A stretch of DNA of 64,000 bases, from positions 1-64,000 of the forward strand of contig CAXHZO010000013.1 in assembly GCA_964022095.1 (NCBI GenBank). The letters run 5' to 3'. This document shows positions 1 to 64,000 of this stretch, piece by piece. Both the position numbers and the translations under genes were made by a program. Each line of letters begins with the position of its first letter. The first letter of the stretch is position 1. The DNA comes from an uncultured Arcobacteraceae bacterium (GTDB lineage Bacteria > Campylobacterota > Campylobacteria > Campylobacterales > Arcobacteraceae). Under the pieces are notes generated by a model. It had not been told where the DNA came from and did no database searches. It worked only from the letters and a program-made list of their open reading frames with translations.

Positions 1-690
1 GATGCAGCAGGGAATGTTTCAGAAGAAGGTTCAGATTCAGCAGTAATCGATACAGTAGCAACAGATGCACCAATTGTAACAATTACAGAAGATACAAATG
101 ATGATGGATTACTTTCAGGTGATGAATTAGATGGACCAGTAAATGTAGTAATTGAAGTACCAGCAGGTACAGAGATTGATGATACAATTACAGTAACAAA
201 CCCAGATGGAAGTACAACAGATTACCCAGTAACACAAGATATTATAGATAATGGATTACCATTAGAGTACCCAGCACCAGCAGAAGGTGAAGAGTTAACA
301 GTATCAGCAGTAATTACAGATGAAGCAGGAAATACATCAGAGCCAGGAACAGATACAGTAACATTAGATACAGTAGCAACACCAGCACCAACAGTAACAA
401 TTACTGAAGATGCTAATGATGATGGATTAATAAATGCAGAAGAATTAGATGGTGATGTAAATGTAACAATTACAGTACCAAGTGAAGCAAAAATTGGTGA
501 TACGTTAAATGTAACAAACCCAGATGGAAGTACAACTGACTACCCAGTAGATCAAGATATGTTAGATAATGGATTAGCATTAACATACCCAGCACCAGCA
601 GAAGGTGAAGAGTTAACAGTAAGTGCAACAATTACAGATGCAGCAGGGAATGTTTCAGAAGAAGGTTCAGATTCAGCAGTAATCGATACA
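1..690 (+). repeat. Intragenic ~318-nt (106-aa) Ig-like repeats; a further copy at ~2635-2945
   Basis: APxVTITEDxNDDG units start at ~61 and ~379; bases 1-54 recur at 637-690. Confidence 0.85.
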
Positions 691-3600
691 GAAATTGTAG
701 CGGCAATCACATTAGATGAGAACATTACTCCTGATGATATTATTAACGCAAGTGAATCAGGTGAAAACATCACTATCACTGGTACAGTTGGTGGAGATGT
801 TAAAGATGGAGACATTGTAACATTAACAATTAACGATACAGAGTATACTGGAACAGTTTCAAACAATAGTTTTGCAATTATTGTTGCAGGTTCAGATTTA
901 GTAGCTGATAGCGATAGCATCATTGATGCAAGTGTAACAACAACAGATGAAGCTGGAAATAGTGCAACAGCAACGGATACGGAAGGTTACAGTGTTGATA
1001 CAGATATTGAAGCGACAATCACATTAGATGAGAATATTACTGCTGATGATATCATTAAATCATCAGAAGCAAATCAAGATATAACAATCACTGGTACAGT
1101 TGGTGGAGATGTTAAAGATGGAGACATTGTAACATTAACAATTAACGATACAGAGTATACTGGAACAGTTTCAAACAATAGTTTTGCAATTATTGTTGCA
1201 GGTTCAGATTTAGTAGCTGATAGCGATAGCATCATTGATGCAAGTGTAACAACAACAGATGAAGCTGGAAATACTGCAACAGCAACAGATACTGAAGGTT
1301 ACAGTGTTGATCTTAATGATGCCCCAGTAATTGAAACAACAACTGTAGCTGTTTCAGAAGAAGGATTAGATGGCGGAATTAAAGATGATAATGGAACTCC
1401 TAATGATACAACTGATGAAGCAAGTGTTTCAGGAACAATAGTAATTACAGATCCTGATAATGATGACTTAACAGTAACTTTAATTGCACCTACAACTTCA
1501 TTATCATCAGATGGTGAACCAATAGTTTGGAGTGGAAGTAATACTAATGAATTAATAGGTAAAGCTGGAAATGAAGAAATAATTAAAGTAACTATTAATG
1601 ATAATGGTGAATATACGGTTAACTTATTAGGTCCAGTTGATCATCCAGATACGACAACTGAAGATGTTATTTCGTTAGACATTGGTGTAAAAGCTAATGA
1701 TGGTACTGAAACAACAACAGGTTCATTTATCGTAAAAATTGAAGATGATATGCCAACTAGTTGTGAAATTACTAGAGAAATTAATATTGAAAAAGATGTT
1801 GTAGTTGTAAGTAATTTAAGTGCTGGATTTAAAAATTCAGTATTTATTGCAGGAACTGACCAAGTAACAGAAACAAATACAGATACAGATTCATTAACAG
1901 ATAAATTAGAGTGGGGAATACCAGGAGAACAAGGTCATGATCAATCAGGTTATAACTTAATTGATAATACAGACTTTACAAATGCAACTGGTGCCCAAAT
2001 TGATACAAATGGGATATTTGAATTAGCTCAATTTACGCACCAAAACTGGACAATTTATCAAGGTACTTCAGTACTAGATAAAACAACAATTACAATGAGT
2101 ATGGATATTCTTGTAAATGATGAAGCAGTAGCAGTTGATTTTGATGTTCTTTTAGATCATACAGAAACAACAAATACAGATAATGAGATTGAATCTAGAG
2201 ATATAATTACATTACCAACACAAGATGTAATAATAGATGTAAATGGACAAGATTATGTATTTACAGTAGAAGGTTTCAAAGATGAAAATGGAGATTATGT
2301 AAAAACAATCTATACAAATGAAGCAGCTGACAATACATTTGGGATATTTGCAAGTATTAAGCCAACAGGTGAATTACCAGAAGTAAGTGGAAATGTTTGT
2401 AATGATGCAGGAGCAGATGGACTAGATAAAATTGTTTGGGGAGATTTAGATAACCCTTATGGAACAATGACAGTAGATGAAAATGGAGCTTACACATTTG
2501 TAGTAAATGAAAATACAAGAGATAATCTTGAAGCGGGAGAAAGTATAAGTCAAGAGTTTACATATACAGTAATTGATAAAGATGGAGATAATTCAACAAA
2601 TACAGTTACTATTAATATTAATGGAACTGAACCTATGACTGCTCCAACTGTAACAATTACTGAAGATATAAATAATGATGGAATAATTACATCTGATGAA
2701 TTAGATGGTTTAGTGAATGTAACAGTAGAAGTGCCAGCAGGAACAGCTGTAACTGATACATTAACAGTTACAAATCCAGATGGATCAACAACGGATTATC
2801 TAGTTACACAAGATATCATTGATAATGGATTATTATTAGAATATGTAGCACCAGAAAAAGGTGAAGATATTACAGTATCAGCAGTAATTACAGATGTTAC
2901 TGGAAAAGTTTCTCCAGAAGCTCAAGATTCTGCAATTATTGATCCTATAGATTCTAAAGATGATACATTTACAGCAAAAGAAGAAGGTAGCGAATGGGTA
3001 AATAATACATTAGTTACTGATTCACCTACAGAAGGTTACTCAGCACAAGGAAATGTATTTACAAATGATAACACTGTATCAACAGCTACAGTTTCAAGTG
3101 TTGTAGTTGCAGGTACATCATATGTAGTTGCTCAAGATGGTACAAATACAGTTATTACTACAGATAAAGGTTCTTTATCTATTAATAATACAGGTGAGTT
3201 TACTTATGATGTTAATGAAACATATAATGAATCATTAAATGAAGGAGATGTAACTTCTGATATCTTTACTTATATAGTAAATGGAGATGATACTGAACAT
3301 GCTGATTTAACAATTAATATTAAAGGTACAGATGATGCACCAGTTATTGATGCAGCAGCTGGAGGAGAGTGTGAATCTCCTGAAATAGTTGAAGTGGTAA
3401 CAACAGTATTTACATCGTCATTTGAAATGAATTTAAATACAGACGATGTAACATTTGTAAACGCTGTAGATGGTTGGACTTCAATTAATTGTGATGAAAA
3501 AATAGAGATAAGAGATGAAACTATACAAAATACAAGTGGTGGAACTATCTATACAGGTTTAGCAGCAGATGGAACAAAATATGTTGAATTAAATACAGAT

Positions 3601-6600
3601 GATTCAAATACATATCCAGATTCATCAGGAATTACAAGAACAGTAGATACTGTTGCAGGTGCTGAGTATGAGTTAGACTTTAACTACTCTGCAAGACCAG
3701 GATATAATGATGAAGTTTGTAAATTTGAAATAGCAGTTGATGGAGTAGTTCTAGGAACATATAGTGAAGATGGAACGGGATTATCTACAGTTAACTGGAT
3801 TGATAATTCAGTTTCATTTACAGGTACAGGAAACCCAGTTGAAATTCAATTTAGAGAAGTAGGAACGTCTAACCCAGATGCAGGAAGAGGAATGTTTATT
3901 GATGATATTACTTTAACTCAAACTGTTAAAGGAACAGATGTTACAGATAATCTAATTGTAAATGGAAGCTTTGAAGATGTAACTGGAATCGATGCACATG
4001 GAAATCAATTATTTGATCCAGAACTTAATAATAGTGAATGGGTAGGAATGAAAACTCTTACTGGTTGGGAGTTAATGTCTAGTGAGTCAAGATGGATGGA
4101 AGTACATGAAGGTAACCATGCAGGTGTAGGTACAACTGATGGAGAAAATTACTTAGACCTAGGTGAATCAGCAACAGTTTCTGGAGATAAAGATTCAAAT
4201 TACAATGCAAATACTCATATTGGACAAGTGGTAAGTGGAGTAGTTGATGGAAATAACTATGAATTTAAATTTGATTATAGAGATAAAGCATCAATGCAAG
4301 AATCTGGAACATCTGGTGAAAACTCAGGAATTACTGAAGTATACTGGGGTGGAGAGCTAATTAGCACAATCCAAGGTAATAATACAAGTTCATGGGAAAC
4401 ATTTACATTTAATGTAACTGGAGGATCAGGAGATGGTTCAAATAGAATTGAATTTAAAGAAATTGGAGAAGGATACGACAACTGGGGAATTGCAATTGAC
4501 AATGTAAGTTTAGTAGGAACAGATACTTCAACAGCTTGTCATATTGTAAGCGATATTAATATTTCAGATGTAGATGACACTAATTTAGAAAGTGCAACAA
4601 TAGTATTAACTAACTACAAAGATGGAGATGTTATTAATGTAAATAACTTACCATCAGGAGTTACAGCAAGTACAGATGTTGTAAATGGTGAATTAGTTGT
4701 AACATTAACAGGAACATCAACAATTGCTACATATGAAGAGGCAATTGAATCATTAACTTTTGAAACTACTAATCCAAGTGAAGTTAAAAATCTTGAGATT
4801 ACGGTAAATGATGGAGATAAAGATAGTAATATTATAAATCTTTCATTTGGTGAAGATTCTCCTGCTGAAACAGTTCCAACATCAGTTAGTGAAGAGCAAA
4901 CAATAGTATTTGAAGCAAACACAGCTGTAGATACAAATATTGTAGTAACATTAGATGTTTCAGGAAGTATGGACAATAATGATGAGTGTGTAGATAGATT
5001 AGCATTAGCTAAACAAACACTTCAAAATATTATCAATGAATATGATGCAGCAGGAAAAGTAAATGTTAAAGTAGTAACATTTAGTGCATATGGATGTGAT
5101 TCAGGATGGATGAATGTAAACGATGCATTAGCATATATCAATAGTTTAAGTGCTGATGGAGCAACAAATTATGAAGATGCATTATTTGAAACATATAATA
5201 ACTATTCAGAACCAACAGCAGACCAAACAGTAGCATACTTTATCTCTGATGGTGAACCAACTAGAGAGAATAAAGAAGGTTATGATAGATATTGTAATAC
5301 AGGTACTGATTATGAAAATGGATGGTTAGATGCACCATATGTTCAAGGATGGAATACATTTGTAGATACATATGTAGATCAGTTAAATGTAGTAGCAATG
5401 GGAACAGGTATTAGTGATACAAGTTACCTAGATGCAATCGCAGGAGTAGCAGATGGAGATTATCCAACTACAATGGTAGTAACAGATTCAACTCAGTTAA
5501 ATGATACATTATTAAGTACAGTAAATGTAAATGAAACAAAAGTAGTAAGTGGAAACTTATTAGATAATGTAGACTTTAATACAGATGGAGCAGGTGGAAT
5601 AGTTAGTATTGAAATAGATGGAACAGTATATACATCAAATACATTCCCATCAGTAGGAGTAGAGACTTCAAATGGAGGAAAACTAGAGTTTGATTTTGCA
5701 AGTGGAGATTATACATACACAGCAGTTGAGTCAAACTACTCATCAGATATAAGTGAAACATTTAATTTAGTTGCAATAGATAGTGATGATGATACAACTT
5801 CATATTCATTAACTATTAATGTTGATGTTTCTGAAACTCCAGTAGATCCAGGTACAGGTGAAATTGTTATTGAAAACAGTGAAGTGATTTTCGAAGATGA
5901 CTTTGATGGTTGTGACACAAATGGATGGTCTTGGAATCAAGTTTCAGGTTGTTATTCATCTTGTGATGTGAGAAAAATTACAGATGCAGATTGTGATGGA
6001 GATAAAGAACTTTACTTAAAAGATTACGATACATCAAGAGGGTTTGTTGGTCAAACTTTATCAGGTAGTTTAGCTCTTACAACATATGCAATTTCAGCAG
6101 ATGTTGATACTAAACCAAATGGAACAGATTATAACAATGACGCAATAGGTATTGTATTTGGTTATAGTGATGATAACAACTATTATAGAGTAGAGTGGAA
6201 TGATTTTGATGGTAATTATTCATCATCTGATACATATAGAGATTTCTCAATTATTAAAGTAGAAAATGGAACAGAAACTGTATTAGCAACTGAAAACCAA
6301 TTTGAAATTTACAATACTTATGGAAGTGAGTTTAACCTAAAAGTTGAAGTTGATGAAGATGGAATTAGTGCATATATTGATGATAACTTAGTTGTTTCTG
6401 CATCAAATGAACAACCATCAATGGGAACATTTGGTGTATGGACTGATGACAATGATTCAGGTGTTGCATATGATAATATAAAAGTTGAAGCTACAAGCAA
6501 AACTATTATTGAAGAATCTAATGAGTTAAGCTTAGATGATATTATTGCAAGTCAAGTAACTGAAGCTGATGTTATTGATATTGAAAATAACATTGCTACT

Positions 6601-6822
6601 AACTTGGACATAGATTTATCAGATGTAGTTGATTTAGTTGATGAAGACAATCAATTAACAATTAAAGGTGATTTAGAAGATTCAGTTGATCTTGATTCAA
6701 CTCAATGGTCAAATAATGGAACACAAGAAGTTGATGGTGTTAACTATAATGTATTCAACGGAACAGGAACTAATTCTACAATTAAATTACTAATTGAAGA
6801 TGATATAGATACTAATATCTAG
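1..6822 (+). CDS. Giant T1SS-secreted repetitive adhesin (5'-partial): Ig-like extender repeats, THxN/choice-of-anchor-K-like domain, VCBS-like units, two carbohydrate-binding-like domains, VWA, thrombospondin-C/lectin-like domain, C-terminal secretion signal
   Basis: Frame +1 is open from base 1 (DAAGNVSEEGSDS...) to TAG at 6822, so the ORF-track start at 559 is internal. Asp/Thr-rich tandem repeats; VWA MIDAS DVSGS...GATNYEDAL...SDGEP; C-terminus LTIKGDLEDSVDL...DGVNYNVF...LLIEDDI resembles BapA/SiiE-type T1SS tails. Confidence 0.9.
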   Translation, partial: DAAGNVSEEGSDSAVIDTVATDAPIVTITEDTNDDGLLSGDELDGPVNVVIEVPAGTEIDDTITVTNPDGSTTDYPVTQDIIDNGLPLEYPAPAEGEELTVSAVITDEAGNTSEPGTDTVTLDTVATPAPTVTITEDANDDGLINAEELDGDVNVTITVPSEAKIGDTLNVTNPDGSTTDYPVDQDMLDNGLALTYPAPAEGEELTVSATITDAAGNVSEEGSDSAVIDTEIVAAITLDENITPDDIINASESGENITITGTVGGDVKDGDIVTLTINDTEYTGTVSNNSFAIIVAGSDLVADSDSIIDASVTTTDEAGNSATATDTEGYSVDTDIEATITLDENITADDIIKSSEANQDITITGTVGGDVKDGDIVTLTINDTEYTGTVSNNSFAIIVAGSDLVADSDSIIDASVTTTDEAGNTATATDTEGYSVDLNDAPVIETTTVAVSEEGLDGGIKDDNGTPNDTTDEASVSGTIVITDPDNDDLTVTLIAPTTSLSSDGEPIVWSGSNTNELIGKAGNEEIIKVTINDNGEYTVNLLGPVDHPDTTTEDVISLDIGVKANDGTETTTGSFIVKIEDDMPTSCEITREINIEKDVVVVSNLSAGFKNSVFIAGTDQVTETNTDTDSLTDKLEWGIPGEQGHDQSGYNLIDNTDFTNATGAQIDTNGIFELAQFTHQNWTIYQGTSVLDKTTITMSMDILVNDEAVAVDFDVLLDHTETTNTDNEIESRDIITLPTQDVIIDVNGQDYVFTVEGFKDENGDYVKTIYTNEAADNTFGIFASIKPTGELPEVSGNVCNDAGADGLDKIVWGDLDNPYGTMTVDENGAYTFVVNENTRDNLEAGESISQEFTYTVIDKDGDNSTNTVTININGTEPMTAPTVTITEDINNDGIITSDELDGLVNVTVEVPAGTAVTDTLTVTNPDGSTTDYLVTQDIIDNGLLLEYVAPEKGEDITVSAVITDVTGKVSPEAQDSAIIDPIDSKDDTFTAKEEGSEWVNNTLVTDSPTEGYSAQGNVFTNDNTVSTATVSSVVVAGTSYVVAQDGTNTVITTDKGSLSINNTGEFTYDVNETYNESLNEGDVTSDIFTYIVNGDDTEHADLTINIKGTDDAPVIDAAAGGECESPEIVEVVTTVFTSSFEMNLNTDDVTFVNAVDGWTSINCDEKIEIRDETIQNTSGGTIYTGLAADGTKYVELNTDDSNTYPDSSGITRTVDTVAGAEYELDFNYSARPGYNDEVCKFEIAVDGVVLGTYSEDGTGLSTVNWIDNSVSFTGTGNPVEIQFREVGTSNPDAGRGMFIDDITLTQTVKGTDVTDNLIVNGSFEDVTGIDAHGNQLFDPELNNSEWVGMKTLTGWELMSSESRWMEVHEGNHAGVGTTDGENYLDLGESATVSGDKDSNYNANTHIGQVVSGVVDGNNYEFKFDYRDKASMQESGTSGENSGITEVYWGGELISTIQGNNTSSWETFTFNVTGGSGDGSNRIEFKEIGEGYDNWGIAIDNVSLVGTDTSTACHIVSDINISDVDDTNLESATIVLTNYKDGDVINVNNLPSGVTASTDVVNGELVVTLTGTSTIATYEEAIESLTFETTNPSEVKNLEITVNDGDKDSNIINLSFGEDSPAETVPTSVSEEQTIVFEANTAVDTNIVVTLDVSGSMDNNDECVDRLALAKQTLQNIINEYDAAGKVNVKVVTFSAYGCDSGWMNVNDALAYINSLSADGATNYEDALFETYNNYSEPTADQTVAYFISDGEPTRENKEGYDRYCNTGTDYENGWLDAPYVQGWNTFVDTYVDQLNVVAMGTGISDTSYLDAIAGVADGDYPTTMVVTDSTQLNDTLLSTVNVNETKVVSGNLLDNVDFNTDGAGGIVSIEIDGTVYTSNTFPSVGVETSNGGKLEFDFASGDYTYTAVESNYSSDISETFNLVAIDSDDDTTSYSLTINVDVSETPVDPGTGEIVIENSEVIFEDDFDGCDTNGWSWNQVSGCYSSCDVRKITDADCDGDKELYLKDYDTSRGFVGQTLSGSLALTTYAISADVDTKPNGTDYNNDAIGIVFGYSDDNNYYRVEWNDFDGNYSSSDTYRDFSIIKVENGTETVLATENQFEIYNTYGSEFNLKVEVDEDGISAYIDDNLVVSASNEQPSMGTFGVWTDDNDSGVAYDNIKVEATSKTIIEESNELSLDDIIASQVTEADVIDIENNIATNLDIDLSDVVDLVDEDNQLTIKGDLEDSVDLDSTQWSNNGTQEVDGVNYNVFNGTGTNSTIKLLIEDDIDTNI
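685..1310 (+). repeat. Two 312-nt (104-aa) Ig-like repeats
   Basis: 775-961 is identical to 1087-1273; ITLDENI-to-ITLDENI period is 104 aa. Confidence 0.9.
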
Positions 6823-6834
6823 TATTACCACTAA

Positions 6835-6872
6835 ATAAATAGGAGAAATATCTCTCCTATTTATCTCTTTTT
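6835..6872 (+). terminator. Intrinsic terminator of adhesin
   Basis: ATAAATAGGAGA-aatatc-TCTCCTATTTAT followed by a T-rich tail. Confidence 0.75.
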
Positions 6873-6887
6873 AGCTAAACTTACAAT

Positions 6888-7688
6888 ATGAGACAAACAC
6901 GATTAGAAGACTTTTTACAATTAGAAGAGCATAATAAAGAACTTGAAAAAAGAATAAAAGAAGAGTTAAAGAAAAATATTGAAAAAGATAAACTACTTTT
7001 TCAACAAAATAAAATGGCTGCACTTGGTGAAATGTTAGGAAATATTTCTCACCAATGGAGACAACCTTTAATGGAAATAAACTCTTTATTTTTGCCTATT
7101 GAAGCAAAACTAAATCTTGATATGCCAATTGATAATGAAGAATTACTAAAGTCAATTGAAAAACTTAATGATATTACAAAGTATATGTCAAATACAATTG
7201 ATGATTTTAGAGATTTTTTTGTAAAAGATAAAGAAAAAATAGAGTTTAAATTACTTGATCAAATTAATTCAACTATAAATATAATAAGTGGTGGATTAAA
7301 AACTCATGATATAAAACTTGATATAATTATGCAAAGAAATCCTACTTTAATTGGATTTAAAAATGAATATTCTCAAGTATTGATTAATATTATCAATAAT
7401 GCAAAAGATATTTTAGTTCAAAGAGAAGTACAAAATCCATACATAAAAATATCTATTTTTGAAAAAGATAGAGATATGATTACTATTATTGAAGATAATG
7501 GTGGCGGAATTAAAATTGAACCTATAGAAAAAATCTTTGATCCATTTTTTACATATGAAAAAATTAATGGTTCAGGAATTGGCTTATTTATGGCTAAACT
7601 AATAATTGAAAATAACATGCATGGAAAACTACTTGCCCAAAATAATGGAAATGGCGCAACTTTCACTATTTCTATACCAAAATATTGA
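6888..7688 (+). CDS. Cytoplasmic histidine kinase without sensor or TM domain
   Basis: H-box SHQWRQPL, N-box NIINNAKD, G1 DNGGGI, F-box IFDPFFT, G2 GSGIGL; only a short coiled coil precedes the DHp. Confidence 0.85.
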   Translation: MRQTRLEDFLQLEEHNKELEKRIKEELKKNIEKDKLLFQQNKMAALGEMLGNISHQWRQPLMEINSLFLPIEAKLNLDMPIDNEELLKSIEKLNDITKYMSNTIDDFRDFFVKDKEKIEFKLLDQINSTINIISGGLKTHDIKLDIIMQRNPTLIGFKNEYSQVLINIINNAKDILVQREVQNPYIKISIFEKDRDMITIIEDNGGGIKIEPIEKIFDPFFTYEKINGSGIGLFMAKLIIENNMHGKLLAQNNGNGATFTISIPKY

Positions 7689-7773
7689 TATAAATCACGC
7701 TTCATATTGTATTTAATCAATTTTAGATATAATCCAAAAAAATCATAAAACTTCATAAAAAAATAGGATTATC

Positions 7774-9690
7774 ATGCCAAAACAACTATTACAAAAACAA
7801 GCAGACACAATTAGATTCTTAGCAGCTGATATGGTACAAGCAGCAAATTCAGGACATCCAGGTGCTCCAATGGGACTTGCAGATATTGCAACAGTATTAA
7901 GTAAACACTTAAATGTAAACCCAGCAGATGAAAAATGGCTAAACAGAGATAGATTAGTGTTTTCAGGAGGTCATGCTACAGGTTTAGTATATTCATTATT
8001 ACACCTTTGGGGATTTAACGTATCAATTAATGATATGAAAAACTTTAGACAAACTCATTCAAAAACTCCGGGTCATCCAGAATATGGACATACTCATGGT
8101 ATTGAAATTACAACTGGACCTTTAGGTCAAGGTATTGCAAATTCAGTTGGTTTCGCAATGGCAGCAAAGCATGCACAAAACACTTTAGGTAAAGATGTAA
8201 TTGATCATAAAGTTTATTGTTTATGTGGTGATGGAGATTTACAAGAAGGTTTATCTTATGAAGCAACTGCAACAGCAGGACATTTAAAATTAGATAACTT
8301 AGTAATTATTTATGATTCAAACTCAATTACAATTGAAGGTGATACTTCAATTGCATGGTCAGAAAATGTTAAGAAAAGATTCCAAGCAATTGACTTTGAA
8401 GTTTTAGAAATTGATGGACATAATTTTGATCAAATTGATAAAGCATTAATAACTGCTAAATCTTGCGATAAACCTGTATTAATTATTGCTAAAACTGCAA
8501 TTGCAAAAGGTGCAGTTACAATGGAAGGAAGTCATCACTCTCATGGAGCTCCTTTAGGTGATGAAGAGATTGCAAAATCAAAAGAGAAAGCTGGATTTAA
8601 TCCTGAAGAAAAATTTGTAGTACCTGCAGATGTTAAAGGTGCCTTTGATAAATTAATCGTTGGTTCTACTGCTCAAAATAATTGGGAAGAGTCTTTAAGT
8701 TCTGATACAAAAGCAAAAATTGAAGCTTTAGCAAATCCTAATTTTGATGCAATTGAATATCCAACTTTTGAAGCTGATTCAAGTGTTGCAACAAGAGATT
8801 CAAATGGTAAAATACTAAATGCAATTGCTTCAGCAGTTCCAGGTTTCTTAGGTGGAAGTGCAGACTTAGGACCATCAAATAAAACGGAATTAAAAGGTAT
8901 GGGTGATTTCCCTACTGGTAAAAATATTCATTTTGGTATTAAAGAGCATGCAATGGCATCTATTTGTAATGCAATGAATTTATATGGATTATTTAGAGTT
9001 TACTCTGCTACATTCTTTGTGTTTAGTGATTACTTAAAACCAGCAGCAAGAATTGCTGCACTTGCAAGTATCCCTCAACATTTTATTTGGACACATGATT
9101 CTATTGGAGTAGGTGAAGATGGACCAACTCACCAACCAATTGAACATTTATCTCAATTTAGAGCATTACCAAACTTTTATACATTTAGACCTGCTGATGC
9201 AACTGAAAATGTTGACTGTTGGAAAACTGCTTTAAAATTAAATGCTCCGTCTGGATTTGTTTGTTCAAGACAAGGATTAAGAGTATTAAAAGATGAAAAA
9301 GTTTGTGGTGAAGTATCAAATGGTGGATACTTATTAAAACAAAGAGAAAATGCAAATATTACAATCATGGCAAGTGGTTCTGAAGTTATGTTAGCATTAC
9401 AAACAGCTTGTAAGTTAGAAGAAGAAGGAATTATTGCAAATATTGTTTCAGTTCCTTGTTATGATCTATTAGTAGAGCAAGATAAAGAGTACATCTCTAA
9501 AATTATTGATTCTAATACTAAAGTATATGCTGTTGAAGCAGCAAGAGGATTAGAGTATTATAAATTTGCAGATGTAGTATTTGGAATGGATACTTTTGGA
9601 GCTTCAGGACCTGCTGGTGAATTATTCGAAGAGTTTGGATTCACAATTGATACTTTAAAAGCTAAAATTGTAGCTGACTTCAAAAACTAA
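7774..9690 (+). CDS. tkt: Transketolase
   Basis: SGHPGAPMG, TTGPLGQG, GDGDLQEG, THDSIGVGEDGPTHQP motifs. Confidence 0.98.
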   Translation: MPKQLLQKQADTIRFLAADMVQAANSGHPGAPMGLADIATVLSKHLNVNPADEKWLNRDRLVFSGGHATGLVYSLLHLWGFNVSINDMKNFRQTHSKTPGHPEYGHTHGIEITTGPLGQGIANSVGFAMAAKHAQNTLGKDVIDHKVYCLCGDGDLQEGLSYEATATAGHLKLDNLVIIYDSNSITIEGDTSIAWSENVKKRFQAIDFEVLEIDGHNFDQIDKALITAKSCDKPVLIIAKTAIAKGAVTMEGSHHSHGAPLGDEEIAKSKEKAGFNPEEKFVVPADVKGAFDKLIVGSTAQNNWEESLSSDTKAKIEALANPNFDAIEYPTFEADSSVATRDSNGKILNAIASAVPGFLGGSADLGPSNKTELKGMGDFPTGKNIHFGIKEHAMASICNAMNLYGLFRVYSATFFVFSDYLKPAARIAALASIPQHFIWTHDSIGVGEDGPTHQPIEHLSQFRALPNFYTFRPADATENVDCWKTALKLNAPSGFVCSRQGLRVLKDEKVCGEVSNGGYLLKQRENANITIMASGSEVMLALQTACKLEEEGIIANIVSVPCYDLLVEQDKEYISKIIDSNTKVYAVEAARGLEYYKFADVVFGMDTFGASGPAGELFEEFGFTIDTLKAKIVADFKN

Positions 9691-9703
9691 AACTTTTTAA
9701 CAA

Positions 9704-9736
9704 GATAGATGGAATATCTCCATCTATCAAATTTTA
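9704..9736 (+). terminator. Terminator after tkt
   Basis: GATAGATGGA-atatc-TCCATCTATC. Confidence 0.7.
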
Positions 9737-9814
9737 TATAATCTACTCACTCATATCATCTTCTTTTTATCTTTTCTTCATATAATATACTCATAAAAAT
9801 ATAAGGAGATTTTA

Positions 9815-10666
9815 ATGGCAATAGGATTTATTGGTTTAGGAAATCTAGGACGAGCTATTACTACAAGATTAAATGAAGTTGGCGAAGAACTAGTAATTTA
9901 TAATAGAAGTAGTGAAAAAATAAAAGACTTACCTTATGAAAAAGCACAAACACCAAGAGAGCTTTATAAAAAATGTGATGTAATTTTTATGTGTTTGTTT
10001 GATTCAGATGCAGTTAGTCATATCTTCTCTATGCAAAATGGATTATTATGTGAAGAAATAAAAGGTAAAACTATTATTGATTTAACTACAAATCATTATG
10101 ATGATGTATTAAAATTCCATGATGCAGTTAATAGTTTAGGTGGGAACTATTTAGAAAACCCAGTATTTGGTAGTGTAGCACCTGCACTTCAAGGAGCTTT
10201 AACAGTTGTTAGTGCTGGTAAAAAAGAGGTTTTTGAAAGTGCAAAACCTATTTTAGAAAAAATTGCAAAAGAAATTTTCCACTTAGAAACTCCATCAAGT
10301 GCTACAAAAATGAAACTTATCAATAACCTTTGTTTAGGCTCTTTTATGGCTACACTTGCAGAGTGTACAGTGATGGCTGAAAACTGTGATATTGATAAAG
10401 CAAAAGCTCTAGAGATACTTGGAGTTGGTGGTGGGCAATCCCTAGTTTTAAAAGCAAAAACTCAAAAGTTAATTGATGAAGATTTCTCTGCACACTTTTC
10501 AAATAATGCAATTAATAAAGATTTACATTTATTGCAAGATTTAGCATACCAAATGAAAAAACCACTTTATAGTGCTGCAATGCCAAAAGAGTTGTTTTCT
10601 AAAATGAAAGACATGGGTAAAGGGGAAGAGGACTTCTGTTCTATTTATCAACTATTTAAAGGATAA
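9815..10666 (+). CDS. NAD(P)-dependent beta-hydroxyacid dehydrogenase (3-hydroxyisobutyrate dehydrogenase / tartronate semialdehyde reductase family)
   Basis: GFIGLGNLG Rossmann motif, PVFGS, catalytic KLINN, KDL. Confidence 0.88.
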   Translation: MAIGFIGLGNLGRAITTRLNEVGEELVIYNRSSEKIKDLPYEKAQTPRELYKKCDVIFMCLFDSDAVSHIFSMQNGLLCEEIKGKTIIDLTTNHYDDVLKFHDAVNSLGGNYLENPVFGSVAPALQGALTVVSAGKKEVFESAKPILEKIAKEIFHLETPSSATKMKLINNLCLGSFMATLAECTVMAENCDIDKAKALEILGVGGGQSLVLKAKTQKLIDEDFSAHFSNNAINKDLHLLQDLAYQMKKPLYSAAMPKELFSKMKDMGKGEEDFCSIYQLFKG

Positions 10667-10669
10667 AAA

Positions 10670-11062
10670 ATGCCACATCTACAATTTGAAATAAATAAAA
10701 AAGTTGCAAAAGAGACAAAAGAAAATTTTGTAATACAGATTAGAGAGTGTTTTAGTGATGTTATGGATACTGGAACTGATCATATTGCAGTTTCAATTAG
10801 AGAGTATGATAAGTATAATCTAAGTATAGGAAGAGCTGATTTTAAAGATGATATTTGCTTGATGAACCTTGATATTAGAGAGGGAAGAGTAATTGAGAAA
10901 AGAAGAGAATTAGCTTTAAGATTTATGGATATAGTCAAAAACAATTTTGGAATAATCCAAAAAAATCAATACATAACTTTTACTGAACACAAAGGTGAAG
11001 ATTTTCACCTTGTAGAAAAGTTTTTAGATTCATGGGAAACTGGAGAAGACCCACTTGCATAA
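10670..11062 (+). CDS. Tautomerase superfamily protein (N-terminal Pro)
   Basis: Starts MPHLQFE; GR...KRELA second beta-alpha-beta unit; 130 aa. Confidence 0.75.
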   Translation: MPHLQFEINKKVAKETKENFVIQIRECFSDVMDTGTDHIAVSIREYDKYNLSIGRADFKDDICLMNLDIREGRVIEKRRELALRFMDIVKNNFGIIQKNQYITFTEHKGEDFHLVEKFLDSWETGEDPLA

Positions 11063-11065
11063 AAT

Positions 11066-11088
11066 TAGATAGTGAATTTCACTATCTA
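11066..11088 (+). terminator. Stem-loop after tautomerase gene
   Basis: TAGATAGTGAA-t-TTCACTATCTA. Confidence 0.65.
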
Positions 11089-11112
11089 GTAATCAATTTG
11101 TAACTTTTTTAT

Positions 11113-11160
11113 ATCAATATATCAATATATCTTGATGTATTTATCTTTATATGATATAAT
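11113..11160 (+). promoter_or_regulatory. ArsR operator and extended -10 promoter
   Basis: ATCAA-tatatc-TTGAT dyad at 11121-11136; TGATATAAT at 11152-11160 upstream of arsR. Confidence 0.7.
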
Positions 11161-11184
11161 TCACAAAAAAATTAAAGGACAACT

Positions 11185-11505
11185 ATGGATATTTTTTTAA
11201 AATCAGTTAGTGCTTTAAATGATGAAACAAGAGTTAAAATTCTAAAGTTCATCAATATCTATGGTAAATGTTGTGTTTGTGATTTAGAAAACTCTTTTGA
11301 GATGATTCAATCTCGTCTTTCTAGACATCTAAAAATCCTAAAAGAAGCTGGATTTTTAAGAGTTGATAGAGAAGGAAGATGGGCTTATTACAGTGTTAGA
11401 AGTCCACTTGATGAGTTTAGATTGTCTTGTATAAAAGAGATTGAAACATTGCAAATACAATTGCCAGATTTGAAAAAAGTTTGTGAAAATAAGGATGATA
11501 ATTGA
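11185..11505 (+). CDS. arsR: Arsenite-responsive repressor ArsR
   Basis: CCVCDL metal box, QSRLSRHLKILKEAG HTH; heads the ars operon. Confidence 0.92.
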   Translation: MDIFLKSVSALNDETRVKILKFINIYGKCCVCDLENSFEMIQSRLSRHLKILKEAGFLRVDREGRWAYYSVRSPLDEFRLSCIKEIETLQIQLPDLKKVCENKDDN

Positions 11506-11855
11506 AAGAGACACTTTTTGTATATGGAACACTAATGCCAAACTGTCCAAATGGACATGTATTAGAAAATATAGTAGGAAAGTTTGTGCCAGCAACAGTA
11601 AAAGGAAAACTTATTGATGCTGGATGGAGTGCTAGTATGGGTTATCCTGGAATTAGATTAGATGCAGGAACTGATACTGTTCATGGGTATTTATTTTACT
11701 CTGATAATTTAATTGATAACTGGGATTTCTTAGATGAGTTCGAAGGTGATGAGTTTGAAAGAACTCCTGTGACGGTTGAAAGATATGATGAATTAGATGT
11801 TGAAACATTTATTTATACTTTAAAACCAGAAATTATGGATATGCACGAGGAATAA
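11502..11855 (+). CDS. Gamma-glutamylcyclotransferase (AIG2/YtfP-like) family protein
   Basis: LFVYGTL motif, YPG, LDEFEG.F.R; TTG start overlapping arsR stop. Confidence 0.85.
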   Translation: MKETLFVYGTLMPNCPNGHVLENIVGKFVPATVKGKLIDAGWSASMGYPGIRLDAGTDTVHGYLFYSDNLIDNWDFLDEFEGDEFERTPVTVERYDELDVETFIYTLKPEIMDMHEE

Positions 11856-11856
11856 A

Positions 11857-13107
11857 ATGTTTGTAGCTAGTCTTATTTTTATAATAACTTTAGTATTTGT
11901 TATTTTGCAACCAAAAGGTTTACAAATAGGAACAACGGCAGTTATTGGAGCAATTGTCGCTTTAATAGTAGGAGTTGTAAGTTTCAGTGATGTGTTAATT
12001 GTAACAGATATTGTATGGGATGCAACATTATCATTTATAGGTATTATTATACTTTCTATGGTACTTGATGAGATAGGTTTTTTTGAGTGGGCAGCACTTA
12101 AGATGGCTAAGTTCTCAAATGGGAGCGGCCAATTGATGTTTGTTTACTCTATTTTATTGGGAGCTTTTGTATCTGCATTATTTGCAAATGATGGAGCAGC
12201 ACTAATTTTAACTCCAATTTTACTTGCTAAAATGAGAGTTTTAAAGTTAAATATGAAATCAATCATTGCATTTTTACTTGCAGGTGGATTTATTAGTGAT
12301 AGTGCTTCTCTTCCTTTTGTATTCTCAAATCTTACAAATATCGTTACAGCAAACTACTTTGATATAGGATTTATTACATATTTATCAAATATGGCAATTC
12401 CATATATTGTAAGTGTATTTGTATCAATAGTATTTTTATATGTATTATTAAGAAAAGATATTCCAAAACAAGTTGATATAACACTATTAAAAGAGCCAAG
12501 AAGTGTGCTAAAAAGTATTGAACTATTTTATCTTTCATGGATATTTTTAGCTTTATTACTATTAGGTTATTTTGTAGGTGATGCTTATGATTTACCTGTT
12601 TCAGTATTTGCTCTTGGTGGTGGTATTTTATTTTTGATTATTGCAACAGCTTTTAAAACAGTTGAACCAGTTCATATAATAAAAGAAGCACCATGGCAAG
12701 TAGTTTGGTTTAGTATTGGATTATATATTGTTGTTTATGGTCTTAAAAATGCAGGACTGACTGATTATTTAGCTTTAGTATTACAAGACTTAGCCCAAAG
12801 AGGAGATACTATCGCAATCGTTGGGACAGGATTTATAAGTGCAATATTAAGTGCTATTATGAATAATATGCCAACAGTTATGATTATGGATATTGCATTA
12901 AAAGATATTCCAAATGAAGCCTTAGCTTATGCAAATATTATTGGGTGTAATTTAGGGCCTAAGATGACTCCATTTGGTAGCTTAGCAACTCTACTTTGGC
13001 TTCATGTATTAGCTAAAAAAGGTGTTGAAATTTCATTTTGGCAATACAGTAAATTTGGACTTATTATAACTCCACCAGTATTACTTATAGTTTTATTAGC
13101 TTTATAA
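11857..13107 (+). CDS. arsB: Arsenite efflux pump ArsB
   Basis: ALFANDGAALILTP, SNLTNIVTA, NNMPTV, GCNLGPKMTPFGSLATLLW. Confidence 0.95.
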   Translation: MFVASLIFIITLVFVILQPKGLQIGTTAVIGAIVALIVGVVSFSDVLIVTDIVWDATLSFIGIIILSMVLDEIGFFEWAALKMAKFSNGSGQLMFVYSILLGAFVSALFANDGAALILTPILLAKMRVLKLNMKSIIAFLLAGGFISDSASLPFVFSNLTNIVTANYFDIGFITYLSNMAIPYIVSVFVSIVFLYVLLRKDIPKQVDITLLKEPRSVLKSIELFYLSWIFLALLLLGYFVGDAYDLPVSVFALGGGILFLIIATAFKTVEPVHIIKEAPWQVVWFSIGLYIVVYGLKNAGLTDYLALVLQDLAQRGDTIAIVGTGFISAILSAIMNNMPTVMIMDIALKDIPNEALAYANIIGCNLGPKMTPFGSLATLLWLHVLAKKGVEISFWQYSKFGLIITPPVLLIVLLAL

Positions 13108-13117
13108 GGGTATTACT

Positions 13118-13669
13118 TTGGAATTAGTTTTAATAGCAATTGCTTTAGCTATGGATAGTGTTGCAGTTAGTATTGCAAGTGGAAGTAAGTATAAAAATAT
13201 AGGGTTTATTACAACTTTGAAAATTGCAGCTTTTATGGGAATATTCCAAGGGCTTATGCCTTTAATTGGATATTTCACTGGAGGCTTATTTGCAAGTTTT
13301 GTAGATAGTTTTGATCATTATATTGCATTTGTAATTTTAGTATATCTTGGATATAGAATGATAAAAGAAGCAATGGAAGATGATATTGAAGATGAAGTAA
13401 GTGATTTAAAAACAAAAACACTTTTTATATTAGCAATTGCAACTAGTATAGATGCACTTGCTGTTGGGATTACTTTCTCTTTTGGGGATATTAATATCTG
13501 GTACGCAGTTGCTCTTATAACTTCTATTACATTTATTCTATGTGTACTAGCAGTTTATATTGGAAAAAAACTTGGTGGATTTTTAGAATCAAAAGCTGAG
13601 TATTTAGGTGGAGTTATTTTGATGATTCTTGGATTTAAAATATTGTTTGATGGATTAAATTTAATATAA
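13118..13669 (+). CDS. mntP: Manganese efflux pump MntP family
   Basis: ALAMDSVAVS and ATSIDALAVG repeats, FQGLMP; TTG start. Confidence 0.9.
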   Translation: MELVLIAIALAMDSVAVSIASGSKYKNIGFITTLKIAAFMGIFQGLMPLIGYFTGGLFASFVDSFDHYIAFVILVYLGYRMIKEAMEDDIEDEVSDLKTKTLFILAIATSIDALAVGITFSFGDINIWYAVALITSITFILCVLAVYIGKKLGGFLESKAEYLGGVILMILGFKILFDGLNLI

Positions 13670-13679
13670 AGGGTAAAAT

Positions 13680-14081
13680 ATGGATAAGAAAGTTTTAATT
13701 TTATGTACAGGAAATTCGTGTAGAAGTATAATTGCAGAAGCACTTATAAATGCAAAATTAGATGGTATTAGTAGTGATAGTAGTGGTGTAAAAGCTAGTG
13801 GAAGAGTTAATCCAAATGCTCAAAAACTGCTTACACAAAAAGGTATTTGGAGTGATGAATATCACTCAAAAACTATTGATAAAGTGATTGATAATGAGTA
13901 TGATTTAGTTGTAACAGTTTGTGATCATGCAAATGAGACTTGCCCAATGTTTCCAAAAGCAGTAAAAGTTATTCATGTAGGATTTGAAGATCCAGATGGA
14001 AAAGGTTTTGATGCATTTGAAGAGACTTATGAAGAAATAGAAGAAATTTTACTTCCAAAAGTGGTAGAGGCACTAAAGTAA
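13680..14081 (+). CDS. arsC: Arsenate reductase (LMW-PTP fold, thioredoxin type)
   Basis: CTGNSCRS P-loop, TVCD...CP, FEDP. Confidence 0.93.
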   Translation: MDKKVLILCTGNSCRSIIAEALINAKLDGISSDSSGVKASGRVNPNAQKLLTQKGIWSDEYHSKTIDKVIDNEYDLVVTVCDHANETCPMFPKAVKVIHVGFEDPDGKGFDAFEETYEEIEEILLPKVVEALK

Positions 14082-14082
14082 G

Positions 14083-15039
14083 ATGTTTGAACCTTGGGAA
14101 AAGCTAGTTGATTTATTTGTTTATACATTTTTAGGACTTGAAAAAAGTTCTCATTTGGCTAGTTCTTTGCATTTTTTCATATATGATACGGTTAAAATTT
14201 TTATTTTATTAATTACTATTATTTATTTAGTATCATTATTTAGAACTTATTTTCCAGTTGAAAAAGTACGTACTTATTTACAAGGAAAACACAAACTTAT
14301 AGGACACGTATCAGCAGCCTTTTTTGGGATGCTAACGCCTTTTTGTTCTTGTTCTGCTATTCCTTTATTTTTAGGTTTCTTACAAGCTAGGATTCCTTTG
14401 GGAATTACATTTTCTTATTTAATCTCAGCACCATTAGCTGATGCAGTTGTTATTGCGTTGTTATTTTCTCTTTTTGGTTGGAAGATAACTTTAATATATA
14501 TTGCTTCTGCTCTTTTAATTGCAATTATAGCTGGATTAATTATAGGAAAATTAAATTTAGAAAATGAGATTTTAATAAAAGTCCCTCCTCAATCGTGTTG
14601 CCAAAATTCAGGTGAAAAGATTACATTGAACTCAAGACTAAGTGAAGCTTGGGCTGAAACAAAAATGATATTTAATAAAATATACATTTATGTAATTATT
14701 GGTATTGCAATAGGGGCATTTATCCATGGATATATTCCATCTGAAACAATTGTAAAATATGCAGGTGGAGATGCTTGGTATGGACCAATTATGGGAGTTA
14801 TTATGGGAATGCCTATGTATTCAAGTGCAGCAGGAATGATTCCTTTAGTTGAAGTTTTAACTTCAAAAGGGATGTTACTTGGAACAGCATTATCATTTAT
14901 GATGGCAGTTGTTGCTTTAAGTTTACCAGAGGCTATGATATTAAAAAAAGTAATGTCTATGAAACTTATATCTATATTTTTTGGAATAGTAGGAAGTGCT
15001 ATTTTATTAGTTGGATATATTTTTAATGCAATTTTGTAA
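14083..15039 (+). CDS. arsP: ArsP (DUF318) organoarsenical permease
   Basis: TPFCSCSAIP motif, ALSLPE, multiple TM helices. Confidence 0.85.
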   Translation: MFEPWEKLVDLFVYTFLGLEKSSHLASSLHFFIYDTVKIFILLITIIYLVSLFRTYFPVEKVRTYLQGKHKLIGHVSAAFFGMLTPFCSCSAIPLFLGFLQARIPLGITFSYLISAPLADAVVIALLFSLFGWKITLIYIASALLIAIIAGLIIGKLNLENEILIKVPPQSCCQNSGEKITLNSRLSEAWAETKMIFNKIYIYVIIGIAIGAFIHGYIPSETIVKYAGGDAWYGPIMGVIMGMPMYSSAAGMIPLVEVLTSKGMLLGTALSFMMAVVALSLPEAMILKKVMSMKLISIFFGIVGSAILLVGYIFNAIL

Positions 15040-15088
15040 CACCATTTGAACACTATTTATTGATATCCTTTGAAAAATGATATATACT
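15038..15088 (+). promoter_or_regulatory. 11-bp-period direct repeat and -10 upstream of response regulator
   Basis: AACACCATTTG AACACTATTTA at 15038-15059; TATACT at 15083-15088. Confidence 0.5.
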
Positions 15089-15111
15089 AAAAAAAATCAA
15101 TGGATATCAAT

Positions 15112-15792
15112 ATGGAAAAATACAAAAACATAAAAGTTTTGATTGTTGAAGATGATGATATAGCAAGGGAAAATGCTGTTGAATTACTTCAAGAATATTT
15201 TATTGATATTTACGAAGCTAGTAATGCTTTAGATGCTTTAAAAATTTATGAGAAAAACAATCCTCATATAATCATAAGTGATATTCAAATGCCTAAACTA
15301 AATGGCTTAGAATTTATTTCAAAAATAAGACAAAAAGATAAAAATGTACAAATAGTTATATTGACTGCATTTTGTGATAAAGATTATTTACTTAAAGCTA
15401 TTGAATTACAATTGGTGAAATATTTAATTAAGCCAATAAATGAAAAAGAGTTTGAAAAAACACTTCAAGTAGCTTGTGAAAATATTAATAAAAAAGAATC
15501 AAATATTGTATTTTTAAATAGTGATTTAAAATTTGATATGTACAATTTAACTTTAGTTCAAAATGCTGATTTAGTAAAATTAAGAACAAAAGAGGTTGAT
15601 TTTTTATACTTATTACTAAAAAATAAAAATAGATATGTAACTTATCAAGAAATAGAAAACTTTGTATGGAACAATGAAGTAATGAGCAAAGATGCATTAA
15701 AAACTTTAGTTAAAAATATAAAGAAAAAGATACCAAAAGAGATGATTTTAAATCTAACTGGAACAGGATATAAAATTGATATTAGATTATAG
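15112..15792 (+). CDS. OmpR-family response regulator
   Basis: VEDD, SDIQMP, TA, KP, C-terminal GTGYKI; ATG 15112 preferred because GGA lies 7 nt upstream (track start 15100). Confidence 0.9.
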   Translation: MEKYKNIKVLIVEDDDIARENAVELLQEYFIDIYEASNALDALKIYEKNNPHIIISDIQMPKLNGLEFISKIRQKDKNVQIVILTAFCDKDYLLKAIELQLVKYLIKPINEKEFEKTLQVACENINKKESNIVFLNSDLKFDMYNLTLVQNADLVKLRTKEVDFLYLLLKNKNRYVTYQEIENFVWNNEVMSKDALKTLVKNIKKKIPKEMILNLTGTGYKIDIRL

Positions 15793-17089
15793 TGTTTTAT
15801 ATTTTGGTATTACATTTGGAATAGTTATGATGACTATTTTATACACTTTTATTAGGTATATTTATTCAAAAGAGTTTTTTTATATTATCTATTGTTTGAT
15901 GCAATCTTTCTCATTAATTTTTATTGTTGGGTATAGCCAATTATTTTATAAAAATAAGTTTTTTAATGAACTATCTTTAACTTTTGCAAGTCTTTGTGCG
16001 ATACTGTTTGCAATTAATTTTTTTGAGGGTAGATTTATACCTAAAATTACAAACTATAAAGAACTAAGTATCAATACTTTTTTAGTAATGGTTGTAATAT
16101 CAACTTCATTTTATCATTATAGTTTATTTGAATATTTACCATATACGATTGTTTATGGAATATTATTTATATCTTTAGTTTTTAATCTAAAAAATGGTTT
16201 TAAACCAGCTTTAGTTTATGTAATTGGATGGTCTTTTTTATGCATAGTTCTTTATATATTTGATTTTAAAAACTATTATAATCTTAGAGGATTTACAGAT
16301 ATTGTTGTTGTGGCTTTTACAGTTGAAGCTATACTTTTTACAATATTTTTATCATCTAAATATAGTATATTAAAAAAAGAGAATGAAGAGTATGAAAACA
16401 TGGTCTTTCAACAATCAAAGCTAGCTAAAACTGGAGAGATGATTGCAAATATTACACATCAATTCAGACAACCATTAAACAATCTTTCATATATTTTGAT
16501 AAATCTAAATAAGAAGTTTAAATCAAATAATTTAGATGAAGTATATTTTGAAAAAAAGATAACTCAAGCAAGTAGTCAAATAGATTTTTTATCAAAAACA
16601 ATTGAAGATTTTAAAGAGTTTTATACTCCTAAAAAAGAAAAAGAGAATTTCTTTATAAAAGATTGTGTTGATAATGTTTTATCTATATTATCAGCTGATT
16701 TGAAAAATCATAATATATCTGTAGAAATAGATTTTAGAACTATTGAAGAAATAGAGATTTATGGAAGCAAAAATGAATTTTCTCAAGTATTATTAGCTTT
16801 GATCTCAAATAGTATTGATGAATTAAAAGATATAGAAAATCCTCAAATAAATATAAATATAGATTCAAATAGTTCAGATGTAATTGTTTCTATCCTTGAT
16901 AATGGAAAGGGTATAAAAGGCTCTGTTACTAGACTGTTTGAACCATATTTTACAACTAAAGATAAAGGTACGGGATTGGGCTTATTTTTAGTAAAACAGA
17001 TAATTGAAGAGTCATTTAATGGAAAAATTGAAGTAAAAAATTTAAAGCAAGGATGTGAGTTTTCTTTGATTATAGAAAAACACATATAA
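15776..17089 (+). CDS. Multi-TM (7TM-DISM-like) sensor histidine kinase
   Basis: ~7 hydrophobic segments, THQFRQPL, DNGKG, FEPYFTTK, GTGLGL. Confidence 0.88.
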   Translation: MILDYSVLYFGITFGIVMMTILYTFIRYIYSKEFFYIIYCLMQSFSLIFIVGYSQLFYKNKFFNELSLTFASLCAILFAINFFEGRFIPKITNYKELSINTFLVMVVISTSFYHYSLFEYLPYTIVYGILFISLVFNLKNGFKPALVYVIGWSFLCIVLYIFDFKNYYNLRGFTDIVVVAFTVEAILFTIFLSSKYSILKKENEEYENMVFQQSKLAKTGEMIANITHQFRQPLNNLSYILINLNKKFKSNNLDEVYFEKKITQASSQIDFLSKTIEDFKEFYTPKKEKENFFIKDCVDNVLSILSADLKNHNISVEIDFRTIEEIEIYGSKNEFSQVLLALISNSIDELKDIENPQININIDSNSSDVIVSILDNGKGIKGSVTRLFEPYFTTKDKGTGLGLFLVKQIIEESFNGKIEVKNLKQGCEFSLIIEKHI

Positions 17090-17096
17090 AAGGGAG

Positions 17097-17456
17097 TTGA
17101 TGTTAAGAGGTATTATTACATTGTTAATATTTCAGTTTTTAGGTGAGTGTGTTACAAAACTATTTTCACTTATGATACCAGGACCAGTTATAGGAATGCT
17201 TTTATTATTGGTATTTTTAAGCTTAAGAAAAAGCAGTTTTAGTAGTTTGGATACTGTTGTAAATTTTCATTTAAGATATTTACCAATGATTTTAATCCCC
17301 GCAGCTATGGGGATAATCACACAATTTGAAACCATTACTACAGAGTTATTTGCTATTAGTATTTCACTATTTTTGGGAACTATAGTTGCTATTGGATTTA
17401 GTGCAAAGTTTATGGATATTTTAACTATAAAAAAAGAGAGTAAAAATGAACTTTGA
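17097..17456 (+). CDS. CidA/LrgA family membrane protein
   Basis: LGE...PGPVIGMLLL...IPAAMG. Confidence 0.88.
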   Translation: MMLRGIITLLIFQFLGECVTKLFSLMIPGPVIGMLLLLVFLSLRKSSFSSLDTVVNFHLRYLPMILIPAAMGIITQFETITTELFAISISLFLGTIVAIGFSAKFMDILTIKKESKNEL

Positions 17457-18159
17457 TGCACTTTTAGAATATATAAATAGCACACCACTAGTCTGGTTAA
17501 TCATTACAATTGGTGCTTTTAAAATAGGAATAATTGTATATGAAAAGTTTAATAAAAACACTTTTTTACAACCTATAATTGTGGCATATCTTATAATTGT
17601 AACTTTGGTTTTGATGACAAATACTAGTTATGAAAAATATTTTGATTCTGTACAGATTATTCATTTCTTTTTAGGAACAGCTACTGTTGCATTAGCATTA
17701 CCTTTATATAAAAATCTAAAATATATAAAAGAGTTGATTTTACCTATTATTTTAACATTAATTGTTGCTGGTACTTTTTCTATGATTTTTACTATTTTTT
17801 TACTTTGGATTTTTGGAGCAAAAATAACTACGATTTTATCTATGACTACAAAATCAGTTACAGCACCAATTGCAATTATAACTTCAGAGCAAATAGGTGC
17901 AATACCATCTTTAGCAGTTGGATTTATAATCATAACTGGTATTTTAGGTGCCTTATTTGGAAATATGATTTTTAAGTTTTTAAAAATTAAGCATGATAGT
18001 TCAAAAGGTTTTGCTCTTGGTTTGGTATCACATGCAATAGGTACTGCAAGAGCTATTGAGATAAATGAAAAAGCAGGAGCTTTTTCTGCTCTTGCTATGG
18101 GATTAGTTGGAGTATTAACTGCAATTGTTTTGCCAATTGTGATTTATTATATAAAATAG
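17446..18159 (+). CDS. LrgB/CidB family membrane protein
   Basis: LGTATVALALPLY, KSVTAPIA, HAIGTARA. Confidence 0.9.
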   Translation: MNFDALLEYINSTPLVWLIITIGAFKIGIIVYEKFNKNTFLQPIIVAYLIIVTLVLMTNTSYEKYFDSVQIIHFFLGTATVALALPLYKNLKYIKELILPIILTLIVAGTFSMIFTIFLLWIFGAKITTILSMTTKSVTAPIAIITSEQIGAIPSLAVGFIIITGILGALFGNMIFKFLKIKHDSSKGFALGLVSHAIGTARAIEINEKAGAFSALAMGLVGVLTAIVLPIVIYYIK

Positions 18160-18177
18160 GGTTTTCCTATTTTATAT
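18149..18177. terminator. Bidirectional terminator between lrgB and ccoG
   Basis: ATATAAAATAGG-gtttt-CCTATTTTATAT between convergent genes. Confidence 0.65.
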
Positions 18178-19521
18178 TTATTTGATTAAGTCATTTCTTG
18201 GATAAATAAAAGAGATATTTCTTATTGAGTTATATTCACTATTTTCTAGAGTAGATATTTTTACTTTTAGATTTAGTGGAGTATCTTTTTTATCAGAAAT
18301 AAATAGTCTTTTATTAGTTTGAACTATCACAATTTTTTTTACTCTTTGATTTGGTTTTAGTTTAAATGCTTTGAATCTTTTTATTTCAAAATTCTCATTA
18401 TCTAAAACTTGAATATTAAATGTATGTTCTTTTTTCAGTCTATTTTGTATAGTAAAGATATAGTTGTTTGCTATATGTTCAGGTGATTTTATATTATATA
18501 ATTGGGTTGTTTTATTTATATTTACTATGAAATATTCTTTTTTTATTGCCATACTAACTGCAAAAACTATACATAAAATAATACTTACAATATATGCTAG
18601 ATTTCTTTTTGTAAATAGTGAAATATTTTGTTTGTTTAAAACTTCATTTGTACTTCCCCAGCCAATTAAGTTTTTCTTACCAAGTTTTGTCATAACAGTT
18701 TCACAAGCATCTACACACTCTAAACAATTGATACACTCAACTTGTAAACCTTTTCTAATATCAATATGTGTTGGACAAATTTTTACACAGGCTTCACATG
18801 TAGTACAGTCATCATTTTCATTGAGTTGTTTGATATTAAAAATAGATTTTTGACCGTTTTTATAAATATCTCCACCACGATTTGTATCATATACTACTTG
18901 CTTTGTATTGTCATCATATAAAACAGATTGGATTCTTGAATAAGGACATACATAAGTACAAAAGTTTTCTTTCATAAAAACAATATCATAAAATAAAAAT
19001 AGTGCAATACTAAGTACAAATATAATCATAAACGAGTGTTCTTGAGGTTTCGCAAGATAATTGAAAAAATCTTCAGGAGGTACAAAATACCACATAAAAT
19101 TTGAAGCGATAATAAGTGTTATAATAAACCATAAAAATAAACCAATATATTTTTTAATTTGATTTGATTTTTTATTGTAGTTTATATCTTTTTGTTTATT
19201 TTTGATTCTTCTTAAATCTAAGATTGTACTTTCTATTAAATCTCTGTATATGACTCTAAAAATTGTTTGAGGACATGCCCATCCACACCAAACCCTACCA
19301 AATATAGTAGTAGTTGCAAATATCCCAATAAATAAAATCATAAGTAAAAATGGCATTATAAAAAGCTCATTTACATTGTATGAAAAACCTAGAAAGTGAA
19401 ACTCTAATTTCTCAAAAGATAGTAAAAGCATATGATTACCATTTATCTCAATAAATGGCAGAACCATTATAAATACTGTAATAGCAAGATAAGTTAAGTG
19501 TCTTTTTTTTGAATAACTCAT
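18178..19521 (-). CDS. ccoG: CcoG/FixG-type membrane polyferredoxin
   Basis: GRVWCGWACPQT, FCTYVCPY, CTTCEACVKICP, ECINCLECVDAC. Confidence 0.9.
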   Translation of the reverse strand: MSYSKKRHLTYLAITVFIMVLPFIEINGNHMLLLSFEKLEFHFLGFSYNVNELFIMPFLLMILFIGIFATTTIFGRVWCGWACPQTIFRVIYRDLIESTILDLRRIKNKQKDINYNKKSNQIKKYIGLFLWFIITLIIASNFMWYFVPPEDFFNYLAKPQEHSFMIIFVLSIALFLFYDIVFMKENFCTYVCPYSRIQSVLYDDNTKQVVYDTNRGGDIYKNGQKSIFNIKQLNENDDCTTCEACVKICPTHIDIRKGLQVECINCLECVDACETVMTKLGKKNLIGWGSTNEVLNKQNISLFTKRNLAYIVSIILCIVFAVSMAIKKEYFIVNINKTTQLYNIKSPEHIANNYIFTIQNRLKKEHTFNIQVLDNENFEIKRFKAFKLKPNQRVKKIVIVQTNKRLFISDKKDTPLNLKVKISTLENSEYNSIRNISFIYPRNDLIK

Positions 19522-19621
19522 AAATAACTCCTTTTGAAAATTTTAATTTATTTTGGTGTTTCTTTAGTGGTCTTGCAAATTTTTATTAAATATTTGTACA
19601 ATACACTTTTAGGAGATATTT

Positions 19622-19855
19622 ATGAAAATTGAAATATTAGGAACAGGTTGTACAAAATGTACAGCACTTTTTGAAAATACAAAACAAGCAGTAGCAAAAG
19701 CAGGACTTTTTGCACAAGTTGAAAAAGTAGAAGACTTAACAAAAATTATGGAATATGGTGTGATGAGTACACCAGGACTTGTAATAGATGGCGAAGTTAA
19801 ATCTACAGGAAAACTTCTAACAACTGAAGATGTTTTTGAACTAATTAAAAAGTAA
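19622..19855 (+). CDS. Small redox-active disulfide protein (TM0996/MTH895 thioredoxin-like)
   Basis: LGTGCTKC, YGVMSTPGLVIDG; AGGAG RBS. Confidence 0.88.
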   Translation: MKIEILGTGCTKCTALFENTKQAVAKAGLFAQVEKVEDLTKIMEYGVMSTPGLVIDGEVKSTGKLLTTEDVFELIKK

Positions 19856-19874
19856 GAAGAGATTCTTACTTTTT
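19847..19874. terminator. Bidirectional terminator
   Basis: AAAAAGTAAGAA-gaga-TTCTTACTTTTT. Confidence 0.7.
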
Positions 19875-19880
19875 ATTTCT

Positions 19881-20723
19881 TTATCTATAAAGTAAAATAG
19901 GTTTTTTCATTCCTGATAAAACTTTTTCTGTAAAACTTCCAAGAACTAGTTGCTTAATCCATGAGTGACCAAATGCTCCCATACATAAAACATCAAAGTT
20001 CTCTTTTTCAAAATAATCAGTAATTAATACTGGGCTTTCACCTTTTGCTCCATAAGTTGATACTTCAATATCATTTTTTGCATAGATATTTTTAGCTTCT
20101 TCTAAAAGTTCTCTTGATGAACCTTCGTGCTTACTAAGATTTATAATTGTTCTTGAAACATCTTTTTTAAAGATTGGTTTGCTTGATGTTGCTTGAAGTA
20201 GTTTTCTTGATTCATTTGAACCATTGTAAGCTACTAGTAGTTTATTTGGTTCTACAAAGTCGTTATTTACTAGTAGTACTGGTTTATGAATTGATTTGAT
20301 AATATCTTTTACATTATCCCCCACTAGCTCTTTTTCATGGCTATTAAGTCCAATAATTAATATTACAGTATCTTCTTCAAACTCAACTATGTTTTCAATA
20401 ATTTCTCCATGAACTTGTGAGATTACTACTTCATTAGTACATTTTGAACTTATTTGCTCTTTTAGTGTTTTAAGAAGTTCTTTCCCTGCACTAATAGCAC
20501 ATTTACTCTCAACAGCTTCTTCTTTTACCAGTTTTTCTAAAACATCTTCTTTTGCACCAAGTCCAATGTTTCCAGTTAAATCAACTTCTTTTGCGTTGTG
20601 ATTGTGTTCAACTACGTTTAAAAGTTTTAAAGGAAGATTCATATTATTTGCAATCATCACTGCATAATCCATGATAGCTTGTGTATATCTACCACCATCA
20701 ACACAACATAATACATAACTCAT
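19881..20723 (-). CDS. Tandem-domain universal stress protein
   Basis: CVDG N-terminus, AYNGS, MGAFGHS...LGSFT. Confidence 0.88.
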   Translation of the reverse strand: MSYVLCCVDGGRYTQAIMDYAVMIANNMNLPLKLLNVVEHNHNAKEVDLTGNIGLGAKEDVLEKLVKEEAVESKCAISAGKELLKTLKEQISSKCTNEVVISQVHGEIIENIVEFEEDTVILIIGLNSHEKELVGDNVKDIIKSIHKPVLLVNNDFVEPNKLLVAYNGSNESRKLLQATSSKPIFKKDVSRTIINLSKHEGSSRELLEEAKNIYAKNDIEVSTYGAKGESPVLITDYFEKENFDVLCMGAFGHSWIKQLVLGSFTEKVLSGMKKPILLYR

Positions 20724-20724
20724 C

Positions 20725-22215
20725 TTAGTGTCCTCCCATTACTTTTTCAATTTCTTCTGGTTTATCATGAACCCCAAATCTATCTATGATAGTTGAACTT
20801 GCTTCATTTTGTCCAATAACTTCAACATCAGTTCCTTCACGTCTTAGTTTGATAACTGCTTTATCTAGTGAATAAACTGCTGAAACATCCCAAAAATGTG
20901 CTCTTGATAAATCGATCACAACTTTAGAAACTACTTCTTTAAAGTCAAACTCATTGTAGAATTTATCTGCACTATTGAAAAATACTTGACCAACAAATTT
21001 ATAAGTTCTAGTTTCACTTTGTTCATCAAAACTTTTCTCAACATACATAAAGTGAGATATTTTGTTTGCAAAGAACAGCGCTGCTAGTAATACACCTGTA
21101 ACAACACCAAGTGCTAAGTTGTGAGTATAAACAGTAACAGCAACTGTTGCTAACATTACAATATTTGTTGAAACTGGAAGTGTTTTTAAGTTCTTAATAC
21201 TTCCCCAATCAAATGTACCAATTGATACCATAATCATTACTGCAACAAGTGCTGCCATAGGAATGATTGAAATAATATCTGAAAAGAATACAACCATAAT
21301 TAGAAGTAAGAAACCAGCGATAAATGTAGAAAATCTTCCTCTACCACCAGATTTTATATTGATAATAGACTGACCAATCATAGCACATCCTGCCATACCA
21401 CCTAAGAAACCAGTTGCAACATTTGAGATACCTTGACCTCTTGCTTCTGTTTGTTTATTACTTTTTGTATCTGTTAAATCATCAATAATAGTTGCAGTCA
21501 TAAAAGACTCAAGTAAACCAACAATTGCAAGTGCAAAAGAGTATGGGAAAATGATTTGTAAAGTTTCTAAATTAAATGGAATATCTGGTAATAAAAATAT
21601 TGGTAAAGTATCAGGAAGCTCTCCCATATCTCCAACATTTCTCACATCCCATCCTACAAAATAAACAAAAATTGTAAGTAAAACAATAGTTACTAAAGGT
21701 GATGGTAAAAGTTTACCAATCTTTGGAACATATGGAAACAGGTAAATAATCCCAAGACCAACAGCAGTAAGTGCATATACATGCCAAGTTACATTTGTAA
21801 GTTCAGGTAATTGTGCCATAAAGATAAGTATTGCTAAGGCATTTACAAATCCAACTACAACAGCCCTTGCTACAAAACTCATAAGCCTATGAATTCCAAT
21901 ATATGATAAAACTATTTGAATAACACCTGTTAAAATAGTCGCTGCAAGTAAGTATTGAAGTCCATAATCTTTTATAAGTGTTACCATAACTAGTGCCATC
22001 GCGCCAGTTGCAGCACTAATCATACCAGGCCTACCACCTGTAAAAGCAATAATAACTGCCATTGAAAAAGATGCATAAAGACCAACTTTAGGGTCAACTC
22101 CTGCAATAATAGAAAATGCAATAGCCTCTGGAATAAGTGCTAATGCAACAACTAAACCAGATAAAAAATCTGCTCTAATATTTGAAAACCATTCTCTTTT
22201 CATGGTTTGATACAT
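20725..22215 (-). CDS. SulP family anion permease with STAS domain
   Basis: [45 protein letters not shown]. Confidence 0.92.
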
Positions 22216-22301
22216 ATATTTCCTTGTGTGATTAATTTAAACGTAAGTATTTTCGCGATTGTATCCAAGTTGTAGTTAACATAGTATAAACTAAAAAAAT
22301 A

Positions 22302-22380
22302 AAAGTAAAGAGTTAAACTCTTGACTTTATATATTAAATTTACTATACTTTCAAAAGTAAAGAGTATAACTCTTAACTTT
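22302..22380 (+). promoter_or_regulatory. Two 27-bp palindromic operators flanking a sigma70 promoter
   Basis: AAAGTAAAGAGT-N3-ACTCTTRACTTT at 22302-22328 and 22354-22380; TTGACT (22321) 17 bp TATACT (22344). Confidence 0.8.
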
Positions 22381-22392
22381 TAAGGAAATAAA

Positions 22393-23031
22393 ATGAAAAT
22401 TATTGAAGATAAGAAATACTATAAAATGTCCGAAATAGTGGACTTAACTGAACTTAGTAATCACACCATATCTTTTTATTTTAAAAAAGGTTTACTACCA
22501 AATACACTAAGTACCTCAAAAAATATGAAATACTATCCAGAGATAACAGTTACAGTTTTAAATTTAATAAAATATTTCAAAGATAATTTAAATTTTTCAA
22601 TTGATTATATAAAAGAGCTATTTGATTATTATAATATTAATTTTGAGAATAGGTCTGATTTGATTTTACAATCAATTGAGATGTTAAGCAGTGAAATAAA
22701 AAATCCAATATCAAAAAAAGATTTAGATGAAGTAAATTTAAAAGAAGCGATCAAATTAGATTTACTTGATGATAAAGATGTTTATTTTAAAACGGAAATA
22801 GAGGTTTTAAAAACATTTAAGCAGTTAAGAAAATATGATATTTCAACACAACTTATAAGTGAATATGTAAAGACAAGTAAGACTTTAGCAAAACTAGAGA
22901 GAGAACTTACAACAAAAGTTTTAGAGAAAAATGGTGTTTTACCAGAAGTTTTAGTACTTGATATATTAAATTCATTCAAACCATATATCTTCAATAAGCA
23001 TACAATTGAAGAGTTTAAAAAGGATATCTAA
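22393..23031 (+). CDS. MerR-family HTH regulator
   Basis: YKMSEI...TISFYFKKGLLP...KYY N-terminal MerR HTH and a degenerate second helical domain. Confidence 0.8.
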   Translation: MKIIEDKKYYKMSEIVDLTELSNHTISFYFKKGLLPNTLSTSKNMKYYPEITVTVLNLIKYFKDNLNFSIDYIKELFDYYNINFENRSDLILQSIEMLSSEIKNPISKKDLDEVNLKEAIKLDLLDDKDVYFKTEIEVLKTFKQLRKYDISTQLISEYVKTSKTLAKLERELTTKVLEKNGVLPEVLVLDILNSFKPYIFNKHTIEEFKKDI

Positions 23032-26000
23032 TGGGCAAGATAAATAATATAGTGGCAATAAAGTTTGCTTTTTTATTCGTAGTTTTTTGTAATGTTGTAG
23101 TTGATGTTGCACACAAAGTTTTTTTACAAAATATTGCTTTTAAGATATTTGATGGAAGTACACAAGTTATTTGGATATCTATAATAAATGCAATGATAAT
23201 TATTCCTTTTTTACTTTTATTTACTCTTAGTGGATATTTATCTGATAAATATAATAAAAAGAATATTTTGATTTATGGTGCCGTTTCCTCATTTACACTT
23301 TCAGTTTTAATGATATTTGCATATATGTCTTCAAACTTTTATATTGCTATGATTACTTTAGTTGCACTTGCTATTCAAAGTGCAATATATAGTCCAGCAA
23401 AATTTGGTTTGATTATAGATATTTATGGAAAGAAAAATTTATCAAGTGGTAACTCAGCACTTCAAGCAACTTCAATTATTGCTATTTTATTCTCAATTGC
23501 TAGTGCATCATTTTTCTTTGAAGCTTTTTATAATGCAAACAATCTAATTGAATTACAAACTAAAGAAGAGCTATTAACTGCAATTTTGCCACTTACATAT
23601 TATATTTTACCAGTTGCATTTTTAGAAATGGTAGTTTCAGTTTTAGTTTTAAAAAGAGTAAATACTCACTATAAAAAAGATGAAGATTTATCAATATGTA
23701 AAAAAGAGCTATTTCAAGGAAAACTTTTAAAGAAAAATATAAATACAATTTTTTCACATAATGTAATTTTCTTATCTGTTATTGGATTATCTGTATTTTG
23801 GGGTATATCACAAGCTATGATGGCAGTATTTCCTTCTTTTGCTAAACAATATTTAGGGGTAACTGATGTATTTGTGATAAATGGAGTAATTGGTGCGTCT
23901 GGTATTGGTATCGCTATTGGTTCAATACTTTATTCTAGAATCTCAAGACATTATATTGAAGTTGGTACTATTCCTTTGGCTGCATTTGGTATGGCTGCAT
24001 CTATATTCGCAGCAACTGTTGTTGGAAGTCCATTTTTAATTGGACTGTCTTTTTTAGTATTTGGTATATTTGGTGGTATGTTTGTTGTTCCATTAAATGC
24101 TTTAATACAATTCAATGCAAAGAAAAAGAGTTTAGGTACGATTTTAGCTGGTAATAACTGGTTTCATTCCCTTGCAATGTTTATTATGCTTTGCATGACT
24201 ACAGTTGTTTCTTTTTATGATTTAGATCCATTAAATACAATTTACTTAATACTTCTAATTACTATTATTGGTACTTTATATACTGTAATAAAACTTCCTC
24301 AATCTTTGATTTTGCTATTTTTAAAAACAGTAGTTGGATTAAAATATAAACTTGAAGTAAATGGAATAAAAAATATTCCATCAAATGGTGGAGTTTTACT
24401 TTTAGGTAATCATGTATCTTGGATAGATTGGGCAGTGATTTTAATGTCAGTTCCAAGAGAAGTAAAGTTTGTAATGCATAAGCCAATTTACGAAAAATGG
24501 TACTTAAACTGGTTATTAAAAATGTTTAAGTCAATTCCTATTTCAAATATGGCTAGTAAAAGTACTATGAAGACTATTGCAAATGAGTTAGATAATGGAA
24601 GTATAGTTGTACTTTTCCCTGAGGGAAATATTACTAGAAATGGTCATTTAGGAGAGTTTAAAAGAGGCTTTGAAAAGATTTTAGATTTTACTACAAGTGA
24701 TGATATTGTTGTAGTTCCATTTTATATTAGAGGTTTATGGGAATCATTATTTTCAAGAGCAAATAAAAAGTATAAACAGTCAAAAAAAGTAAAAAGTGTA
24801 ACAGTATCTTTTGCAAAAAGAATTAAAAAACAAAATGCGAACACTGTTAGTGTAAAAAATGAAGTTGTAGAGTTATCAACTAAATCATGGAAGAGTCATA
24901 TTGATGATGTTAATTCATTAAATGAAGTAATATTTGATAGGTTAAATCAAGTTGGTGATGATCTAATATTTGCAGATTCTACAGGATTAGAACTAAGTGG
25001 ATATAGATTTTTAACGGTATCTATTTTATTTAAACAGTTACTTCAAGAGAAGTTGAAATCACAACAAAATGTAGGTTTACTTCTTCCCTCAACTGCAGCT
25101 GGAGCATTTATAAATAATGCAGTTTTAATGATGGGAAAAACAGCAGTAAATTTAAATTATACAAGTGAAATTGAGTCTATAAAAGAAGCAATTAAAAGTG
25201 CAGATATTAAAACAATAGTTGCTTCTAAAAAGTTTGTTGAAAAACTAGAGCAAAAAGGTATAAATATAAGTGAAGTTTTTGATTTAGTAGAGGTTGTTTA
25301 TGTTGAAGATTTAAAAGAGAATATATCTAGAGCGAAAGGAATTTTAACTTATTTTAGTATTAAGTTTTTACCAAATATTTTATTAAAGGCTATGCATTTA
25401 TGTAAAACAAAAAAAGACGATACAGCTGTGATTTTATTTTCTTCAGGAAGTGAAGGAACACCAAAAGGTGTTATGTTAAGCGGAGATAATATTTTAGGAA
25501 ACTCTCAACAAATAGCAGCAGTTATAAATGCAAGTGATGATGATACTATTGTGGGATCTCTTCCGTTATTTCATGCCTTTGGTATAGTTGTAACTACATA
25601 CTTACCATTAATTGAAGGTATAAAATGTGTTGCACATCCAGACCCAACTGATGGATTTGGATTAGGAAAATTAGTTGCAAAATATAAAGCCACAATAATG
25701 ACGGGGACTTCAACATTCTTTAGACTTTATACAAAGAATCCAAAAGTAAAAAAAGAGATGTTTGATTCTTTAAGGCTTGTTGTTGCTGGTGCAGAAAAAC
25801 TAAGAGAAGATGTAAGAGTAGATTTTGAAAGTAAATTTAATAAAGAGATACTAGAAGGATATGGTACAACTGAAACTTCTCCTGTTGCTGCTTGTAACTT
25901 ACCTGATGTGGTTGCTCCTGATGGAACTATACAAATAGGGCATGAAAAGGGAAGCGTTGGTATGGCAATACCTGGAACTACAATAAAAATTGTAAATCCT

Positions 26001-26519
26001 GATACATATGAAGAGTTAGATGTAAATGAAGAGGGAATGATAGTAATAAGTGGTGTTCAAGTTATGAAAGGATACTTAAATGATAATCAAAAAACTTCTC
26101 AAGTGATTAAAAAAATTGGAAATAAGAAATATTATATCACAGGAGATAAGGGTAGAGTTGATGAGCATGGATTCTTAACTATTGTAGATAGATATTCAAG
26201 ATTTGCAAAACTTGGTGGTGAGATGGTTAGTTTAGGTGCCATTGAAGAGAAAATTTCGAAGCTATTAAAGTTAGATGAGGATTCTTTAACTGATTATATT
26301 ATTACAACTCTTGAAGATGAAAAAAAAGGTGAAAAAATTGTTCTTTTAATATCTCATGTTAGTGAAGAAATTACAAAACAGTTAAAAGAAGATATGATTG
26401 AATCATTTGATAATAAGCTAATGATTCCTTCAAATATAAAAATAGTTGATGAGGTGCCAAGACTTGGGAGTGGTAAAAAAGATTTCAAAGGAGCTAAAAA
26501 CTTAGCTAAGAGGTTATGA
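23031..26519 (+). CDS. aas: LplT-Aas fusion: MFS lysophospholipid transporter + acyltransferase + acyl-ACP synthetase
   Basis: N-terminal MFS, NHVSWID/FPEG PlsC motifs, SSGSEGTPKG and YGTTE adenylation motifs. Confidence 0.9.
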   Translation: MGKINNIVAIKFAFLFVVFCNVVVDVAHKVFLQNIAFKIFDGSTQVIWISIINAMIIIPFLLLFTLSGYLSDKYNKKNILIYGAVSSFTLSVLMIFAYMSSNFYIAMITLVALAIQSAIYSPAKFGLIIDIYGKKNLSSGNSALQATSIIAILFSIASASFFFEAFYNANNLIELQTKEELLTAILPLTYYILPVAFLEMVVSVLVLKRVNTHYKKDEDLSICKKELFQGKLLKKNINTIFSHNVIFLSVIGLSVFWGISQAMMAVFPSFAKQYLGVTDVFVINGVIGASGIGIAIGSILYSRISRHYIEVGTIPLAAFGMAASIFAATVVGSPFLIGLSFLVFGIFGGMFVVPLNALIQFNAKKKSLGTILAGNNWFHSLAMFIMLCMTTVVSFYDLDPLNTIYLILLITIIGTLYTVIKLPQSLILLFLKTVVGLKYKLEVNGIKNIPSNGGVLLLGNHVSWIDWAVILMSVPREVKFVMHKPIYEKWYLNWLLKMFKSIPISNMASKSTMKTIANELDNGSIVVLFPEGNITRNGHLGEFKRGFEKILDFTTSDDIVVVPFYIRGLWESLFSRANKKYKQSKKVKSVTVSFAKRIKKQNANTVSVKNEVVELSTKSWKSHIDDVNSLNEVIFDRLNQVGDDLIFADSTGLELSGYRFLTVSILFKQLLQEKLKSQQNVGLLLPSTAAGAFINNAVLMMGKTAVNLNYTSEIESIKEAIKSADIKTIVASKKFVEKLEQKGINISEVFDLVEVVYVEDLKENISRAKGILTYFSIKFLPNILLKAMHLCKTKKDDTAVILFSSGSEGTPKGVMLSGDNILGNSQQIAAVINASDDDTIVGSLPLFHAFGIVVTTYLPLIEGIKCVAHPDPTDGFGLGKLVAKYKATIMTGTSTFFRLYTKNPKVKKEMFDSLRLVVAGAEKLREDVRVDFESKFNKEILEGYGTTETSPVAACNLPDVVAPDGTIQIGHEKGSVGMAIPGTTIKIVNPDTYEELDVNEEGMIVISGVQVMKGYLNDNQKTSQVIKKIGNKKYYITGDKGRVDEHGFLTIVDRYSRFAKLGGEMVSLGAIEEKISKLLKLDEDSLTDYIITTLEDEKKGEKIVLLISHVSEEITKQLKEDMIESFDNKLMIPSNIKIVDEVPRLGSGKKDFKGAKNLAKRL

Positions 26520-26527
26520 TAAAGAGA

Positions 26528-29083
26528 TTATTTATTCTCTTTATCACTTTTGTCATTTGCACAGATTAAATTAACAATATCATCTTGATTTGTGCAAAAA
26601 TTTCCATTTTTTTCAATTAGGAATAAATCTCTTGCATAACCTTTTAGAGTATGAAGTTTTGCACTTTCAATATCTACATTAAAGTCATCAAATACTCTTG
26701 CAATATAAGCAAATAGACCTTTTTGGTCTTTTGTTCTAATATGCATAGATGCTAAATATGTAGTATGGTTAGGATCTACTATCACATCACTCTTTTTTAT
26801 TATTGGAGCTTTTAATGGAACAGATTTACTCATATCAAAAGAGTCTTCAATGATTTTCTTAATATAGAAAATTTCATCATCATTTACTCTTTCTGCAAAT
26901 GTTATATAAAATGCTTTTTTATCATCAAATAACTTATAAATATCCATTGTCGCTAAATTCAGTGATTCTAGTTTTCCAAGTAAATATCCTAAATTTAGTG
27001 GAGTTTTTCTTATAATTCTAAGTGTTAGTTGTGTTTCATTTGTAATCTTATATTTGTATGTATCTGTTGTATGAGTCTTTTGGGCAAGATAGATTATATC
27101 TTCTGCTTTTAGTCTTAAAAAAATTTGATTTGAAGAGATATAATTGATTTTCTTTTTTATAATATTTGATAACTCTTTATATTTTTTTATTTTCTTAATA
27201 GTATTTATTTTTGCAACTCTTCTAGCCCCTTCATTTAATAAGTCTTCATTTTCAAATGCAGGTAATGTTTGGTTGAAAAGTTGTCTTAATAATGATGCAG
27301 TTGAACTATTAAATATATTTTTACCCACAGCAGAGATATCACAATAAGTTACTACATAAAGCATTTGCATAGCTACTTTTGTTTTTACAAGTCCTGTAAA
27401 TGTTAAAATTGTTTTCTCTGAATAAATATCTTCATGAGTTGCAATATAAGACATCATATTATGATATCTAACTAGTCTTGCTCCAATTTTTATTAATTCT
27501 TCATCAAATCCAAAGTTTTTTAGCATCTCTTTAAATAGTTTTTCACCTTCTACATGATGATCGCCTTTTCTTCCTTTTCCAATATCGTGGAAAAGTGCAA
27601 CAAGTCTAACAACTATTTGATATTCTGGTTTTAAATTATCATATACTTCTTTGATATGTTCATTTTCTATATATTTTGAAAATTTTAAAGTATTTATTGA
27701 ATGAACATCAACTGGGTGTTTATGATATCCATCAAACTGTGGTTGATGGATTATTTGCTTTGTTTGAGGAATAAGATAAGAAAATAATCCTGAATTATAT
27801 AAAAGCTTAATAACTGGATGTAAATCTGGTTTTGATAAAAGAGCTTTCATATTTTTCTTAATCTCTTTTGTAAAAGTTTTAGGTAAAATTACCCTGCTTG
27901 CAAAGTAGATGTAAGACCTATCAAATCTTTCAACAACATCTGGTAACTCTATTAACTCTTTTAACAAATTATTCAAAGTTATAGATTTTGTATTAAAAGA
28001 TGTGAATATTGTATTTCCAATAATATATTGATCTTTTTTATATCTTAGTTTTCTTAATTGAGGAATATTTTTTGATTCAAATATTGCAGCTCTAGTAAAT
28101 TTTTTAACCATTGTTGCACTAAAAGAGTGAATATTATGTAAACATGACATAAGCTTTGACATACACTGTCTCTCTTTTGTATATCTAGGAGTATTTGTAA
28201 ATCCAAGTTTAGTACTTAAATCAGGTAAGATATCAAATGTAACTTGATCTTGTTTTTTTCTTGCAACATTATGTAAAGCATTTCTTACTTGAAAGATATA
28301 TTCTAATGATTGTCTATATTTTCTAAACTCTTCTTCTGAATAGTGAATACCAATTAGTTGTTTTGTGTGATCAACACCAAATAAAACATTTGCTATCCAA
28401 TACACCATATTTGACTCTCTCATCCCTCCATATCCATCTTTAATGTTTGGCTCCATTGTTAATGGATACTTTAAAAGTCTTTGTTTATGTTCTTCAAGTT
28501 TTTCTAAAATAAACTCTTTTTGGTTTGTATTTCTAATAGTTTTTAAAGCATTTTCATATCTATACCACAGCATTTTAGAACCATAAATAAGTCTTGATTC
28601 AATAATAGAACTTTTTATAGTAATATCTTCTTTTACAGCATCTTTTATCTCTCTTACCTCATGCACTCTAGACCCAAGTTTTAATCCACAGTCCCATGCT
28701 AAAGTAATAAGCTCTTCCATCATACTTTTTAAGTTATATCCTTTGATATCCTCATATAAAATCATGATATCAATATCAGAGTAGATACAAAGTTGTTCCC
28801 TACCATAAGAACCAAGCGCAATTAAATCAATTGGAATAGAGCTACTCATTGGTTGATATGAACCAAAATGTTTTCTAAGAATATATTTATAAAGAGCTAT
28901 TAAAAATTTATCTGTATGTTTTGTGTGTTTTATAAAAAAATCTTTTCCACCAGTTGTTTCTAAAGTAGTATCAATTAATTCAACATAATTTTTATAATAT
29001 GTTTTAAAAACCTTTGCAATTTCAAAATCTTTTGCACCACTGTCAATTAATTCTTCAACTTGTATATTTAATTCTGTAATCAT
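26528..29083 (-). CDS. glnD: PII uridylyltransferase/uridylyl-removing enzyme
   Basis: ALGSYGR...SDIDI NTase, EPNIKDGYGGMRE, HD domain (LFHDIGKG), C-terminal ACT domain. Confidence 0.9.
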   Translation of the reverse strand: MITELNIQVEELIDSGAKDFEIAKVFKTYYKNYVELIDTTLETTGGKDFFIKHTKHTDKFLIALYKYILRKHFGSYQPMSSSIPIDLIALGSYGREQLCIYSDIDIMILYEDIKGYNLKSMMEELITLAWDCGLKLGSRVHEVREIKDAVKEDITIKSSIIESRLIYGSKMLWYRYENALKTIRNTNQKEFILEKLEEHKQRLLKYPLTMEPNIKDGYGGMRESNMVYWIANVLFGVDHTKQLIGIHYSEEEFRKYRQSLEYIFQVRNALHNVARKKQDQVTFDILPDLSTKLGFTNTPRYTKERQCMSKLMSCLHNIHSFSATMVKKFTRAAIFESKNIPQLRKLRYKKDQYIIGNTIFTSFNTKSITLNNLLKELIELPDVVERFDRSYIYFASRVILPKTFTKEIKKNMKALLSKPDLHPVIKLLYNSGLFSYLIPQTKQIIHQPQFDGYHKHPVDVHSINTLKFSKYIENEHIKEVYDNLKPEYQIVVRLVALFHDIGKGRKGDHHVEGEKLFKEMLKNFGFDEELIKIGARLVRYHNMMSYIATHEDIYSEKTILTFTGLVKTKVAMQMLYVVTYCDISAVGKNIFNSSTASLLRQLFNQTLPAFENEDLLNEGARRVAKINTIKKIKKYKELSNIIKKKINYISSNQIFLRLKAEDIIYLAQKTHTTDTYKYKITNETQLTLRIIRKTPLNLGYLLGKLESLNLATMDIYKLFDDKKAFYITFAERVNDDEIFYIKKIIEDSFDMSKSVPLKAPIIKKSDVIVDPNHTTYLASMHIRTKDQKGLFAYIARVFDDFNVDIESAKLHTLKGYARDLFLIEKNGNFCTNQDDIVNLICANDKSDKENK

Positions 29084-29160
29084 AATAATTTATCATCTTT
29101 TTTGTTTGAATTTATTTTTTATTGTAGCATATATTAAATTGTTGAAATTTAATATATATT

Positions 29161-29913
29161 TTAAAGAGAATCTTTATGTAAATCTAGTTTTTTTCTAAGA
29201 GTAATTCTATTTAATCCTAAATGCTTTGCAATTTGTACTTGCGATTTATATTTGTCCATACATGCTTTTAATAAAGGTACTTCAAAGATATATAATAGAT
29301 CTTTATATGAATTTTCGCCTTCTAAGTTTTCACCAAAATATTTTTCTAAGAACATAAGAATTTCATGCTCTCCAATTGTTTCAAAAAGGTATGAAAAGTA
29401 TATAGACTTTCTAAGACTGTGGGCATTATTTGAGATATTTACAATTAGTTTATTTGAATTTATATATGGCATATCCAAGATAGTACTAGCCTCTTTTGAA
29501 AATTTTTCAACTAGTGCTTTTGTATCTTCACCTCTTTTTGAAAAGTTTGGAATTTCAAGATTAATCGAGAATATATCTTTTAATTTTTGATTTAAATTTT
29601 CTGTATTTGAAATGGCGATTATTCTTATATTATAATCATTTAACCATTTTAAAAATAGATCAATATTAGTAATTTCATGAACTTTATCTATTATTATAGC
29701 TTCATCTTTTAGTGTTAAAACATCATCTTCGATGTCTTTTTGCAGGTTTTTCGCTTCATAAATATCTGATTTTGGAAGTATAAATTTTGCAAGAGATTTT
29801 TTTCCTACACCCATTTCCCCTAATATTAAAGCATTTACATTTACTGCTTGTAGTAGTTTTGCTGAATTAAGTATTTCTCTTGAAATTTCATCTTGGGCTA
29901 TATATTCCTGCAT
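29161..29913 (-). CDS. Receiver-less NtrC/Fis-like regulator (truncated AAA domain + Fis HTH)
   Basis: Walker A GEMGVGK, no GAFTGA, Walker B IIIDK, C-terminal EVPLL...SQVQIAKHLGLNRITLRKKL. Confidence 0.8.
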   Translation of the reverse strand: MQEYIAQDEISREILNSAKLLQAVNVNALILGEMGVGKKSLAKFILPKSDIYEAKNLQKDIEDDVLTLKDEAIIIDKVHEITNIDLFLKWLNDYNIRIIAISNTENLNQKLKDIFSINLEIPNFSKRGEDTKALVEKFSKEASTILDMPYINSNKLIVNISNNAHSLRKSIYFSYLFETIGEHEILMFLEKYFGENLEGENSYKDLLYIFEVPLLKACMDKYKSQVQIAKHLGLNRITLRKKLDLHKDSL

Positions 29914-30005
29914 ATTTTATCACCTTATTTAAATATATTTATTATACAAAAAGCTTTTATTTAAATTTTATTATACTGTATATTATTAAAATATTTTATT
30001 TATTT

Positions 30006-30022
30006 TGTATACTTTATATACA
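30006..30022. promoter_or_regulatory. 17-bp palindrome (putative nitrogen box) upstream of regulator-glnD
   Basis: TGTATA-CTTTA-TATACA, perfect arms. Confidence 0.65.
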
Positions 30023-30080
30023 AATAGTACAGATATAATCTGTTTTGTTTTTTAGCAATATTTCGTCATAATAAAATAAT

Positions 30081-31883
30081 TTGTTAATAATGGATAATCT
30101 ATTGAAATCTAAATATTTACTATCAATAATTTGTTTTGTTTTTTTAATATTACTAACGATGATTGTACAAAAATATATTACTCAAAAAGAGAATGAAATT
30201 TCAAAAGAAAAATACTCAAATATTTCATTTCTAATTCAAGAAAAAATAGATTTATTAATTAAAAAAGAAAAAAACTCAATACTCTCATTATCTTTATCTA
30301 TTAGTAACGGTAATCAAAAAATTAAAGATGTAATATTAAAAAATGGAAGTTTAGATTTAAAAAATATTGTAAAAAAGTTAGATACTCATACTAATTTAAA
30401 ACACTTATGGTTTCAAATAATTGATAAAAATGGTAACTCTGTTTACAGAACTTGGTCTTCTAAAAGAAATGATAATCTTCTTAATGTAAGAAAAGATTTA
30501 AAAGAATTAATTAAAAAGCCAAAAATAAAATCTTCAATTAGTGTTGGAAGATATGATATTACATTTAAAGCAACTATTCCTTTATATCAAAATGGTGAAT
30601 TTATTGGTTTTTTTGAAACAATATCTCATTTTGATAATGTTGTTAGATTTATAGAATCAAGTGATGATGTGCATTCTTTAATAATAGTAGATAAAGAGCA
30701 CTCAAAGCAGTTGAGAAATAATTCATTTTCCAAAACTTTTGTACAAAATCATTACATACCAAGTTACCTATCAAATAAAGATATATTAAGTTTAGTTAGA
30801 AAAGAAAATATTAGTGATTTTATAAGTATAGACAAATATATTTTAAAGAATGAATATTTAGTAATAAACTATAAAATAAAAGATAAGAATACAAAACTTG
30901 GGAATTTCTTAGTCTTTAAAAAACTTGATTCAATTGATATGACTGATTTAGAAGATTTTAAAAGGCACGCATTTTTCTATATTTTTACTTTTATTTTATT
31001 AATACTATTAATGATATTTACGATTTTTTATTACTTCTATGCAAGAAAACTTAAAAGTGTTCATATAAAACTGAGTAGAAATAAAAGAAAATTACAAGAA
31101 TTAAATGAGAATTTACAAATTACAATAGAGCATGAAGTTAAGAAAAACGAACAAAAAAATAAGCTTCTTTTTCAACAAAATAAGATGGCTGCAATGGGTG
31201 AAATGATTGAAAATATTGCTCATCAATGGAGACAGCCACTTTCACTAATCACAACAGAAGCTTCTGCTTTAAAAGTTAAAAAAGAGTATGGGCTTTTAGA
31301 GAATAATGATATTGAAAATTCATTAGAATCTATTATTGAAACATCAAATTATTTATCTCATACAATTGATGATTTTAGAAACTATTTTTCTCCTAATAAA
31401 GAAAAAAACTTTTTTAATAGTAATAAGTTAATCCAAAAGTGTTTAAATTTGATTTCTAGAGAGTTTAATAATAGAAATATAAAAATTATTCTAGATATAG
31501 AAAATATAGAAATAAATAGTTATGAAAATGAACTTGTTCAAGTGATTATAAATATTTTAAATAATGCAAAAGATGAATTAATAAAAATTGAAGATAGAGA
31601 AAAAAGATTTATATTTATAAATTTATTTATTCAAGAAGATAGTATTTGTATAAAAATAAAAGATAGTGCAGGTGGAATAGATGAGGAAATTATTGATAGA
31701 ATATTTGAACCATATTTTACCACAAAACATAAAAGCAAAGGTACAGGAATAGGCTTGTATATGGTTGATCAAATTTTAGAAAAGCATATTAAAGGTTACG
31801 TTAAAGTAAAAAATGAGAGATACAATTATGAAAATTGTGATTATACAGGAGCTGTTTTTTCTCTAATAATTCCTAAAAATTAG
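30081..31883 (+). CDS. Orphan sensor histidine kinase with Cache-like periplasmic domain
   Basis: Two TM helices, AHQWRQPL, DSAGGI, FEPYFTTK, GTGIGL; start may be ATG 30090. Confidence 0.88.
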   Translation: MLIMDNLLKSKYLLSIICFVFLILLTMIVQKYITQKENEISKEKYSNISFLIQEKIDLLIKKEKNSILSLSLSISNGNQKIKDVILKNGSLDLKNIVKKLDTHTNLKHLWFQIIDKNGNSVYRTWSSKRNDNLLNVRKDLKELIKKPKIKSSISVGRYDITFKATIPLYQNGEFIGFFETISHFDNVVRFIESSDDVHSLIIVDKEHSKQLRNNSFSKTFVQNHYIPSYLSNKDILSLVRKENISDFISIDKYILKNEYLVINYKIKDKNTKLGNFLVFKKLDSIDMTDLEDFKRHAFFYIFTFILLILLMIFTIFYYFYARKLKSVHIKLSRNKRKLQELNENLQITIEHEVKKNEQKNKLLFQQNKMAAMGEMIENIAHQWRQPLSLITTEASALKVKKEYGLLENNDIENSLESIIETSNYLSHTIDDFRNYFSPNKEKNFFNSNKLIQKCLNLISREFNNRNIKIILDIENIEINSYENELVQVIINILNNAKDELIKIEDREKRFIFINLFIQEDSICIKIKDSAGGIDEEIIDRIFEPYFTTKHKSKGTGIGLYMVDQILEKHIKGYVKVKNERYNYENCDYTGAVFSLIIPKN

Positions 31884-31889
31884 GAACTA

Positions 31890-32750
31890 TTAGTTTTTTT
31901 TCTTTGTAAAATATATAAATACTGTAAGTGATATCAAAATAACTGCAATACCTGCTATTAAATAAAAGGCATGGATCATGTGATCATAATTGTCAATGGC
32001 TATCTTAAATACGACTATAAGTGCTTCTATTGATAAGGCAATAATAATAGTAATCAAAAACTTTGTAAGCATCTTTGTTTCTACGTTTGAATTCTTTGAA
32101 TATGATTTAAAGAAAACTTCTTGTTCTAGGATTGTTTTTGCCAAATCAAATATTGCAATACCTAGGGTTAGAGCAATAATAGGTTTAAAAATCATTTCTA
32201 AACTTAAATCTATGTTTGCAAAAAGATAAGTTAAAAAGTCATAAAGAGAGAATATAATTGTAAAAAATGATAAAGCCATAAGTGTAAAACCAGCAACTAC
32301 ATAAAAACCTTTTGTAAGGCCATGAAATGATTTGTTTAATTCAAGTAAACTAAGTTTTTCTAATAAGATTTCGATTCTAAAATCTAGAAAATATATCTTA
32401 TCACCTTCTTTAACAGATACTGTTACACAACTACTTCTTGTTGCACTACTAATATATGGCTTTGAAAATGCAATATTATTTTCAGTAAAATGTAGTTTAG
32501 TAATAAGATGAGATCTGTTTTTACCATTTCCAATAGAATCATTTTTATATCTTCCAATATTATCAGAAACTTGTTGTTTTGTATTTTTATCAATTACATA
32601 TACTAATTCTAAAGAAGGAAATAGATTATAAAGGTGCTTGAAATCATTATTTTCATATAGTGATAGATCACCAAGGTTTCGAATACTTTCTTGTAAAAAG
32701 TACTCTATATCTTCTTGGTTCTGATTGTAGGTTTCTAAAAACTCTTTCAT
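31890..32750 (-). CDS. PDC/Cache-like N-terminal domain fused to 4-TM PsiE-like membrane domain
   Basis: SKPYISSAT...CVTVS Cache-like motif, then four hydrophobic helices (AIFDLAKTI, ALSIEALIVVFK). Confidence 0.6.
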   Translation of the reverse strand: MKEFLETYNQNQEDIEYFLQESIRNLGDLSLYENNDFKHLYNLFPSLELVYVIDKNTKQQVSDNIGRYKNDSIGNGKNRSHLITKLHFTENNIAFSKPYISSATRSSCVTVSVKEGDKIYFLDFRIEILLEKLSLLELNKSFHGLTKGFYVVAGFTLMALSFFTIIFSLYDFLTYLFANIDLSLEMIFKPIIALTLGIAIFDLAKTILEQEVFFKSYSKNSNVETKMLTKFLITIIIALSIEALIVVFKIAIDNYDHMIHAFYLIAGIAVILISLTVFIYFTKKKN

Positions 32751-32759
32751 AAATATCCT

Positions 32760-32803
32760 GTATATTTTTTATCTAATTATACTCTAATAGATAAAAAATA
32801 TAC
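32760..32803. terminator. 16-bp inverted repeat downstream of kinase B
   Basis: GTATATTTTTTATCTA-N12-TAGATAAAAAATATAC. Confidence 0.55.
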
Positions 32804-32819
32804 TGCGATGGACTGGATA

Positions 32820-34523
32820 TTAATTAGACATTTTGAATCTATAAGTGAAAACGTTTTGATTTTTAATGTAATCAACTTTGTATAAAATATTGTATTTATC
32901 ACATATTGAACTTATCATTGATAAACCTAATCCTAAACTTTTTTTGCCATTATCATTTTCTCTGAAGTTTCTTTGAAATATTTTATTGGTATCTTTAATT
33001 TTATTTCCATGTGAGTAAAAACTTAAAACTATATTTGAATTTTCTTCATAAAGTTTAATAGTTATTTGTGATAAATTTTGACTGTGTTTGATTGCATTTG
33101 AAATATTATTATCTATTAGTCTTTCAAGTTCTATAATATTAATATCAATCCAAAGGTTTTCCTCAATATCAGTTTTTATAGTTTTAGCTCTTGTTTTCAA
33201 AATATTTTCAAAAAAATCTATTCTTTCATTTGTAAACTTACTAATATTTAGTTTTTGTTTCTCATATGATATTTTTTTATTATCAATAATATAGCTTAAG
33301 TCATCATATGAACTTTTTAACATATTAATTGCAGAGTTAATTTGTTTTATATATTTATTTAACTCATAAGGTATATTTTTTTCAATAAATACGACATTAT
33401 TCATAATAATAGATAATGGAGTTTTCATTTGATCTGTAATAGCAATTATAAAATCTTTATTTTCTTTAAGTAGGTTTTGGTTTTTTGTTGTTGTATCTTC
33501 AAGCATTATTAAAGCTTCATAATATTTTTTTGTAAAATAGAATATGATCAATAAGAAAATAGTATGAAATATCAAGAAAACATAGAAATAAAAATCTATT
33601 TTTTTATCTAACTCTTTTTTATATGCCATATCAATATTTAATTTTAAAACAAAATCTCCCATTAGCTCTAGATATTCATTTGATTTTTTTATTAAAGGGG
33701 TATAAATTATTAAAGAATTGTTCTCTTTTTTTCTCAATTCTTTTTGTAGTCTATTTGAAAGTATTATAAAATCATTAGTTGTTTCATCTTTAGGGTACAT
33801 TTTTTTAGATGAAATATACTCTTCTTTTGTTTTTGAAAATTTTTTTTCTAAAATATTATCATAGTATTCATCTCCATTTAGTTTTCTTTCAATTCTATAT
33901 AAGTTACTTTTTTTATTTGTTACAAGATGTACTTTTTTAATAGTATCTCTAAGAATTTTGTTTATTTGTTTATTTATAAAGCCCATTTCAAAATATAATT
34001 CATCATTTATTTTTGAATAGGAATAACTTTTAATTTCAGAGTTGATTATGTCAATAGATACACTTTGTGATTGATAAATATTTCCATCATGTGTCTTATC
34101 TAACTCAAGTCTAGCATCAACTATTAGACCAAGTTTAAATCCTATATCAGGTTCATAGGTTGATTCAGTTATTGTGTAATCTTTATTTAATAAAAAAAGA
34201 TGTACATCTTTATTCTTTAAATCATAGTTAGAATAAATTTCATTTCTTAGTTTTTTAATATCAAGCTTTGGGTTTTTTCTTAGTTTTTTTGTATAGTATT
34301 TATGAATCTCCTTGAAGATTTTTCTATCAGCTTCAATTGCATCTCTAATTGTCTTAAATGTATTTATGATAATTTCTTTATTTCTAGAGATAGATTTTTC
34401 TATATAAGCATTTACTTTTTTATCCTGAGACTCTTTATATTCATAATAAACAGCATAGGTAAAATATATTGAAATAATAGTAATAAAGATATTTAAAAAT
34501 ATAAATTTGTATTTATTTCTCAT
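32820..34523 (-). CDS. Sensor histidine kinase paralog B lacking the phospho-His (H to D)
   Basis: H-box reads AITDQMKTPL; N-box NNISNAIKH, F-box KIFQRNFRE and G2 SLGLGL retained. Confidence 0.85.
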   Translation of the reverse strand: MRNKYKFIFLNIFITIISIYFTYAVYYEYKESQDKKVNAYIEKSISRNKEIIINTFKTIRDAIEADRKIFKEIHKYYTKKLRKNPKLDIKKLRNEIYSNYDLKNKDVHLFLLNKDYTITESTYEPDIGFKLGLIVDARLELDKTHDGNIYQSQSVSIDIINSEIKSYSYSKINDELYFEMGFINKQINKILRDTIKKVHLVTNKKSNLYRIERKLNGDEYYDNILEKKFSKTKEEYISSKKMYPKDETTNDFIILSNRLQKELRKKENNSLIIYTPLIKKSNEYLELMGDFVLKLNIDMAYKKELDKKIDFYFYVFLIFHTIFLLIIFYFTKKYYEALIMLEDTTTKNQNLLKENKDFIIAITDQMKTPLSIIMNNVVFIEKNIPYELNKYIKQINSAINMLKSSYDDLSYIIDNKKISYEKQKLNISKFTNERIDFFENILKTRAKTIKTDIEENLWIDINIIELERLIDNNISNAIKHSQNLSQITIKLYEENSNIVLSFYSHGNKIKDTNKIFQRNFRENDNGKKSLGLGLSMISSICDKYNILYKVDYIKNQNVFTYRFKMSN

Positions 34524-34524
34524 T

Positions 34525-35184
34525 TTATTTTTCTATTATATATCCTTGTTTGATCTTTGTTTTTATTATATTATAAGGTAATTTTTTTCTAATATCTGCT
34601 AGAAGCTGTCTTAATGGAAAAGAATCTTTATCCTCTCCTTCCCAGACGTAGTCATAAATTATTTCAACAGGTACAATCTTATTTACATTTTGTAAAAGTA
34701 CTTCAATTAATCTTCTTTCTTTGTTTCTTAATTCTATTTCCTTCTCTTTGAAAAAAAAGCTTTTAGTATTAAAATCATAATAGAAATCTGAATTGAATTG
34801 AATATTAGAGATATTATGATTTAAAAGTTTATTCACTCTTACTTCTAATTCTTTTATATGAAATGGTTTTTTAATATATTCACTACAACCATATTCAAAA
34901 GCTTTTATAAAGTTTTCTATTTCTAAAGATGCTGTAATAATTATAATAGGTGTAGTCGAGTCTTTTTCTCTAATATATTTTAGTATATCAATACCATTTA
35001 ACGAAGGTAAATTAATATCAATTACATAAAGATTAATATCTCTATTTGTGATTTTATCAATTTCATCAATTGCTTCAATCCCATCATGAATACTTGTAGT
35101 GTTGTAAGCTTTCATTTTAAAATATTCTGTAATAACAAAATTTAATTGAATATCGTCTTCTATAACTAGTACATTAAAATCCAT
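34525..35184 (-). CDS. OmpR-family response regulator
   Basis: IEDD, IDINLP, ITAS, KKPF, winged-helix C-terminus QGYII. Confidence 0.9.
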   Translation of the reverse strand: MDFNVLVIEDDIQLNFVITEYFKMKAYNTTSIHDGIEAIDEIDKITNRDINLYVIDINLPSLNGIDILKYIREKDSTTPIIIITASLEIENFIKAFEYGCSEYIKKPFHIKELEVRVNKLLNHNISNIQFNSDFYYDFNTKSFFFKEKEIELRNKERRLIEVLLQNVNKIVPVEIIYDYVWEGEDKDSFPLRQLLADIRKKLPYNIIKTKIKQGYIIEK

Positions 35185-35234
35185 ACTAATAATCCTTTAT
35201 ATAAAAATTGTATCTAAAAGAGGTAATATTCATG

Positions 35235-36938
35235 TCATTCCCAAGTGTATTTAAATAAGAAACTATCATCTTTTTTTTCACATTTATATATAATTTTATT
35301 TTTTTCACATATTTTTTTGATTACATAAATTCCTAAACTAATACTAGATGTATCTTTTATAAGTATTTTTTCACTTTTTTCAAATAAATTATTAATGCTT
35401 ATATTTTTTGAATATGCTTTAAAAACTAAATTATAAGTTTCATTTTCCTTATAGAAACTAATAATTATATTTGTTTTTATATCTCCATATTTTAAGGTAT
35501 TAGAAATATTATTATCTATTAGTCTTTCTAATTCTATATCATTAAAAACTATTTCATAATTCTCTTTTATATTTAGTAAGATATTTTTTTTATTTGCTTG
35601 GGCAATCTCATCAAAGAATATAACTCTTTCTTTGATAAAATTAGATACATCTATTGTTCTTTTTGAATACTTTAAATTTTTATATGAAATATAGTAAGAA
35701 AGATTTTCATATGAGTTTGATAAGGAATTAATTGCTGCATTTACTTGGCTTGTATATTTAGAAATATCTGTTTTAAATAATGTTTCCATAAAAGAAATAT
35801 TCGTAATGACAATTGACAATGGTGTTCTAATTTGATGAACCATGTTTGAAATAAAGTTTTTATTATAATTAACTAATTCTTTGTGTTTATTATTCTCTTT
35901 TTGAAGTTTTTCTTGAATTGATTGATATTTTTTTGTAAAGTAAAAAATAATAAAAAGTAAAATAAAGTGAATAAATATAAATAGAATAAGTTTAAATATA
36001 ATTGTTTGATAAAACTCTTTTTCTTGTGAAATATCTAAATCTACTTGAAGTATTATATCTCCAGGAATTCCCATGATAGGATTATTCTCTTTTAATAAAG
36101 GAATAAAAAATCTTAAAGTTTTATCATCTTTTACAGATTGTTGTTCCCATATTCTTGATGTTTTTATAATTGGATTATTTGTGATTTCATCTTGTCCATA
36201 TTTTTTTATATTTAAGTTGTAATCTTCATTTGTTTTGTAAGGTTTTTTATGGGCAAGCAAACTTTCATAAAAAAGATTATTATTACTATCTTTCATCACA
36301 CAAAATAAATCAATATGTGTGTTTGCAACTTTTCTCATTTCATCAAAATCTTTTCTATGATCTAAAGCTTCTTTATAAATTACTCCAAGTCCTAAGTAAA
36401 GCTCTTCATCTAATTTTGAATAAGAGTAATTTTTAAGTTCATAGTCTAAGAAGTCTACAGATACATCATTTGATTGTTTATATTGATCAATATATGATAA
36501 AGAGTCTAAACTCTCTTTTGATTTTTTATTAAAACTTAGATTTCTATTTAAGTTTTTTGCTTCTGTTGAGTCTATAACTCTATAATAATACTTATCTACT
36601 AAGAAAACTTCTATATCTACTTTTTTATTTTCTAATTGAAACTCTTTTTTTATATTATTTCTTAACTCTTGCAAATTAGCTTTAGGATTTTCTTTTAAGT
36701 GATTGTGTAAAGATAGATGTATTTCTTGAGTTAACTCTTTTTTATTTTCTAGTAATTGATTTATACCAACTAAGCTTTTTTGCATATGTGCTTGATTTAA
36801 GTTTAAGATTCTTGTTAGTTGTTTTTCTATTTCATATTTTTGGCTTAAAACATATGAGTCATAAACCATATATATAAAAAATAATGTAATAGAACTAATA
36901 GCAATATGAAGAATAGAGATTTTAAATTTTAAACTCAA
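35235..36938 (-). CDS. Sensor histidine kinase paralog A with intact His but degenerate ATP-binding boxes
   Basis: H-box MVHQIRTPL; G1 region KAYSKNI and G2 SSISLGI; TTG start. Confidence 0.85.
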   Translation of the reverse strand: MSLKFKISILHIAISSITLFFIYMVYDSYVLSQKYEIEKQLTRILNLNQAHMQKSLVGINQLLENKKELTQEIHLSLHNHLKENPKANLQELRNNIKKEFQLENKKVDIEVFLVDKYYYRVIDSTEAKNLNRNLSFNKKSKESLDSLSYIDQYKQSNDVSVDFLDYELKNYSYSKLDEELYLGLGVIYKEALDHRKDFDEMRKVANTHIDLFCVMKDSNNNLFYESLLAHKKPYKTNEDYNLNIKKYGQDEITNNPIIKTSRIWEQQSVKDDKTLRFFIPLLKENNPIMGIPGDIILQVDLDISQEKEFYQTIIFKLILFIFIHFILLFIIFYFTKKYQSIQEKLQKENNKHKELVNYNKNFISNMVHQIRTPLSIVITNISFMETLFKTDISKYTSQVNAAINSLSNSYENLSYYISYKNLKYSKRTIDVSNFIKERVIFFDEIAQANKKNILLNIKENYEIVFNDIELERLIDNNISNTLKYGDIKTNIIISFYKENETYNLVFKAYSKNISINNLFEKSEKILIKDTSSISLGIYVIKKICEKNKIIYKCEKKDDSFLFKYTWE

Positions 36939-36971
36939 AAATAATCCAATTTTGTTTTTTTATATTAAATC

Positions 36972-36994
36972 AAAGAGAAGATTAACTTCTCTTT
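36972..36994. terminator. Hairpin downstream of secreted protein gene
   Basis: AAAGAGAAG-attaa-CTTCTCTTT. Confidence 0.6.
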
Positions 36995-36996
36995 AA

Positions 36997-37848
36997 TTAA
37001 AAACTAAATGCTTTCTTCAAAGAATCACCAACAGCTTTTATCTCTTCGATTTTATCCATAGGATTTGAAGAACTACCATTGTTTTGAGTTGTATTTTCCA
37101 TAGCTTCTTTTGGAGATGGAACTGAACCTATTGAAGTTGCTTGACCAGAACTTGATTTAAAAGTTATTGTTTTCCCATCAATTTTCTTTAAAGGAGCATT
37201 ATAACTATATTCCATAGGAATTAAAACTTTATATAAAGCTTCACCTTTTTGATTTGTTAATGCACATAAAGCTGTGTCTCCAACTTTACCTTCTTTAAAG
37301 AATCTTGGCTCTCTAATATATCCTGCACAAACTGATTCCATTTCCCATTTGTTTTTCTTTAACATTGAAGTAAAATCATTACCTCTTTTACTATTTGAGT
37401 CATTTGAACATTTTGAAATTCCATTTTCATTTGGACATCTCATTTTTATCATTCTCTCTGCAACTTTGTTTTTATATGCAATTTCTCCTGTTGGAACAGT
37501 TTGACCTGTTCTTAAATTCACACAAGAAAATTCTGGATTACTAGTCCCAAACTTTTTTTCCCAGTTTTCATCTAAAAACATTGTTAAACACTGATGTTGA
37601 GTAAGTTTAACTTCACAAGAGTTTTTACCCTTTGGAGTTAATTTTTTTGTATCAAAATAACCTGTACTTTTAGTGATTTGATTTAATCCCTTTTTCCACT
37701 CGTAATCACCTTTTGAGCCTATATACATTTTTTTATAATCTTTAGCATCCATTGCACAAGGAACAGATGCTGGGTCAAATGCATTTGCATAAGCCGTAGA
37801 ACTAAATAATAGACCAAATGTTAGTAGCGTTTTTAAATACTTTTTCAT
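36997..37848 (-). CDS. Secreted Cys-rich hypothetical protein
   Basis: Sec signal MKKYLKTLLTFGLLFSSTAYA; 8 Cys; AAGGA RBS. Confidence 0.75.
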   Translation of the reverse strand: MKKYLKTLLTFGLLFSSTAYANAFDPASVPCAMDAKDYKKMYIGSKGDYEWKKGLNQITKSTGYFDTKKLTPKGKNSCEVKLTQHQCLTMFLDENWEKKFGTSNPEFSCVNLRTGQTVPTGEIAYKNKVAERMIKMRCPNENGISKCSNDSNSKRGNDFTSMLKKNKWEMESVCAGYIREPRFFKEGKVGDTALCALTNQKGEALYKVLIPMEYSYNAPLKKIDGKTITFKSSSGQATSIGSVPSPKEAMENTTQNNGSSSNPMDKIEEIKAVGDSLKKAFSF

Positions 37849-37869
37849 GTTTTTTTCCTTTTGTGTTTT

Positions 37870-37892
37870 AAAGAGAAGGTGAACTTCTCTTT
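37870..37892. terminator. Hairpin downstream of bspA-like gene
   Basis: AAAGAGAAG-gtgaa-CTTCTCTTT. Confidence 0.6.
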
Positions 37893-37901
37893 GCTGTTTA
37901 T

Positions 37902-40900
37902 TTAATAAACTATGTTAAGTGTTTGATCTTGAGTATCTGTAGCACCAGAGCTATCTGTAATTGTAAGTCTTATCGTTCTTGTACCACCTGGTAATCCTAC
38001 ACAAGAGTATGTCTCGCTAACTGTTGTTCCACCATCAATAAAATTATTACTATTACCTGCTGTTACATCAGTCCATGCATATGATGCAATATTTCCAGTA
38101 GATGAACTTCCAGTAAAGGTAATAAACTCAGAACCTACTCTTTGACTTGGAGAACAAAATGGTGTACCACTTTGTCCCTGAGCCGTAATAACTGCGTTTA
38201 ATGGAGTACTTGAAACAGGTCCAACTAAAAATGAATCTTGATTTGCTTGACTCATACCTGAGTTTGTAAATATATCACTTACAGTTAAACTTGCATTTTT
38301 TCTAGGATATAAAGCTGATAAATCTTGATTAAATGCACTTGCATCTTCAAACATATTATTCATATTTGTCACATTTTGAATTTGCCAAGTACTAATATCT
38401 TGATTAAATGCGGCAGATTTTAAGAACATACCTCTCATTGATGTAACATTTGATACATCCCAAGAACTGATATCTTGATTAAATGTATGTGAAGCAGGAC
38501 TACTTGCAAACATGAACTCCATATTTGTTACACTGCTTGTATCCCATCCACTTATATCTTGGTTAAACAATCTAGCTCCATTGAACATACCATACATTGA
38601 AGTTACACTACTTGTATCCCAAGAACCTATATTTTGATTAAAATTACTTGCACCACTGAACATATTATACATAGAAGTTACTGCACTCGTGTTCCAAGAA
38701 CTGATGTCTTTATTAAATGCAGATGCTCTGTAAAACATCTCTCTCATATCAGTTACACTACTTGTATCCCAAGAACCAATGTTTTGATTAAAGGCACTGT
38801 TTTGGAAAAACATAGCATACATAGTAGTTACAGAACTTGTATCCCATGAAGATATATCTTGATTAAAGCCAGTGTTTCTAAACATAACACGCATATCTTT
38901 AACATTACTTGTATTCCATGTAGAAATATCCGCATTAAACGCTCCTGCACTATTAAACATATAACTCATATTAGTCACATTACTTACATCCCATGAAGAA
39001 ATATCTGCATTAAAACTACTTGCACCATTAAACATATTAGACATCGAAGTAACATTTGATAAATCAGGAACTCCTGCACTTGAAGCAATAGTTGTTAAAT
39101 TACTTGCATTATTAAACATATTTGACATTTCTGTCCACTGATTATTACCCCAATTTACAATTTGTGTAATTTTTTTTGGATCTCCACTATTAAAAGCTAA
39201 ACCACCATATGTTCCACTTACTCTTACATCATATACTCCATCATTTGTATATGTACAAGTATAATTAGCAACACCTGTAGCTTCATTTGTTCCATCATTA
39301 TCACAATCTACATTTAAACTAACATTTGATGTTGTAGCTGTAACTCCAAAGTCATTTGTTCCATTGTTACCATTTGCTTCTGTATCAATTTTTAAGATGA
39401 AGTCATTTGATGTTGTGTTCCCACCAGTTGAAGCAGCACTTATAGTAATAGTTACAGTTTGAGAAGTTGATATAGGAGTTCCTGTTCCTCTATCTTCATA
39501 CTGTACAATTCTTAAATCATAAGTTCCAGCTGGTAATGCTGCTGGTGTATTTGTTCTTTGGTCTGCTGTTGTAAAATCAATAGTAGTTTGTGTACTTATA
39601 GGAATATTTCCTGAACTTTGATTATATATAGTTCCAAGCGAACCAGTTGGAGATAAAAACCACTCATAAGATAAAGTATCTCCATCACTATCAGTTGAAC
39701 CTGATAAATCAATAATATATGATGAAGCAGCGTTTTCAACTGCACTTGCAGATGTACCATTTGCTAAGTTCCAAACTGCAGCTTGATTTGATGAAGCAGC
39801 AGCATTAACTGTAACAATTACATCATCAGTAGAAGTAGCACCGTCATCATCAGTTACAGTTAAAGTGATATTATGAGTTCCCACAGAGAAATCAGATTTG
39901 CTAAATGATGAGTTTGTAGAAAGTACAGTAGAACCCTCAGCCCAAGAATAAGAAGAGATTGTACCATCACTATCAGATGAAGCAGAAGCATCTAAAGTTA
40001 CACTAGTACCTTGAGTTACAGTTTGATCCGCACCAGCATTAGCAACAGGAGCTAAATTAGCTGCAGCTTCAGTAGAGAAAGTAATAACCTTGTCAGTAGT
40101 ACCACCTAAATCAATGTCAGTTCCTGCATAGTTTTTAATTGTATTTTTGATAGTTAAAGTATAGTTTTCATTATTATCTAAATCGGCATTTGGAGTAATA
40201 GTTACTACATCTCCATCTCTAGTAATTATAATATCAACATTTGCACCTGTATTATCATTTGTTAGAATAAAATAATCATTTGTTAAATATCTTCTTGGTA
40301 TTTGGTCATTAAATGTAAGTTCAAAATCTACATCGATATCAACATTAGTATCCCCATTGTTAATTGTAGAAGAAGATAAACTTAATATAGTTGAAGTTGT
40401 TATTTCCCCTTGCGCTTCTAAAATATTTTCAATATGGTTTTGTGCTTGAGTTGCATCTACTATATCTTGTGAATTAAAACCTGCATTTACTAAAATAGTA
40501 TCAACAACAGTTCCATTATCTAATAAATTTGTTTCAGTATCATTTGGATCTTCAAATAAATCAAAATTAGTTTGATTTATTTCAATTGCATCAGTTGATG
40601 GGTCAGAATCTAGTGATTGTAAAAACCTACCTAATTTAATCACATCTGTATTTGTAGTATCTGTTCTAGGAACACCTATTATATCTTGTAAAAATATTTT
40701 CCCATCAACTGGAACAGCATTAACTGTTCCTAGTTTTACATCTCCTACAAAAAACTCAACACTTCCATCTGTATATGGAAATTTACCATTTGCATCAGTA
40801 TAAGAATCAGCAGAACCATTAGAGTATACTACTTTAACTCCTGATACAAAATCATCGATTAATGTTGCAGTTGAAGACGAGCCACTAGAACTACCTCCAC

Positions 40901-40958
40901 AACCAATAAGCATCCCAGCTACAACAATTGAAAAACTCATTTGTTTAAATTTGTTCAT
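37902..40958 (-). CDS. BspA-type/DUF285 repeat surface lipoprotein with Ig-like and PKD domains
   Basis: Lipobox LIGC followed by a Ser/Gly linker; [13 protein letters not shown]; ~10 [20 protein letters not shown] repeats. Confidence 0.88.
38310..39130 (-). repeat. ~75-nt (25-aa) DUF285 repeats
   Basis: Recurrent AGTTACACTACTTGTATCCCAAGAACC at ~38601 and ~38751. Confidence 0.85.
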
Positions 40959-41001
40959 AATATTTCCTTTTTTTAGTCAATAGGAAATGATATTAATTAA
41001 A

Positions 41002-41029
41002 TGTAACCTTTGTGTAACGAAGGTGTAAT
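41002..41029 (-). promoter_or_regulatory. Triple 11-bp-period OmpR-type direct repeat upstream of bspA-like gene
   Basis: TGTAAC at 41002 and 41013, TGTAAT at 41024 (RTTACA-N5 repeats on the minus strand). Confidence 0.7.
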
Positions 41030-41056
41030 ATTTATATAAGTTTTTTATTTATTTGT

Positions 41057-41365
41057 CTAAAAATTTAAATAAACTATTCCATCCTCAATTTTTGTCTCAT
41101 AGGTTTTTGTACAGCCATAATCTTCACCTATAGATTCGCCCGTTTTTAAATCAATATCTGTGTTATGAAGTGGACAAGTAATTACATGTTCGTGAACTAG
41201 ACCTTCACTTAATTTCCCTTGTTTGTGAGGGCATAGATTATTTACTGCGAATATTTGGCCATCTCTTGTTTTAAAAATAGCTATTTCTGTATTGGCTACT
41301 TCAATTTTTCTTGAACCCATTTGAGGAATATCTTCTACTTCTGTGATTTTATACCATGTTGCCAT
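41057..41365 (-). CDS. nirD: Nitrite reductase small (Rieske) subunit
   Basis: CPHKQG...CPLH; directly downstream of nirB. Confidence 0.92.
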   Translation of the reverse strand: MATWYKITEVEDIPQMGSRKIEVANTEIAIFKTRDGQIFAVNNLCPHKQGKLSEGLVHEHVITCPLHNTDIDLKTGESIGEDYGCTKTYETKIEDGIVYLNF

Positions 41366-41368
41366 TTT

Positions 41369-43831
41369 TTAAACTCCTTTTGCTTCAAAACTATGAGATT
41401 CTTCTGGATTTATTACGATTGGATTAAACTCTTTTGTAAACCCATCTTCTATTGCTTTTGCCCATGGGTCAACTTGTGCAGATTTTTGAGATTCATCAAA
41501 TCTTTGTGCATAGTATTTTCTTTTTTCATCATCAAACATTACTTTTTTTACATGTTCTAAACCAACTCTTTCAATCCAATGAGCAGTTCTTTCTAAATAA
41601 AATGCATCTTCTCTATAAAATTGCATATAAGCCTTTGTGTATTCAAATAACTCTTCGTCAGTTTCTACTTTACATAAAAAGTCAGTTACTCTAACTTTTA
41701 TACCACCATTACCAGCAACATGGATTTCCCATCCTGAATCAACACCAATAATTCCAAAGTCTTTGATAGTTGCTTCTGCACAGTTTCTAGGACATCCTGA
41801 TACAGCGATTTTATATTTATGTGGTGTCCATGAACCCCATGTTAGCTTTTCAATCTTAACACCCATACTCATAGAGTCCTGCGTTCCAAATCTACAGAAT
41901 GTATTTCCTACACATGTTTTTACTGTTCTTAATCCTTTTGCATAAGCTTGTCCTGATACAAATCCACAATCATTTAAATCTTTCCACATAGGAGCTAATT
42001 GTTCTTTTTTAATTCCTAACATATCAAGTCTTTGCCCACCTGTAAATTTTACAGTTGGAACATCATATTTAACAGCAATATCTGCAATATCTTTTAATTC
42101 TTGAGGAGAAGTTAACCCTCCCCAAATTCTTGGAACAACTGAGTAAGTTCCATCTTTTTGGATATTTGCAAACATTCTGTCATTTACTAAGGCACTTCTT
42201 TTATCATTTTTGTATTTGTCGTCATTGTATTTAACTAATAAATAGTAGTTAACTGCTGGTCTACATTTTGCACAACCATCTTCTGTTTTCCATGAAGCTT
42301 TTTTAAACACATCATATACAGTTTCAAAATCACCATCATCAATGATTTTTTTAACTTCTGCATGACCTTTGTTTGTACATCCACAAATTCCTTCAGGCTC
42401 ATTATTGTACTCATCACCTAAAGTATTTACTAAGATTTGTTCAACTAAGCCTAAACAAGAACCACATGAAGCTCCAGCTTTTGTACATGATTTTACATCA
42501 CCTAGTGATTTTAAGTCTTTATCTTTAATTGCATTTACAACATCTCCTTTGCAAACACCATTACATCCACAAACTTCTTCGTCATCACTCATGGCATTTA
42601 TATCATCACCACCATGTCCAGAATCTCCAGAAAGTGCAGATTTACCAAATAAGATTTTTGTTCTTAAATCACTAATATCAGTGTGCTCTTTTAATAGTTT
42701 TAAATACCAAGATGCATCAGCAGTATCACCATATAATACAACTCCTATAATTTTATTATCAAAAATCACAAGCTTTTTGTAAATACCTGCTTTTTCATCT
42801 AGTAAGATTAACTCTTCAGTTGTAACATCTCCTAAATAATCACCTGCACTAAATAAATCAACTCCAGAGATTTTAAGTCTAGTTGATAAAGTTGATCCAC
42901 TATATCCTTCAACTTCAACTCCCGCAAGCTTTTTAGCTAATACTTTTCCTTGCTCATATAAAGGAGCAACTAAGCCATAAGTATTTCCATTATGCTCAAT
43001 ACACTCACCAACGGCAAAAATTGATTCATCACTTGTAGCCATGAAATCATCAACTAAAATACCTTTTTTTGTTTCTATTTCTGCATCTATTGCAAGCTCT
43101 TTATTTGGAATAATTCCAGTTGCAAATACTACAATATTTGACTCAACACTTTTCCCATCACTAAATGTAACTGTTTGAACTTCTGTTGTTCCAGATATCT
43201 CTTTTATAGTAGTATTTAACTTAAATTCAATTCCGTATTTTTCTAAGTTTTGTTGTAAAAGTTTTCCACCAGTACTATCAAGTTGTTGTGATAAAATAGA
43301 ACCACTTCTATGAACTAAAACAGTTTTAACCCCATGCATTGCAATACCATAAGCAGCTTCAAGTCCAAGCAGACCACCACCAACTACAACTGCTGTTTTA
43401 GATTTATCAATAGTTTCTATTATGGTATCAACATCAGCTTTATTTCTAAAAGCGATCACATTATTTAAATCACTTCCAGGCGTTGTAGGAATAAAAGGTT
43501 TAGATCCAGTAGCAATTAAAAGTTTGTCATAAGATTCAATTTTCCCACTTTTTGAAGTGATTGTTTTATCTTTTTTATTAATCGATACAACCTTATCTCC
43601 TTTGTTTAGTGTGATATTATGCTCATCATACCAAGTTTGGTGATTGATAATCGTATCTTCAAATGTTTTTTCTTGTGATAATATATATGAAAGCATAATT
43701 CTATTGTAGTTTACGTAAGGTTCATCTCCATAAATAGTGATATCATACTTGTCATTTGTAATTTCTAAAAGATCCTCAATGGCTCTTAAACCACTCATTC
43801 CGTTTCCAATAACTACTAATTTCTTTTTCAC
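41369..43831 (-). CDS. nirB: NAD(P)H nitrite reductase large subunit
   Basis: GNGMSG FAD, GGGLLGLE, CGCNGV BFD domains, ANIQKDGTYSVVPR, CVGNTFC, GCPRNCAE; GTG start. Confidence 0.95.
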   Translation of the reverse strand: MKKKLVVIGNGMSGLRAIEDLLEITNDKYDITIYGDEPYVNYNRIMLSYILSQEKTFEDTIINHQTWYDEHNITLNKGDKVVSINKKDKTITSKSGKIESYDKLLIATGSKPFIPTTPGSDLNNVIAFRNKADVDTIIETIDKSKTAVVVGGGLLGLEAAYGIAMHGVKTVLVHRSGSILSQQLDSTGGKLLQQNLEKYGIEFKLNTTIKEISGTTEVQTVTFSDGKSVESNIVVFATGIIPNKELAIDAEIETKKGILVDDFMATSDESIFAVGECIEHNGNTYGLVAPLYEQGKVLAKKLAGVEVEGYSGSTLSTRLKISGVDLFSAGDYLGDVTTEELILLDEKAGIYKKLVIFDNKIIGVVLYGDTADASWYLKLLKEHTDISDLRTKILFGKSALSGDSGHGGDDINAMSDDEEVCGCNGVCKGDVVNAIKDKDLKSLGDVKSCTKAGASCGSCLGLVEQILVNTLGDEYNNEPEGICGCTNKGHAEVKKIIDDGDFETVYDVFKKASWKTEDGCAKCRPAVNYYLLVKYNDDKYKNDKRSALVNDRMFANIQKDGTYSVVPRIWGGLTSPQELKDIADIAVKYDVPTVKFTGGQRLDMLGIKKEQLAPMWKDLNDCGFVSGQAYAKGLRTVKTCVGNTFCRFGTQDSMSMGVKIEKLTWGSWTPHKYKIAVSGCPRNCAEATIKDFGIIGVDSGWEIHVAGNGGIKVRVTDFLCKVETDEELFEYTKAYMQFYREDAFYLERTAHWIERVGLEHVKKVMFDDEKRKYYAQRFDESQKSAQVDPWAKAIEDGFTKEFNPIVINPEESHSFEAKGV

Positions 43832-43895
43832 TTTATTTCCTTTTTATCTTATATTCAAATTATTCCATAATAAAAGCTTTAAGGGATAAAATAAA

Positions 43896-43996
43896 TGTAT
43901 ATTTTTTAATCAATAAAACTTAAATTTACATTATAAAATTAAAAATATAATATATTATTGTTTAAATAATATATTTAATACTTAAGAATACATTAA
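43896..43996 (-). promoter_or_regulatory. nirB composite regulatory region
   Basis: Palindrome TGTATATTTTTTAATCA (43896-43912); boxes rc ATAATGTAAATTTAAG (43919-43934) and rc TTAATGTATTCTTAAG (43981-43996). Confidence 0.6.
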
Positions 43997-45714
43997 AATA
44001 TAACTAAAAAGATATTGCTTATAAATAGTATAAACGATATCACTTGCCAAAATTTAACAGGATTTTTTTCTATTATTGGAACTTTATTTTTATTTAAAAA
44101 CTTTGGATTTGGTGTTTTTAAATCATAAATAAATTCTGATAATAAACTATATCTTTGATTTGGATCTACACTTAAGGCTTTTTTGATTGTTTCATTAAAC
44201 CATCTTGGAATTTTTATCTCTTTATTTATAATTGGAGAATATGTAAGTCTGTTTTGTGCTGATTTTGTTGTACTTTTTGCAACATCATTTCCGTAAGGAA
44301 ATTTTCCAGATAACATATAATAAATGATAACACCAAGGGAAAAAATATCTGATTTTACACTTCCTGTATCACCAAGAAAATATTCAGGTGCACTATATAA
44401 AGCAGTTCCTTGAATATGAAACTGTTTTGTAAAACTATCAATTTCTAAAATACCTTCAACTTTTGTAGCACCAAAATCAATTATTGTTACATGGTTGTTT
44501 TTATCTATTAAAATATTCTCAGGTCTTAAATCTTGGTGAACCATTTCATAAGTATGAAATGATTGAAGTCCATTTGCTATTTGATCAACAATATCCCTAA
44601 CCTCTTGTAAAGTAGGACTTGGATTATCTTTTATCCACTGTGCTAAAGTTTGCCCCTCAATAAAATTTGTAACTACATATAAATAGTTTTTTTCTCTATT
44701 TTGTTCATATGCTTTTAGTACATGCTTATTGTTTAATCTCTTTGCAATCCAATCTTCCATTAATAGTCGTTCTAAATAGGCATTGTCTTCTTTGAATTCA
44801 TATGATGGAATTTTTATTACAACTTTATCTTGAGTTTGTAAATCAATGGCTAAATAAACATGACTTCTACTGTTGTAATTAAGTGTCTTTAAAATCTTAA
44901 AACCATCAAATTCATCTTGCTCTTTTAAATCTTGATGAACTGGTTTTTCGTAGATTTCACTTTGTACTTCATTTACTTGTTTTTTGGGTAAATTATCAAT
45001 TTTAACAATTTGTAGTGTTAGATTATCATCACTTTTATTTTCAATTGCAGTATTTACTAACTTTTTTGCTAAATCATTTAAATCACCTTTATAAGAAGAG
45101 ACTTCCTTTATGAATGTTTCATTATTTATAAATTCATAAACACCATCTGTCATAAGCAAAAATAGGTCATCTTTTTCAAGAGGTGTTGATTCATAATCAG
45201 TATTTAAAACTGAATCAATTCCTAAAGCACGTGCAAGATAGCTTTTATCTTTTGATACCCAAGTTCTATGATCAGTTGTTAATTGTGTTAATTCATTATT
45301 TCTTATTTTATAAACTCTAATATCCCCCACATGAAGAATATGTGCAGTGTTTGATTTTAAAATCAAACTTGTAAAAGTACATACAAACCCACTATCTTTT
45401 TCAAGGTGGTATTGATTTTCTTTATTCTTTGAATATAGCCAAGAATTTGTTGCGTTTATTACTTTTGTTGCAGCATTTTTTACACTCCAAGCTTCACTTG
45501 TACAGTAATAATCTTCTAAAAATGTTTGAATACTAACTCGACTAGCTTCTTGACTTACATCACTACTACTTATACCATCAGCGATACAAATTGAAATACC
45601 TTTTGTTATAAGTTGTGGTTCTTTTGGAATTTTTATTTCATGGTAGTCTTGGTTGATTTTTTTAACACCTTTAGAAGTGTATTGACCATAAGAGATTTGA
45701 AGATTGTTTTGCAT
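43993..45714 (-). CDS. Bifunctional PP2C phosphatase-Ser/Thr kinase, C-terminal TM (copy 1)
   Basis: IADG, HVGDIR, TDG, DDNLT; VIK, HQDLRPEN, DFG, YSAPE. Confidence 0.9.
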   Translation of the reverse strand: MQNNLQISYGQYTSKGVKKINQDYHEIKIPKEPQLITKGISICIADGISSSDVSQEASRVSIQTFLEDYYCTSEAWSVKNAATKVINATNSWLYSKNKENQYHLEKDSGFVCTFTSLILKSNTAHILHVGDIRVYKIRNNELTQLTTDHRTWVSKDKSYLARALGIDSVLNTDYESTPLEKDDLFLLMTDGVYEFINNETFIKEVSSYKGDLNDLAKKLVNTAIENKSDDNLTLQIVKIDNLPKKQVNEVQSEIYEKPVHQDLKEQDEFDGFKILKTLNYNSRSHVYLAIDLQTQDKVVIKIPSYEFKEDNAYLERLLMEDWIAKRLNNKHVLKAYEQNREKNYLYVVTNFIEGQTLAQWIKDNPSPTLQEVRDIVDQIANGLQSFHTYEMVHQDLRPENILIDKNNHVTIIDFGATKVEGILEIDSFTKQFHIQGTALYSAPEYFLGDTGSVKSDIFSLGVIIYYMLSGKFPYGNDVAKSTTKSAQNRLTYSPIINKEIKIPRWFNETIKKALSVDPNQRYSLLSEFIYDLKTPNPKFLNKNKVPIIEKNPVKFWQVISFILFISNIFLVIF

Positions 45715-45735
45715 AGTTTATCCTGTTTATTAAGT

Positions 45736-45763
45736 AGTTATAAGCTCACTTGAGCTTATAACT
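45736..45763 (-). terminator. Stem-loop after cynS
   Basis: AGTTATAAGCTCA-ct-TGAGCTTATAACT. Confidence 0.6.
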
Positions 45764-45765
45764 TA

Positions 45766-46206
45766 TTACCAAGATTTATAAGGTAAGAATTTTCCATTCA
45801 TAGTAATAACTACTCTATCACCAGCTGGATTTTCTTCTTTATCAATATCCATTGAGAAATCAATTGCACTCATAATTCCATCACCAAATTTTTCACCAAT
45901 AAGTTCTTTAATCGTATCTCCATAAACACCAATTACTTCATAGAACCTGTAAACAACTGGATCAGTTGGAATATCTTTTTCCCAAGTTTTGTATGGGAAT
46001 TCTATTAATGTTTTTTCAACATCTTTAGAAAGCTTTAAAACTTCGCATAGTTTCTTTGCATATTTTTTCTTCAAACTGTTTTGACCTAAACAAGCAGAAG
46101 TTAAAAATACACTTCCTAAACCAACCTTTGAAGATATCTCTTCCCAAGATAAACCTAAACTTTTTTTAGCAACTATAATCTCTTCTGTCATTTCAATTTT
46201 TGTCAT
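45766..46206 (-). CDS. cynS: Cyanate hydratase (cyanase)
   Basis: PTDPVVYRFYE, FGDGIMSAIDF, GKFLPY. Confidence 0.97.
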   Translation of the reverse strand: MTKIEMTEEIIVAKKSLGLSWEEISSKVGLGSVFLTSACLGQNSLKKKYAKKLCEVLKLSKDVEKTLIEFPYKTWEKDIPTDPVVYRFYEVIGVYGDTIKELIGEKFGDGIMSAIDFSMDIDKEENPAGDRVVITMNGKFLPYKSW

Positions 46207-46268
46207 TTTTAAATCCTTTCAGTTTTTTAAATTAGTAAAATATTTAGAGTTAAACACTTTAGTAATTT

Positions 46269-46301
46269 AAAAAAGGAAGTAGCGCGAATACTTCCTTTTT
46301 T
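46269..46301 (-). terminator. Stem-loop between FNT and cynS
   Basis: AAAAAAGGAAGTA-gcgcgaa-TACTTCCTTTTTT. Confidence 0.6.
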
Positions 46302-46309
46302 GATATTTA

Positions 46310-47158
46310 TTAAGCAGCTTCTTTTGAACTTGAAGAAGGTGTAGTTAATTCTCTTTTTGCACCAGTTTTATAGTGCGTGTAGTAAATCATTAATCCAACA
46401 AATAATAAACCACCAACTAAGTTACCTAATGCAACTGGTAATTCATTCCATAATAAGTAATCAGCAATTGTAAAATCACCACCCATAATTAGTGAGAATG
46501 GAAATAAGAACATATTAACAATTGAGTGCTCAAATCCCATAAAGAAGAACAGCATAACAGGCATCCACATAGCTAGCCATTTCCCTGAAACTGAAGTTGA
46601 AATCATAGCTCCAACAACACCCATAGAAACCATCCAGTTACATAACATACCTCTAATAAATACAGTAATCCATCCAGCAACTCCATATTCAGAATAACCT
46701 ACAGTTCTAGACTCTCCAATAGTTGCAACTTTTTGTGCAATAGCTCCACCATCAGTATTAAACCCCATAGTAAATATAAAGGCAATCATACAAGCAACCG
46801 TAAATGCACCACCAAAGTTACCCAGTGCTACTAATCCCCAGTTTCTTAAAATTTGACCTATTGTTACACCTGGTCTTTTATCAAGCCATGCTAGTGGCAC
46901 TAGTGTAAATACTCCAGTCAAAAGGTCAAACTTCATGAAATATAACATGATGAATCCCACAGGGAATAAACAAGCTCCTAAGATTGGAGAACCAGATTTC
47001 ATTGCAACAGTAATTGCAAATACAGCAGCTAGACCTAAAATAGCACCAGCCATATACGCTCTAATTAACGTATCTTTAGTTGACATGAAGACTTTCTCTT
47101 CACCAGCATCTACCATTTTCGTAGCGAATTCAGATGGATTTATATATGACATACTCAA
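46310..47158 (-). CDS. Formate/nitrite transporter (FNT) family channel, likely nitrite/cyanate
   Basis: FPVG, DLLTG, GNFGG, GMLCNWMV, FEHSIVNM, GNLVGG. Confidence 0.92.
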   Translation of the reverse strand: MSMSYINPSEFATKMVDAGEEKVFMSTKDTLIRAYMAGAILGLAAVFAITVAMKSGSPILGACLFPVGFIMLYFMKFDLLTGVFTLVPLAWLDKRPGVTIGQILRNWGLVALGNFGGAFTVACMIAFIFTMGFNTDGGAIAQKVATIGESRTVGYSEYGVAGWITVFIRGMLCNWMVSMGVVGAMISTSVSGKWLAMWMPVMLFFFMGFEHSIVNMFLFPFSLIMGGDFTIADYLLWNELPVALGNLVGGLLFVGLMIYYTHYKTGAKRELTTPSSSSKEAA

Positions 47159-47219
47159 CTCCTTTTTTTAATGTTTTGTTGTCTTATGTTTTTCACATTT
47201 TCATTAAATCAAGAAAAGT

Positions 47220-47293
47220 GAGGAAAAATAGAGGAAAAGTAAAAAATACTGTATAAAAAGTATACAAACGCCTAGAATAGTTTGTTGTATAAT
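47220..47293. promoter_or_regulatory. Divergent FNT/sensor promoter region
   Basis: GAGGAAAA repeats at 47220 and 47231; palindrome TGTATAAAAAGTATACA at 47250-47266; TATAAT at 47288. Confidence 0.65.
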
Positions 47294-47314
47294 AAAAATA
47301 AAAAAGGAAATAAA

Positions 47315-48841
47315 ATAAAAAAATCTTTAATTTATCTTTTTGTATTCTTTTCATTATCACTTTTCTCTTTAATTGGATATACCATTAAAAGTTCATATCA
47401 AGTGCAAGAAGAACTACTAGAAGAGAGTCTAAAAAATAAAGCTCTTGCGATATTTAATCTTATAGTTGATATGAGGCACTGGAATGCCCAATATGAAGGT
47501 GTATATGTAAAATCAGACAAATTAGAACCAAATCCATATTTAAAACCTGGCTTTATAAAATCAGAACATGGGGAGAAACTAGTTTGGGTAAATCCTGCTT
47601 TTATGACAAGACAAATCTCAAATATTGCTAGCAAAAGAGATGGTTTTAAATTAAAAATTACAAGTAATAAACTTATAAATAAAAACAATGCTCCAGATGA
47701 GTTTGAAGCAGAAATTTTAAATTACTTTGATAAAAATCCTCAAATTCCTTATTATTGGGAAATTAAAGAGAATAATTTCAAGTTTATGGGAGCCCTTAAA
47801 ACAGAAAAAGCTTGTTTAGCTTGTCATGCTCATCAAGGTTATAAAGTAGGAGATATTAGAGGTGGTGTTTCTGTATCTTTTGATGTTGAACAAGAGTTTG
47901 AAAAACTTGAAGTAATAAATAAAGACAAAGAGCAAAGTTTATTTTTCTTAATCACAGCAGCAATTGGTGCAATTTTAACACTACTTATTCATCAAAATAT
48001 AAAAAGAGTAGATGAAGATAAAATTTCTGAACTTAATGAATCTTTAGAAGCAAAGGTTCAAGAGTTAGATGAGTTTAATAAAACACTTCATAAAAAAGTT
48101 GAAGTTGAATTAGTAAAACAAAGAGAAAAAGAAAATCTCTTAATCCAACAATCAAAATTAGCAGCTTTAGGAGAGATGATTGGAAACATTGCCCATCAAT
48201 GGAGGCAACCAATTAGTGCTGTAAGTGCTATTATGATGAATATTAAATGGACTGCTATTTCTCAAGGTGCTGATAAAAAATTTATGGATGAAACTATGAA
48301 AGAGGCAAATGAACAGTTACAATATATGTCTCAAACAATTGATGATTTTAGGAATTTTTTTAAACCAAACAAAGAAAAAGAGATGTTTGATATAAAAAAA
48401 GAGGTTAGAAAAGCATATAAAATTATGAGAGCAACTTTAGAAAACTATGAGATAAATACTCAAATACATAATAGAGTTGAAATAGATGTATATGGTTATG
48501 CAAATGAGTTTTCGCAAGTAATTTTAAATATCATCTCAAATGCAAAAGATGTTCTAATTCAAAAAAATATTCAAAATCCACGAATTGATATATTTTTATC
48601 AAAGGATGATGCCTTTGCTTATTGTGAAATTCTTGATAATGGTGGAGGAATACCTTTTGAGTGTATTCAAAAAATATTTGAGCCATATTTTACTACAAAA
48701 GAATCATCAGGAACGGGAATTGGATTGTATATTTCAAAAGAGATTATTGTAAAACATATGCAAGGTACACTTGAAGTTGAAAATACAAAAGATGGGGCAA
48801 AGTTTATAGTTGCAATACCTTTATATAAAGATGAGGTTTAA
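47315..48841 (+). CDS. Heme-c (DUF3365/Tll0287-like) sensor histidine kinase
   Basis: NPAFMTRQ, CLACH CxxCH motif, GDIRGG, AHQWRQP, GTGIGL; probable start at ATA 47315 (track start 47282). Confidence 0.85.
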   Translation: MKKSLIYLFVFFSLSLFSLIGYTIKSSYQVQEELLEESLKNKALAIFNLIVDMRHWNAQYEGVYVKSDKLEPNPYLKPGFIKSEHGEKLVWVNPAFMTRQISNIASKRDGFKLKITSNKLINKNNAPDEFEAEILNYFDKNPQIPYYWEIKENNFKFMGALKTEKACLACHAHQGYKVGDIRGGVSVSFDVEQEFEKLEVINKDKEQSLFFLITAAIGAILTLLIHQNIKRVDEDKISELNESLEAKVQELDEFNKTLHKKVEVELVKQREKENLLIQQSKLAALGEMIGNIAHQWRQPISAVSAIMMNIKWTAISQGADKKFMDETMKEANEQLQYMSQTIDDFRNFFKPNKEKEMFDIKKEVRKAYKIMRATLENYEINTQIHNRVEIDVYGYANEFSQVILNIISNAKDVLIQKNIQNPRIDIFLSKDDAFAYCEILDNGGGIPFECIQKIFEPYFTTKESSGTGIGLYISKEIIVKHMQGTLEVENTKDGAKFIVAIPLYKDEV

Positions 48842-48842
48842 T

Positions 48843-49514
48843 ATGGAAAGATTAAAATCAAAAACAATTTTACTCATAGAAGATGAAAGAACCATAAGAG
48901 AAAATATAGCTTCGATGTTAAAGTTTTTTTTCAAAGATGTTTATACTGCAATTGATGGTTATGATGGGTTAGATAAGTATGAACATTACTTACCAGATAT
49001 TGTAATAACTGATTTAAAAATGCCTAATATGGATGGATTTGAACTTATTGAAGAATTAACAAAAAGACAAAGTCAATCTTATACAATAATAGTTTCAGCC
49101 CATACTGATACAGAATTACTTATAAAAGCTATTCATGATGGAGTTGATAGATATTTAATAAAACCAGTAACTGAAGATGAACTTTTTGAAGCATTTGAAG
49201 CTTATTTAAAAAAGATTGATATAACACAACCACAAACTATTGAAATAGATAAAGATGTATTTTTAGAAACTGATAAAAAAAGTTTAATAGTTAAACAGCT
49301 CGAAGTACATTTAAATAAAAAAGAGTTTTTGCTTCTTAAACTATTAACTTCAAGTAATAATAAAACTTTTACATATGAAGATATTGAAAATGTAGTTTGG
49401 GGTGGGTCTGTTATGAGCCAATCTGCAATTAGAAGCGTTGTTAGGGATTTAAGAAAAAAAATAGGTCAAAATTATATTATAAATGTTTCAGGAGTAGGGT
49501 ACAGTTTAAAATAG
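48843..49514 (+). CDS. OmpR-family response regulator
   Basis: IEDE, TDLKMP, SAH, KP, GVGY; ATG 48843 after GAGG. Confidence 0.9.
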   Translation: MERLKSKTILLIEDERTIRENIASMLKFFFKDVYTAIDGYDGLDKYEHYLPDIVITDLKMPNMDGFELIEELTKRQSQSYTIIVSAHTDTELLIKAIHDGVDRYLIKPVTEDELFEAFEAYLKKIDITQPQTIEIDKDVFLETDKKSLIVKQLEVHLNKKEFLLLKLLTSSNNKTFTYEDIENVVWGGSVMSQSAIRSVVRDLRKKIGQNYIINVSGVGYSLK

Positions 49515-49600
49515 GGATTTTGCCTAATCTTTCTTATATATTAATCTTTTATTAACTGACTATTAGATTATCATTAACGAATACAGTTTATAATAAATTT

Positions 49601-49700
49601 ATGGCTTGAAGGGAAATTGCGAACTTCCCTCAGAAAGTTAAGCGAATTTTTCAAATTTAATCTCCTAAATTAAAAAAAGGTTCTTAGGAACCTTTTTTTA
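49601..49700 (+). ncRNA. Candidate ~100-nt small RNA with anti-Shine-Dalgarno segment
   Basis: TATAAT at 49589-49594, 5' stem-loop, ATCTCCT at 49660-49666, intrinsic terminator. Confidence 0.45.
49671..49700. terminator. Bidirectional intrinsic terminator
   Basis: AAAAAAAGGTTC-ttag-GAACCTTTTTTT. Confidence 0.8.
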
Positions 49701-52013
49701 CCTATTGATTCTTTGTGATTCTTTATTTATTTTACTGGCAAATATTTCGTCTTTTATTACTAAATGTTCTAATTGAGCAACAATATCTTCATCTTTTACT
49801 TTTATTCCGTTTGGAACTTTTTTACTATGTAGTTGTACTGCACATTGTTTGAAGTTTGGTTCAAAAGATTTAGGATCAAAATCAGCTATTGTGATAGTAT
49901 TAATTAATTGTTCATTATAATGAAATGGCACAAAAATACTTCCAGGTCTAATATTTTGAGATTCTTTTACCATAATTTCATTGATTCTCCCTCTTTTTGA
50001 ACTAATATCTAATCTATCACCATTTTTTACTTTTAGTTTTTTAGCATCAACTGGATTTATTTCAATCCACGCTTCAGGAGCTAAATCATTTAAAATTGAA
50101 ATTGTTTTAGTCTTTGTTCTTGTGTGCCATTGTTCTACTGTTCTTCCTGTATTTAAAACAAGAGGGAAATTAGTATTACATGATTCTTTTAATGGCTTCC
50201 AATCAAGTGGAAGAAGGTTTGCTTTTCCAGATTCAGTTGGGTAAGGCATATCTTCACTATATAACCTTGCTTTTCCTTTTGGATATTTTTCATTACAAGG
50301 CCATTGAATTCCTCCTAATTCTTCAATTAATTCATAACTCATTCCTGAGTAATCACATAATCTGCCTTCACTTACTTTTTTCCATTCATTAAAAGCATCT
50401 CTTGGCTCACTCCAGTTTGGATATAATTTTTCATTTACACCTTCAAAGTACTTTGAAAATTCTAAAACAATATCAAAATCACTTTTTGTATCTCCAAGTG
50501 GTTCAGTAGCTTTCTTTGCATAGTTACATCTTCTTTCACTATTTGTATACACTCCCTCTTTTTCACTCCAGGTTGCTGCTGAAAATACAACATCAGCTTC
50601 AAGAGCTGTTTCACTTTTAAAGGCATCTTGAACAACCAAAACCTCTAGTTTTTCTAAAGCTTTTCTTAGTTTATTTTGGTCTGGATAAGATATTAAAGGA
50701 TTAGTTGCAACAAGCCATAATGCTTTAATTTCACCAGCTTCTATTGCATCAATAATTTGAGGATAAGAATATCCTCTTTTTGTAGGTATATCTTCTACTG
50801 GAACATTTATAAGTGTTGCATACTCTTCTCTATCATGTGCACTTGCAAAGTTTCTATAACCAGGAAGTGAGCTTGTAAATCCTGTCTCCCTTGTGCCCAT
50901 AGCATTACATTGGCCAGTTATTGAAAGTGCTGTTGCACCTTCACGTCCTAAATTGCCAGTAATTAATGATAAGTTACAAATTCCACTTACTGTATCAGTA
51001 CCAATTGAACTTTGATTAACACCCATTGTCCATGCACTCATAGCTTTGTCTGCTTTTGCATAAACTCTAGCTAGTTCATATAAATCTTTTACTTCAATAC
51101 CTGTTATATTTGCTACATCTTGAGGCTTGTAATTCTCCATGATATGTTTTCTAAACTCTTTATATCCAGTAGTTCTTTCTTTTATGAATTTTTCATTTTC
51201 CCAACCTTGCTCTAGAATTATATGACAAAGTCCATTCATAAGCGCAAGATCACTTCTTGGATTTATTGGAGCATAAATATCTGCCATATTTGCAGTTTTT
51301 GAAAATCTAGGGTCTATAACAATAATAGTTGGTTTTTTCCCAGTGATTTTTTTGTTTTTTGCAATATGAAGTTTTAAAATAGGGTGGTTATCCGCAATAT
51401 TTGCTCCAATTAGCATAATCACATCAGCATGTGAGAAATCTTCATAACATCCAACTGGTCCATCACTTCCAAATGTTTGTTTATATCCCATAACTGCACT
51501 TGCCATACATAGTGTTGTATTTCCACAGTAGTTATTTGTTTTTAAACCCATTTGAACAAATTTACCAAGACTATAAAATTCTTCAGTTAATAATTGACCA
51601 GTTGAAATAACACCTATTGCTGTATTCCCATATTTTGATTGGATTTCTTTAAATTTATCGCTTGTAGTTTTAAAAGTCTCATTCCAAGAAGATTCAACTA
51701 ATTTACCATTCTTTTTAATCATTGGAGCTGTAAATCTGTTTTCACTTTGTACCATCTCATGTTCACTTAAACCTTTTGGACAAAGTGTTCCTTTATTTAC
51801 TGGATGTGCGGGGTCACCTTTTGTATAAACTGGTTTTCCATCTTTAACTCCAATATATAATCCACAACCAACTCCACAATATCCACATGTACTTCTGACC
51901 CATTTATCAGGAGCCTTTTGTTTAGCTACTTTTCCAAATGTTTTATCATCAGTCAGTTCATATTTTTCATTCTTAATATCAAAATTTAGAAAGTTTTTTA
52001 TTTTGTTAATCAT
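49698..52013 (-). CDS. Mo-bisPGD oxidoreductase catalytic subunit (Nas/NarB-like paralog 2)
   Basis: CGYCGVGC...CPKG, NTTLCMASA, GQCNAMG, LNTGR...QWHTRT; no Tat signal. Confidence 0.85.
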   Translation of the reverse strand: MINKIKNFLNFDIKNEKYELTDDKTFGKVAKQKAPDKWVRSTCGYCGVGCGLYIGVKDGKPVYTKGDPAHPVNKGTLCPKGLSEHEMVQSENRFTAPMIKKNGKLVESSWNETFKTTSDKFKEIQSKYGNTAIGVISTGQLLTEEFYSLGKFVQMGLKTNNYCGNTTLCMASAVMGYKQTFGSDGPVGCYEDFSHADVIMLIGANIADNHPILKLHIAKNKKITGKKPTIIVIDPRFSKTANMADIYAPINPRSDLALMNGLCHIILEQGWENEKFIKERTTGYKEFRKHIMENYKPQDVANITGIEVKDLYELARVYAKADKAMSAWTMGVNQSSIGTDTVSGICNLSLITGNLGREGATALSITGQCNAMGTRETGFTSSLPGYRNFASAHDREEYATLINVPVEDIPTKRGYSYPQIIDAIEAGEIKALWLVATNPLISYPDQNKLRKALEKLEVLVVQDAFKSETALEADVVFSAATWSEKEGVYTNSERRCNYAKKATEPLGDTKSDFDIVLEFSKYFEGVNEKLYPNWSEPRDAFNEWKKVSEGRLCDYSGMSYELIEELGGIQWPCNEKYPKGKARLYSEDMPYPTESGKANLLPLDWKPLKESCNTNFPLVLNTGRTVEQWHTRTKTKTISILNDLAPEAWIEINPVDAKKLKVKNGDRLDISSKRGRINEIMVKESQNIRPGSIFVPFHYNEQLINTITIADFDPKSFEPNFKQCAVQLHSKKVPNGIKVKDEDIVAQLEHLVIKDEIFASKINKESQRINR

Positions 52014-52031
52014 TATATTATCCCCACTTTT

Positions 52032-53621
52032 TTATCCACGTTGATTTCCCATAAAGAAATTACCTGCTAGTCCTTGTGCAACTGCTGTTTTATAAAAAAG
52101 TGATCTTGAAATGATTTCACTAGAAAATGAAGTTAAACAAGATAACACTAAAAATAAAATAGCCCAAGTATAATTGTGACTTGCTATTAGAAGTAAACTT
52201 AATACTGGTAATACAAATGCCCCAATAGTTAATGTGATAGCTCTAACTTTTCTTAATTTTATAAAATTTTCTTCATATAAAGCTTTCGTCTTATTTAATT
52301 GATAATAATTTTTATGTTCCTTATCTAAGTTTTTATAAAATTTAATCTCTTTTGAAAACTCTCTAAATTGTAAGAATGCGATGAATACTCCTATTGGAAT
52401 TAGTAATAATGCAGATTCATATCTCTCTAAATTAACTAATACAATTCCAACAAGTAAGATTCCAATATACCCTACATTAAAGAAGATACTTGTTGTTTCT
52501 TCTTTATTCCAAGATGGTCTTGCTTTTATTCTATAAATCATAGATTGTGCATAAATACCATATCCTCCTATTGTAAATACAAAAGCTTCTAATATAAACC
52601 TAAAGAATTGATTTGCTTCAAAAAAGAACATTATAATTAATAGGGATAATCCAAATGTATATGCTCCAAGTGCTGCTGCTTCTCTACTTAGCCATGAAGT
52701 TTTTAAGTTTTTCATTGCTGTCATAGCAAGTCCTGGACGTCCAAGATGAAGGGCTGATAATGGAAGACCAATTGCTGCAGGTAAAAATACTGCTATCATC
52801 ATCCATAAAGAAGGTGTTGGTAAATTAAATCCTATAATATTGATAAATTCACCTAAAAATAGTGCTGTAAATCCTCCAAATGAAAGTTGTGTTAATACAG
52901 TCATAAATACAAGTGGCCACTCAGCATGATTTGGTTTTACAATATGTGAATCAGCAGGTGTCATATCTTCTGTTTCATCAATTGTATATCTTGTAGTTGG
53001 TTTAGTAATATCAATATCAGGAAGATTTGGTGCAATACCTTCTTTACTCATATCTTCATTTAGCCATTGTTTAACATTTACTACTTCAATTGCAATAGCA
53101 CCAGATGGACATGCTTGAACACATGCTGGAGTTTGTCCAACATCTAATTTTTCATGACACATATGACATTTAGTAACTATTCCTCTGTCTTTATTAAATG
53201 TTGGAACTTCATAAGGACAATTCCAAGTACAGTATTGACATCCAATACAACTATCATCATCATGAAAAACAATACCATTATCAAATTTTATATACGAATT
53301 TGTAGGACACCCGATTAAACATTCAGGTTCAATACAGTGATTACATGACATTGAATTAAAGTGATTTTTCACATTAGGGAAAATACCGCTTTGCGTTTCC
53401 CCAACTCTTCTCCATTTTACATCTGCATCATTATTATTTTGTTCATTGCATGCAACTTCGCAACAGTGACAACCAATACAGGCTGTTGCATCAAAGTGAA
53501 ATCTATATTGCTCTCCATATTTAGGTTTTGGAACTTCTATAGAGTAATTACCACATTGCATTCCTGTTTGGGCTTTGTGTTTAATAAAGTTTTCTAGTGG
53601 TGTTTTTTCGTTTTGACTCAT
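52032..53621 (-). CDS. Fusion of DmsB-like 4x[4Fe-4S] protein and DmsC-like membrane anchor
   Basis: Four Cys groups (CIGCHCCEVAC etc.), then EWPLVF, HLGRP, SWLSRE; ATG 53621 preferred over track start 53633. Confidence 0.85.
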   Translation of the reverse strand: MSQNEKTPLENFIKHKAQTGMQCGNYSIEVPKPKYGEQYRFHFDATACIGCHCCEVACNEQNNNDADVKWRRVGETQSGIFPNVKNHFNSMSCNHCIEPECLIGCPTNSYIKFDNGIVFHDDDSCIGCQYCTWNCPYEVPTFNKDRGIVTKCHMCHEKLDVGQTPACVQACPSGAIAIEVVNVKQWLNEDMSKEGIAPNLPDIDITKPTTRYTIDETEDMTPADSHIVKPNHAEWPLVFMTVLTQLSFGGFTALFLGEFINIIGFNLPTPSLWMMIAVFLPAAIGLPLSALHLGRPGLAMTAMKNLKTSWLSREAAALGAYTFGLSLLIIMFFFEANQFFRFILEAFVFTIGGYGIYAQSMIYRIKARPSWNKEETTSIFFNVGYIGILLVGIVLVNLERYESALLLIPIGVFIAFLQFREFSKEIKFYKNLDKEHKNYYQLNKTKALYEENFIKLRKVRAITLTIGAFVLPVLSLLLIASHNYTWAILFLVLSCLTSFSSEIISRSLFYKTAVAQGLAGNFFMGNQRG

Positions 53622-53622
53622 C

Positions 53623-55227
53623 TTATAATCCAATTCTTTCTTGTATTTCTTCTGTTGTTAATTTTGATAAAACTCTTGAATCAAAACTTTCAAATGTTTC
53701 ATCTTCTATTTTCTCATTTTTGTAAATCTCAATTAAATTTCTCACTATAATTTGAGCCTTTTTCATAGGAATGGCTTTTGAAATCTGTCTAGCTTCTAAA
53801 ACTTTTGAAGTTGCTTTACCCCCTAAAAATATTTTTACACCATCACATTTCTCACCATTTTCATCTTTTGCAATCGCTCCTTCAAATCCAATATCTGCAA
53901 CACCATGAACACCACATCCTTTTGGACATGCTGACCAATACATTCTTATTTTCCCATCTTTTATTGGAGTATATTGATTTAAATAAATTGCCATTTCGAT
54001 TGAATCAGATTTATTAGCTATTACACCAAATGAGCACTCATTAATACCTGCACATGCAATTTGATTTCTAAAAAAAACATTATTATATGAGTCATATTTT
54101 TTAAAAATCTGAGATTCTTTTATCGTTGTTATATTTTCAGTATTAGTTATTAAAAAGAAGCTTTGTTCATTTGTAAATCTTAATATTGAGTCTGTTGTTT
54201 CCATTAATTTAGTAATACAGTGTAAATCTTTACTATTAAAAAGTCCTGCTGGAATTGGAAAGTAAATTGCAGATTTATTGTTTTTTAGTTCTGTAATTGA
54301 GGATTTATCAATTTTATACTCTTTTTTTACTAGTAACTCTCCAGCCCCTAAAATATTTAAGCCAGATCTTTCTTTTAATATTTTTTCTAGTTCTTCTAAT
54401 CCAATTTCATCTATAAAAAAGTTTAATCTATTTTTATTTCTATTGTCTCTAAACCCATAAGTTTTAAATAAATCTAATAGTGTTGCAAAAATAGTTTTTA
54501 CTTCATTTGGTTTTACAAATATATTTGTAGGTCTTGCTTGAACTCCAACTTTCCCACCAAGATAAAGGTTGAATCCTATTTCTTCATTTTTTTTAGCTAG
54601 AACGAAAGCACAATCTTGACCATAAATATTACAATCATTAATAGTGTCACCTAATATTCCCGTATTGAATTTTCTTGTTAGAGTTCCTATAAAGTCTTCT
54701 TTTTTTAGAAATACATCGTGGATATCATCTACTAAACTTTTACACTCAATTAAAGAAGTCTTTGAATATCCATCAAGAGGAGAAGCTATAACTCCTCTTA
54801 CGTTATCTCCTGCTGTTTGATAAGTAGTTATTCCAACACTTTCTAATTTTTCTAAAACTGTAGGTAATTCTTCAAATCTTAAATGTCTAAATTCTACTTG
54901 ACTTCTTGTTGTCAAATCAATTCTACTTTTCCCATATTCTTTAGCAGTTTTACAAAATACTTTTGCTTGATTTAATGTAAGTTGACCATAAGGAATTCTA
55001 ATTCTGATAGCAAATTCATCATTAGATCCTTTGTCATAGATTCCATAACATTTTAATAAGTGTTTTGATTGAGCATTTGTAATATTTTCATATCCCATAT
55101 TACAGAATGTATGAAAATTATCAATGAAGTTTATTGCTTTTTGTTCACTTTTTAATTTCTCAATCTTATTGATTTTTTTATTTCTTCTTTCAAAGGCATC
55201 TTTTAATGTACTCATAATATTCTCCAA
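53623..55227 (-). CDS. nirA: Ferredoxin-type siroheme nitrite reductase
   Basis: DLTTR, GDNVR, RKFN, CAGINEC and SACPKGC ligands. Confidence 0.85.
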   Translation of the reverse strand: MENIMSTLKDAFERRNKKINKIEKLKSEQKAINFIDNFHTFCNMGYENITNAQSKHLLKCYGIYDKGSNDEFAIRIRIPYGQLTLNQAKVFCKTAKEYGKSRIDLTTRSQVEFRHLRFEELPTVLEKLESVGITTYQTAGDNVRGVIASPLDGYSKTSLIECKSLVDDIHDVFLKKEDFIGTLTRKFNTGILGDTINDCNIYGQDCAFVLAKKNEEIGFNLYLGGKVGVQARPTNIFVKPNEVKTIFATLLDLFKTYGFRDNRNKNRLNFFIDEIGLEELEKILKERSGLNILGAGELLVKKEYKIDKSSITELKNNKSAIYFPIPAGLFNSKDLHCITKLMETTDSILRFTNEQSFFLITNTENITTIKESQIFKKYDSYNNVFFRNQIACAGINECSFGVIANKSDSIEMAIYLNQYTPIKDGKIRMYWSACPKGCGVHGVADIGFEGAIAKDENGEKCDGVKIFLGGKATSKVLEARQISKAIPMKKAQIIVRNLIEIYKNEKIEDETFESFDSRVLSKLTTEEIQERIGL

Positions 55228-55262
55228 TATTTGACTATATATGAGTAATTTTATCAGTAAAA

Positions 55263-55351
55263 TTAATGTAAAATTAATTTTTATTGATTATAAAGTATAC
55301 AATTTTATAAATATAAGATAGTACTAGTATGTTATTTTATGTAAAGTTAAG
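55263..55351. promoter_or_regulatory. nirA composite regulatory region
   Basis: TTAATGTAAAATTAAT (55263), TGATTATAAAGTATACA (55285), TTTATGTAAAGTTAAG (55336). Confidence 0.6.
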
Positions 55352-55352
55352 A

Positions 55353-57341
55353 TTATAGTTTTTTAATCTTAACTGCTGAATGATTATAATCAGGTTGTAA
55401 TGAGTCTTTATCGTAGATATCATTAGTTAGAAAATTTATATCTCTATTACTTACTGGTACAAAAATATTATCTTCATTTATATTTTCTGTTATAGTAACT
55501 ATAGTTTCTATTTCTCCTCTTCTTGAAATAATTTTAATTTTATCACCATCTTCTATTTTTAATTTCTTAGCATTTATTGGGTTGATCTCACAAAAATTTA
55601 ATGGTTTATGTTTTAAAAGTGTTCTTGGTAAATTTGTTTTTGTACCACTATGCCATTGATCTCTTGTTCTTCCTGTTAATAAAATAAATGGATATTCCAA
55701 ATTGGTTTTTTCACTTAATAGTTTATTTTCAACAAAGAATAGATTAGCTTTATTATTTTTTGTAAAAAACTCTTTTTCTTCTCTAATTTTTTCACCCCAA
55801 ATAAATGGTTGCTCTTTTAATTTTTCATAAGAAGTGTCATATACATTTAAATGAGGGTTTAATTTTGTCATCTCTTGATACTCTTTAAATATTTCTTCAG
55901 GACTAGAGTATTTAAACTCTTCTTCAAAGCCAAGTTTTTGTCCTAATAATTGAAATATTTCCCAGTCAGGTTTACAATCAATTGATGTTCTAGTTAGCTT
56001 TTCTTGTTTTGTAATTGTTCTATCTAGATTAGTTTGTGTTCCTTCTTTTTCTCCCCAAGGTGCTGCAGGAAGTTTTATATGTGCAAAATTAGCTGTTTCT
56101 GAATTTTCATAAGCATTTATTTCTACAACTAAAGGAATTTTTTTGATTAGTTCTTCCATTTTATTTCTATTTGCTAGATGGTAAATTGGGTCTGTATGAC
56201 AGATAATTAAGACATCTAAATCAGCTTCTAGCATTTGTGTTGCTGTAAGCCCTGGGATATTAGATACTTTATTTGTATTCCAAAAGTTATTTACTTTCTT
56301 TATGGATTCTTTATCAAAGTCTAAATGTACTGCAAGCATTGTTGAAAGTCCTCCAACTTCTCTTCCTCCCATTGCATTTGGTTGTCCAGTTAAAGAAAAT
56401 GGACCAGTTCCTTCTTTATATATTTTTCCTGTTAAAAGATGAGTATTAATAATACTTAAGTTTTTATCAACACCTTGAACTGATTGGTTTATTCCCATTG
56501 TCCATGCCGTGATAATTTTTTGATTTGCTTTATACATTTCCCAGAATTCTTCAAATTGTTCTTTTGTTAACCCTGTTCTTTTTAACATTTTAGTTACAGG
56601 AATTCTTTTGAATTTATTTTTAAGTAGTGTAAAATTGTTTACATTTTCCTCTATGAATTTTTCATCTACTAAATTTTCATCAATAATTCTTTTTGATAGA
56701 AGATTAAAAAAATCTATATCACTTCCAGGTTTAATAGGAAGATGTAAATCCGCAATTTTAGCTGTGTCAGTAAATCTTGGATCAATTGTAATTATTTTTA
56801 AACCTTGTTTTTTTGCTGTTTTAATTCTATTGTGAAATACTACATGGGCTTCAGCTGTATTTGCCCCAACTAGTATTAGTAAATCAGACTTAAATATATC
56901 ATCCATTCTCACTGGTACATAATCAATACCTAAAGCTTTTTTATATCCAACAACAGCACTAGACATACAAGTTCTACTATTTGTATCTACATTATTAGAT
57001 CCTATAAAACCTTTCATTAGTTTATTTGCAACATAGTAGTCTTCAGTTAAAAGTTGTCCTGATAGGTAAAAACCAACTTTATCTTTTGAAGTTGATTTAA
57101 TTGCATTTACAATTTTAGATATTGACTTATCCCAAGAAGTAGTTTTGTATTCTTGGTTTATGTTTTCTCTTATATGAGGTCTTAAAAGTCTTGTTGGTGT
57201 TTGAATACTTATTAATTCTGATACACCTTTTGAACATAGTCTTCCTTCATTTGTAGGATAGACTACATCACCTATTAATTTATTTTCTTCAAATTCAAGC
57301 CCACAACCAACACCACAATATCCACAAACTGACTTAATCAT
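55353..57341 (-). CDS. narB: Assimilatory nitrate reductase catalytic subunit (NarB/NasA-type)
   Basis: CGYCGVGC...CSKG, NSRTCMSSA, GQPNAMGGRE, TGRTRDQWH. Confidence 0.85.
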   Translation of the reverse strand: MIKSVCGYCGVGCGLEFEENKLIGDVVYPTNEGRLCSKGVSELISIQTPTRLLRPHIRENINQEYKTTSWDKSISKIVNAIKSTSKDKVGFYLSGQLLTEDYYVANKLMKGFIGSNNVDTNSRTCMSSAVVGYKKALGIDYVPVRMDDIFKSDLLILVGANTAEAHVVFHNRIKTAKKQGLKIITIDPRFTDTAKIADLHLPIKPGSDIDFFNLLSKRIIDENLVDEKFIEENVNNFTLLKNKFKRIPVTKMLKRTGLTKEQFEEFWEMYKANQKIITAWTMGINQSVQGVDKNLSIINTHLLTGKIYKEGTGPFSLTGQPNAMGGREVGGLSTMLAVHLDFDKESIKKVNNFWNTNKVSNIPGLTATQMLEADLDVLIICHTDPIYHLANRNKMEELIKKIPLVVEINAYENSETANFAHIKLPAAPWGEKEGTQTNLDRTITKQEKLTRTSIDCKPDWEIFQLLGQKLGFEEEFKYSSPEEIFKEYQEMTKLNPHLNVYDTSYEKLKEQPFIWGEKIREEKEFFTKNNKANLFFVENKLLSEKTNLEYPFILLTGRTRDQWHSGTKTNLPRTLLKHKPLNFCEINPINAKKLKIEDGDKIKIISRRGEIETIVTITENINEDNIFVPVSNRDINFLTNDIYDKDSLQPDYNHSAVKIKKL

Positions 57342-57395
57342 AATATAATTCCTAAAATATAATTGTATAAATTTTAAATTGATTATATATTATAA

Positions 57396-57435
57396 TTAAT
57401 GTAAAGTTAAGATAAGGTTGTTTATTAAATAAACA
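57396..57435. promoter_or_regulatory. narB composite regulatory region
   Basis: TTAATGTAAAGTTAAG (57396-57411) then TGTTTATTAAATAAACA (57419-57435). Confidence 0.65.
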
Positions 57436-57436
57436 A

Positions 57437-59065
57437 TTATTTTAAAATTTGGCTTAAAAATATTGCATTGATAATTAGAAGCATGTAAAATCCAACTTTA
57501 TAGAATTTTTCAGGATTCTTTTTTAATAGTGGCGCTTTTTTATCAAAAAAAGGTTTGACTTTATGTGTATTTTCTATTTCATATTTCATATGAGAATATG
57601 ATTCATATCTCATATTTTCATCAATACTAATTGATCTAAGAATTACACTATTTAACCAATCTGGAATTTTATTGTTCAAAGATTTTGGATTTTTAGGAGT
57701 TTTAAAAGTAGGGTTTTGAAATGGTTCAATCTCACCATAAGGATATGTCCCTGTTAAGGCTTGATATAAAGTTACTCCAATAGAAAAAATTTCTGTTTTT
57801 TCATTTATAGTACTTTCTTCAAATCTTTCAGGGGCTAAATATGATGGTGTTCCCGCTTTAGAGTTTATTGAAAACACTTCTGTAATAGAACCAAAATCAA
57901 TTATTTTGAATAATCTTTTATCATCTCTTTGTAAAACCATAATATTTTCAGGTTTAATATCTCCATGTACTAAATTATATTTTAATAAATATTCTTCCAT
58001 TGAAAGTAAGGTTTTCGCTAAATTTATAGTATCATCAATTGTTAATTCTCTTTTTTTTAGATATTGCTTTAAATTAACACCATCTAATTTTGTCATTAGG
58101 TAATATCTTGCAGTTCTATGATTTGGAATAAATGATTTTGGAAAAAAACCTGCTTTTAATCTTTTTGCATTCCATGCTTCTTTTACATATAAATCTAATA
58201 GGGTATTATTATCAATTGCTTCAATAGGTGCAAACTTTATAACATATTCTTGTTCATTTTTTTTACAAATCCAAGTTCTATCATTTCTTATTAATGATTG
58301 TGTTAATTCAAATCCATCAATCACATCACTTTTTTTTAATTTTTCAGGAATTGATAATTTCATATTTTTTAGTATTTCTAATTGATCAGTATCGAGTATT
58401 TCTAAAACAATAGCACTTGTGTCATCTGGTAAGTTTTCTTCCATAAGAGAGCTGGCTTTTTTAACTATATGATATGCTCCACTTGTAAGGTGTTTAGTTA
58501 GAGTATCACTACTCATAATAGAATAAAGTCCGTCACTACACATTAGAATTTTGTCATCTTTATGGATATTATTTTCAAAATAGAAAATTTCTACTTCATT
58601 ATCTATTCCTATTGCATTTGATAAAACATTATCCATCCCATCTTCATTATGGTCATATGATAATTGACTAAGCTCATGATCTCTTAAAAGATATATTCTA
58701 CTATCTCCAACGTTTGCACCATAAAGTCTATTACCTTTGATAACACATACTGTTACAGTAGTTACATATTCAGGTCTTTCATATTCAGCAATTGATTGTG
58801 CATAAAGAATAGAGTTTATAGATTTAATAAATTCATGAATTGCTTTTTCAATAGTCCAAACTCTAGGTATATTTTTAAAGTTTGTAATTATATGTTGAGT
58901 TACTTTTTTAGCTGCAGAAGCACCTTCTTGAGCACTTCCTACTCCATCGCATAGCACAGCTATAGTCATATTATCAAGTTGTTTTACTTCATAAAAATCA
59001 TCACCAGTTAATTCTTTACCTTTTGTTAAAGAAAATCCACTTGCCTTGATATTACTTTTACTCAT
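57437..59065 (-). CDS. Bifunctional PP2C phosphatase-Ser/Thr kinase, C-terminal TM (copy 2)
   Basis: LCDG, NVGDSR, SDG, DDTSA; VIK, HGDIKPEN, DFG, YLAPE. Confidence 0.9.
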   Translation of the reverse strand: MSKSNIKASGFSLTKGKELTGDDFYEVKQLDNMTIAVLCDGVGSAQEGASAAKKVTQHIITNFKNIPRVWTIEKAIHEFIKSINSILYAQSIAEYERPEYVTTVTVCVIKGNRLYGANVGDSRIYLLRDHELSQLSYDHNEDGMDNVLSNAIGIDNEVEIFYFENNIHKDDKILMCSDGLYSIMSSDTLTKHLTSGAYHIVKKASSLMEENLPDDTSAIVLEILDTDQLEILKNMKLSIPEKLKKSDVIDGFELTQSLIRNDRTWICKKNEQEYVIKFAPIEAIDNNTLLDLYVKEAWNAKRLKAGFFPKSFIPNHRTARYYLMTKLDGVNLKQYLKKRELTIDDTINLAKTLLSMEEYLLKYNLVHGDIKPENIMVLQRDDKRLFKIIDFGSITEVFSINSKAGTPSYLAPERFEESTINEKTEIFSIGVTLYQALTGTYPYGEIEPFQNPTFKTPKNPKSLNNKIPDWLNSVILRSISIDENMRYESYSHMKYEIENTHKVKPFFDKKAPLLKKNPEKFYKVGFYMLLIINAIFLSQILK

Positions 59066-59117
59066 TTGGATACCTTGTATATATAGAATAAAATTTTTAT
59101 AAAAAACTTTATTTTAT

Positions 59118-59147
59118 ATATAAAAAGAGGAAATCCTCTTTTTATAT
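59118..59147 (-). terminator. Stem-loop at end of narK
   Basis: ATATAAAAAGAGGA-aa-TCCTCTTTTTATAT. Confidence 0.6.
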
Positions 59148-60422
59148 TCTACCACCTGCTTGTACACCCCATGTAGTTCTCCATCTAGTTTTTACTAATG
59201 AAATACCTGAAATTGCAACTAATACAACTGCTGTAAAGATTAAGAATCCAGCTGTGTATCCATCAAATGCACCTTTTGACCAACCAAGAGTTTTAATTAA
59301 CGCTGTTCCTCCAAGTCCACCTGCACATCCAACAATACCAGTCATAATACCAATATCTTTACCAAATCTTTGTGGAACTAATTGGAATACAGCTCCATTT
59401 GCCATTCCAAGATTTGCCATAATAAGAAATAATACTAAAATAGCTACACTAAATGGTAAGTTATATGTAGCATTAATTATTGCTAATAGTGCAACTATAC
59501 CATAGAAAAAGTATAGAGACCTAACTCCACCAATTTTATCAGCAATTGCTCCCCCAACTGGTCTTAAAACAGCACCTGCAAAAATACATAAAGCACCAAA
59601 GTATCCAGCAATTACTTTTACATTTGACTCATCCAACACATCAATACCAAATGCACTCATATCTACTTGGTATGTATTCATTAAATATACTTTCATATAC
59701 CCTGCAAATCCAACAAAACCACCAAAACTTACAGCATAGAATAAACAGAACCACCAAGTGTCTTTATCTTTTAAAAGCTTACCATAATCTTTTAATTTTT
59801 TTGGATTTGCTTTATATACATCTTCAGGAGCATTTTTTGCTAAAAATAAGTAAGCAACAAATACTACAATTGCCATTGCTGCACCAACACCAAATACAGA
59901 TTCCCATCCCCAGATCTCTGCAATTTTTGGAGCAAATAAGAAGTCAATAACAACACCAATATTACCAGCTCCAGCAATTCCTAAAACAACACCTTGTAAT
60001 TTTGGAGGATACCATTGTCCAGCTTGTGGAAGTGCAACAGCAAATGAAGCACCAGCAAAACCAAGACCAAGTGCAACTACTAATAACTGATTATAAGTAA
60101 TATCATTACCTTGAAAATATGCAGTTAATAAAGCTGCAATTACAATACCTTGTGAAATAAGTGCAGTTAACTTTGCACCAATTTTGTCTACACCGAATCC
60201 TAAAACAATTCTTAGAATTGCACCAGAAAGTATTGGTAGTGATAATAAAGTAGCTTTTTCTCCTGCTGTCATTATATGACCACTTAAAGCTAAAGCTTCA
60301 CTAATTTCTGTACTTAATGGACCTAGCATTGTCCAAACCATAAAACTCATGTCAAAATATAAAAAAGCCATGAACAACGTTGCTGCGTGTCCTTGTCCTT
60401 TTAAGTCTTTTATTCCTGCCAT
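59142..60422 (-). CDS. narK: NarK/NasA (NNP family) nitrate/nitrite MFS transporter
   Basis: YFDMSFMVW, GFAGASF, GAGNIG, FGGFVG, GNGAVFQLVP-like MANGAVFQLVP. Confidence 0.92.
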   Translation of the reverse strand: MAGIKDLKGQGHAATLFMAFLYFDMSFMVWTMLGPLSTEISEALALSGHIMTAGEKATLLSLPILSGAILRIVLGFGVDKIGAKLTALISQGIVIAALLTAYFQGNDITYNQLLVVALGLGFAGASFAVALPQAGQWYPPKLQGVVLGIAGAGNIGVVIDFLFAPKIAEIWGWESVFGVGAAMAIVVFVAYLFLAKNAPEDVYKANPKKLKDYGKLLKDKDTWWFCLFYAVSFGGFVGFAGYMKVYLMNTYQVDMSAFGIDVLDESNVKVIAGYFGALCIFAGAVLRPVGGAIADKIGGVRSLYFFYGIVALLAIINATYNLPFSVAILVLFLIMANLGMANGAVFQLVPQRFGKDIGIMTGIVGCAGGLGGTALIKTLGWSKGAFDGYTAGFLIFTAVVLVAISGISLVKTRWRTTWGVQAGGRI

Positions 60423-60490
60423 AATCTTTTCCTTTTATGAAACAATTTATTTAATTATAAATTTAAAATTGAACTTTTCTATGCTTCTAA

Positions 60491-60814
60491 TGTATAAAAA
60501 ATAAGCAATTTATAAATATTACTATTATATTTAATGTAATATTAAGTCTTAAATTGAATAATTTGAAAGTATATGACTAATAAATCAAATTATTAATGTA
60601 AATATAAGTTTTACTGTTTATTAAAGATACAATGTGTATATAATATATATAACTCTATTAGTTAAAGTATATACAATGTTTAATTCTTTATCTTTAAAAT
60701 ATTAATGTTTATTTAAGCTAAAAATAATGTTATGTATATTGTTAATTGCTTTATTGTTTTTTATAATATAGCTATTAATGTAATATTAAGTTTAAAATGT
60801 ATAAAAAGTAAACA
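60491..60814. promoter_or_regulatory. Divergent narK/nrtA control region with multiple conserved boxes
   Basis: Direct-repeat boxes at 60531, 60593, 60702, 60775; palindromes at 60491, 60615, 60798. Confidence 0.65.
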
Positions 60815-60883
60815 TTAATATTGTAACTTTTGTATTAAAAGTGTGATAGAATTTTTTTATCAAAGATTTCAAGGAGTTAAAAG

Positions 60884-62266
60884 ATGTTAAAACAAGCGTT
60901 AAAAATTGGTTTAGGTATTTCAGTAGTTGCAAGTGCTTTAATGGCAGCGCCAGAAAAAACTAAATTAAAAATTGGTTTTATTGCATTAACTGACTGTGCA
61001 CCATTAGTTATAGCAAAAGAGAAAGGTTTCTTCGCAGAAGAAGGTTTAGATGTTCATGTTGCTAAAGAAGGTGGTGGATGGCCTGGAATTCAGCAAAAAG
61101 TAATTTCTGGTGAATATGACTTTTCTCATGCATTAGCAGGGATGCCAATTGCAGCAACACTAGGTATTAATGGAAATGCACATCTACAAGCACTTCTATC
61201 ACTTGATTTTAACGGAAATGCAATTACTTATGGTAATAACATCATAGGTGAAATGGAAAAATATGGTTTAGATAAAACAAAAAGACCAGTATCAGCTGAA
61301 AGCTTAAAAAAATATATTGATGCTAAAAAAGCTGCTGAAGGAAATGATTATCAACCATTAAACTTTGGTATGGTTCACCCAGTTTCTACTCATAACTATG
61401 AGTTAAGATATTGGATGGCTGGTTCTGGAATTAAACCAGATGAAGATACTACAATCAAACCTTTCCCACCACCTACAATGCCACAAAACTTAATTGCTGG
61501 TAATATTGAGGGATACTGTGTTGGTGAGCCTTGGAATTCAAGAATTGTACTTAAAGGTGCAGGTTCTGCACTAGTTACAAATTATGATATTTGGAATAAT
61601 AACCCTGAAAAAGTTTTACAAGCAAGAGCAGATTTTATTAAGAAAAACCCAGAAACTACAAAAGCAGTTATGAGAGCAGTAATTAAAGCTCAAATGTGGC
61701 TAGATGAGTCATGGGAAAATAGAGAAGAAGCTATTAAATACCTTGCTAAGAAAAACTACGTAAAAGCTCCTAAAAAAGTTTTACAAAAGTCAATGTCTGG
61801 AACATTCCTTTATAATAAAGGTGTAGATTCAGAGAATCCAATGTTTAACACATTTGCTAACTATTATGCATCATATCCATTCTACTCTCATGGTATGTGG
61901 TTTATTACACAAATGTACAGATGGGGACAACTAGAAAAACCAGTTGATATGAAAGCGACTATTGAAAAAGTATATAGACCAGATTTATTTGCAGAAGTTG
62001 CGAAAGAAGTTGGATATACATTACCTCCTTCAGCATGGAAAAAAGATGGTGTTGATGAATACAATAAATTTATTGATGGAAAAGTTTGGGATCCAAACAA
62101 AGCTGTTGAATATATTTATGACACATTCGCTGTATCTAATCCAAAAGTTACAAAAAAAGAATTAGCGAAAGTTAATACTTGGAAAGTTGATACAAAACAA
62201 CCTTCATATGTTTGTCCTTATGGACCAGCAGGTTGTGCAGATCCAAAATTCGTAACAAAAAAATAA
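60884..62266 (+). CDS. nrtA: NrtA/CmpA family ABC substrate-binding protein (nitrate/nitrite/cyanate)
   Basis: Signal peptide, [32 protein letters not shown]. Confidence 0.9.
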
Positions 62267-62362
62267 ATTTAATTAAAAGGAAAAGCTCTTATGAGCTTTG
62301 TCCTTTTGAATGCACAAAGTTTGAGTAATCAAAAGGACAAGTTTTCTAAAAAGGAAGTAATC

Positions 62363-63172
62363 ATGAATAAAGAAACATTGAAAAAGATATTTCTACCATT
62401 AATTGTATTAATTGTAGTAATTCAAATTTGGTCTGGAGTGTCAACATTAATTCCAGGATTTCCAACGCCAAGTGATACATATGTATATGCATTTGGTGGA
62501 GAAACAAGTGATGGAGAAGAGCCAGAAGGTGTATTATCTGATCCATTTTATATTGAGAATCAAGATGATAAAGGAATTTTTTGGCAAGTTTTAGAATCTC
62601 TTAAAAGAGTATTTGGTGGATTTGCATTAGCAGTATTAGTTGGTATTCCAGTTGGTCTTGCAATTGGTATGAGTAAAAATATTCAATATGCGTTAGATCC
62701 ATTTATACAAATATTTAAGCCAGTTTCACCATTAGCATGGTTACCTTTATTACTATTTGCATTTAAAGATATTGATAATACGGCGATGTCTACAATTTTT
62801 ATTACATCAATTTGGCCAATTATTATTAATACAGCCCTTGGTGTTAAAAATGTTAGTGAAGATTATTTAAATGTTGCGAAAGTATTAAGGTTTACTGCAT
62901 TAGAAAAAGTATTCCAAATTATTTTACCAGTTGCTGTTCCTTATATCTTTACGGGTATGAGATTATCACTTGGTATTGCTTGGTTAGTTATTGTTGCAGC
63001 TGAGATGTTAACAGGTGGTATTGGTATAGGTTTTTGGATTTGGGATGAGTATAATAATCTTGCTTATCACAATATTATAATTGGTATTATAATAGTAGGT
63101 TTAGTTGGATTTTTACTTGATGCTGTTATGGGTAAAGTTGCTGATTATTTTGACTACAGAAAAAAGATGTAA
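62363..63172 (+). CDS. nrtB: Nitrate ABC transporter permease
   Basis: PVSPLAWLP, IWPIIINT, AWLVIVAAEML; ATG 62363 after AAGGA (track start 62291). Confidence 0.9.
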   Translation: MNKETLKKIFLPLIVLIVVIQIWSGVSTLIPGFPTPSDTYVYAFGGETSDGEEPEGVLSDPFYIENQDDKGIFWQVLESLKRVFGGFALAVLVGIPVGLAIGMSKNIQYALDPFIQIFKPVSPLAWLPLLLFAFKDIDNTAMSTIFITSIWPIIINTALGVKNVSEDYLNVAKVLRFTALEKVFQIILPVAVPYIFTGMRLSLGIAWLVIVAAEMLTGGIGIGFWIWDEYNNLAYHNIIIGIIIVGLVGFLLDAVMGKVADYFDYRKKM

Positions 63173-63187
63173 GGTAAAGGGTATAAA

Positions 63188-63988
63188 ATGAGTAAAAATG
63201 ATAAATTCTTACAATTAGAAAGTATTGATAAAACATTTCCACTTCCAGGTGGAAAAGAGTATAAAGCTGTAGTTGATGTAAATGTAAATATCAAAAAAAA
63301 TGAGATTATATCAATTATTGGACATAGTGGTTGTGGTAAAAGTACACTTTTAAATATGATAGCAGGACTTGATGCACAAACAAAAGGTAATATTATTTTA
63401 AATAATAAAGAGATAACAGGACCAGGCCCTGAGCGTGCAGTAGTATTTCAAAATCACTCATTACTTCCTTGGTTAACTGTTTATCAAAATATTGAAATGG
63501 CAGTAAAAAAAGTAATGCCAGGACTTAGTTCTGCTGAATTAAAAGAGAGAGTTTTGCACTTCGTTTCTATGGTAAATCTAGATCATGCAGCAGATAAATT
63601 CCCTGGTGAAATTTCTGGTGGTATGAAACAAAGAGTTGGTATCGCAAGAGCACTTTCAATTCAACCAGATGTACTTTTAATGGATGAGCCTTTTGGTGCA
63701 CTTGATTCATTAACTAGAGCAAATCTACAAGAACACTTAATGAGAATTCAACAAAAAGTTCAAAATACAGTAATTATTATTACTCATGATATTGATGAAG
63801 CTGTTTTGTTAAGTGATAGAGTAATTATGATGACTAATGGTCCAGAAGCAACTATTGGAGAAATTTTAGAAGTGAAATTAGATAGACCAAGGGATAGAGT
63901 TGCTCTTCAAAGTGATCCTGAATATATTAGATGTAGAGAATCTATTTTAGACTTTTTATATAAAAAATTTGCAAAAGAAGATGAGTAG
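63188..63988 (+). CDS. nrtD: Nitrate ABC transporter ATP-binding subunit
   Basis: GHSGCGKST, VFQNHSLLPW, ISGGMKQR, DEPFGALD. Confidence 0.9.
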   Translation: MSKNDKFLQLESIDKTFPLPGGKEYKAVVDVNVNIKKNEIISIIGHSGCGKSTLLNMIAGLDAQTKGNIILNNKEITGPGPERAVVFQNHSLLPWLTVYQNIEMAVKKVMPGLSSAELKERVLHFVSMVNLDHAADKFPGEISGGMKQRVGIARALSIQPDVLLMDEPFGALDSLTRANLQEHLMRIQQKVQNTVIIITHDIDEAVLLSDRVIMMTNGPEATIGEILEVKLDRPRDRVALQSDPEYIRCRESILDFLYKKFAKEDE

Positions 63989-64000
63989 TTTAACTCTCTT

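Follow-up and report, generated by a model that had tools for sequence, protein, structure and literature searches.

Nitrogen sensing and control are little known in Campylobacterota, whose family Arcobacteraceae is abundant in the nitrogen cycling of marine, sediment and wastewater environments. The stretch of DNA analysed here, 64,000 nucleotides from an uncultured Arcobacteraceae bacterium and referred to below as the window, carries next to glnD a gene for a small protein resembling NtrC (positions 29161–29913, minus strand, 250 amino acids), and a palindromic sequence recurs upstream of this gene and of several nitrogen assimilation genes. The locus raises the question whether such a protein, in an organism that appears to lack sigma-54, could be the regulator that acts at these sites. 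We think it fairly likely that the 250-residue protein is a global nitrogen activator in this Arcobacter-like organism and in most of its family, a reading drawn from sequence comparisons. A search of the full-text literature found no published description of the protein or of its regulon.

A 17-bp palindrome in front of nitrogen genes

The dyad TGWWTA-N5-TAWACA, here called the N box, is present without mismatch upstream of the regulator gene as TGTATACTTTATATACA at positions 30006–30022, confirming the site reported there by a previous reading of the sequence alone. Exact matches in the window number 11 when counted by strand, corresponding to seven distinct sites, compared with 0.57 expected, and none of 100 shuffled sequences reached 11. 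With one mismatch there are 31 matches compared with 16.1 expected, and with two mismatches 203 compared with 197. The last count is at background level, so the tolerance of two mismatches that the sequence-only reading allowed contributes nothing; the dyads that it had listed at nitrogen genes nevertheless hold up, being exact at 43896, 47250, 55285, 57419 and 60798 and containing one mismatch at 60491 and 60615. The seventh exact site in the window, at 28128, is located inside glnD and is probably a chance occurrence.

The whole genome contains 19 distinct exact boxes, 16 of them in the intergenic DNA, which comprises 164,459 of 2,565,272 bases. When the intergenic DNA alone was subjected to 300 dinucleotide-preserving shuffles, 0.85 ± 0.90 exact boxes were expected, with a maximum of 5. 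Eleven of the 16 intergenic boxes precede nitrogen genes, namely glnA, amtB, a urtA-like gene, ureD, a binding-protein gene preceded by a guanidine riboswitch, nirB, FNT-cynS, nirA, narB, nrtA and the regulator-glnD unit. One further intergenic box precedes an Opr porin gene, which is also boxed in another genome of the family (G002), and boxes with one mismatch and the same promoter spacing (see below) are found before a second amtB, a cobA-like sirohaem gene and narK. The 17-bp dyad marks a nitrogen regulon. Among the targets predicted earlier for a genome-wide scan, glnA, amtB-glnK and the urea genes are boxed in this genome, but gltB has no box here even at one mismatch, and boxes at gltB and nifA were found in a related genus.

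In the window, the boxes lie before nirBD (box at 43896–43912; nirB 41369–43831 and nirD 41057–41365, minus strand), nirA (box at 55285–55301; gene 53623–55227, minus strand), narB (box at 57419–57435; gene 55353–57341, minus strand), the nrtA-like ABC transporter genes (box at 60798–60814; genes 60884–63988, plus strand) and, with one mismatch, a narK-like MFS gene (box at 60491–60507; gene 59142–60422, minus strand). The box at 47250–47266 is located between FNT-cynS (46310–47158 and 45766–46206, minus strand) and the genes of a Tll0287-type histidine kinase and its OmpR-type regulator (47282–49514, plus strand). Pfam confirms the assignments of glnD, nirBD, FNT, cynS, nirA and narB, of the narK-like gene as an MFS transporter, and of the nrtABC-like genes.

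The candidate regulator and its locus

The candidate regulator, characterized from its open reading frame, Pfam matches, an alignment and a fold model, consists of a degenerate NtrC-type AAA+ domain followed by a Fis-type helix-turn-helix (HTH). In Pfam, HTH_8 (PF02954) matches residues 210–244 (E = 6.5e-5, 23 bits with a cut-off of 22), and Sigma54_activat (PF00158) matches residues 6–53 only, from a model of 168 positions (E = 3.5e-4, 20.7 bits with a cut-off of 20.2). The NCBIfam models for Fis (1.1e-7) and ntrC (3.2e-6) match residues 189–246 only and far below their cut-offs; TIGR01818, which represents NtrC proper (NR-I), scores 26 bits compared with a cut-off of 558. When 29 orthologues are aligned, 13 columns prove invariant, among them positions of Walker A and of the HTH. 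The Walker A motif GxxGxGK(K/S) occupies residues 32–39; G32 and G37 are the same in all sequences, K38 is conserved in at least 90% of them, and in the HTH the residues N235, R236, T238, L239 and K242 are invariant. The position of Walker B reads IIIDK in the window protein and is variable among the orthologues (DK, EH, ED, SN, KH, YN and others), such that the acidic pair of the hhhhDE motif for ATP hydrolysis is not conserved in this alignment, and the GAFTGA (L1) motif is absent from it. No Response_reg match was found in the protein by Pfam, and only 31 residues precede Walker A.

A profile of the regulator, compared with PDB sequences, matches NtrC1 (E = 1.3e-13) in two pieces, at query positions 2–47 and 94–177. 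The gap between these pieces is about 40 residues shorter in the regulator, and the L1/GAFTGA region of NtrC1 falls within it; the arginine-finger region is also lost. The same profile matches Fis and a Fis-like protein, and the predicted fold (pLDDT 90.6) has its best structural matches in NtrX, NtrC1 and PspF. Pfam and the orthologue alignment hence bear out the anatomy given by the sequence-only reading, with a Walker A, an altered Walker B (DK) and neither receiver nor GAFTGA, and the resemblance that it saw between the C-terminal HTH and those of NtrC and Fis is reflected in the HTH_8 match above cut-off and the NCBIfam matches below it.

The sigma-54 DNA-binding domain PF04552 was not found in this 99.99%-complete genome, in a search that detected it in four named control genomes. 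Apart from the regulator, PF00158 has only weak matches in the genome, in longer AAA+ proteins, and the genome contains no NtrB–NtrC pair, nor is an NtrB partner seen for the regulator. Since sigma-54 is absent and the protein has no receiver domain, any regulatory action that it has must be independent of both sigma-54 and phosphorylation, in agreement with what had been proposed.

The N box of the regulator is located 93 nt upstream of its start codon. A minus-strand TATAAT that follows the box after 30 nt (29970–29975, read by eye) is a putative -10 hexamer and would belong to a box-dependent promoter of the gene. The same layout of box and hexamer recurs in four other genomes (G001, G024, G003 and G007). 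Immediately 3′ of the regulator and in the same direction follows glnD, encoding the PII uridylyltransferase (26528–29083, minus strand). On the other side a dCache_3 histidine kinase gene (30081–31883, plus strand) is divergent from the regulator, with the box 59 nt upstream of its start, a spacing unlike that of the activator layout described below. Beyond it lies the gene of a 286-residue membrane protein (31890–32750, minus strand) with four predicted membrane helices and an N-terminal PDC/Cache-like sensor domain predicted by a language model only. In eight related loci the membrane-protein gene directly precedes the regulator and has the box in front of it, whereas in this genome a histidine kinase gene sits between the two.

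A box with at most one mismatch is found before the regulator, or before the preceding co-directional membrane-protein gene, in 18 of 21 loci, a pattern that fits the autoregulation suggested by the sequence-only reading, provided that the protein acts on the box. The linkage to glnD, which was to be sought across Campylobacterota, is a feature of the family: glnD is immediately downstream of the regulator in 15 of 19 family loci but in none of 11 loci from other families of the order. A PII gene is located within 3.5 kb of the regulator in 17 of 33 regulator-bearing genomes. Given the boxes at its own promoter, at the gene of glutamine synthetase and at those for the use of ammonium, urea, nitrate and nitrite, the regulator is probably the long-missing nitrogen switch of this group of bacteria.

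Relationship between regulator and box across genomes

Of 184 family genomes, 156 carry the regulator, in every case as an open reading frame. These 156 genomes contain 855 perfect boxes compared with 192 matches to a reversed-pattern control, and in the 28 genomes with no regulator the corresponding numbers are 23 and 22. The genus g11 includes 27 genomes that carry the regulator, each with two or more boxes (146 in total, 11 controls), and 17 that do not, none with more than one (3 in total, 7 controls). This contrast may stem from a single loss event.

In the 14 regulator-bearing genomes of other families the perfect TGTATA box is not clearly enriched (12 compared with 6 controls). A variant, TGATTA-N5-TAATCA, is found in other families before the regulator itself (L170) or before a glnK-amtB-PDC-regulator operon (G036), and it also precedes amtB, nirA and glnA in those families. 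Among the matches listed for one peptide pattern (at least 80 loci), all homologues of the regulator are from Campylobacterota. Homologues linked to slyD in Sulfurimonas-like genomes make up 14 of 24 named loci, and neither a nitrogen gene nor a box was found within 5 kb of these slyD-linked copies. A strict one-residue recognition code, with NR-I-T in the HTH reading TGTATA and NR-N-T reading TGATTA, was considered and abandoned, as NRVT occurs with TGATTA in G036 and with TGTATA or TGTACA in G002; covariation of HTH and box appears to be retained at the level of clades only.

From the co-occurrence, the autoregulation and the gene context we infer that the regulator binds the box. A different possibility is that the palindrome is a true nitrogen operator bound by another factor, and that the 250-residue protein is a member of the regulon, a secondary regulator or a co-factor. 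By themselves, the three lines of evidence just named prove no more than that this gene is part of the nitrogen system, and some other factor lost along with the regulator would give the identical co-occurrence. A genome that speaks for another binder is G023 (99% complete, 60 contigs), in which the family profile finds no regulator and none is present at the position that it holds in the congener G002. Perfect boxes nonetheless precede nifA, gltB, modE and a NifA-like gene in G023; those at gltB and the NifA-like gene are conserved islands amid diverged intergenic DNA, and the gltB box has the same 31-nt promoter spacing. Conserved and correctly spaced boxes in a genome with no regulator indicate that something binds the box there. 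Boxes at glnA with no regulator also occur in G005 (91% complete) and G021 (93% complete). Assembly gaps are plausible in these two cases, because each genome also misses another expected nitrogen gene (PII in G005, glnD in G021) and congeners of both carry the regulator. The converse, a regulator with no glnA box, is seen in G002, G013 and G022.

The distribution of other regulators was compared with that of the box for a few families, namely MerR, ModE, Crp and receiver-HTH_8 proteins, and the small number of families covered leaves some room for another binder. Against it, every alternative compared occurs in box-less genomes. A MerR protein of 126–137 residues, probably HspR, is also present in the box-less genome G011; ModE is present in G011 and missing from the genome studied here (G000); two Crp-family proteins have likely orthologues, of similar size and match, in the box-less G011 and G045; and a 297-residue protein with a receiver and an HTH_8-like domain, presumably of the HP1021/CemR kind, is found in 183 of 184 genomes, box-less ones included. 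The 212-residue MerR protein encoded in the window (22393–23031), likewise rejected, shares its operon with an acyltransferase gene. Another binder would also have to account for the g11 genomes, where the boxes are gone exactly where the regulator is gone, and for the other families, where the box differs and the regulator's own promoter or operon bears the local variant. The HTH of the regulator, moreover, is conserved and of a type whose relatives bind 17-bp dyads. In our judgement a different binder is a serious but rather doubtful explanation.

Some further matches were set aside. G002 and G023 both encode a NifA-like protein of GAF-AAA-HTH make-up, which was considered as a close paralogue of the regulator, but it shares only the generic similarity of enhancer-binding proteins and its HTH is unlike that of the regulator. 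In G023, 36 bases of a MutS2-like gene match the DNA of the regulator gene by chance. Near glnA, several genomes contain a second palindrome (TGGTTA-N5-TAACCA or TGATTA-N5-TAATCA), which was not counted as a box because the PHP-domain gene upstream of glnA ends in it, stop codon included; the glnA matches in G033 and G028 are ambiguous for this reason.

Promoter layout and proposed mode of action

By manual count, 31 nt separate the end of the box from the -10 hexamer at glnA, amtB, nirB, nirA, ureD, narB, a dCache-CheW gene and the guanidine transporter gene. The regulator has 30 nt at this place, and nrtA and the porin gene have 32 nt. The -10 element reads TGaTAAAAT at nirA, TATAAT at narB and TAGAAT at nrtA; narK has TATAAT 31 nt from its one-mismatch box, and at nirBD the 31 nt lead to an extended -10. 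Among 19 genomes with a boxed glnA, 11 have exactly 31 nt between the box and TGnTAnnnT. With about 31 nt between them in most cases, box and extended -10 are arranged as predicted for a promoter that has no -35 element and is activated, with sigma-70, from a site whose centre is near -52.

We infer the direction of control, activation as opposed to repression, from this layout and the input signal from the gene context. Two boxes in repression-type positions would suit a regulator that represses, or one with a dual role that leaves the box when nitrogen is limiting: the box only 11 nt before a TATAAT of the divergent kinase gene at 30081, and the box 16 nt upstream of the start codon of the kinase gene at 47282. 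The fixed 30–32 nt to the extended -10 at 11 promoters in this genome, recurring at glnA in the 11 of 19 boxed genomes, and the combination of no -35 with a box clear of the polymerase site form instead an activator-dependent layout, and we regard repression as unlikely. That an enhancer-binding protein has simply been decaying since the loss of sigma-54, with no regulatory role left to the gene and with box and neighbours coincidental, would suit the lost Walker B, GAFTGA and arginine-finger regions and the marginal Pfam scores, but it is highly improbable in view of a uniform length (220–271 residues across 93 clusters at 50% identity), the 13 invariant alignment columns in Walker A, the HTH and elsewhere, the confident fold, the open frame in 156 of 184 family genomes and the conserved context with glnD, PII and amtB.

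We therefore return to the regulator as an activator. It would have descended from an NtrC-type enhancer-binding protein, losing the receiver, GAFTGA (L1), Walker B and the arginine finger and retaining the AAA+ fold, Walker A and the Fis-type HTH. A dimer would bind the palindrome TGTATA-N5-TATACA, centred near -52 and about 31 nt before the extended -10, and would recruit or activate sigma-70 RNA polymerase at glnA, amtB-glnK, the urea, guanidine, nitrate, nitrite and cyanate genes and a porin gene, and also at its own operon with glnD, resulting in positive autoregulation. Lacking a cis-regulatory domain, the protein must be controlled either in trans or via the pseudo-ATPase domain. The gene context suggests the GlnD/PII system as the most likely input; other candidates would be a co-operonic PDC-type membrane sensor and the binding of a nucleotide or 2-oxoglutarate. 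It is possible, and we put this forward tentatively, that a pseudo-ATPase remnant of an enhancer-binding protein serves as the master sigma-70 nitrogen activator in sigma-54-less Campylobacterota and is switched in trans by a novel route, in which (uridylylated) PII might dock directly on the dead AAA+ domain or the co-operonic PDC-type membrane sensor might capture the regulator, as AmtB does GlnK.

If the regulator is such an activator, one small protein and one 17-bp box would account for how most Arcobacteraceae regulate the assimilation of ammonium, urea, guanidine, cyanate, nitrate and nitrite, with nitrogen fixation (nifA) under the same control in a related genus. It would also show how an activator that used ATP to work with sigma-54 can, after the loss of sigma-54, be reduced to one that works with sigma-70, and provide a clean system for studying how PII/GlnD signals reach a regulator with no sensory domain. 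Should the switching in trans also be true, it would be a wiring of PII/GlnD to transcription independent of NtrB–NtrC, PipX–NtcA, GlnK–TnrA and GlnK–AmtR.

The regulator shares with enteric NtrC (NR-I) the AAA+ ancestry, a PPLxxRxEDI stretch and the Fis-type C-terminal HTH; a 17-bp dyad of 6-5-6 geometry, as quoted for NtrC in the sequence-only reading; a regulon comprising glnA, amtB-glnK, nitrate and urea genes; and apparent autoregulation and linkage to GlnD and PII. Unlike NtrC, it has no receiver, GAFTGA or Walker B acidic pair and has about 40 residues fewer between Walker A and sensor I, and its site is at a fixed promoter-proximal position near -52 rather than in a remote enhancer, in a genome with no sigma-54.

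NtrC-family regulators that lack GAFTGA and act at sigma-70 promoters include, in the account of one preprint, Rhodobacter capsulatus NtrC, Caulobacter NtrC, NtrX and Vibrio VpsR, several of such regulators still requiring phosphorylation or ATP (bioRxiv 10.1101/2023.06.06.543975). The protein studied here resembles this group in the deleted L1 loop, the retained AAA+ domain and HTH and the presumed action with sigma-70, and its best structural match is Brucella NtrX (5m7p, 5m7n). TyrR is another member of the group. The members of the group are 440–520 residues long in all, with an AAA+ domain of full size behind a receiver (or ACT/PAS) domain, whereas the regulator has 250 residues, no sensory domain and an unconserved Walker B; it appears to be a further, apparently undescribed, GAFTGA-less form of the NtrC family.

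Global nitrogen activators at sigma-70-type promoters, with a palindrome at a fixed distance before the -10 and a poor -35, are also represented by cyanobacterial NtcA and Bacillus TnrA/GlnR. These activators receive their signals in trans, from PII-PipX and 2-oxoglutarate or from glutamine synthetase and GlnK, and belong to the CRP/FNR (NtcA) and MerR (TnrA/GlnR) families, which are unrelated to the regulator. The NtcA dyad has a spacing one base shorter, and the TnrA dyad is likewise 17 bp with another half-site. PspF consists of AAA+ and HTH only, has no cis-regulatory domain, and has its activity controlled in trans through a partner protein. The regulator has this make-up in common with PspF, which is an active, sigma-54-dependent ATPase with GAFTGA, but it has no GAFTGA and no need of sigma-54.

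The N box and its predicted regulon

The palindrome TGWWTA-N5-TAWACA (17 bp; the N box, with the perfect family form TGTATA-N5-TATACA) occurs exactly at 7 distinct places in the window. These correspond to 11 strand matches compared with 0.57 expected, a number that none of 100 shuffles of the window attained. All dyad coordinates reported in the sequence-only reading check out, but its tolerance of up to two mismatches stands only for the first: one-mismatch dyads are still enriched (31 vs 16 expected), whereas two-mismatch dyads are not (203 vs 197). The source genome (G000; 2.57 Mb, 28% G+C, 31 contigs, of which C13 carries the window) contains 19 exact sites, 16 of them in the intergenic DNA, which by our ORF calls makes up 6.4% of the sequence. 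Because 300 dinucleotide-preserving shuffles of this intergenic DNA alone yielded only 0.85 ± 0.90 sites (maximum 5), the dyad is not explained by AT-rich spacers, the outcome that, according to the sequence-only reading, would have refuted its proposal.

Outside the window, exact boxes precede glnA, an amtB in an amtB-glnK-amtB-glnK cluster just beyond the window end, a urea-type binding-protein gene, ureD, an NMT1-type binding-protein gene with a guanidine-I riboswitch, and an Opr-family porin gene. One-mismatch boxes with the same spacing are found before the first amtB, before narK and before a gene for a cobA-like methylase, an enzyme of the synthesis of sirohaem, which nitrite reductase requires. 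Of the hits predicted earlier, those at glnA, amtB-glnK and urea genes are borne out by exact sites in G000, where gltB has no box. No nitrogen link is evident for four of the 16 intergenic sites (near a dCache-CheW gene, near panB and a HAD gene, near a thioesterase gene, and in the gap separating two convergent genes). That the N box defines a nitrogen regulon, as originally proposed, is well supported.

Several neighbouring genes deserve mention. The riboswitch (RF00442, 90 bits; locus L005 3003-3099, or ~223502-223598 on contig C3 of G000, outside the window) sits between the exact box and the NMT1-type gene, and the operon seems to require nitrogen limitation and guanidine together. Two fused PP2C phosphatase/Ser-Thr kinase proteins (43993-45714, minus strand, 573 aa; 57437-59065, minus strand, 542 aa) are encoded within the nitrate/nitrite assimilation cluster, a short way upstream of the boxed reductase genes nirB and narB, respectively, and may be post-translational regulators of assimilation. 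A Tll0287-like (PF11845) sensor histidine kinase with an OmpR-type response regulator (47282-49514, plus strand) is divergent from FNT-cynS and shares one box with it, 16 nt from the kinase start codon. An ORF of >2273 aa with a VWA domain (1-6822, plus strand, open at the window start) and a 1018-aa protein with DUF285, PKD and Big_5 repeats (37902-40958, minus strand) are likely surface proteins.

In the box-flanking sequences of G000, counted by hand, the box end lies 31 nt from the -10 hexamer at glnA, amtB, nirB, nirA, ureD, narB, the guanidine transporter gene and the dCache-CheW gene, and most of these hexamers have a TGn extension. The spacing shortens to 30 nt at the promoter of the regulator itself and lengthens to 32 nt at nrtA and the porin gene; none of the G000 promoters with this 30-32 nt spacing has a recognisable -35 element. 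In many genera the glnA box lies ~84 nt upstream of the start codon; exactly 31 nt separate it from TGnTAnnnT in 11 of 19 boxed genomes, and by eye most of the others have a plain hexamer at 31-32 nt. A fixed promoter-proximal site near -52 is the look of activator-dependent sigma-70 promoters. Such a geometry is well supported by sequence for the boxed promoters, with a predicted box centre near -52 if transcripts start 7 nt after the hexamer. Neither the sigma-54 DNA-binding domain (PF04552) nor a genuine enhancer-binding protein was found in G000, in agreement with the sigma-54 independence suggested earlier.

The regulator and its link to the box

The regulator ORF (29161-29913, minus strand, 250 aa) lies 77 nt upstream of glnD (26528-29083, same strand) and is divergent from a dCache_3 histidine kinase gene (30081-31883, plus strand). 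Pfam matches are confined to its two ends: residues 6-53 match the first 48 positions of the sigma-54 interaction domain, Walker A included (E 3.5e-4), and residues 210-244 match the Fis-type HTH_8 (E 6.5e-5). The NCBIfam Fis and ntrC models match the C-terminal 58 residues only, far below their cut-offs. In an alignment of 29 orthologues, Walker A residues G32 and G37 are invariant and K38 nearly so; the HTH residues N235, R236, T238, L239 and K242 are invariant too, and the PPLxxRxED stretch typical of enhancer-binding proteins is kept. The same 29 sequences contain neither a conserved acidic Walker B pair nor GAFTGA. The protein had been described correctly from the sequence. The match of the alignment profile to the NtrC1 ATPase domain (E 1.3e-13) is split into two segments, query 2-47 and 94-177, and the stretch between these is ~40 residues shorter than in NtrC1; the shortening falls where the L1/GAFTGA region lies. 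An AlphaFold model built from the alignment is confident (pLDDT 90.6) and has Brucella NtrX, Aquifex NtrC1, PspF and RuvB as top structural matches.

We consider it rather probable that the regulator binds the N box. This would be the best explanation of its own promoter, genomic context, co-occurrence with boxes, variant boxes and the distribution of rival proteins. A box with at most one mismatch is associated with the regulator's own unit in 18 of 21 loci from at least 17 genera, counting boxes up to ~110 nt from the gene or 65-150 nt upstream of a preceding co-directional gene for a ~286-aa membrane protein, and including a doubtful one in locus L033, 19 nt from the start codon. The proposed autoregulation gains sequence support from these sites. 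The expected synteny with glnD holds in the Arcobacteraceae, where glnD directly follows in 15 of 19 loci, but not in other families of the order (0 of 11). By our own arithmetic, 17 of 33 genomes with the regulator encode PII no more than 3.5 kb away from it, including five from other families (G030, G031, G035, G036, G040). In the genome G002 the regulator and a second glnK-amtB pair are transcribed divergently, and a one-mismatch box lies in the gap. The genomic context is that of nitrogen signalling.

The regulator is present in 156 of 184 family genomes. These contain 855 perfect boxes compared with 192 matches to a reversed-pattern control, and the 28 genomes without it contain 23 compared with 22, all of these counts being inflated by relatedness of the genomes. 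Of the genus g11 genomes, each of the 27 with the regulator has two or more boxes and each of the 17 without it has one or none, a contrast that could reflect a single loss; most of the latter assemblies are reported 99-100% complete. At least one of them (G011) retains glnA, PII and glnD. Its glnD match (L114; contig C1, 1773264-1775702) holds one in-frame TAA, and the gene may be decaying.

The regulator has no sensory domain and retains Walker A without the hydrolysis residues, and three inputs may be considered. From gene context, PII and GlnD would be candidates; Y51, the residue that GlnD modifies in E. coli PII, is invariant in 30 PII orthologues. A second candidate would be the ~286-aa membrane protein (31890-32750, minus strand, in the window), with four predicted membrane helices, no output domain and an N-terminal domain that a language-model search groups, as a lead, with PDC/Cache-type sensors. 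Several genera and one other-family genome (G036) have its gene and that of the regulator in one operon, and the protein may be a sensor or anchor for the regulator; it is also found in L013, L014, L018-L020, L022-L024, L154, L155 and L239. Third, the dead ATPase domain might bind a nucleotide or 2-oxoglutarate.

Relatives are publicly annotated as 'sigma 54-interacting' or 'Fis family transcriptional regulator' of Arcobacter, and the former name is misleading for a genome that lacks sigma-54. Full-text searches, with subscription journals outside coverage, found no paper on the protein, the N box, or nitrogen regulation in Arcobacter or Campylobacterota. GAFTGA-less NtrC-family proteins acting with sigma-70 include R. 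capsulatus NtrC, Caulobacter NtrC, NtrX and VpsR; unlike the regulator, these keep a receiver and a full AAA+ domain, according to bioRxiv 10.1101/2023.06.06.543975.

Boxes without the regulator

One genome clearly contradicts the assignment. G023 (99% complete) has no match to the regulator family profile and carries a different gene where its congener G002 has the regulator, yet perfect boxes precede nifA, gltB, modE and a NifA-like gene, and a one-mismatch box precedes amtB. The boxes at gltB and the NifA-like gene stand out as conserved islands amid diverged DNA, and the former retains the 31-nt spacing. Either a second protein able to read the box, a recent loss of the regulator or a gene missing from the assembly would account for this. 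G005 (91% complete) and G021 (93%) also have a glnA box without the regulator; an expected nitrogen-island gene is absent too (PII and glnD, respectively), and their congeners have the regulator. The five other regulators examined as rival box binders have distributions that do not track the boxes.

Genus g2 has nif genes and two NifA-like proteins, with an N box before both genes (L089 895-2253 and L110 217-1767 in G023; L093 and L095 in G002). One has 452 aa, GAFTDA and no HTH; the other (516 aa, encoded next to moeA) lacks GAFTGA and combines a degenerate Walker A with a strong HTH_8. Separately, in eight genomes (G002, G004, G013, G018, G022, G023, G028, G033; L045, L046, L054, L055, L057, L061, L068, L073) a conserved 6-5-6 palindrome, TGGTTA-N5-TAACCA or TGATTA-N5-TAATCA, is formed by the final codons and stop codon of the PHP-domain gene that precedes glnA. 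Where the spacer before glnA is short, the palindrome occupies the N box position of other genomes. Its non-coding right half is conserved, which points to a hairpin or a protein site.

Homologues in other families

The regulator clade is compact, with 93 clusters at 50% identity (E ≤ 1e-30), all of 220-271 aa or fragments; longer enhancer-binding proteins enter only from ~E 1e-19, and among 80 named loci listed full-length members occur only in Campylobacterota. A variant box, TGATTA-N5-TAATCA, precedes amtB in G028, G033, G038 and two Sulfurovum MAGs, nirA in G029, glnA in G031, the regulator in L170 and a glnK-amtB-PDC-regulator operon in G036. The recognition helix reads NRNT in most other-family regulators compared with NRIT in Arcobacteraceae, although the code is not strict. 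The G031 homologue is split over two frames (L245; contig C35, 8600-9350), with residues 3-204 in one and the HTH in the other, by a frameshift or sequencing error.

At 14 of 24 named loci of Sulfurimonas-like genomes, slyD immediately precedes the homologue. Within 5 kb of these slyD-linked homologues there is neither a nitrogen gene nor a box, and the role of the regulator family may therefore vary between groups. In Sulfurimonas-, Sulfuricurvum-, Sulfurospirillum- and Hydrogenimonas-like genomes (L028-L031, L034, L037, L156-L168, L174) the homologue begins within or right after the Cys/His-rich slyD tail, which suggests that the two genes are translationally coupled.

Follow-up and report, generated by a model that had tools for sequence, protein, structure and literature searches.

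Two paralogous sensor kinases that flank a single response regulator in an uncultured Arcobacteraceae bacterium may together constitute a split histidine kinase, in which the ATP domain of one protein (kinase B) would phosphorylate the histidine of the other (kinase A) in trans. Judging from the motifs that each protein has kept, we put the probability of this reading at about 0.55. Each paralog has lost a different essential part, and the resulting pattern, one partner without the His and the other without the ATP-site motifs, is old and conserved according to the alignments, which makes it probable that A and B work only as a pair. Duplication and complementary loss would have turned one two-component kinase into a two-gene enzyme.

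Organization of the locus

The locus lies in a stretch of 64,000 nucleotides (GCA_964022095.1, CAXHZO010000013.1:1-64000), referred to here as the window, and every feature described below is on its minus strand. Kinase A (35235..36938, TTG start) and kinase B (32820..34523) are both open reading frames of 567 residues, and a 219-residue OmpR-family response regulator (34525..35184) is encoded between them, exactly where the first-pass annotation had placed all three. Kinase A consists of an N-terminal transmembrane helix, a periplasmic sensor (approximately residues 28-305), a second transmembrane helix (TM2), a DHp domain and a CA-fold domain, and B has the same layout. The proposed paralogy holds over the full length, as the two proteins align end to end with 34% identity (192/569, E 1e-91), including the periplasmic and TM2 motifs from which it had been deduced. 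A Foldseek search with the full-length models of A and B returned kinase cores only; from the secondary-structure pattern of these models, the sensor domain is predicted to comprise two tandem PDC/Cache-like modules.

The regulator matches the Pfam families Response_reg (1.7e-23) and Trans_reg_C (3e-10), the latter a winged helix. Its phosphorylation site is complete, with the acidic pocket E9/D10/D11, Asp56, the Thr and the Lys, and an alignment of triad and single-system regulators has these residues conserved across all triads. By these sequence features it is an intact OmpR-family response regulator.

The regulator stop and the B start are separated by a single base (TAAaATG). The HK-RR-HK synteny for which the earlier proposal had suggested a search recurs at other loci: the order A, regulator, B is found in 13 of the 15 distinct loci that contain a B-clade gene, the remaining two being truncated by contig ends. 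This fixed operon and the tight regulator-B coupling point to one unit. According to a promoter and terminator scan, there are no terminator-like sites on the minus strand within the triad; the same scan gave 50 promoter-like sites vs. 73.7 expected by chance and is uninformative in this respect. Immediately upstream of A lies a gene for a 283-residue protein without a Pfam family (36997..37848), which is conserved at the same position in three type I loci, i.e. loci of the window form (cluster c3: window, L036 and L045), and may be part of the triad unit. Beyond it, farther from A, lies the gene of a 1018-residue surface protein with DUF285 repeats, Big_5 and PKD domains (37902..40958). Each of the five type I loci with sufficient flank has a relative of this protein adjoining the triad (5/5), and we regard the protein as a candidate target. 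The same genome encodes further kinases with related CA domains.

Catalytic motifs of the two kinases

In kinase A the presumed phospho-acceptor is His368, encoded by CAT at 35835..35837 (atg gtt CAT caa att aga aca) within the H-box MVHQIRTPL and invariant in the alignment of A proteins. HisKA is the only Pfam family above threshold in A (27.6 bits vs. a cut-off of 26.9), and no HATPase_c match was found in the window protein. Its CA domain (35238..35651, approximately residues 430-566) keeps the N-box Asn, but the G1 (KAYSKNI), F (LFEKSEKI) and G2 (SISLGI) boxes are eroded, and sequence matches to PDB entries end at the N box. The first-pass annotation had described A as retaining the phospho-His next to degenerate G boxes; the motifs it quoted (KAYSKNI and SSISLGI) and the position of the His codon are all present, and the Pfam assignment to HisKA without HATPase_c agrees with that description. 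In the AF2 model of A (pLDDT 78.5) the C-terminal part is nevertheless predicted to fold as a CA domain. Its dN/dS of 0.098 (window vs. G156) means that the domain is still constrained. Since the eroded CA domain is under purifying selection and appears to retain the CA fold, it should have some role that the split-kinase model leaves unexplained, a point against that model.

Kinase B presents the converse. At the phospho-His position it carries Asp364, encoded by GAT at 33432..33434 (att aca GAT caa atg aaa act) in the H-box ITDQMKTPL, and there is no His in its entire DHp domain. The same absence is seen in 6 of the 22 proteins of its subclade, which means that B cannot itself be the phosphoryl carrier; nor is any other His position conserved. 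Various residues occupy the canonical site among B proteins (N, E, K, D or T), none of which can have a fixed role there. The CA domain of B (32823..33248, approximately residues 426-567) has the N box DNNISNAIKH, G1 FYSHGNKI, F box IFQRNFRE and G2 SLGLGL. It exceeds the Pfam threshold for HATPase_c (33.9 bits vs. 26.4), while B stays below that for HisKA (15.7 bits), and it aligns through G2 to HprS (9epn) and to VicK-like and YycG kinases. The AF2 model of B has a pLDDT of 81.9.

The features by which B had been described earlier, Asp (GAT codon) at the His site, SHGNKI, SLGLGL and a retained N box and F box (IFQRNFRE), are all present. The view of the G1 box needs amendment: Ser does replace Asp there, but this is not specific to B, as all 65 single-copy relatives have Ser or Thr at this position (65/65) and the B residue aligns to a Ser of E. 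coli HprS (PDB 9epn).

Conservation and phylogeny

A motif census was taken over 164 distinct full-length proteins, made up of 39 of the B clade, 60 of the A clade and 65 single-copy relatives; a library clustered at 50%, in which one protein (P0018) represents the entire B clade, contributed nothing to it. The canonical His is present in 60/60 A proteins and 65/65 single-copy proteins, vs. 0/39 in the B clade. Conversely, the N-box Asn, the F-box Phe and both G2 Gly occur in each of the 39 B proteins and each of the 65 single-copy relatives. An aromatic F-box residue (Tyr or Phe) is found in 39/39 B and 65/65 single-copy proteins but in none of the 60 A proteins, and the first G2 Gly in 39/39 and 65/65 vs. 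12/60. In the subclade of the window A protein, G1 Gly is missing altogether (0/23), the Mg-binding Asn remains in 14/23 and the F-box Phe is lost in 16/23; the complete H-box is kept throughout the A clade (60/60). The B clade has its own deviation, G1 Gly being present in 7 of 39 proteins vs. 64 of 65 single-copy relatives, mostly with Ser or Ala in its place, although the window B protein retains it.

In a tree of 64 sequences (LG+G4, quick search, midpoint root, with SH-aLRT as the only support measure), the A side and the B side are each monophyletic (support of 99 and 100, respectively) and are sisters of one another (100). Both sides divide into the same two subclades, i.e. they diverged in parallel. 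DHp conservation is higher in A for all 25 ortholog pairs (25/25), and CA conservation is higher in B for 14 of 15 pairs of the window subclade, the pairs not being mutually independent. Of 33 family-conserved DHp columns, A retains 23-26 and B 16. The single A/B split, the census and this reciprocal constraint bear out the suggestion of complementary degeneration after duplication.

Purifying selection, for which the earlier proposal had suggested a test, is evident in the one genome pair from which all dN/dS values derive (window vs. G156): A has a value of 0.113, B of 0.096 and the regulator of 0.050, with individual domains between 0.04 and 0.14 and none above 0.14. The first-pass annotation had further considered that orthologs of B might carry the His, the window state then being a strain-specific mutation or a sequencing error. 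The absence of the canonical His from the whole B clade does not bear this out, and the GAT codon is covered by contigs from three other studies (runs X4, X5/X6 and X7) for which no difference is listed.

Taken together, the tree and the census show, at the level of sequence, that A and B stem from one duplication of a single-copy Campylobacterota sensor kinase of about 600 residues, which had a HAMP-like linker and a gene downstream of its regulator. By the same comparison, the B lineage has since been without the acceptor His and has also lost the Arg and Thr of the H-box, while retaining the boxes N, F and G2 of the ATP site. In the A lineage the complete H-box was retained and the F-box Asn-Tyr lost; losses in A of the window subclade extend to G1, to a large part of G2 and, in many proteins, to the Mg-binding Asn. 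Purifying selection has maintained both kinase genes and the intervening regulator, and their order is fixed.

The sister subclade (type II) differs in both partners. Its A proteins still receive a HATPase_c assignment among the Pfam matches precomputed for the database and have both the N-box Asn and G1 Gly in 37/37 cases, while 15 of its 17 B proteins carry a His one residue downstream of the canonical site, without an indel. The sister form is the older of the two, and its A with HATPase_c and its B with the shifted His indicate that degeneration was stepwise. The type II triad may work differently from the window form, and it resembles an intermediate stage of one and the same ratchet that has survived to the present.

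Proposed mechanism and alternatives

We propose that A and B assemble into a heteromer through their DHp helices and probably also through their sensor domains. The CA domain of B would bind ATP and phosphorylate His368 of A, a scheme that requires trans-autophosphorylation. Phosphorylated A would then hand the phosphoryl group to Asp56 of the regulator, and any phosphatase activity would also come from A, the bearer of the HQIRT motif. The output may include the adjacent DUF285 surface-protein genes. A complex prediction with the cytoplasmic halves (A 335-567 and B 331-567, separate alignments) scored 0.31, 0.31 and 0.34, where the mark was 0.32 and the three controls were at 0.00, a result that we weigh neither for nor against binding; co-divergence and fixed synteny bear on binding only indirectly. 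A caveat on B as the putative ATP donor is that its ATP site is itself altered, with G1 Gly in 7/39 proteins only. Acceptor and ATP motifs are on separate polypeptides, yet both proteins are predicted to keep both domains as folds. Whether the division of labor is strict, A providing only the phospho-His and regulator docking and B only ATP-dependent catalysis, so that this would be an obligately heteromeric HisKA kinase, seems to us an evenly balanced question; if so, neither protein alone would suffice for signalling, and two different periplasmic inputs could be integrated. The asymmetric sensing site and the AND gate suggested in the first-pass annotation would be further putative properties of such a heterodimer.

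Could B instead, like DivL or RetS, be a pseudokinase or co-sensor without catalytic activity that modulates A or the regulator by contact, with A acting mainly in phosphatase or phosphotransfer reactions and the regulator phosphorylated by another kinase or by acetyl phosphate? We consider this unlikely. The canonical His is gone from all 39 B proteins along with the Arg and Thr of the H-box, G1 Gly is replaced in 32/39, other kinases with related CA domains are available in the genome, and both regulatory heteromers and His-less kinase-like regulators are on record (RetS-GacS, PMC12189002; CCNA_03265, PMC11481889; in the accessible portions of these reports). A protein that no longer handled ATP would, however, not be expected to keep the N-box Asn, the F-box Phe and both G2 Gly in 39/39 cases as its working relatives do. 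Moreover, the complete H-box in 60/60 A proteins, maintained while their own ATP site decays, calls for a donor, and the fixed A-regulator-B operon with its tight regulator-B coupling also points to a single unit. It is more doubtful still that A, with an unusual ATP lid, can act as a kinase on its own and that B is an accessory sensor. Window A does keep the N-box Asn, a CA domain with a dN/dS of 0.098 and, in the model, the CA fold, and A of the sister subclade has the precomputed HATPase_c assignment with N-box Asn and G1 Gly in 37/37. Against this, the window subclade has lost the Mg-binding Asn in 9/23, G1 Gly in 23/23 and the F-box Phe in 16/23 proteins, HATPase_c is not detected by Pfam in window A, and PDB matches stop at the N box.

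There is a slim chance that B is phosphorylated elsewhere, for example at the +1 His, and that A and B act as separate kinases on their common regulator in the way of AbrC1 and AbrC2, each of which is reported to autophosphorylate in the accessible part of the source (PMC4428217). The +1 His of 15/17 type II B proteins, which involves no indel, is in line with such an arrangement, but window B and 6/22 proteins of its subclade have no DHp His at all, no other His position is conserved, and the canonical site itself is variable (N, E, K, D, T). That the pattern is an artefact, due to an error in sequencing, to a mutation confined to this strain or to the decay of pseudogenes, has a negligible probability: a single CAT to GAT change would be enough for the window state, but the non-His state is common to all 39 B-clade proteins, contigs of three other studies have the same codon, and both genes are intact with dN/dS of ~0.1. 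For these reasons we rejected the sequencing-error or pseudogene explanation.

Duplicated histidine kinases are generally thought to become insulated as homodimers. To our knowledge, natural kinase heteromers known so far are either regulatory (RetS-GacS) or CheA-type with whole domains lost. The phrase "heterodimeric histidine kinase" is absent from the full texts searched and such a system was not found in our literature searches, which covered a minority of the subscription journals. If the split-kinase reading is true, this conserved pair of full-length sensors, in which the catalytic defects of one paralog mirror those of the other, would be the natural counterpart of classic laboratory complementation. 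It would also exemplify cleanly how subfunctionalisation can lead to mutual dependence, and it would offer a natural two-input sensor design. The two extant grades of the triad together with the single-copy relatives provide a ready comparative series for biochemistry; if the sister form is a surviving intermediate, constructive neutral evolution, in which molecular interdependence originates step by step, would be directly testable in a bacterial signalling enzyme.

Comparison with known systems

The nearest solved relatives of A and B are HisKA kinases of the HprS (YedV)/CusS type, 9epn (E 1.6e-12) and 7zp0. HprS shares the DHp-CA core and the Ser-x-Gly-x-Lys-Ile G1 box, but it differs in being one kinase that is complete and has a His of its own, and there is no sequence relationship between the sensor domains. 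According to the accessible text of a report on YedVW (10.1101/2021.09.09.459708), this system is functional and senses HOCl. No passage on autophosphorylation of HprS in vitro was found in the literature searched.

DivL is a kinase-like protein without a working His that acts by contact with another kinase, and its structure (4q20) was among the Foldseek matches to the A and B models. Comparable cases, as far as the available excerpts describe them, are the regulatory kinase heteromer RetS-GacS (PMC12189002) and Caulobacter CCNA_03265, a His-less or non-phosphorylating kinase-like regulator (PMC11481889). B resembles DivL, RetS and CCNA_03265 in being a kinase paralog without a working His. 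In those systems, however, the partner kinase is complete and works by itself, and the role of the divergent paralog is limited to tuning, whereas here the partner A is itself incomplete, its ATP motifs being eroded. B therefore does not fit a pseudokinase of the DivL/RetS type, and the dependence between A and B would be mutual. In the AbrC1/AbrC2/AbrC3 system of Streptomyces coelicolor, a single cluster likewise encodes one regulator and a pair of paralogous kinases with 57% identity (PMC4428217), but according to the part of that report available to us, AbrC1 and AbrC2 both keep the His and each autophosphorylates alone, with no complementary loss described there.

Split kinases of the CheA type are represented by CheA3/CheA4 of Rhodobacter sphaeroides, where each protein is inactive by itself and the His carrier doubles as the phosphatase (PMC3591291), and by Hik36/Hik43 of Synechocystis (PMC7656254), both as summarized in the accessible text. 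As in these pairs, acceptor and catalytic ATP domain would reside on two polypeptides, in A and B by motifs alone. In the CheA-type pairs, so far as those texts go, whole domains are physically lost (P1, or P3-P4) and the partners meet in the chemoreceptor cluster. A and B, in contrast, are full-length transmembrane HisKA sensors that keep all domain folds and differ in motif residues only, and they arose by tandem duplication around their own regulator.

A further parallel comes from the laboratory. EnvZ, NtrB and CheA are reportedly the classic examples of trans-complementation between His-less and ATP-site mutants, and the accessible text on MtrB describes H305Q and N419D mutants used in such assays (PMC5956149). 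There, as proposed for A and B, one subunit gives the His and the other the ATP domain, so that no dimer other than the mixed one should be active, and this one only on condition that phosphorylation occurs in trans. Laboratory complementation, however, pairs engineered point mutants of one gene as an assay, whereas A and B occur in nature as paralogs that diverged long ago (34% identity), differ in their sensor domains and are fixed together in an operon.

Organization and history of the triad

Three minus-strand genes make up the triad: sensor kinases A (35235-36938) and B (32820-34523), each of 567 aa, and between them an OmpR-type response regulator of 219 aa (34525-35184). A starts with TTG, and a gap of one base separates the regulator stop codon from the B start codon. 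A and B are 34% identical (E 1e-91) in an alignment that spans the whole length. The H-box of A reads MVHQIRTPL (His codon CAT, 35835-35837, minus) and that of B reads ITDQMKTPL (Asp codon GAT, 33432-33434, minus). Pfam assigns HisKA to A, without HATPase_c; for B, HATPase_c passes the threshold and HisKA stays below it. The first-pass annotation had seen the His and ATP-site motifs split between the paralogs in this way, correctly in every detail that we checked. A 286-aa multi-pass membrane protein without a Pfam family (31890-32750, minus) follows B on its strand, and the congener G156 has one too. Converging on the triad is a third sensor kinase, a complete one with dCache_3, HisKA and HATPase_c (30081-31883, plus).

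ORFs were called in loci of related genomes and in those of metagenome and genome contigs. The search for syntenic kinase-regulator-kinase triads that had been proposed earlier recovered a fixed order, A-like, regulator, B-like on one strand, in 13 of the 15 distinct loci with a B-clade gene. In one of the two others (G117) the contig begins within the regulator gene; in the second (G056, loci L037 and L123; 1-865) the contig edge truncates the A gene within TM2, through either a genuine disruption or a break in the assembly. The first ~100 bases of the latter contig translate to what may be the C-terminal end of an insertion-sequence transposase. Triads are uncommon. Of 184 species genomes of Arcobacteraceae, 6 have a B-clade gene, as does 1 of 401 genomes of an even phylum sample, that of the window itself, and clustering at 50% leaves the B clade a single representative.

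In a maximum likelihood tree of 64 full-length kinases (LG+G4, quick search, SH-aLRT support, midpoint root), the A-side and B-side proteins each form one group (99 and 100) and are sisters (100), and together they attach beside Sulfurovum-type single kinases (94), unduplicated members of the family in Campylobacterota. Both sides divide into the same two subclades, type I, which includes the window, and type II. Sister groups with matching subclades indicate one duplication followed by co-divergence of A and B. Two complete type I triads (L044 and L048) stand in tandem on one metagenome contig, ~6.6 kb apart, with DUF285-type surface-protein genes between them. A third family kinase, P0140 (HisKA and HATPase_c), apparently shares a short contig (length 7283) with an A-type and a B-type protein, in the set P0132 and P0004, as judged solely by equal contig sizes. 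An in-frame stop (one TGA, one TAA) interrupts each of two further members that are 35-36% identical to B (G120:C10:4859-6562 and G125:C90:9410-11110; loci L012, L013, L041, L042) and that may be broken single kinases.

In 42 of 48 loci, counted without de-duplication, the single-copy relatives (~600 aa) lie downstream of their regulator. After TM2 they have a HAMP-like linker of ~35-40 residues that begins FTKPI (e.g. L128 4974-6794, L177 1058-2869). Both A and B lack this linker, and therefore TM2 should continue straight into the helix of the DHp domain, which holds the H-box His. AlphaFold2 models built with clade alignments (mean pLDDT 81.9 for B and 78.5 for A) contain an unbroken helix from TM2 into the DHp hairpin. 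Both begin with a long helix, have a periplasmic part made of two tandem alpha/beta modules, and contain an alpha/beta ATP-binding (CA) domain, whose fold is retained in the model of A. In Foldseek the cytoplasmic halves of A and B match the cores of CpxA, HK853, HprS, CusS, YycG and DivL. The sequence match of A to solved kinases stops at the N box.

Complementary motif losses in A and B

Relatives were gathered from Arcobacteraceae and other Campylobacterota by database searches with A and with B, the closest named A protein being that of Malaciobacter pacificus (88% identity). Motif columns were scored in 164 distinct full-length proteins, assigned to clades by best match to proteins of known gene context. 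The canonical His is present in 60/60 A-clade proteins and 65/65 single-copy relatives, and in 0/39 of the B clade. The N-box Asn, the F-box Phe and both G2 Gly are kept throughout the B clade (39/39) and the single-copy relatives (65/65). The F-box aromatic residue, found in all proteins of these two groups (39/39 and 65/65), occurs in 0/60 of the A clade, and the first G2 Gly (likewise 39/39 and 65/65) in 12/60. These mirror-image losses, together with the sister clades, bear out the earlier proposal of duplication with complementary degeneration. Of the 33 DHp columns that single kinases conserve, 23-26 are retained in A and 16 in B.

The losses come in two grades. In type I, the G1 and F boxes of A and much of its G2 box are gone (the G1 Gly is kept in 0/23, the F-box Phe in 7/23 and the Mg-binding Asn in 14/23), and in B the His site holds Asn, Glu, Lys, Asp or Thr, with loss of the H-box Arg and Thr as well. 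In type II (loci L038, L039, L046, L049 and L122; proteins P0023-P0038), A still scores for HATPase_c in the database's precomputed Pfam column and keeps the N-box Asn and G1 Gly (37/37); its F-box Asn-Tyr is lost and the first G2 Gly is present in 0/37. In type II B the canonical site is occupied by Ala, Thr or some other residue, and in 15/17 proteins the very next position is His (e.g. MTAHMRTPL). Since the membrane-exit anchor and the TPL proline are 40 residues apart in 18/18 A and B proteins with both anchors found, this His is truly displaced and no indel is involved. The canonical His is missing from every B and the F-box aromatic residue from every A, which dates both losses to the stems just after duplication; the A ATP site eroded further in type I. 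An apparent intermediate form is extant.

Both genes are under constraint. In one pair, the window and G156, A has a dN/dS of 0.113 (0.095 in DHp, 0.098 in CA), B one of 0.096 (0.083 in DHp, 0.111 in CA) and the regulator one of 0.050. A and B are not decaying, and even their crippled domains are constrained, so the anticipated purifying selection on the motif pattern holds. Across matched loci, in ortholog pairs that share history and are not independent, DHp conservation is higher in A in 25/25 pairs, CA conservation is higher in B in 14/15 type I pairs and only 4/10 type II pairs, and sensor conservation is higher in B in 24/25.

A large surface protein with DUF285 repeats, Big_5 and PKD (37902-40958, minus, in the window) lies beside the triad in 5/5 type I loci with enough flank (the others being L036 2880-6390, L044 75-2546, L045 2-2531 and L048 6797-9301). 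In 3 of the 5, a 283-357-aa protein without a Pfam family lies directly upstream of A (36997-37848, minus, in the window). Both may be targets or partners of the triad.

Proposed mechanism

We hypothesize, with a probability of about 0.55, that one kinase is split between the two paralogs. A and B would associate as a DHp heteromer, B would bind ATP and phosphorylate His368 of A across it, and A would serve as phosphoryl donor to Asp56 of the regulator and as the source of any phosphatase activity. This scheme, the most likely one and the simplest that uses all the facts, requires trans-autophosphorylation; as a rule, the DHp loop sets whether a kinase acts in cis or trans. The motif states are old, co-inherited and under selection, and the evolutionary reading of the pair is well supported. 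A-B binding, ATP use and phosphotransfer we infer, and this biochemical reading is a plausible prediction.

The G1 box of B (SHGNKI) had been called non-canonical, which stands insofar as Ser replaces the Asp of most kinases; however, Ser or Thr at this position is a trait of the whole family (65/65 single kinases) and is shared by E. coli HprS, the best homolog of solved structure (9epn, E 1.6e-12), where Ser-Pro-Gly-Thr-Lys-Ile aligns to Ser-His-Gly-Asn-Lys-Ile of B. Since YedVW (= HprSR) is presented as a functional system that senses HOCl (10.1101/2021.09.09.459708), the Ser is no sign of a defect. The single Gly of the family G1 box is found in 64/65 single kinases vs 7/39 B proteins, the window B among the 7, a real caveat on the B-clade ATP site. 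With this caveat on one side and the conserved N, F and G2 boxes on the other, we regard it as rather unlikely that B is a regulatory pseudokinase while A obtains phosphate elsewhere or acts as a phosphatase.

That A still works autonomously as a kinase, its ATP lid being odd, is less probable again: the CA fold kept in its model and the CA dN/dS speak for it, and the G1 and F-box losses of its subclade speak against it. Phosphorylation of B on another residue seems very improbable, as the DHp domain of the window B is devoid of His (as in 6/22 of its subclade) and no other conserved His position was found in the DHp of that subclade. The first-pass annotation had also asked whether orthologs of B have the His and whether its Asp codon was an error or a strain-specific change. 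Such an artefact has a negligible chance, given 39 B-clade proteins without the canonical His and dN/dS of ~0.1 in both genes; sequencing runs of three other studies gave contigs that span the codon, with no difference listed.

Comparison with known systems

The EnvZ work and a mycobacterial two-gene kinase (HK1/HK2) are among the systems to compare. In the literature searched, which took in a minority of subscription journals, no account came up of full-length HisKA sensors that form a natural, conserved pair and carry mirror-image defects. To tell cis from trans action, a His mutant is combined with an ATP-site mutant, a standard laboratory test (PMC5956149). Related arrangements are reported in part: in the RetS-GacS regulatory heteromer the partner kinase is complete (PMC12189002), each of the two kinases of the AbrC cluster autophosphorylates (PMC4428217), and for a His-less Caulobacter hybrid kinase a heterodimer is a suggestion (PMC11481889). 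Split kinases as such are already known, CheA3/CheA4 (PMC3591291) and Hik36/Hik43 (PMC7656254) being described as CheA-class. In those pairs whole domains were lost, whereas A and B plausibly became a split kinase through point degeneration of full-length paralogs.

Follow-up and report, generated by a model that had tools for sequence, protein, structure and literature searches.

A conserved molybdoenzyme and Fe-S/membrane-anchor fusion pair in the nitrate-assimilation island of an Arcobacteraceae bacterium: a candidate quinol-linked assimilatory nitrate reductase

Gene organization of the locus

The window analysed here is a 64-kb (64,000 nucleotides) stretch of DNA from an uncultured Arcobacteraceae bacterium. 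A preliminary description had drawn attention to three tightly linked genes in it, nirA, a DmsB-DmsC fusion and a gene for a Mo enzyme, and all three were found in the sequence, co-oriented on the minus strand. The first (53623..55227) encodes a NirA-like sirohaem/[4Fe-4S] nitrite reductase of 534 amino acids, with a likely ATG start codon at 55215. It is followed by the fusion gene (52032..53633), whose product combines Fer4_11 and DmsC domains and has 533 amino acids when counted from a TTG codon or 529 from the likely ATG at 53621. The third gene (49698..52013) codes for a Tat-less, Mo-bisPGD nitrate-reductase-like catalytic subunit of 771 amino acids, designated MoA in this work. The nirA and fusion genes are translationally coupled: the stop codon of nirA and the ATG of the fusion form the junction TAAgATG, with 1 nt between them. 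The fusion stop codon and the MoA ATG are separated by 18 nt that include a GGGGA Shine-Dalgarno-like run. A terminator scan revealed a hairpin (49671..49700), which is flanked on both sides by A and T runs and overlaps the MoA stop codon; it is likely a bidirectional terminator ending the operon.

The three genes belong to a co-oriented run with the order narK - PP2C/kinase - narB-like - nirA - fusion - MoA. NarK (59142..60422, minus strand) was recognized as a nitrate/nitrite transporter by TIGR00886 (236.3 bits) and Pfam MFS_1, and the PP2C/kinase gene lies at 57437-59065 on the same strand. The NarB-type protein (55353..57341, minus strand, 662 amino acids) is a second assimilatory nitrate reductase with no partner domain. 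Also on the minus strand, genes for an NAD(P)H nitrite reductase were found at 41369-43831 (NirB, TIGR02374, 909.5 bits) and 41057-41365 (NirD, TIGR02378, 95.1 bits), both scoring above the cut-offs. The NirA-like protein has the NIR_SIR and NIR_SIR_ferr domains (Pfam, 113.4 and 67.9 bits) and a CX5C...CX3C motif (CAGINEC and CPKGC). Its nearest solved structure is spinach ferredoxin-nitrite reductase (192.6 bits), and its score with the curated NCBIfam NirA model NF007125 was below the cut-off (289.9/594).

An operator-like motif, TTAATGTAA-N2-TTAAGT, was detected on the plus strand at 55263..55279, between the narB-like gene and nirA, 36-52 nt before the probable start codon of nirA. It recurs at 57396-57412, 60531-60547, 60593-60609, 60775-60791, 43918-43934 and 43980-43996. 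The window contains 11 matches versus 3.4 expected, a number reached by none of 100 shuffles, and seven of the 11 are in intergenic regions of the island. The positions of the motif are conserved in eight related Arcobacteraceae loci. Four transcription units are preceded by it: narK/nrtA, the narB-like gene, nirA-fusion-MoA and nirB. As to whether the module might stand apart from nitrogen regulation, this putative operator appears to be shared by the module and other nitrogen-assimilation genes.

The catalytic subunit

MoA contains the Pfam triad Molybdop_Fe4S4 (70.2 bits), Molybdopterin (238.2 bits) and Molydop_binding (92.1 bits). The cysteines of the FS0 motif (CX2CX3C...C), C43, C46, C50 and C78, are invariant in the clade of MoA proteins. 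The nearest solved structure is NapA of D. desulfuricans, which matched over the full length with 438.8 bits. Cys169, Met170, Met330 and Arg375 of MoA align with chain positions 140, 141, 308 and 354 of this NapA, where Cys140 (Mo ligand), Met141, Met308 and Arg354 are the active-site residues, and C169, M170, M330 and R375 are invariant in 17 clade members. MoA also has a conserved, clade-specific N-terminal extension of about 35 residues (approximately 1-40), as well as an invariant cysteine (Cys369, GQCNAMG) that replaces the proline of the GQPNA motif. The motif differences quoted in the preliminary description were read correctly (GNTTLCMASAV and TGQCNAMGTRE in MoA versus NSRTCMSSAV and TGQPNAMGGRE in the NarB-like protein). 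Since the NapA active-site residues have been kept and are invariant across the clade, the suggestion that MoA is a paralog with a different substrate appears unlikely.

MoA scored under every curated NCBIfam cut-off, including those for NasC (530.9/1100), haloarchaeal NasA (NasA_Halo, 495.4/1000) and NapA (432.9/904 and 426.1/930.55). The top-scoring model was Fdh-alpha, with 590.6 bits versus a cut-off of 666. Nor did MoA qualify as a DmsA-type (type II/III) catalytic subunit (dmsA_ynfE, 152.2/777.7). In trees whose MoA rows were picked by linkage to the fusion and whose references were without B. subtilis NasC, cyanobacterial NarB and monomeric NapA, MoA formed a clade of its own, separate from the NapA and NasA/NarB/NasN references, with a support of 99 both by FastTree (84 rows) and by IQ-TREE (25 rows). 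E. coli DmsA was a distant outgroup in both trees. The NarB-like protein, which is 35% identical to MoA, fell within the NasA/NarB/NasN clade as sister to a Bacteroidota nitrate reductase.

The fusion protein and its orientation

The DmsB-DmsC fusion proposed earlier was recovered by Pfam, with Fer4_11 at residues 90-182 (73.7 bits) and DmsC (PF04976) at residues 237-514 (72.3 bits, cut-off 22.3); the NCBIfam DmsB model TIGR02951 scored 144.4, under its cut-off of 214.1. A four-[4Fe-4S] domain with four Cys motifs (residues ~40-190) is followed by a linker and eight transmembrane helices (239-510). The structure model (pLDDT 89) matches PsrB/ArrB/FdnH and PsrC. His296 and Glu318 align with the quinol-site residues His65 and Glu87 of E. 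coli DmsC, both of which are needed for quinol oxidation or binding according to PMC8076601. The 16 cysteines, H296 and E318 are invariant across 26 diverse fusions, and so are the HLGxP and SxxSxE motifs around the quinol-site residues, even at 30-55% identity.

Topology was predicted from the distribution of lysines and arginines. The anchor has 21 K+R on the Fe-S side versus 2 on the opposite side, and the same bias was found in all 26 fusions (12-23 versus 0-5), compared with 3 versus 3 in E. coli DmsC. By the positive-inside rule the Fe-S domain is therefore predicted to be cytoplasmic, which would make the anchor inverted relative to E. coli DmsC.

Consistent with the claim that the module lacks Tat signals, a regular-expression search for twin-arginine motifs gave no match in any of its three proteins (MoA, fusion, NirA). 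The same expression matched all five positive controls (NapA of E. coli, Paracoccus, Sulfuricurvum and contig C1 of this genome, and E. coli DmsA). The motif was present in 0/26 fusions. None of 94 Mo proteins had a credible Tat signal, the five matches being without a hydrophobic region or located in upstream read-through. Export of the module to the periplasm, which would argue against a cytoplasmic enzyme, thus finds no credible signal in its proteins.

Conservation of the fusion-MoA pair

Related loci were collected from about 11 phyla. The set comprised 111 unique loci, 89 of which had at least 2.6 kb of downstream DNA and were informative. A MoA gene was found within 1 kb of the fusion on the same strand in 79/89 informative loci, and 2.3-5.8 kb away in a further five; in the remaining five it was absent from the fetched DNA. 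Among whole genomes, 20/201 Campylobacterota had both the fusion and an orthologue of MoA (at least 63% identical), and 8/101 Planctomycetota had both in adjacent positions. No genome of either set had one gene alone. In three whole genomes the two genes were on different contigs or 50 kb apart. With 79 of the 89 loci and all 20 and all 8 genomes carrying both, the pairing is more than chance.

At least one of NarK, NrtABC, NirBD, NirA, FNT and cyanase was encoded in 85/111 loci. In two of them (L016 and L021) the order is NarK - PP2C/kinase - fusion - MoA - NirB - NirD, and MoA is the only Mo enzyme. Of the 50 Campylobacterota loci whose upstream DNA is long enough to tell, just 15 have nirA immediately before the fusion. 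Outside this phylum the pair is accompanied mostly by NirB, seen in 30 of 51 loci, compared with only seven for a NirA-like gene. The NarB-type gene, found in 12/60 Campylobacterota loci, is likewise a variable accessory outside the pair. The three-gene module of the preliminary description is therefore retained in part: the conserved unit consists of two genes, those of the fusion and MoA, to which particular lineages have added nirA and the NarB-type gene.

The interaction of the two proteins was also modelled. The MoA-fusion complex scored 0.88 (median of three runs), versus 0.00 for the best of three controls; the 0.88 mark was reached by 116/157 solved complexes and by 2/215 mismatched pairs. 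The runs shared at least 83% of contacts, with a partner pLDDT of at least 80. In the model, MoA contacts the Fe-S domain through its FS0 region and N-terminal extension, which meet the first and the last of the four Cys motifs. Because similar complexes have been solved (FdnGH, PsrAB), part of this result may reflect structures known to the modelling program.

Proposed function

Synteny, co-occurrence, predicted topology, the quinol-site residues and the complex model point best to the first of the readings offered earlier, a membrane-anchored assimilatory complex drawing on quinol. We consider it probable that MoA and the fusion together make up an assimilatory quinol:nitrate oxidoreductase of two proteins, which would face the cytoplasm and resemble SoeABC in construction. 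Quinol would bind to the DmsC-type site (His296/Glu318), which should lie on the cytoplasmic face because the anchor is predicted to be inverted relative to E. coli DmsC. The four [4Fe-4S] clusters of the fused domain would then relay electrons to the FS0 cluster in MoA and onwards to the Mo-bisPGD with its presumed ligand Cys169, where nitrate would be reduced to nitrite in the cytoplasm. Nitrite would subsequently be reduced by NirA and/or NirBD. Protons would be released from quinol and consumed by nitrate reduction on the same side of the membrane, so that the simplest expectation would be an electroneutral drain on the quinol pool. The same genome also encodes the NarB-type enzyme of this island and, on contig C1, a periplasmic NapA; growth on nitrate may therefore not depend on MoA in this organism. 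Taken together, the data suggest that nitrate for growth can be reduced with electrons of the respiratory quinol pool in this marine Arcobacter-like bacterium.

The same quinol:nitrate oxidoreductase could serve mainly a dissimilatory or redox-balancing role, perhaps conserving energy via an NrfD-type proton path, with assimilation as a by-product. In favour of such a role, respiratory complex iron-sulfur molybdoenzymes share this architecture, and a large driving force is available between menaquinol and nitrate. PMC8076601 proposes ion pathways in NrfD-like subunits. We regard this role as unlikely: 85/111 loci provide an assimilatory context (NirBD, NirA, NrtABC, NarK, cyanase), respiration is already served by NapA in this genome, and no redox loop would arise because the quinol site is predicted to be on the same side as the active site.

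It is just as improbable, in our estimate, that the fusion is a quinol-fed hub shared by MoA and the NirA-like enzyme, with quinol supplying all eight electrons needed to take nitrate to ammonium. The 1 nt between the nirA stop and the fusion start, the position of NirA directly upstream in 15/50 Campylobacterota loci, and several Sulfurimonas/Sulfurovum-type loci with NirA and without NirBD are compatible with such a hub. Against it, the 51 loci of other phyla pair the fusion with NirB in 30 cases and with a NirA-like gene in only seven, and the nearest solved relatives of the NirA-like protein are ferredoxin-dependent enzymes. Menaquinol is also poorly suited as a donor to the sirohaem/[4Fe-4S] site, whose potential is low.

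Known assimilatory nitrate reductases use soluble donors, and Campylobacterota are rich in ferredoxin and flavodoxin; the DmsC domain could accordingly be a mere membrane tether and the Fe-S domain be fed by ferredoxin, flavodoxin or NirB. We give this little credence, since the conservation of the quinol site (His/Glu, HLGxP and SxxSxE invariant across the 26 fusions) is so strong that it is hard to square with a tether. Least probable is a substrate other than nitrate (chlorate, selenate or formate) in an incidental nitrogen context: the sub-cut-off nitrate-reductase scores of MoA with Fdh-alpha as its top model (590.6 bits), the invariant Cys369 in place of the GQPNA proline and the second nitrate reductase next door would fit it, but MoA proteins show no variation in the NapA-type Cys-Met pair or in the active-site Met and Arg, formate dehydrogenases carry (Se)Cys-His in place of Cys-Met, and MoA is the only Mo enzyme of the nitrate-assimilation cluster in many loci.

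If MoA and the fusion do form a quinol:nitrate oxidoreductase, they would, on balance, seem to represent an unrecognised, donor-defined class of assimilatory nitrate reductases beside the ferredoxin/flavodoxin- and NAD(P)H-dependent ones, an inner-face quinol:nitrate oxidoreductase present in at least eleven phyla. No characterised enzyme matched the module, and the literature search yielded no paper on a quinol-fed assimilatory nitrate reductase of this design. One database cluster name already contains the term "quinol-dependent". Taken to its extreme, the quinol-fed reading would have the inverted anchor exploit the large menaquinol-to-nitrate driving force through its NrfD-type proton path, and nitrate assimilation, if this were true, would be electrogenic and partly pay for itself.

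Comparison with known systems

Like MoA, the soluble enzymes NarB, NasA, NasC and NasN are cytoplasmic Mo-bisPGD proteins that contain FS0 and a Cys ligand, and they too are encoded in nitrate-assimilation clusters, near genes for nitrate transporters and either NirBD or NirA. Their donors are ferredoxin/flavodoxin, or NAD(P)H via flavoprotein partners or fused domains (for example in the Ralstonia, Mycobacterium and Chondrinema loci). MoA differs in belonging to a clade of its own (support 99) and in its link to a membrane protein with Fe-S and anchor parts. According to PMC7331816, no member of the Nas/Nap/Aio/cytoplasmic-Fdh clade is linked to canonical four-cluster or membrane-anchor subunits. 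The monomeric NapA of D. desulfuricans (PDB 2NAP, 2JIO) shares its four active-site residues (Cys, two Met and Arg) with MoA, but it is periplasmic and Tat-dependent, whereas MoA is signal-less and has instead the N-terminal extension that packs against the Fe-S domain in the complex model.

The fusion is collinear with dmsB-dmsC of E. coli DmsABC in its Fe-S and anchor parts, having the four Cys motifs and the equivalents of His65/Glu87, and its folds match PsrB and PsrC of Thermus PsrABC. DmsABC and PsrABC are Tat-exported and periplasm-facing, with separate B and C subunits and a catalytic subunit of the DmsA/PsrA clade. The present system differs in lacking a Tat signal, in its reversed K+R bias (which predicts the opposite orientation), in the fusion of B and C and in its Nas/Nap-like catalytic subunit.

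A close parallel is SoeABC, the sulfite:quinone oxidoreductase of Allochromatium vinosum and Aquifex aeolicus. PMC8076601 puts forward, as a hypothesis, a cytoplasm-facing orientation with an inverted anchor for this enzyme, and it names His65/Glu87 as quinone-site residues of SoeC as well. By that description, both systems have a Tat-less Mo subunit, a four-cluster Fe-S part and an 8-helix DmsC/NrfD-type anchor, the cytoplasm-facing orientation being a prediction here. By the same description SoeA oxidises sulfite and reduces quinone, whereas the electron flow expected here is from quinol to the substrate, and SoeB and SoeC are separate subunits, whereas the Fe-S and anchor parts are here one polypeptide. 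The Nas/Nap-like catalytic subunit and the nitrogen-assimilation context further set the MoA-fusion pair apart from SoeABC.

Organization of the nitrogen-assimilation island

The NirA-like gene (53623-55227), the DmsB-DmsC fusion gene (52032-53633) and the gene of the Mo-bisPGD catalytic subunit MoA (49698-52013) are all on the reverse strand, and their tight linkage, pointed out in the preliminary description, was borne out. The nirA stop codon and the likely start codon of the fusion gene form the junction TAAgATG, and the fusion stop is separated from the MoA ATG by 18 nt containing a GGGGA run. A hairpin with flanking A and T runs (49671-49700) overlaps the MoA stop codon and is probably the end of the operon. 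Contigs from two runs labelled metagenomic RNA-Seq, for which an RNA origin is only a guess, span 53589-55107, 51485-51858 and 55644-56282.

The source genome (2.57 Mb, 99.99% complete) carries these genes in a nitrogen-assimilation island spanning 41-64 kb of the window. The reverse strand of the island also encodes NirD (41057-41365), NirB (41369-43831), the NarB-like nitrate reductase (55353-57341) and NarK (59142-60422), and nrtABC (60884-63988) is on the forward strand. A gene at 37902-40958, at the border of the island, encodes a DUF285/PARCEL-repeat protein of 1018 aa that also has PKD and Big_5 domains. Reverse-strand genes for a cyanase (45766-46206) and a formate/nitrite-family (FNT) channel (46310-47158) lie between nirBD and the regulators, a placement that points to cyanate as an additional source of nitrogen.

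Two paralogous reverse-strand genes (43993-45714 and 57437-59065) code for PP2C-phosphatase/Ser-Thr-kinase fusions. The second is directly downstream of narK, and the NarK - PP2C/kinase pair is kept in many Campylobacterota loci; the PP2C/kinase gene was present in 27 of 60. These proteins may exert post-translational control over nitrate uptake or assimilation. On the forward strand, running towards the end of the MoA operon, are the genes of a histidine kinase (47282-48841), whose sensor domain is Tll0287-like, and of an OmpR-type response regulator (48810-49514); the same pair adjoins MoA in five related loci (L002-L004, L031 and L033).

It is specific to this genome that the MoA enzyme is kept alongside a NarB-type reductase, two nitrite reductases (NirA and NirBD) and a periplasmic NapA. 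The NapA, of the Campylobacterota type and with a clear Tat signal, is encoded on contig C1 at about 331.7-334.5 kb. With NapA added to MoA and the NarB-like enzyme, the cell has three differently wired nitrate reductases.

Conservation of the fusion-MoA pair

Two scans of one-genome-per-species contigs yielded 114 loci, 111 of which were unique and contained the fusion. The phyla represented are Campylobacterota, Spirochaetota (Turneriella), Latescibacterota, Acidobacteriota, Actinomycetota (Acidimicrobiia), Chlamydiota, Omnitrophota, Myxococcota, Planctomycetota, Verrucomicrobiota and Poribacteria. The nearest relatives of the fusion protein on public contigs (77-79% identity) were from Aliarcobacter and Arcobacter MAGs and isolates. 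Downstream DNA of at least 2.6 kb was available for 89 loci; among these, a MoA-like gene was found on the same strand within 1 kb of the fusion in 79 and at a distance of 2.3-5.8 kb in five; the fetched DNA of the remaining five (L018, L025, L049, L050 and L063) contained none. In L018 the fusion is followed by a toxin gene, flagellar genes and an integrase. L060, one of the five loci with a distant MoA, has a chemotaxis cluster (MCP, CheW, CheB, CheR) between the two genes (8638-13731 of that locus), an arrangement seen in some Sulfurimonas-type loci. The possibility that the fusion has another partner in L018 or L060 was rejected, as these layouts have the appearance of rearrangements or insertions.

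Of the 111 loci, 85 encoded NarK, NrtABC, NirB/D, NirA, FNT or cyanase, singly or in combination, and the 26 without such genes were mostly short. The presence of nirA and of the NarB-type gene was variable. Among the 60 Campylobacterota loci NirA was found in 25, NirB in nine and the NarB-like gene in 12; in the 50 with sufficient upstream DNA, NirA immediately preceded the fusion 15 times. The 51 loci of other phyla contained NirB in 30 and a NirA-like gene in seven cases. Loci L016 and L021 have the order NarK - PP2C/kinase - fusion - MoA - NirB - NirD and no other Mo enzyme.

Co-occurrence was also determined in whole genomes, independently of adjacency; as the genomes are related to each other, the counts do not represent independent events. 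Among 201 Campylobacterota genomes a MoA orthologue (at least 63% identity and more than 1000 bits, the next-best matches being 35% identical) was present in 20. The same 20 encoded the fusion, and neither gene occurred without the other. Similarly, eight of 101 Planctomycetota genomes had both genes, adjacent to each other; nine more contained only distant Mo enzymes (32-39%) and lacked the fusion. The conserved unit is thus the pair of fusion and MoA, not the trio, and nirA and the NarB-type gene vary. All elements of the three-gene module described earlier are present, but nirA is an accessory gene outside its core.

A tblastn search with the fusion against 72,556 plasmid records detected only split dmsB and dmsC pairs; one record reached at least 80% query coverage, with its match in two pieces.

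The catalytic subunit

MoA (771 aa) has the Cys motif of the N-terminal [4Fe-4S] cluster FS0 and all three Pfam domains of the family. It reached none of the curated NCBIfam cut-offs (Fdh-alpha, 590.6 of 666; NasC, 530.9 of 1100). The closest relative of solved structure was Desulfovibrio desulfuricans NapA (438.8 bits, full length). Residues C169, M170, M330 and R375 of MoA align with positions 140, 141, 308 and 354 of the NapA chain, which we take to be the Mo ligand and active-site residues, and showed no variation among 17 members of the clade, which share 38-86% identity with MoA.

The trees have their root at E. coli DmsA, and their named reference set consists of E. coli NapA and FdhF, Paracoccus and Sulfuricurvum NapA, the NapA of the source genome, Ralstonia and Roseibium NasA, Rhizobium gallicum NarB, a Mycobacterium NasN-type enzyme and a Chondrinema nitrate reductase. 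The MoA proteins, whose rows were picked by linkage to the fusion, formed one clade with an SH-like support of 99 in FastTree (84 rows) and an SH-aLRT support of 99 in IQ-TREE under LG+C20 (25 rows). The NapA sequences (support 100) and the NasA/NarB/NasN group (support 95) stood apart from it as clades of their own. The NarB-like protein belonged to the NasA/NarB/NasN group, as sister to a Bacteroidota enzyme. In these trees, which contain no B. subtilis NasC, cyanobacterial NarB or monomeric NapA, the three clades come out without a firm branching order, and long branches lead to the E. coli sequences FdhF and DmsA and to the Mycobacterium NasN-type reference.

Two features mark the MoA clade. 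One is an N-terminal extension of approximately 35 residues in place of the Nap Tat signal. The other is Cys369 in the sequence GQCNAMG, invariant in 17 of 17 members, where Nas and Nap enzymes have proline; the GQPNA proline is seen in both the NarB-like protein and D. desulfuricans NapA. The two pairs of motifs by which MoA had been distinguished from the neighbouring NarB-like enzyme were quoted correctly.

The closest plasmid-borne relative of the NarB-like gene (L132, 5986-11030, on a Chondrinema plasmid) encodes a 1178-aa protein in which a nitrate reductase is fused to both an NAD(P)H-flavin reductase and a [2Fe-2S] domain of the BFD type; the product of the next gene (480 aa) combines a NIR_SIR ferredoxin-like half domain with a rubredoxin domain. 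The NarB-like protein of the window lacks such a flavin-reductase/BFD extension.

The fusion protein and its predicted orientation

The fused nature of the protein was evident from matches to Fer4_11 and DmsC (72.3 bits, cut-off 22.3) and from four Cys motifs. A complete HMMER search of 1.84 billion representative proteins returned 9949 relatives at E<=0.001 and 685 at E<=1e-30, and many of these are fusions of full length, with 500-600 residues. An alignment of 26 diverse fusions (30-55% identity) showed all 16 cluster cysteines to be invariant, together with H296, L297, G298, P300, S313, S316, R317 and E318. When E. coli DmsC was added to the alignment, H296 fell on His65 and E318 on Glu87. 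According to passages of PMC8076601, DmsC no longer oxidizes quinol when His65 is replaced, Glu87 is important for the binding of quinol, and the same two residues are listed for SoeC.

As had been noted, a twin-arginine signal was absent from MoA, the fusion and NirA when searched for by regular expression; the same expression recognized all five positive controls (E. coli, Paracoccus and Sulfuricurvum NapA, the NapA of the source genome and E. coli DmsA). Similarly, none of the 26 fusions had a Tat motif upstream of the first cluster. No extra helix separates the Fe-S domain from the first anchor helix, so the domain must be on the side of the anchor's N-terminus. Loops on this side contained 12-23 Lys and Arg residues versus 0-5 on the other in all 26 fusions (21 versus 2 in the protein of the window); for E. 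coli DmsC the numbers were 3 and 3. The AlphaFold model was confident (pLDDT 89.0, pTM 0.88), one half matching ArrB, FdnH and PsrB, the other PsrC and ActC. Loop charges, the missing Tat motifs and the model together place the Fe-S domain, by prediction, on the cytoplasmic face. The quinol site would then face the cytoplasm, too.

Predicted complex and proposed mechanism

Full-length MoA was modelled with residues 1-225 of the fusion, each with its own alignment. The median score of three runs was 0.88, and the best of three controls gave 0.00. Among solved complexes 116 of 157 attain this mark, and among mismatched pairs two of 215. Contact agreement between runs was at least 83% and the partner pLDDT at least 80. 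The modelled interface consists of MoA residues 63-83, around FS0, and 13-33, in the clade-specific extension, and of fusion residues 51-71 and 149-178, which correspond to the first and last Cys motifs. In such proteins these two motifs jointly bind the cluster nearest the catalytic subunit. Because similar complexes (FdnGH, PsrAB, FdhF-HycB) have been solved, the score shows likeness to them and is no proof of binding; the model suggests that MoA binds the fusion protein.

We infer the following complex, orientation, donor, substrate and role for the MoA-fusion enzyme. Quinol would be oxidized at the His296/Glu318 site on the cytoplasmic face, and electrons would pass through the four [4Fe-4S] clusters to FS0 and on to Mo-bisPGD, where nitrate would be reduced to nitrite in the cytoplasm. 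Reduction of nitrite to ammonium would be completed by NirA and/or NirBD. Since protons would be released and taken up on the same side, no redox loop is expected. A membrane-anchored assimilatory complex drawing on quinol, the interpretation placed first in the preliminary description, is the best supported, except that nirA does not belong to the core.

A shared operator-like motif

The partly palindromic, operator-like motif TTAATGTAA-N2-TTAAGT had 11 matches in the window with up to three mismatches, compared with 3.4 expected, and none of 100 shuffles reached 11. Seven copies are in intergenic regions of the island: three between narK and nrtA (60531-60547, 60593-60609, 60775-60791), one upstream of the NarB-like gene (57396-57412), one 36-52 nt upstream of nirA-fusion-MoA (55263-55279) and two upstream of nirB (43918-43934, 43980-43996). 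The motif positions are conserved in eight related Arcobacteraceae loci. When up to two mismatches were allowed, 14 Arcobacteraceae loci gave 45 matches, a raw count, as the shuffle baseline applies to the window only. Of these, 37 were 26-325 nt upstream of narK, the NarB-like gene, nirA, nirB or the fusion gene, three were inside genes and five in stretches outside the gene set. L007, L009 and L021 had no match at this stringency. Where nirA is missing (L033, L046), the motif precedes the fusion gene. Its presence upstream of nirA-fusion-MoA and of other nitrogen genes ties the module to a nitrogen regulon, and the adjacent OmpR-type regulator is a candidate for the protein that binds it. 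Another sequence, TGATT-N7-AATCA, was rejected as operator: it had five one-mismatch matches versus 11.8 expected, none in promoters of the island.

Relation to known systems

In textbook bacterial nitrate assimilation electrons come from ferredoxin or flavodoxin, or from NAD(P)H. NAD(P)H is expensive for sulfur- and hydrogen-oxidizing chemolithotrophs. If the MoA enzyme is fed by quinol, the cost accounting of nitrate assimilation changes for these organisms, and likewise for planctomycetes, acidobacteria, verrucomicrobia and other carriers of the pair. The occurrence of the module beside a NarB-type enzyme, NirA, NirBD and NapA offers a natural case for asking why differently wired nitrate reductases are kept in one cell.

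The closest homologues of the fusion have generic public names ('DMSO reductase anchor subunit', 'DmsC/YnfH family'), and marker-gene surveys may therefore misread the fusion and MoA genes. An ESM Atlas cluster of such fusions (53 members) bears the automatic name 'Nitrate reductase (Quinol-dependent), transmembrane subunit', indicating that some depositor's annotation had already read the fusion as part of a quinol-dependent nitrate reductase. A DmsB/DmsC-linked or quinol-dependent assimilatory nitrate reductase was not found in the full-text literature searched, to which subscription journals, 1.7 million PMC articles and supplements did not belong. The design is also absent from the available portions of 10.1101/717884, PMC3475470, PMC12769810, PMC10609526 and PMC10100899.

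As read from sequence, the module is a Nas/Nap-type catalytic subunit on a predicted inverted, fused CISM electron-transfer module, and is widespread. The fusion parts are DmsB- and DmsC-like and collinear with split dmsB-dmsC genes; the catalytic part is Nas/Nap-like. According to passages of PMC7331816, the canonical four-cluster or anchor subunits are not associated with any member of the Nas/Nap/Aio/cytoplasmic-Fdh clade, a generalization to which the module, if correctly interpreted, would be an exception. In design its closest analogue is SoeABC, which PMC8076601, a review with no occurrence of 'nitrate reductase', presents as the only complex of the NrfD type believed to be oriented towards the cytoplasm, its anchor being inverted. 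Beside SoeABC, the MoA-fusion enzyme would be the second inverted complex of the NrfD/DmsC type.
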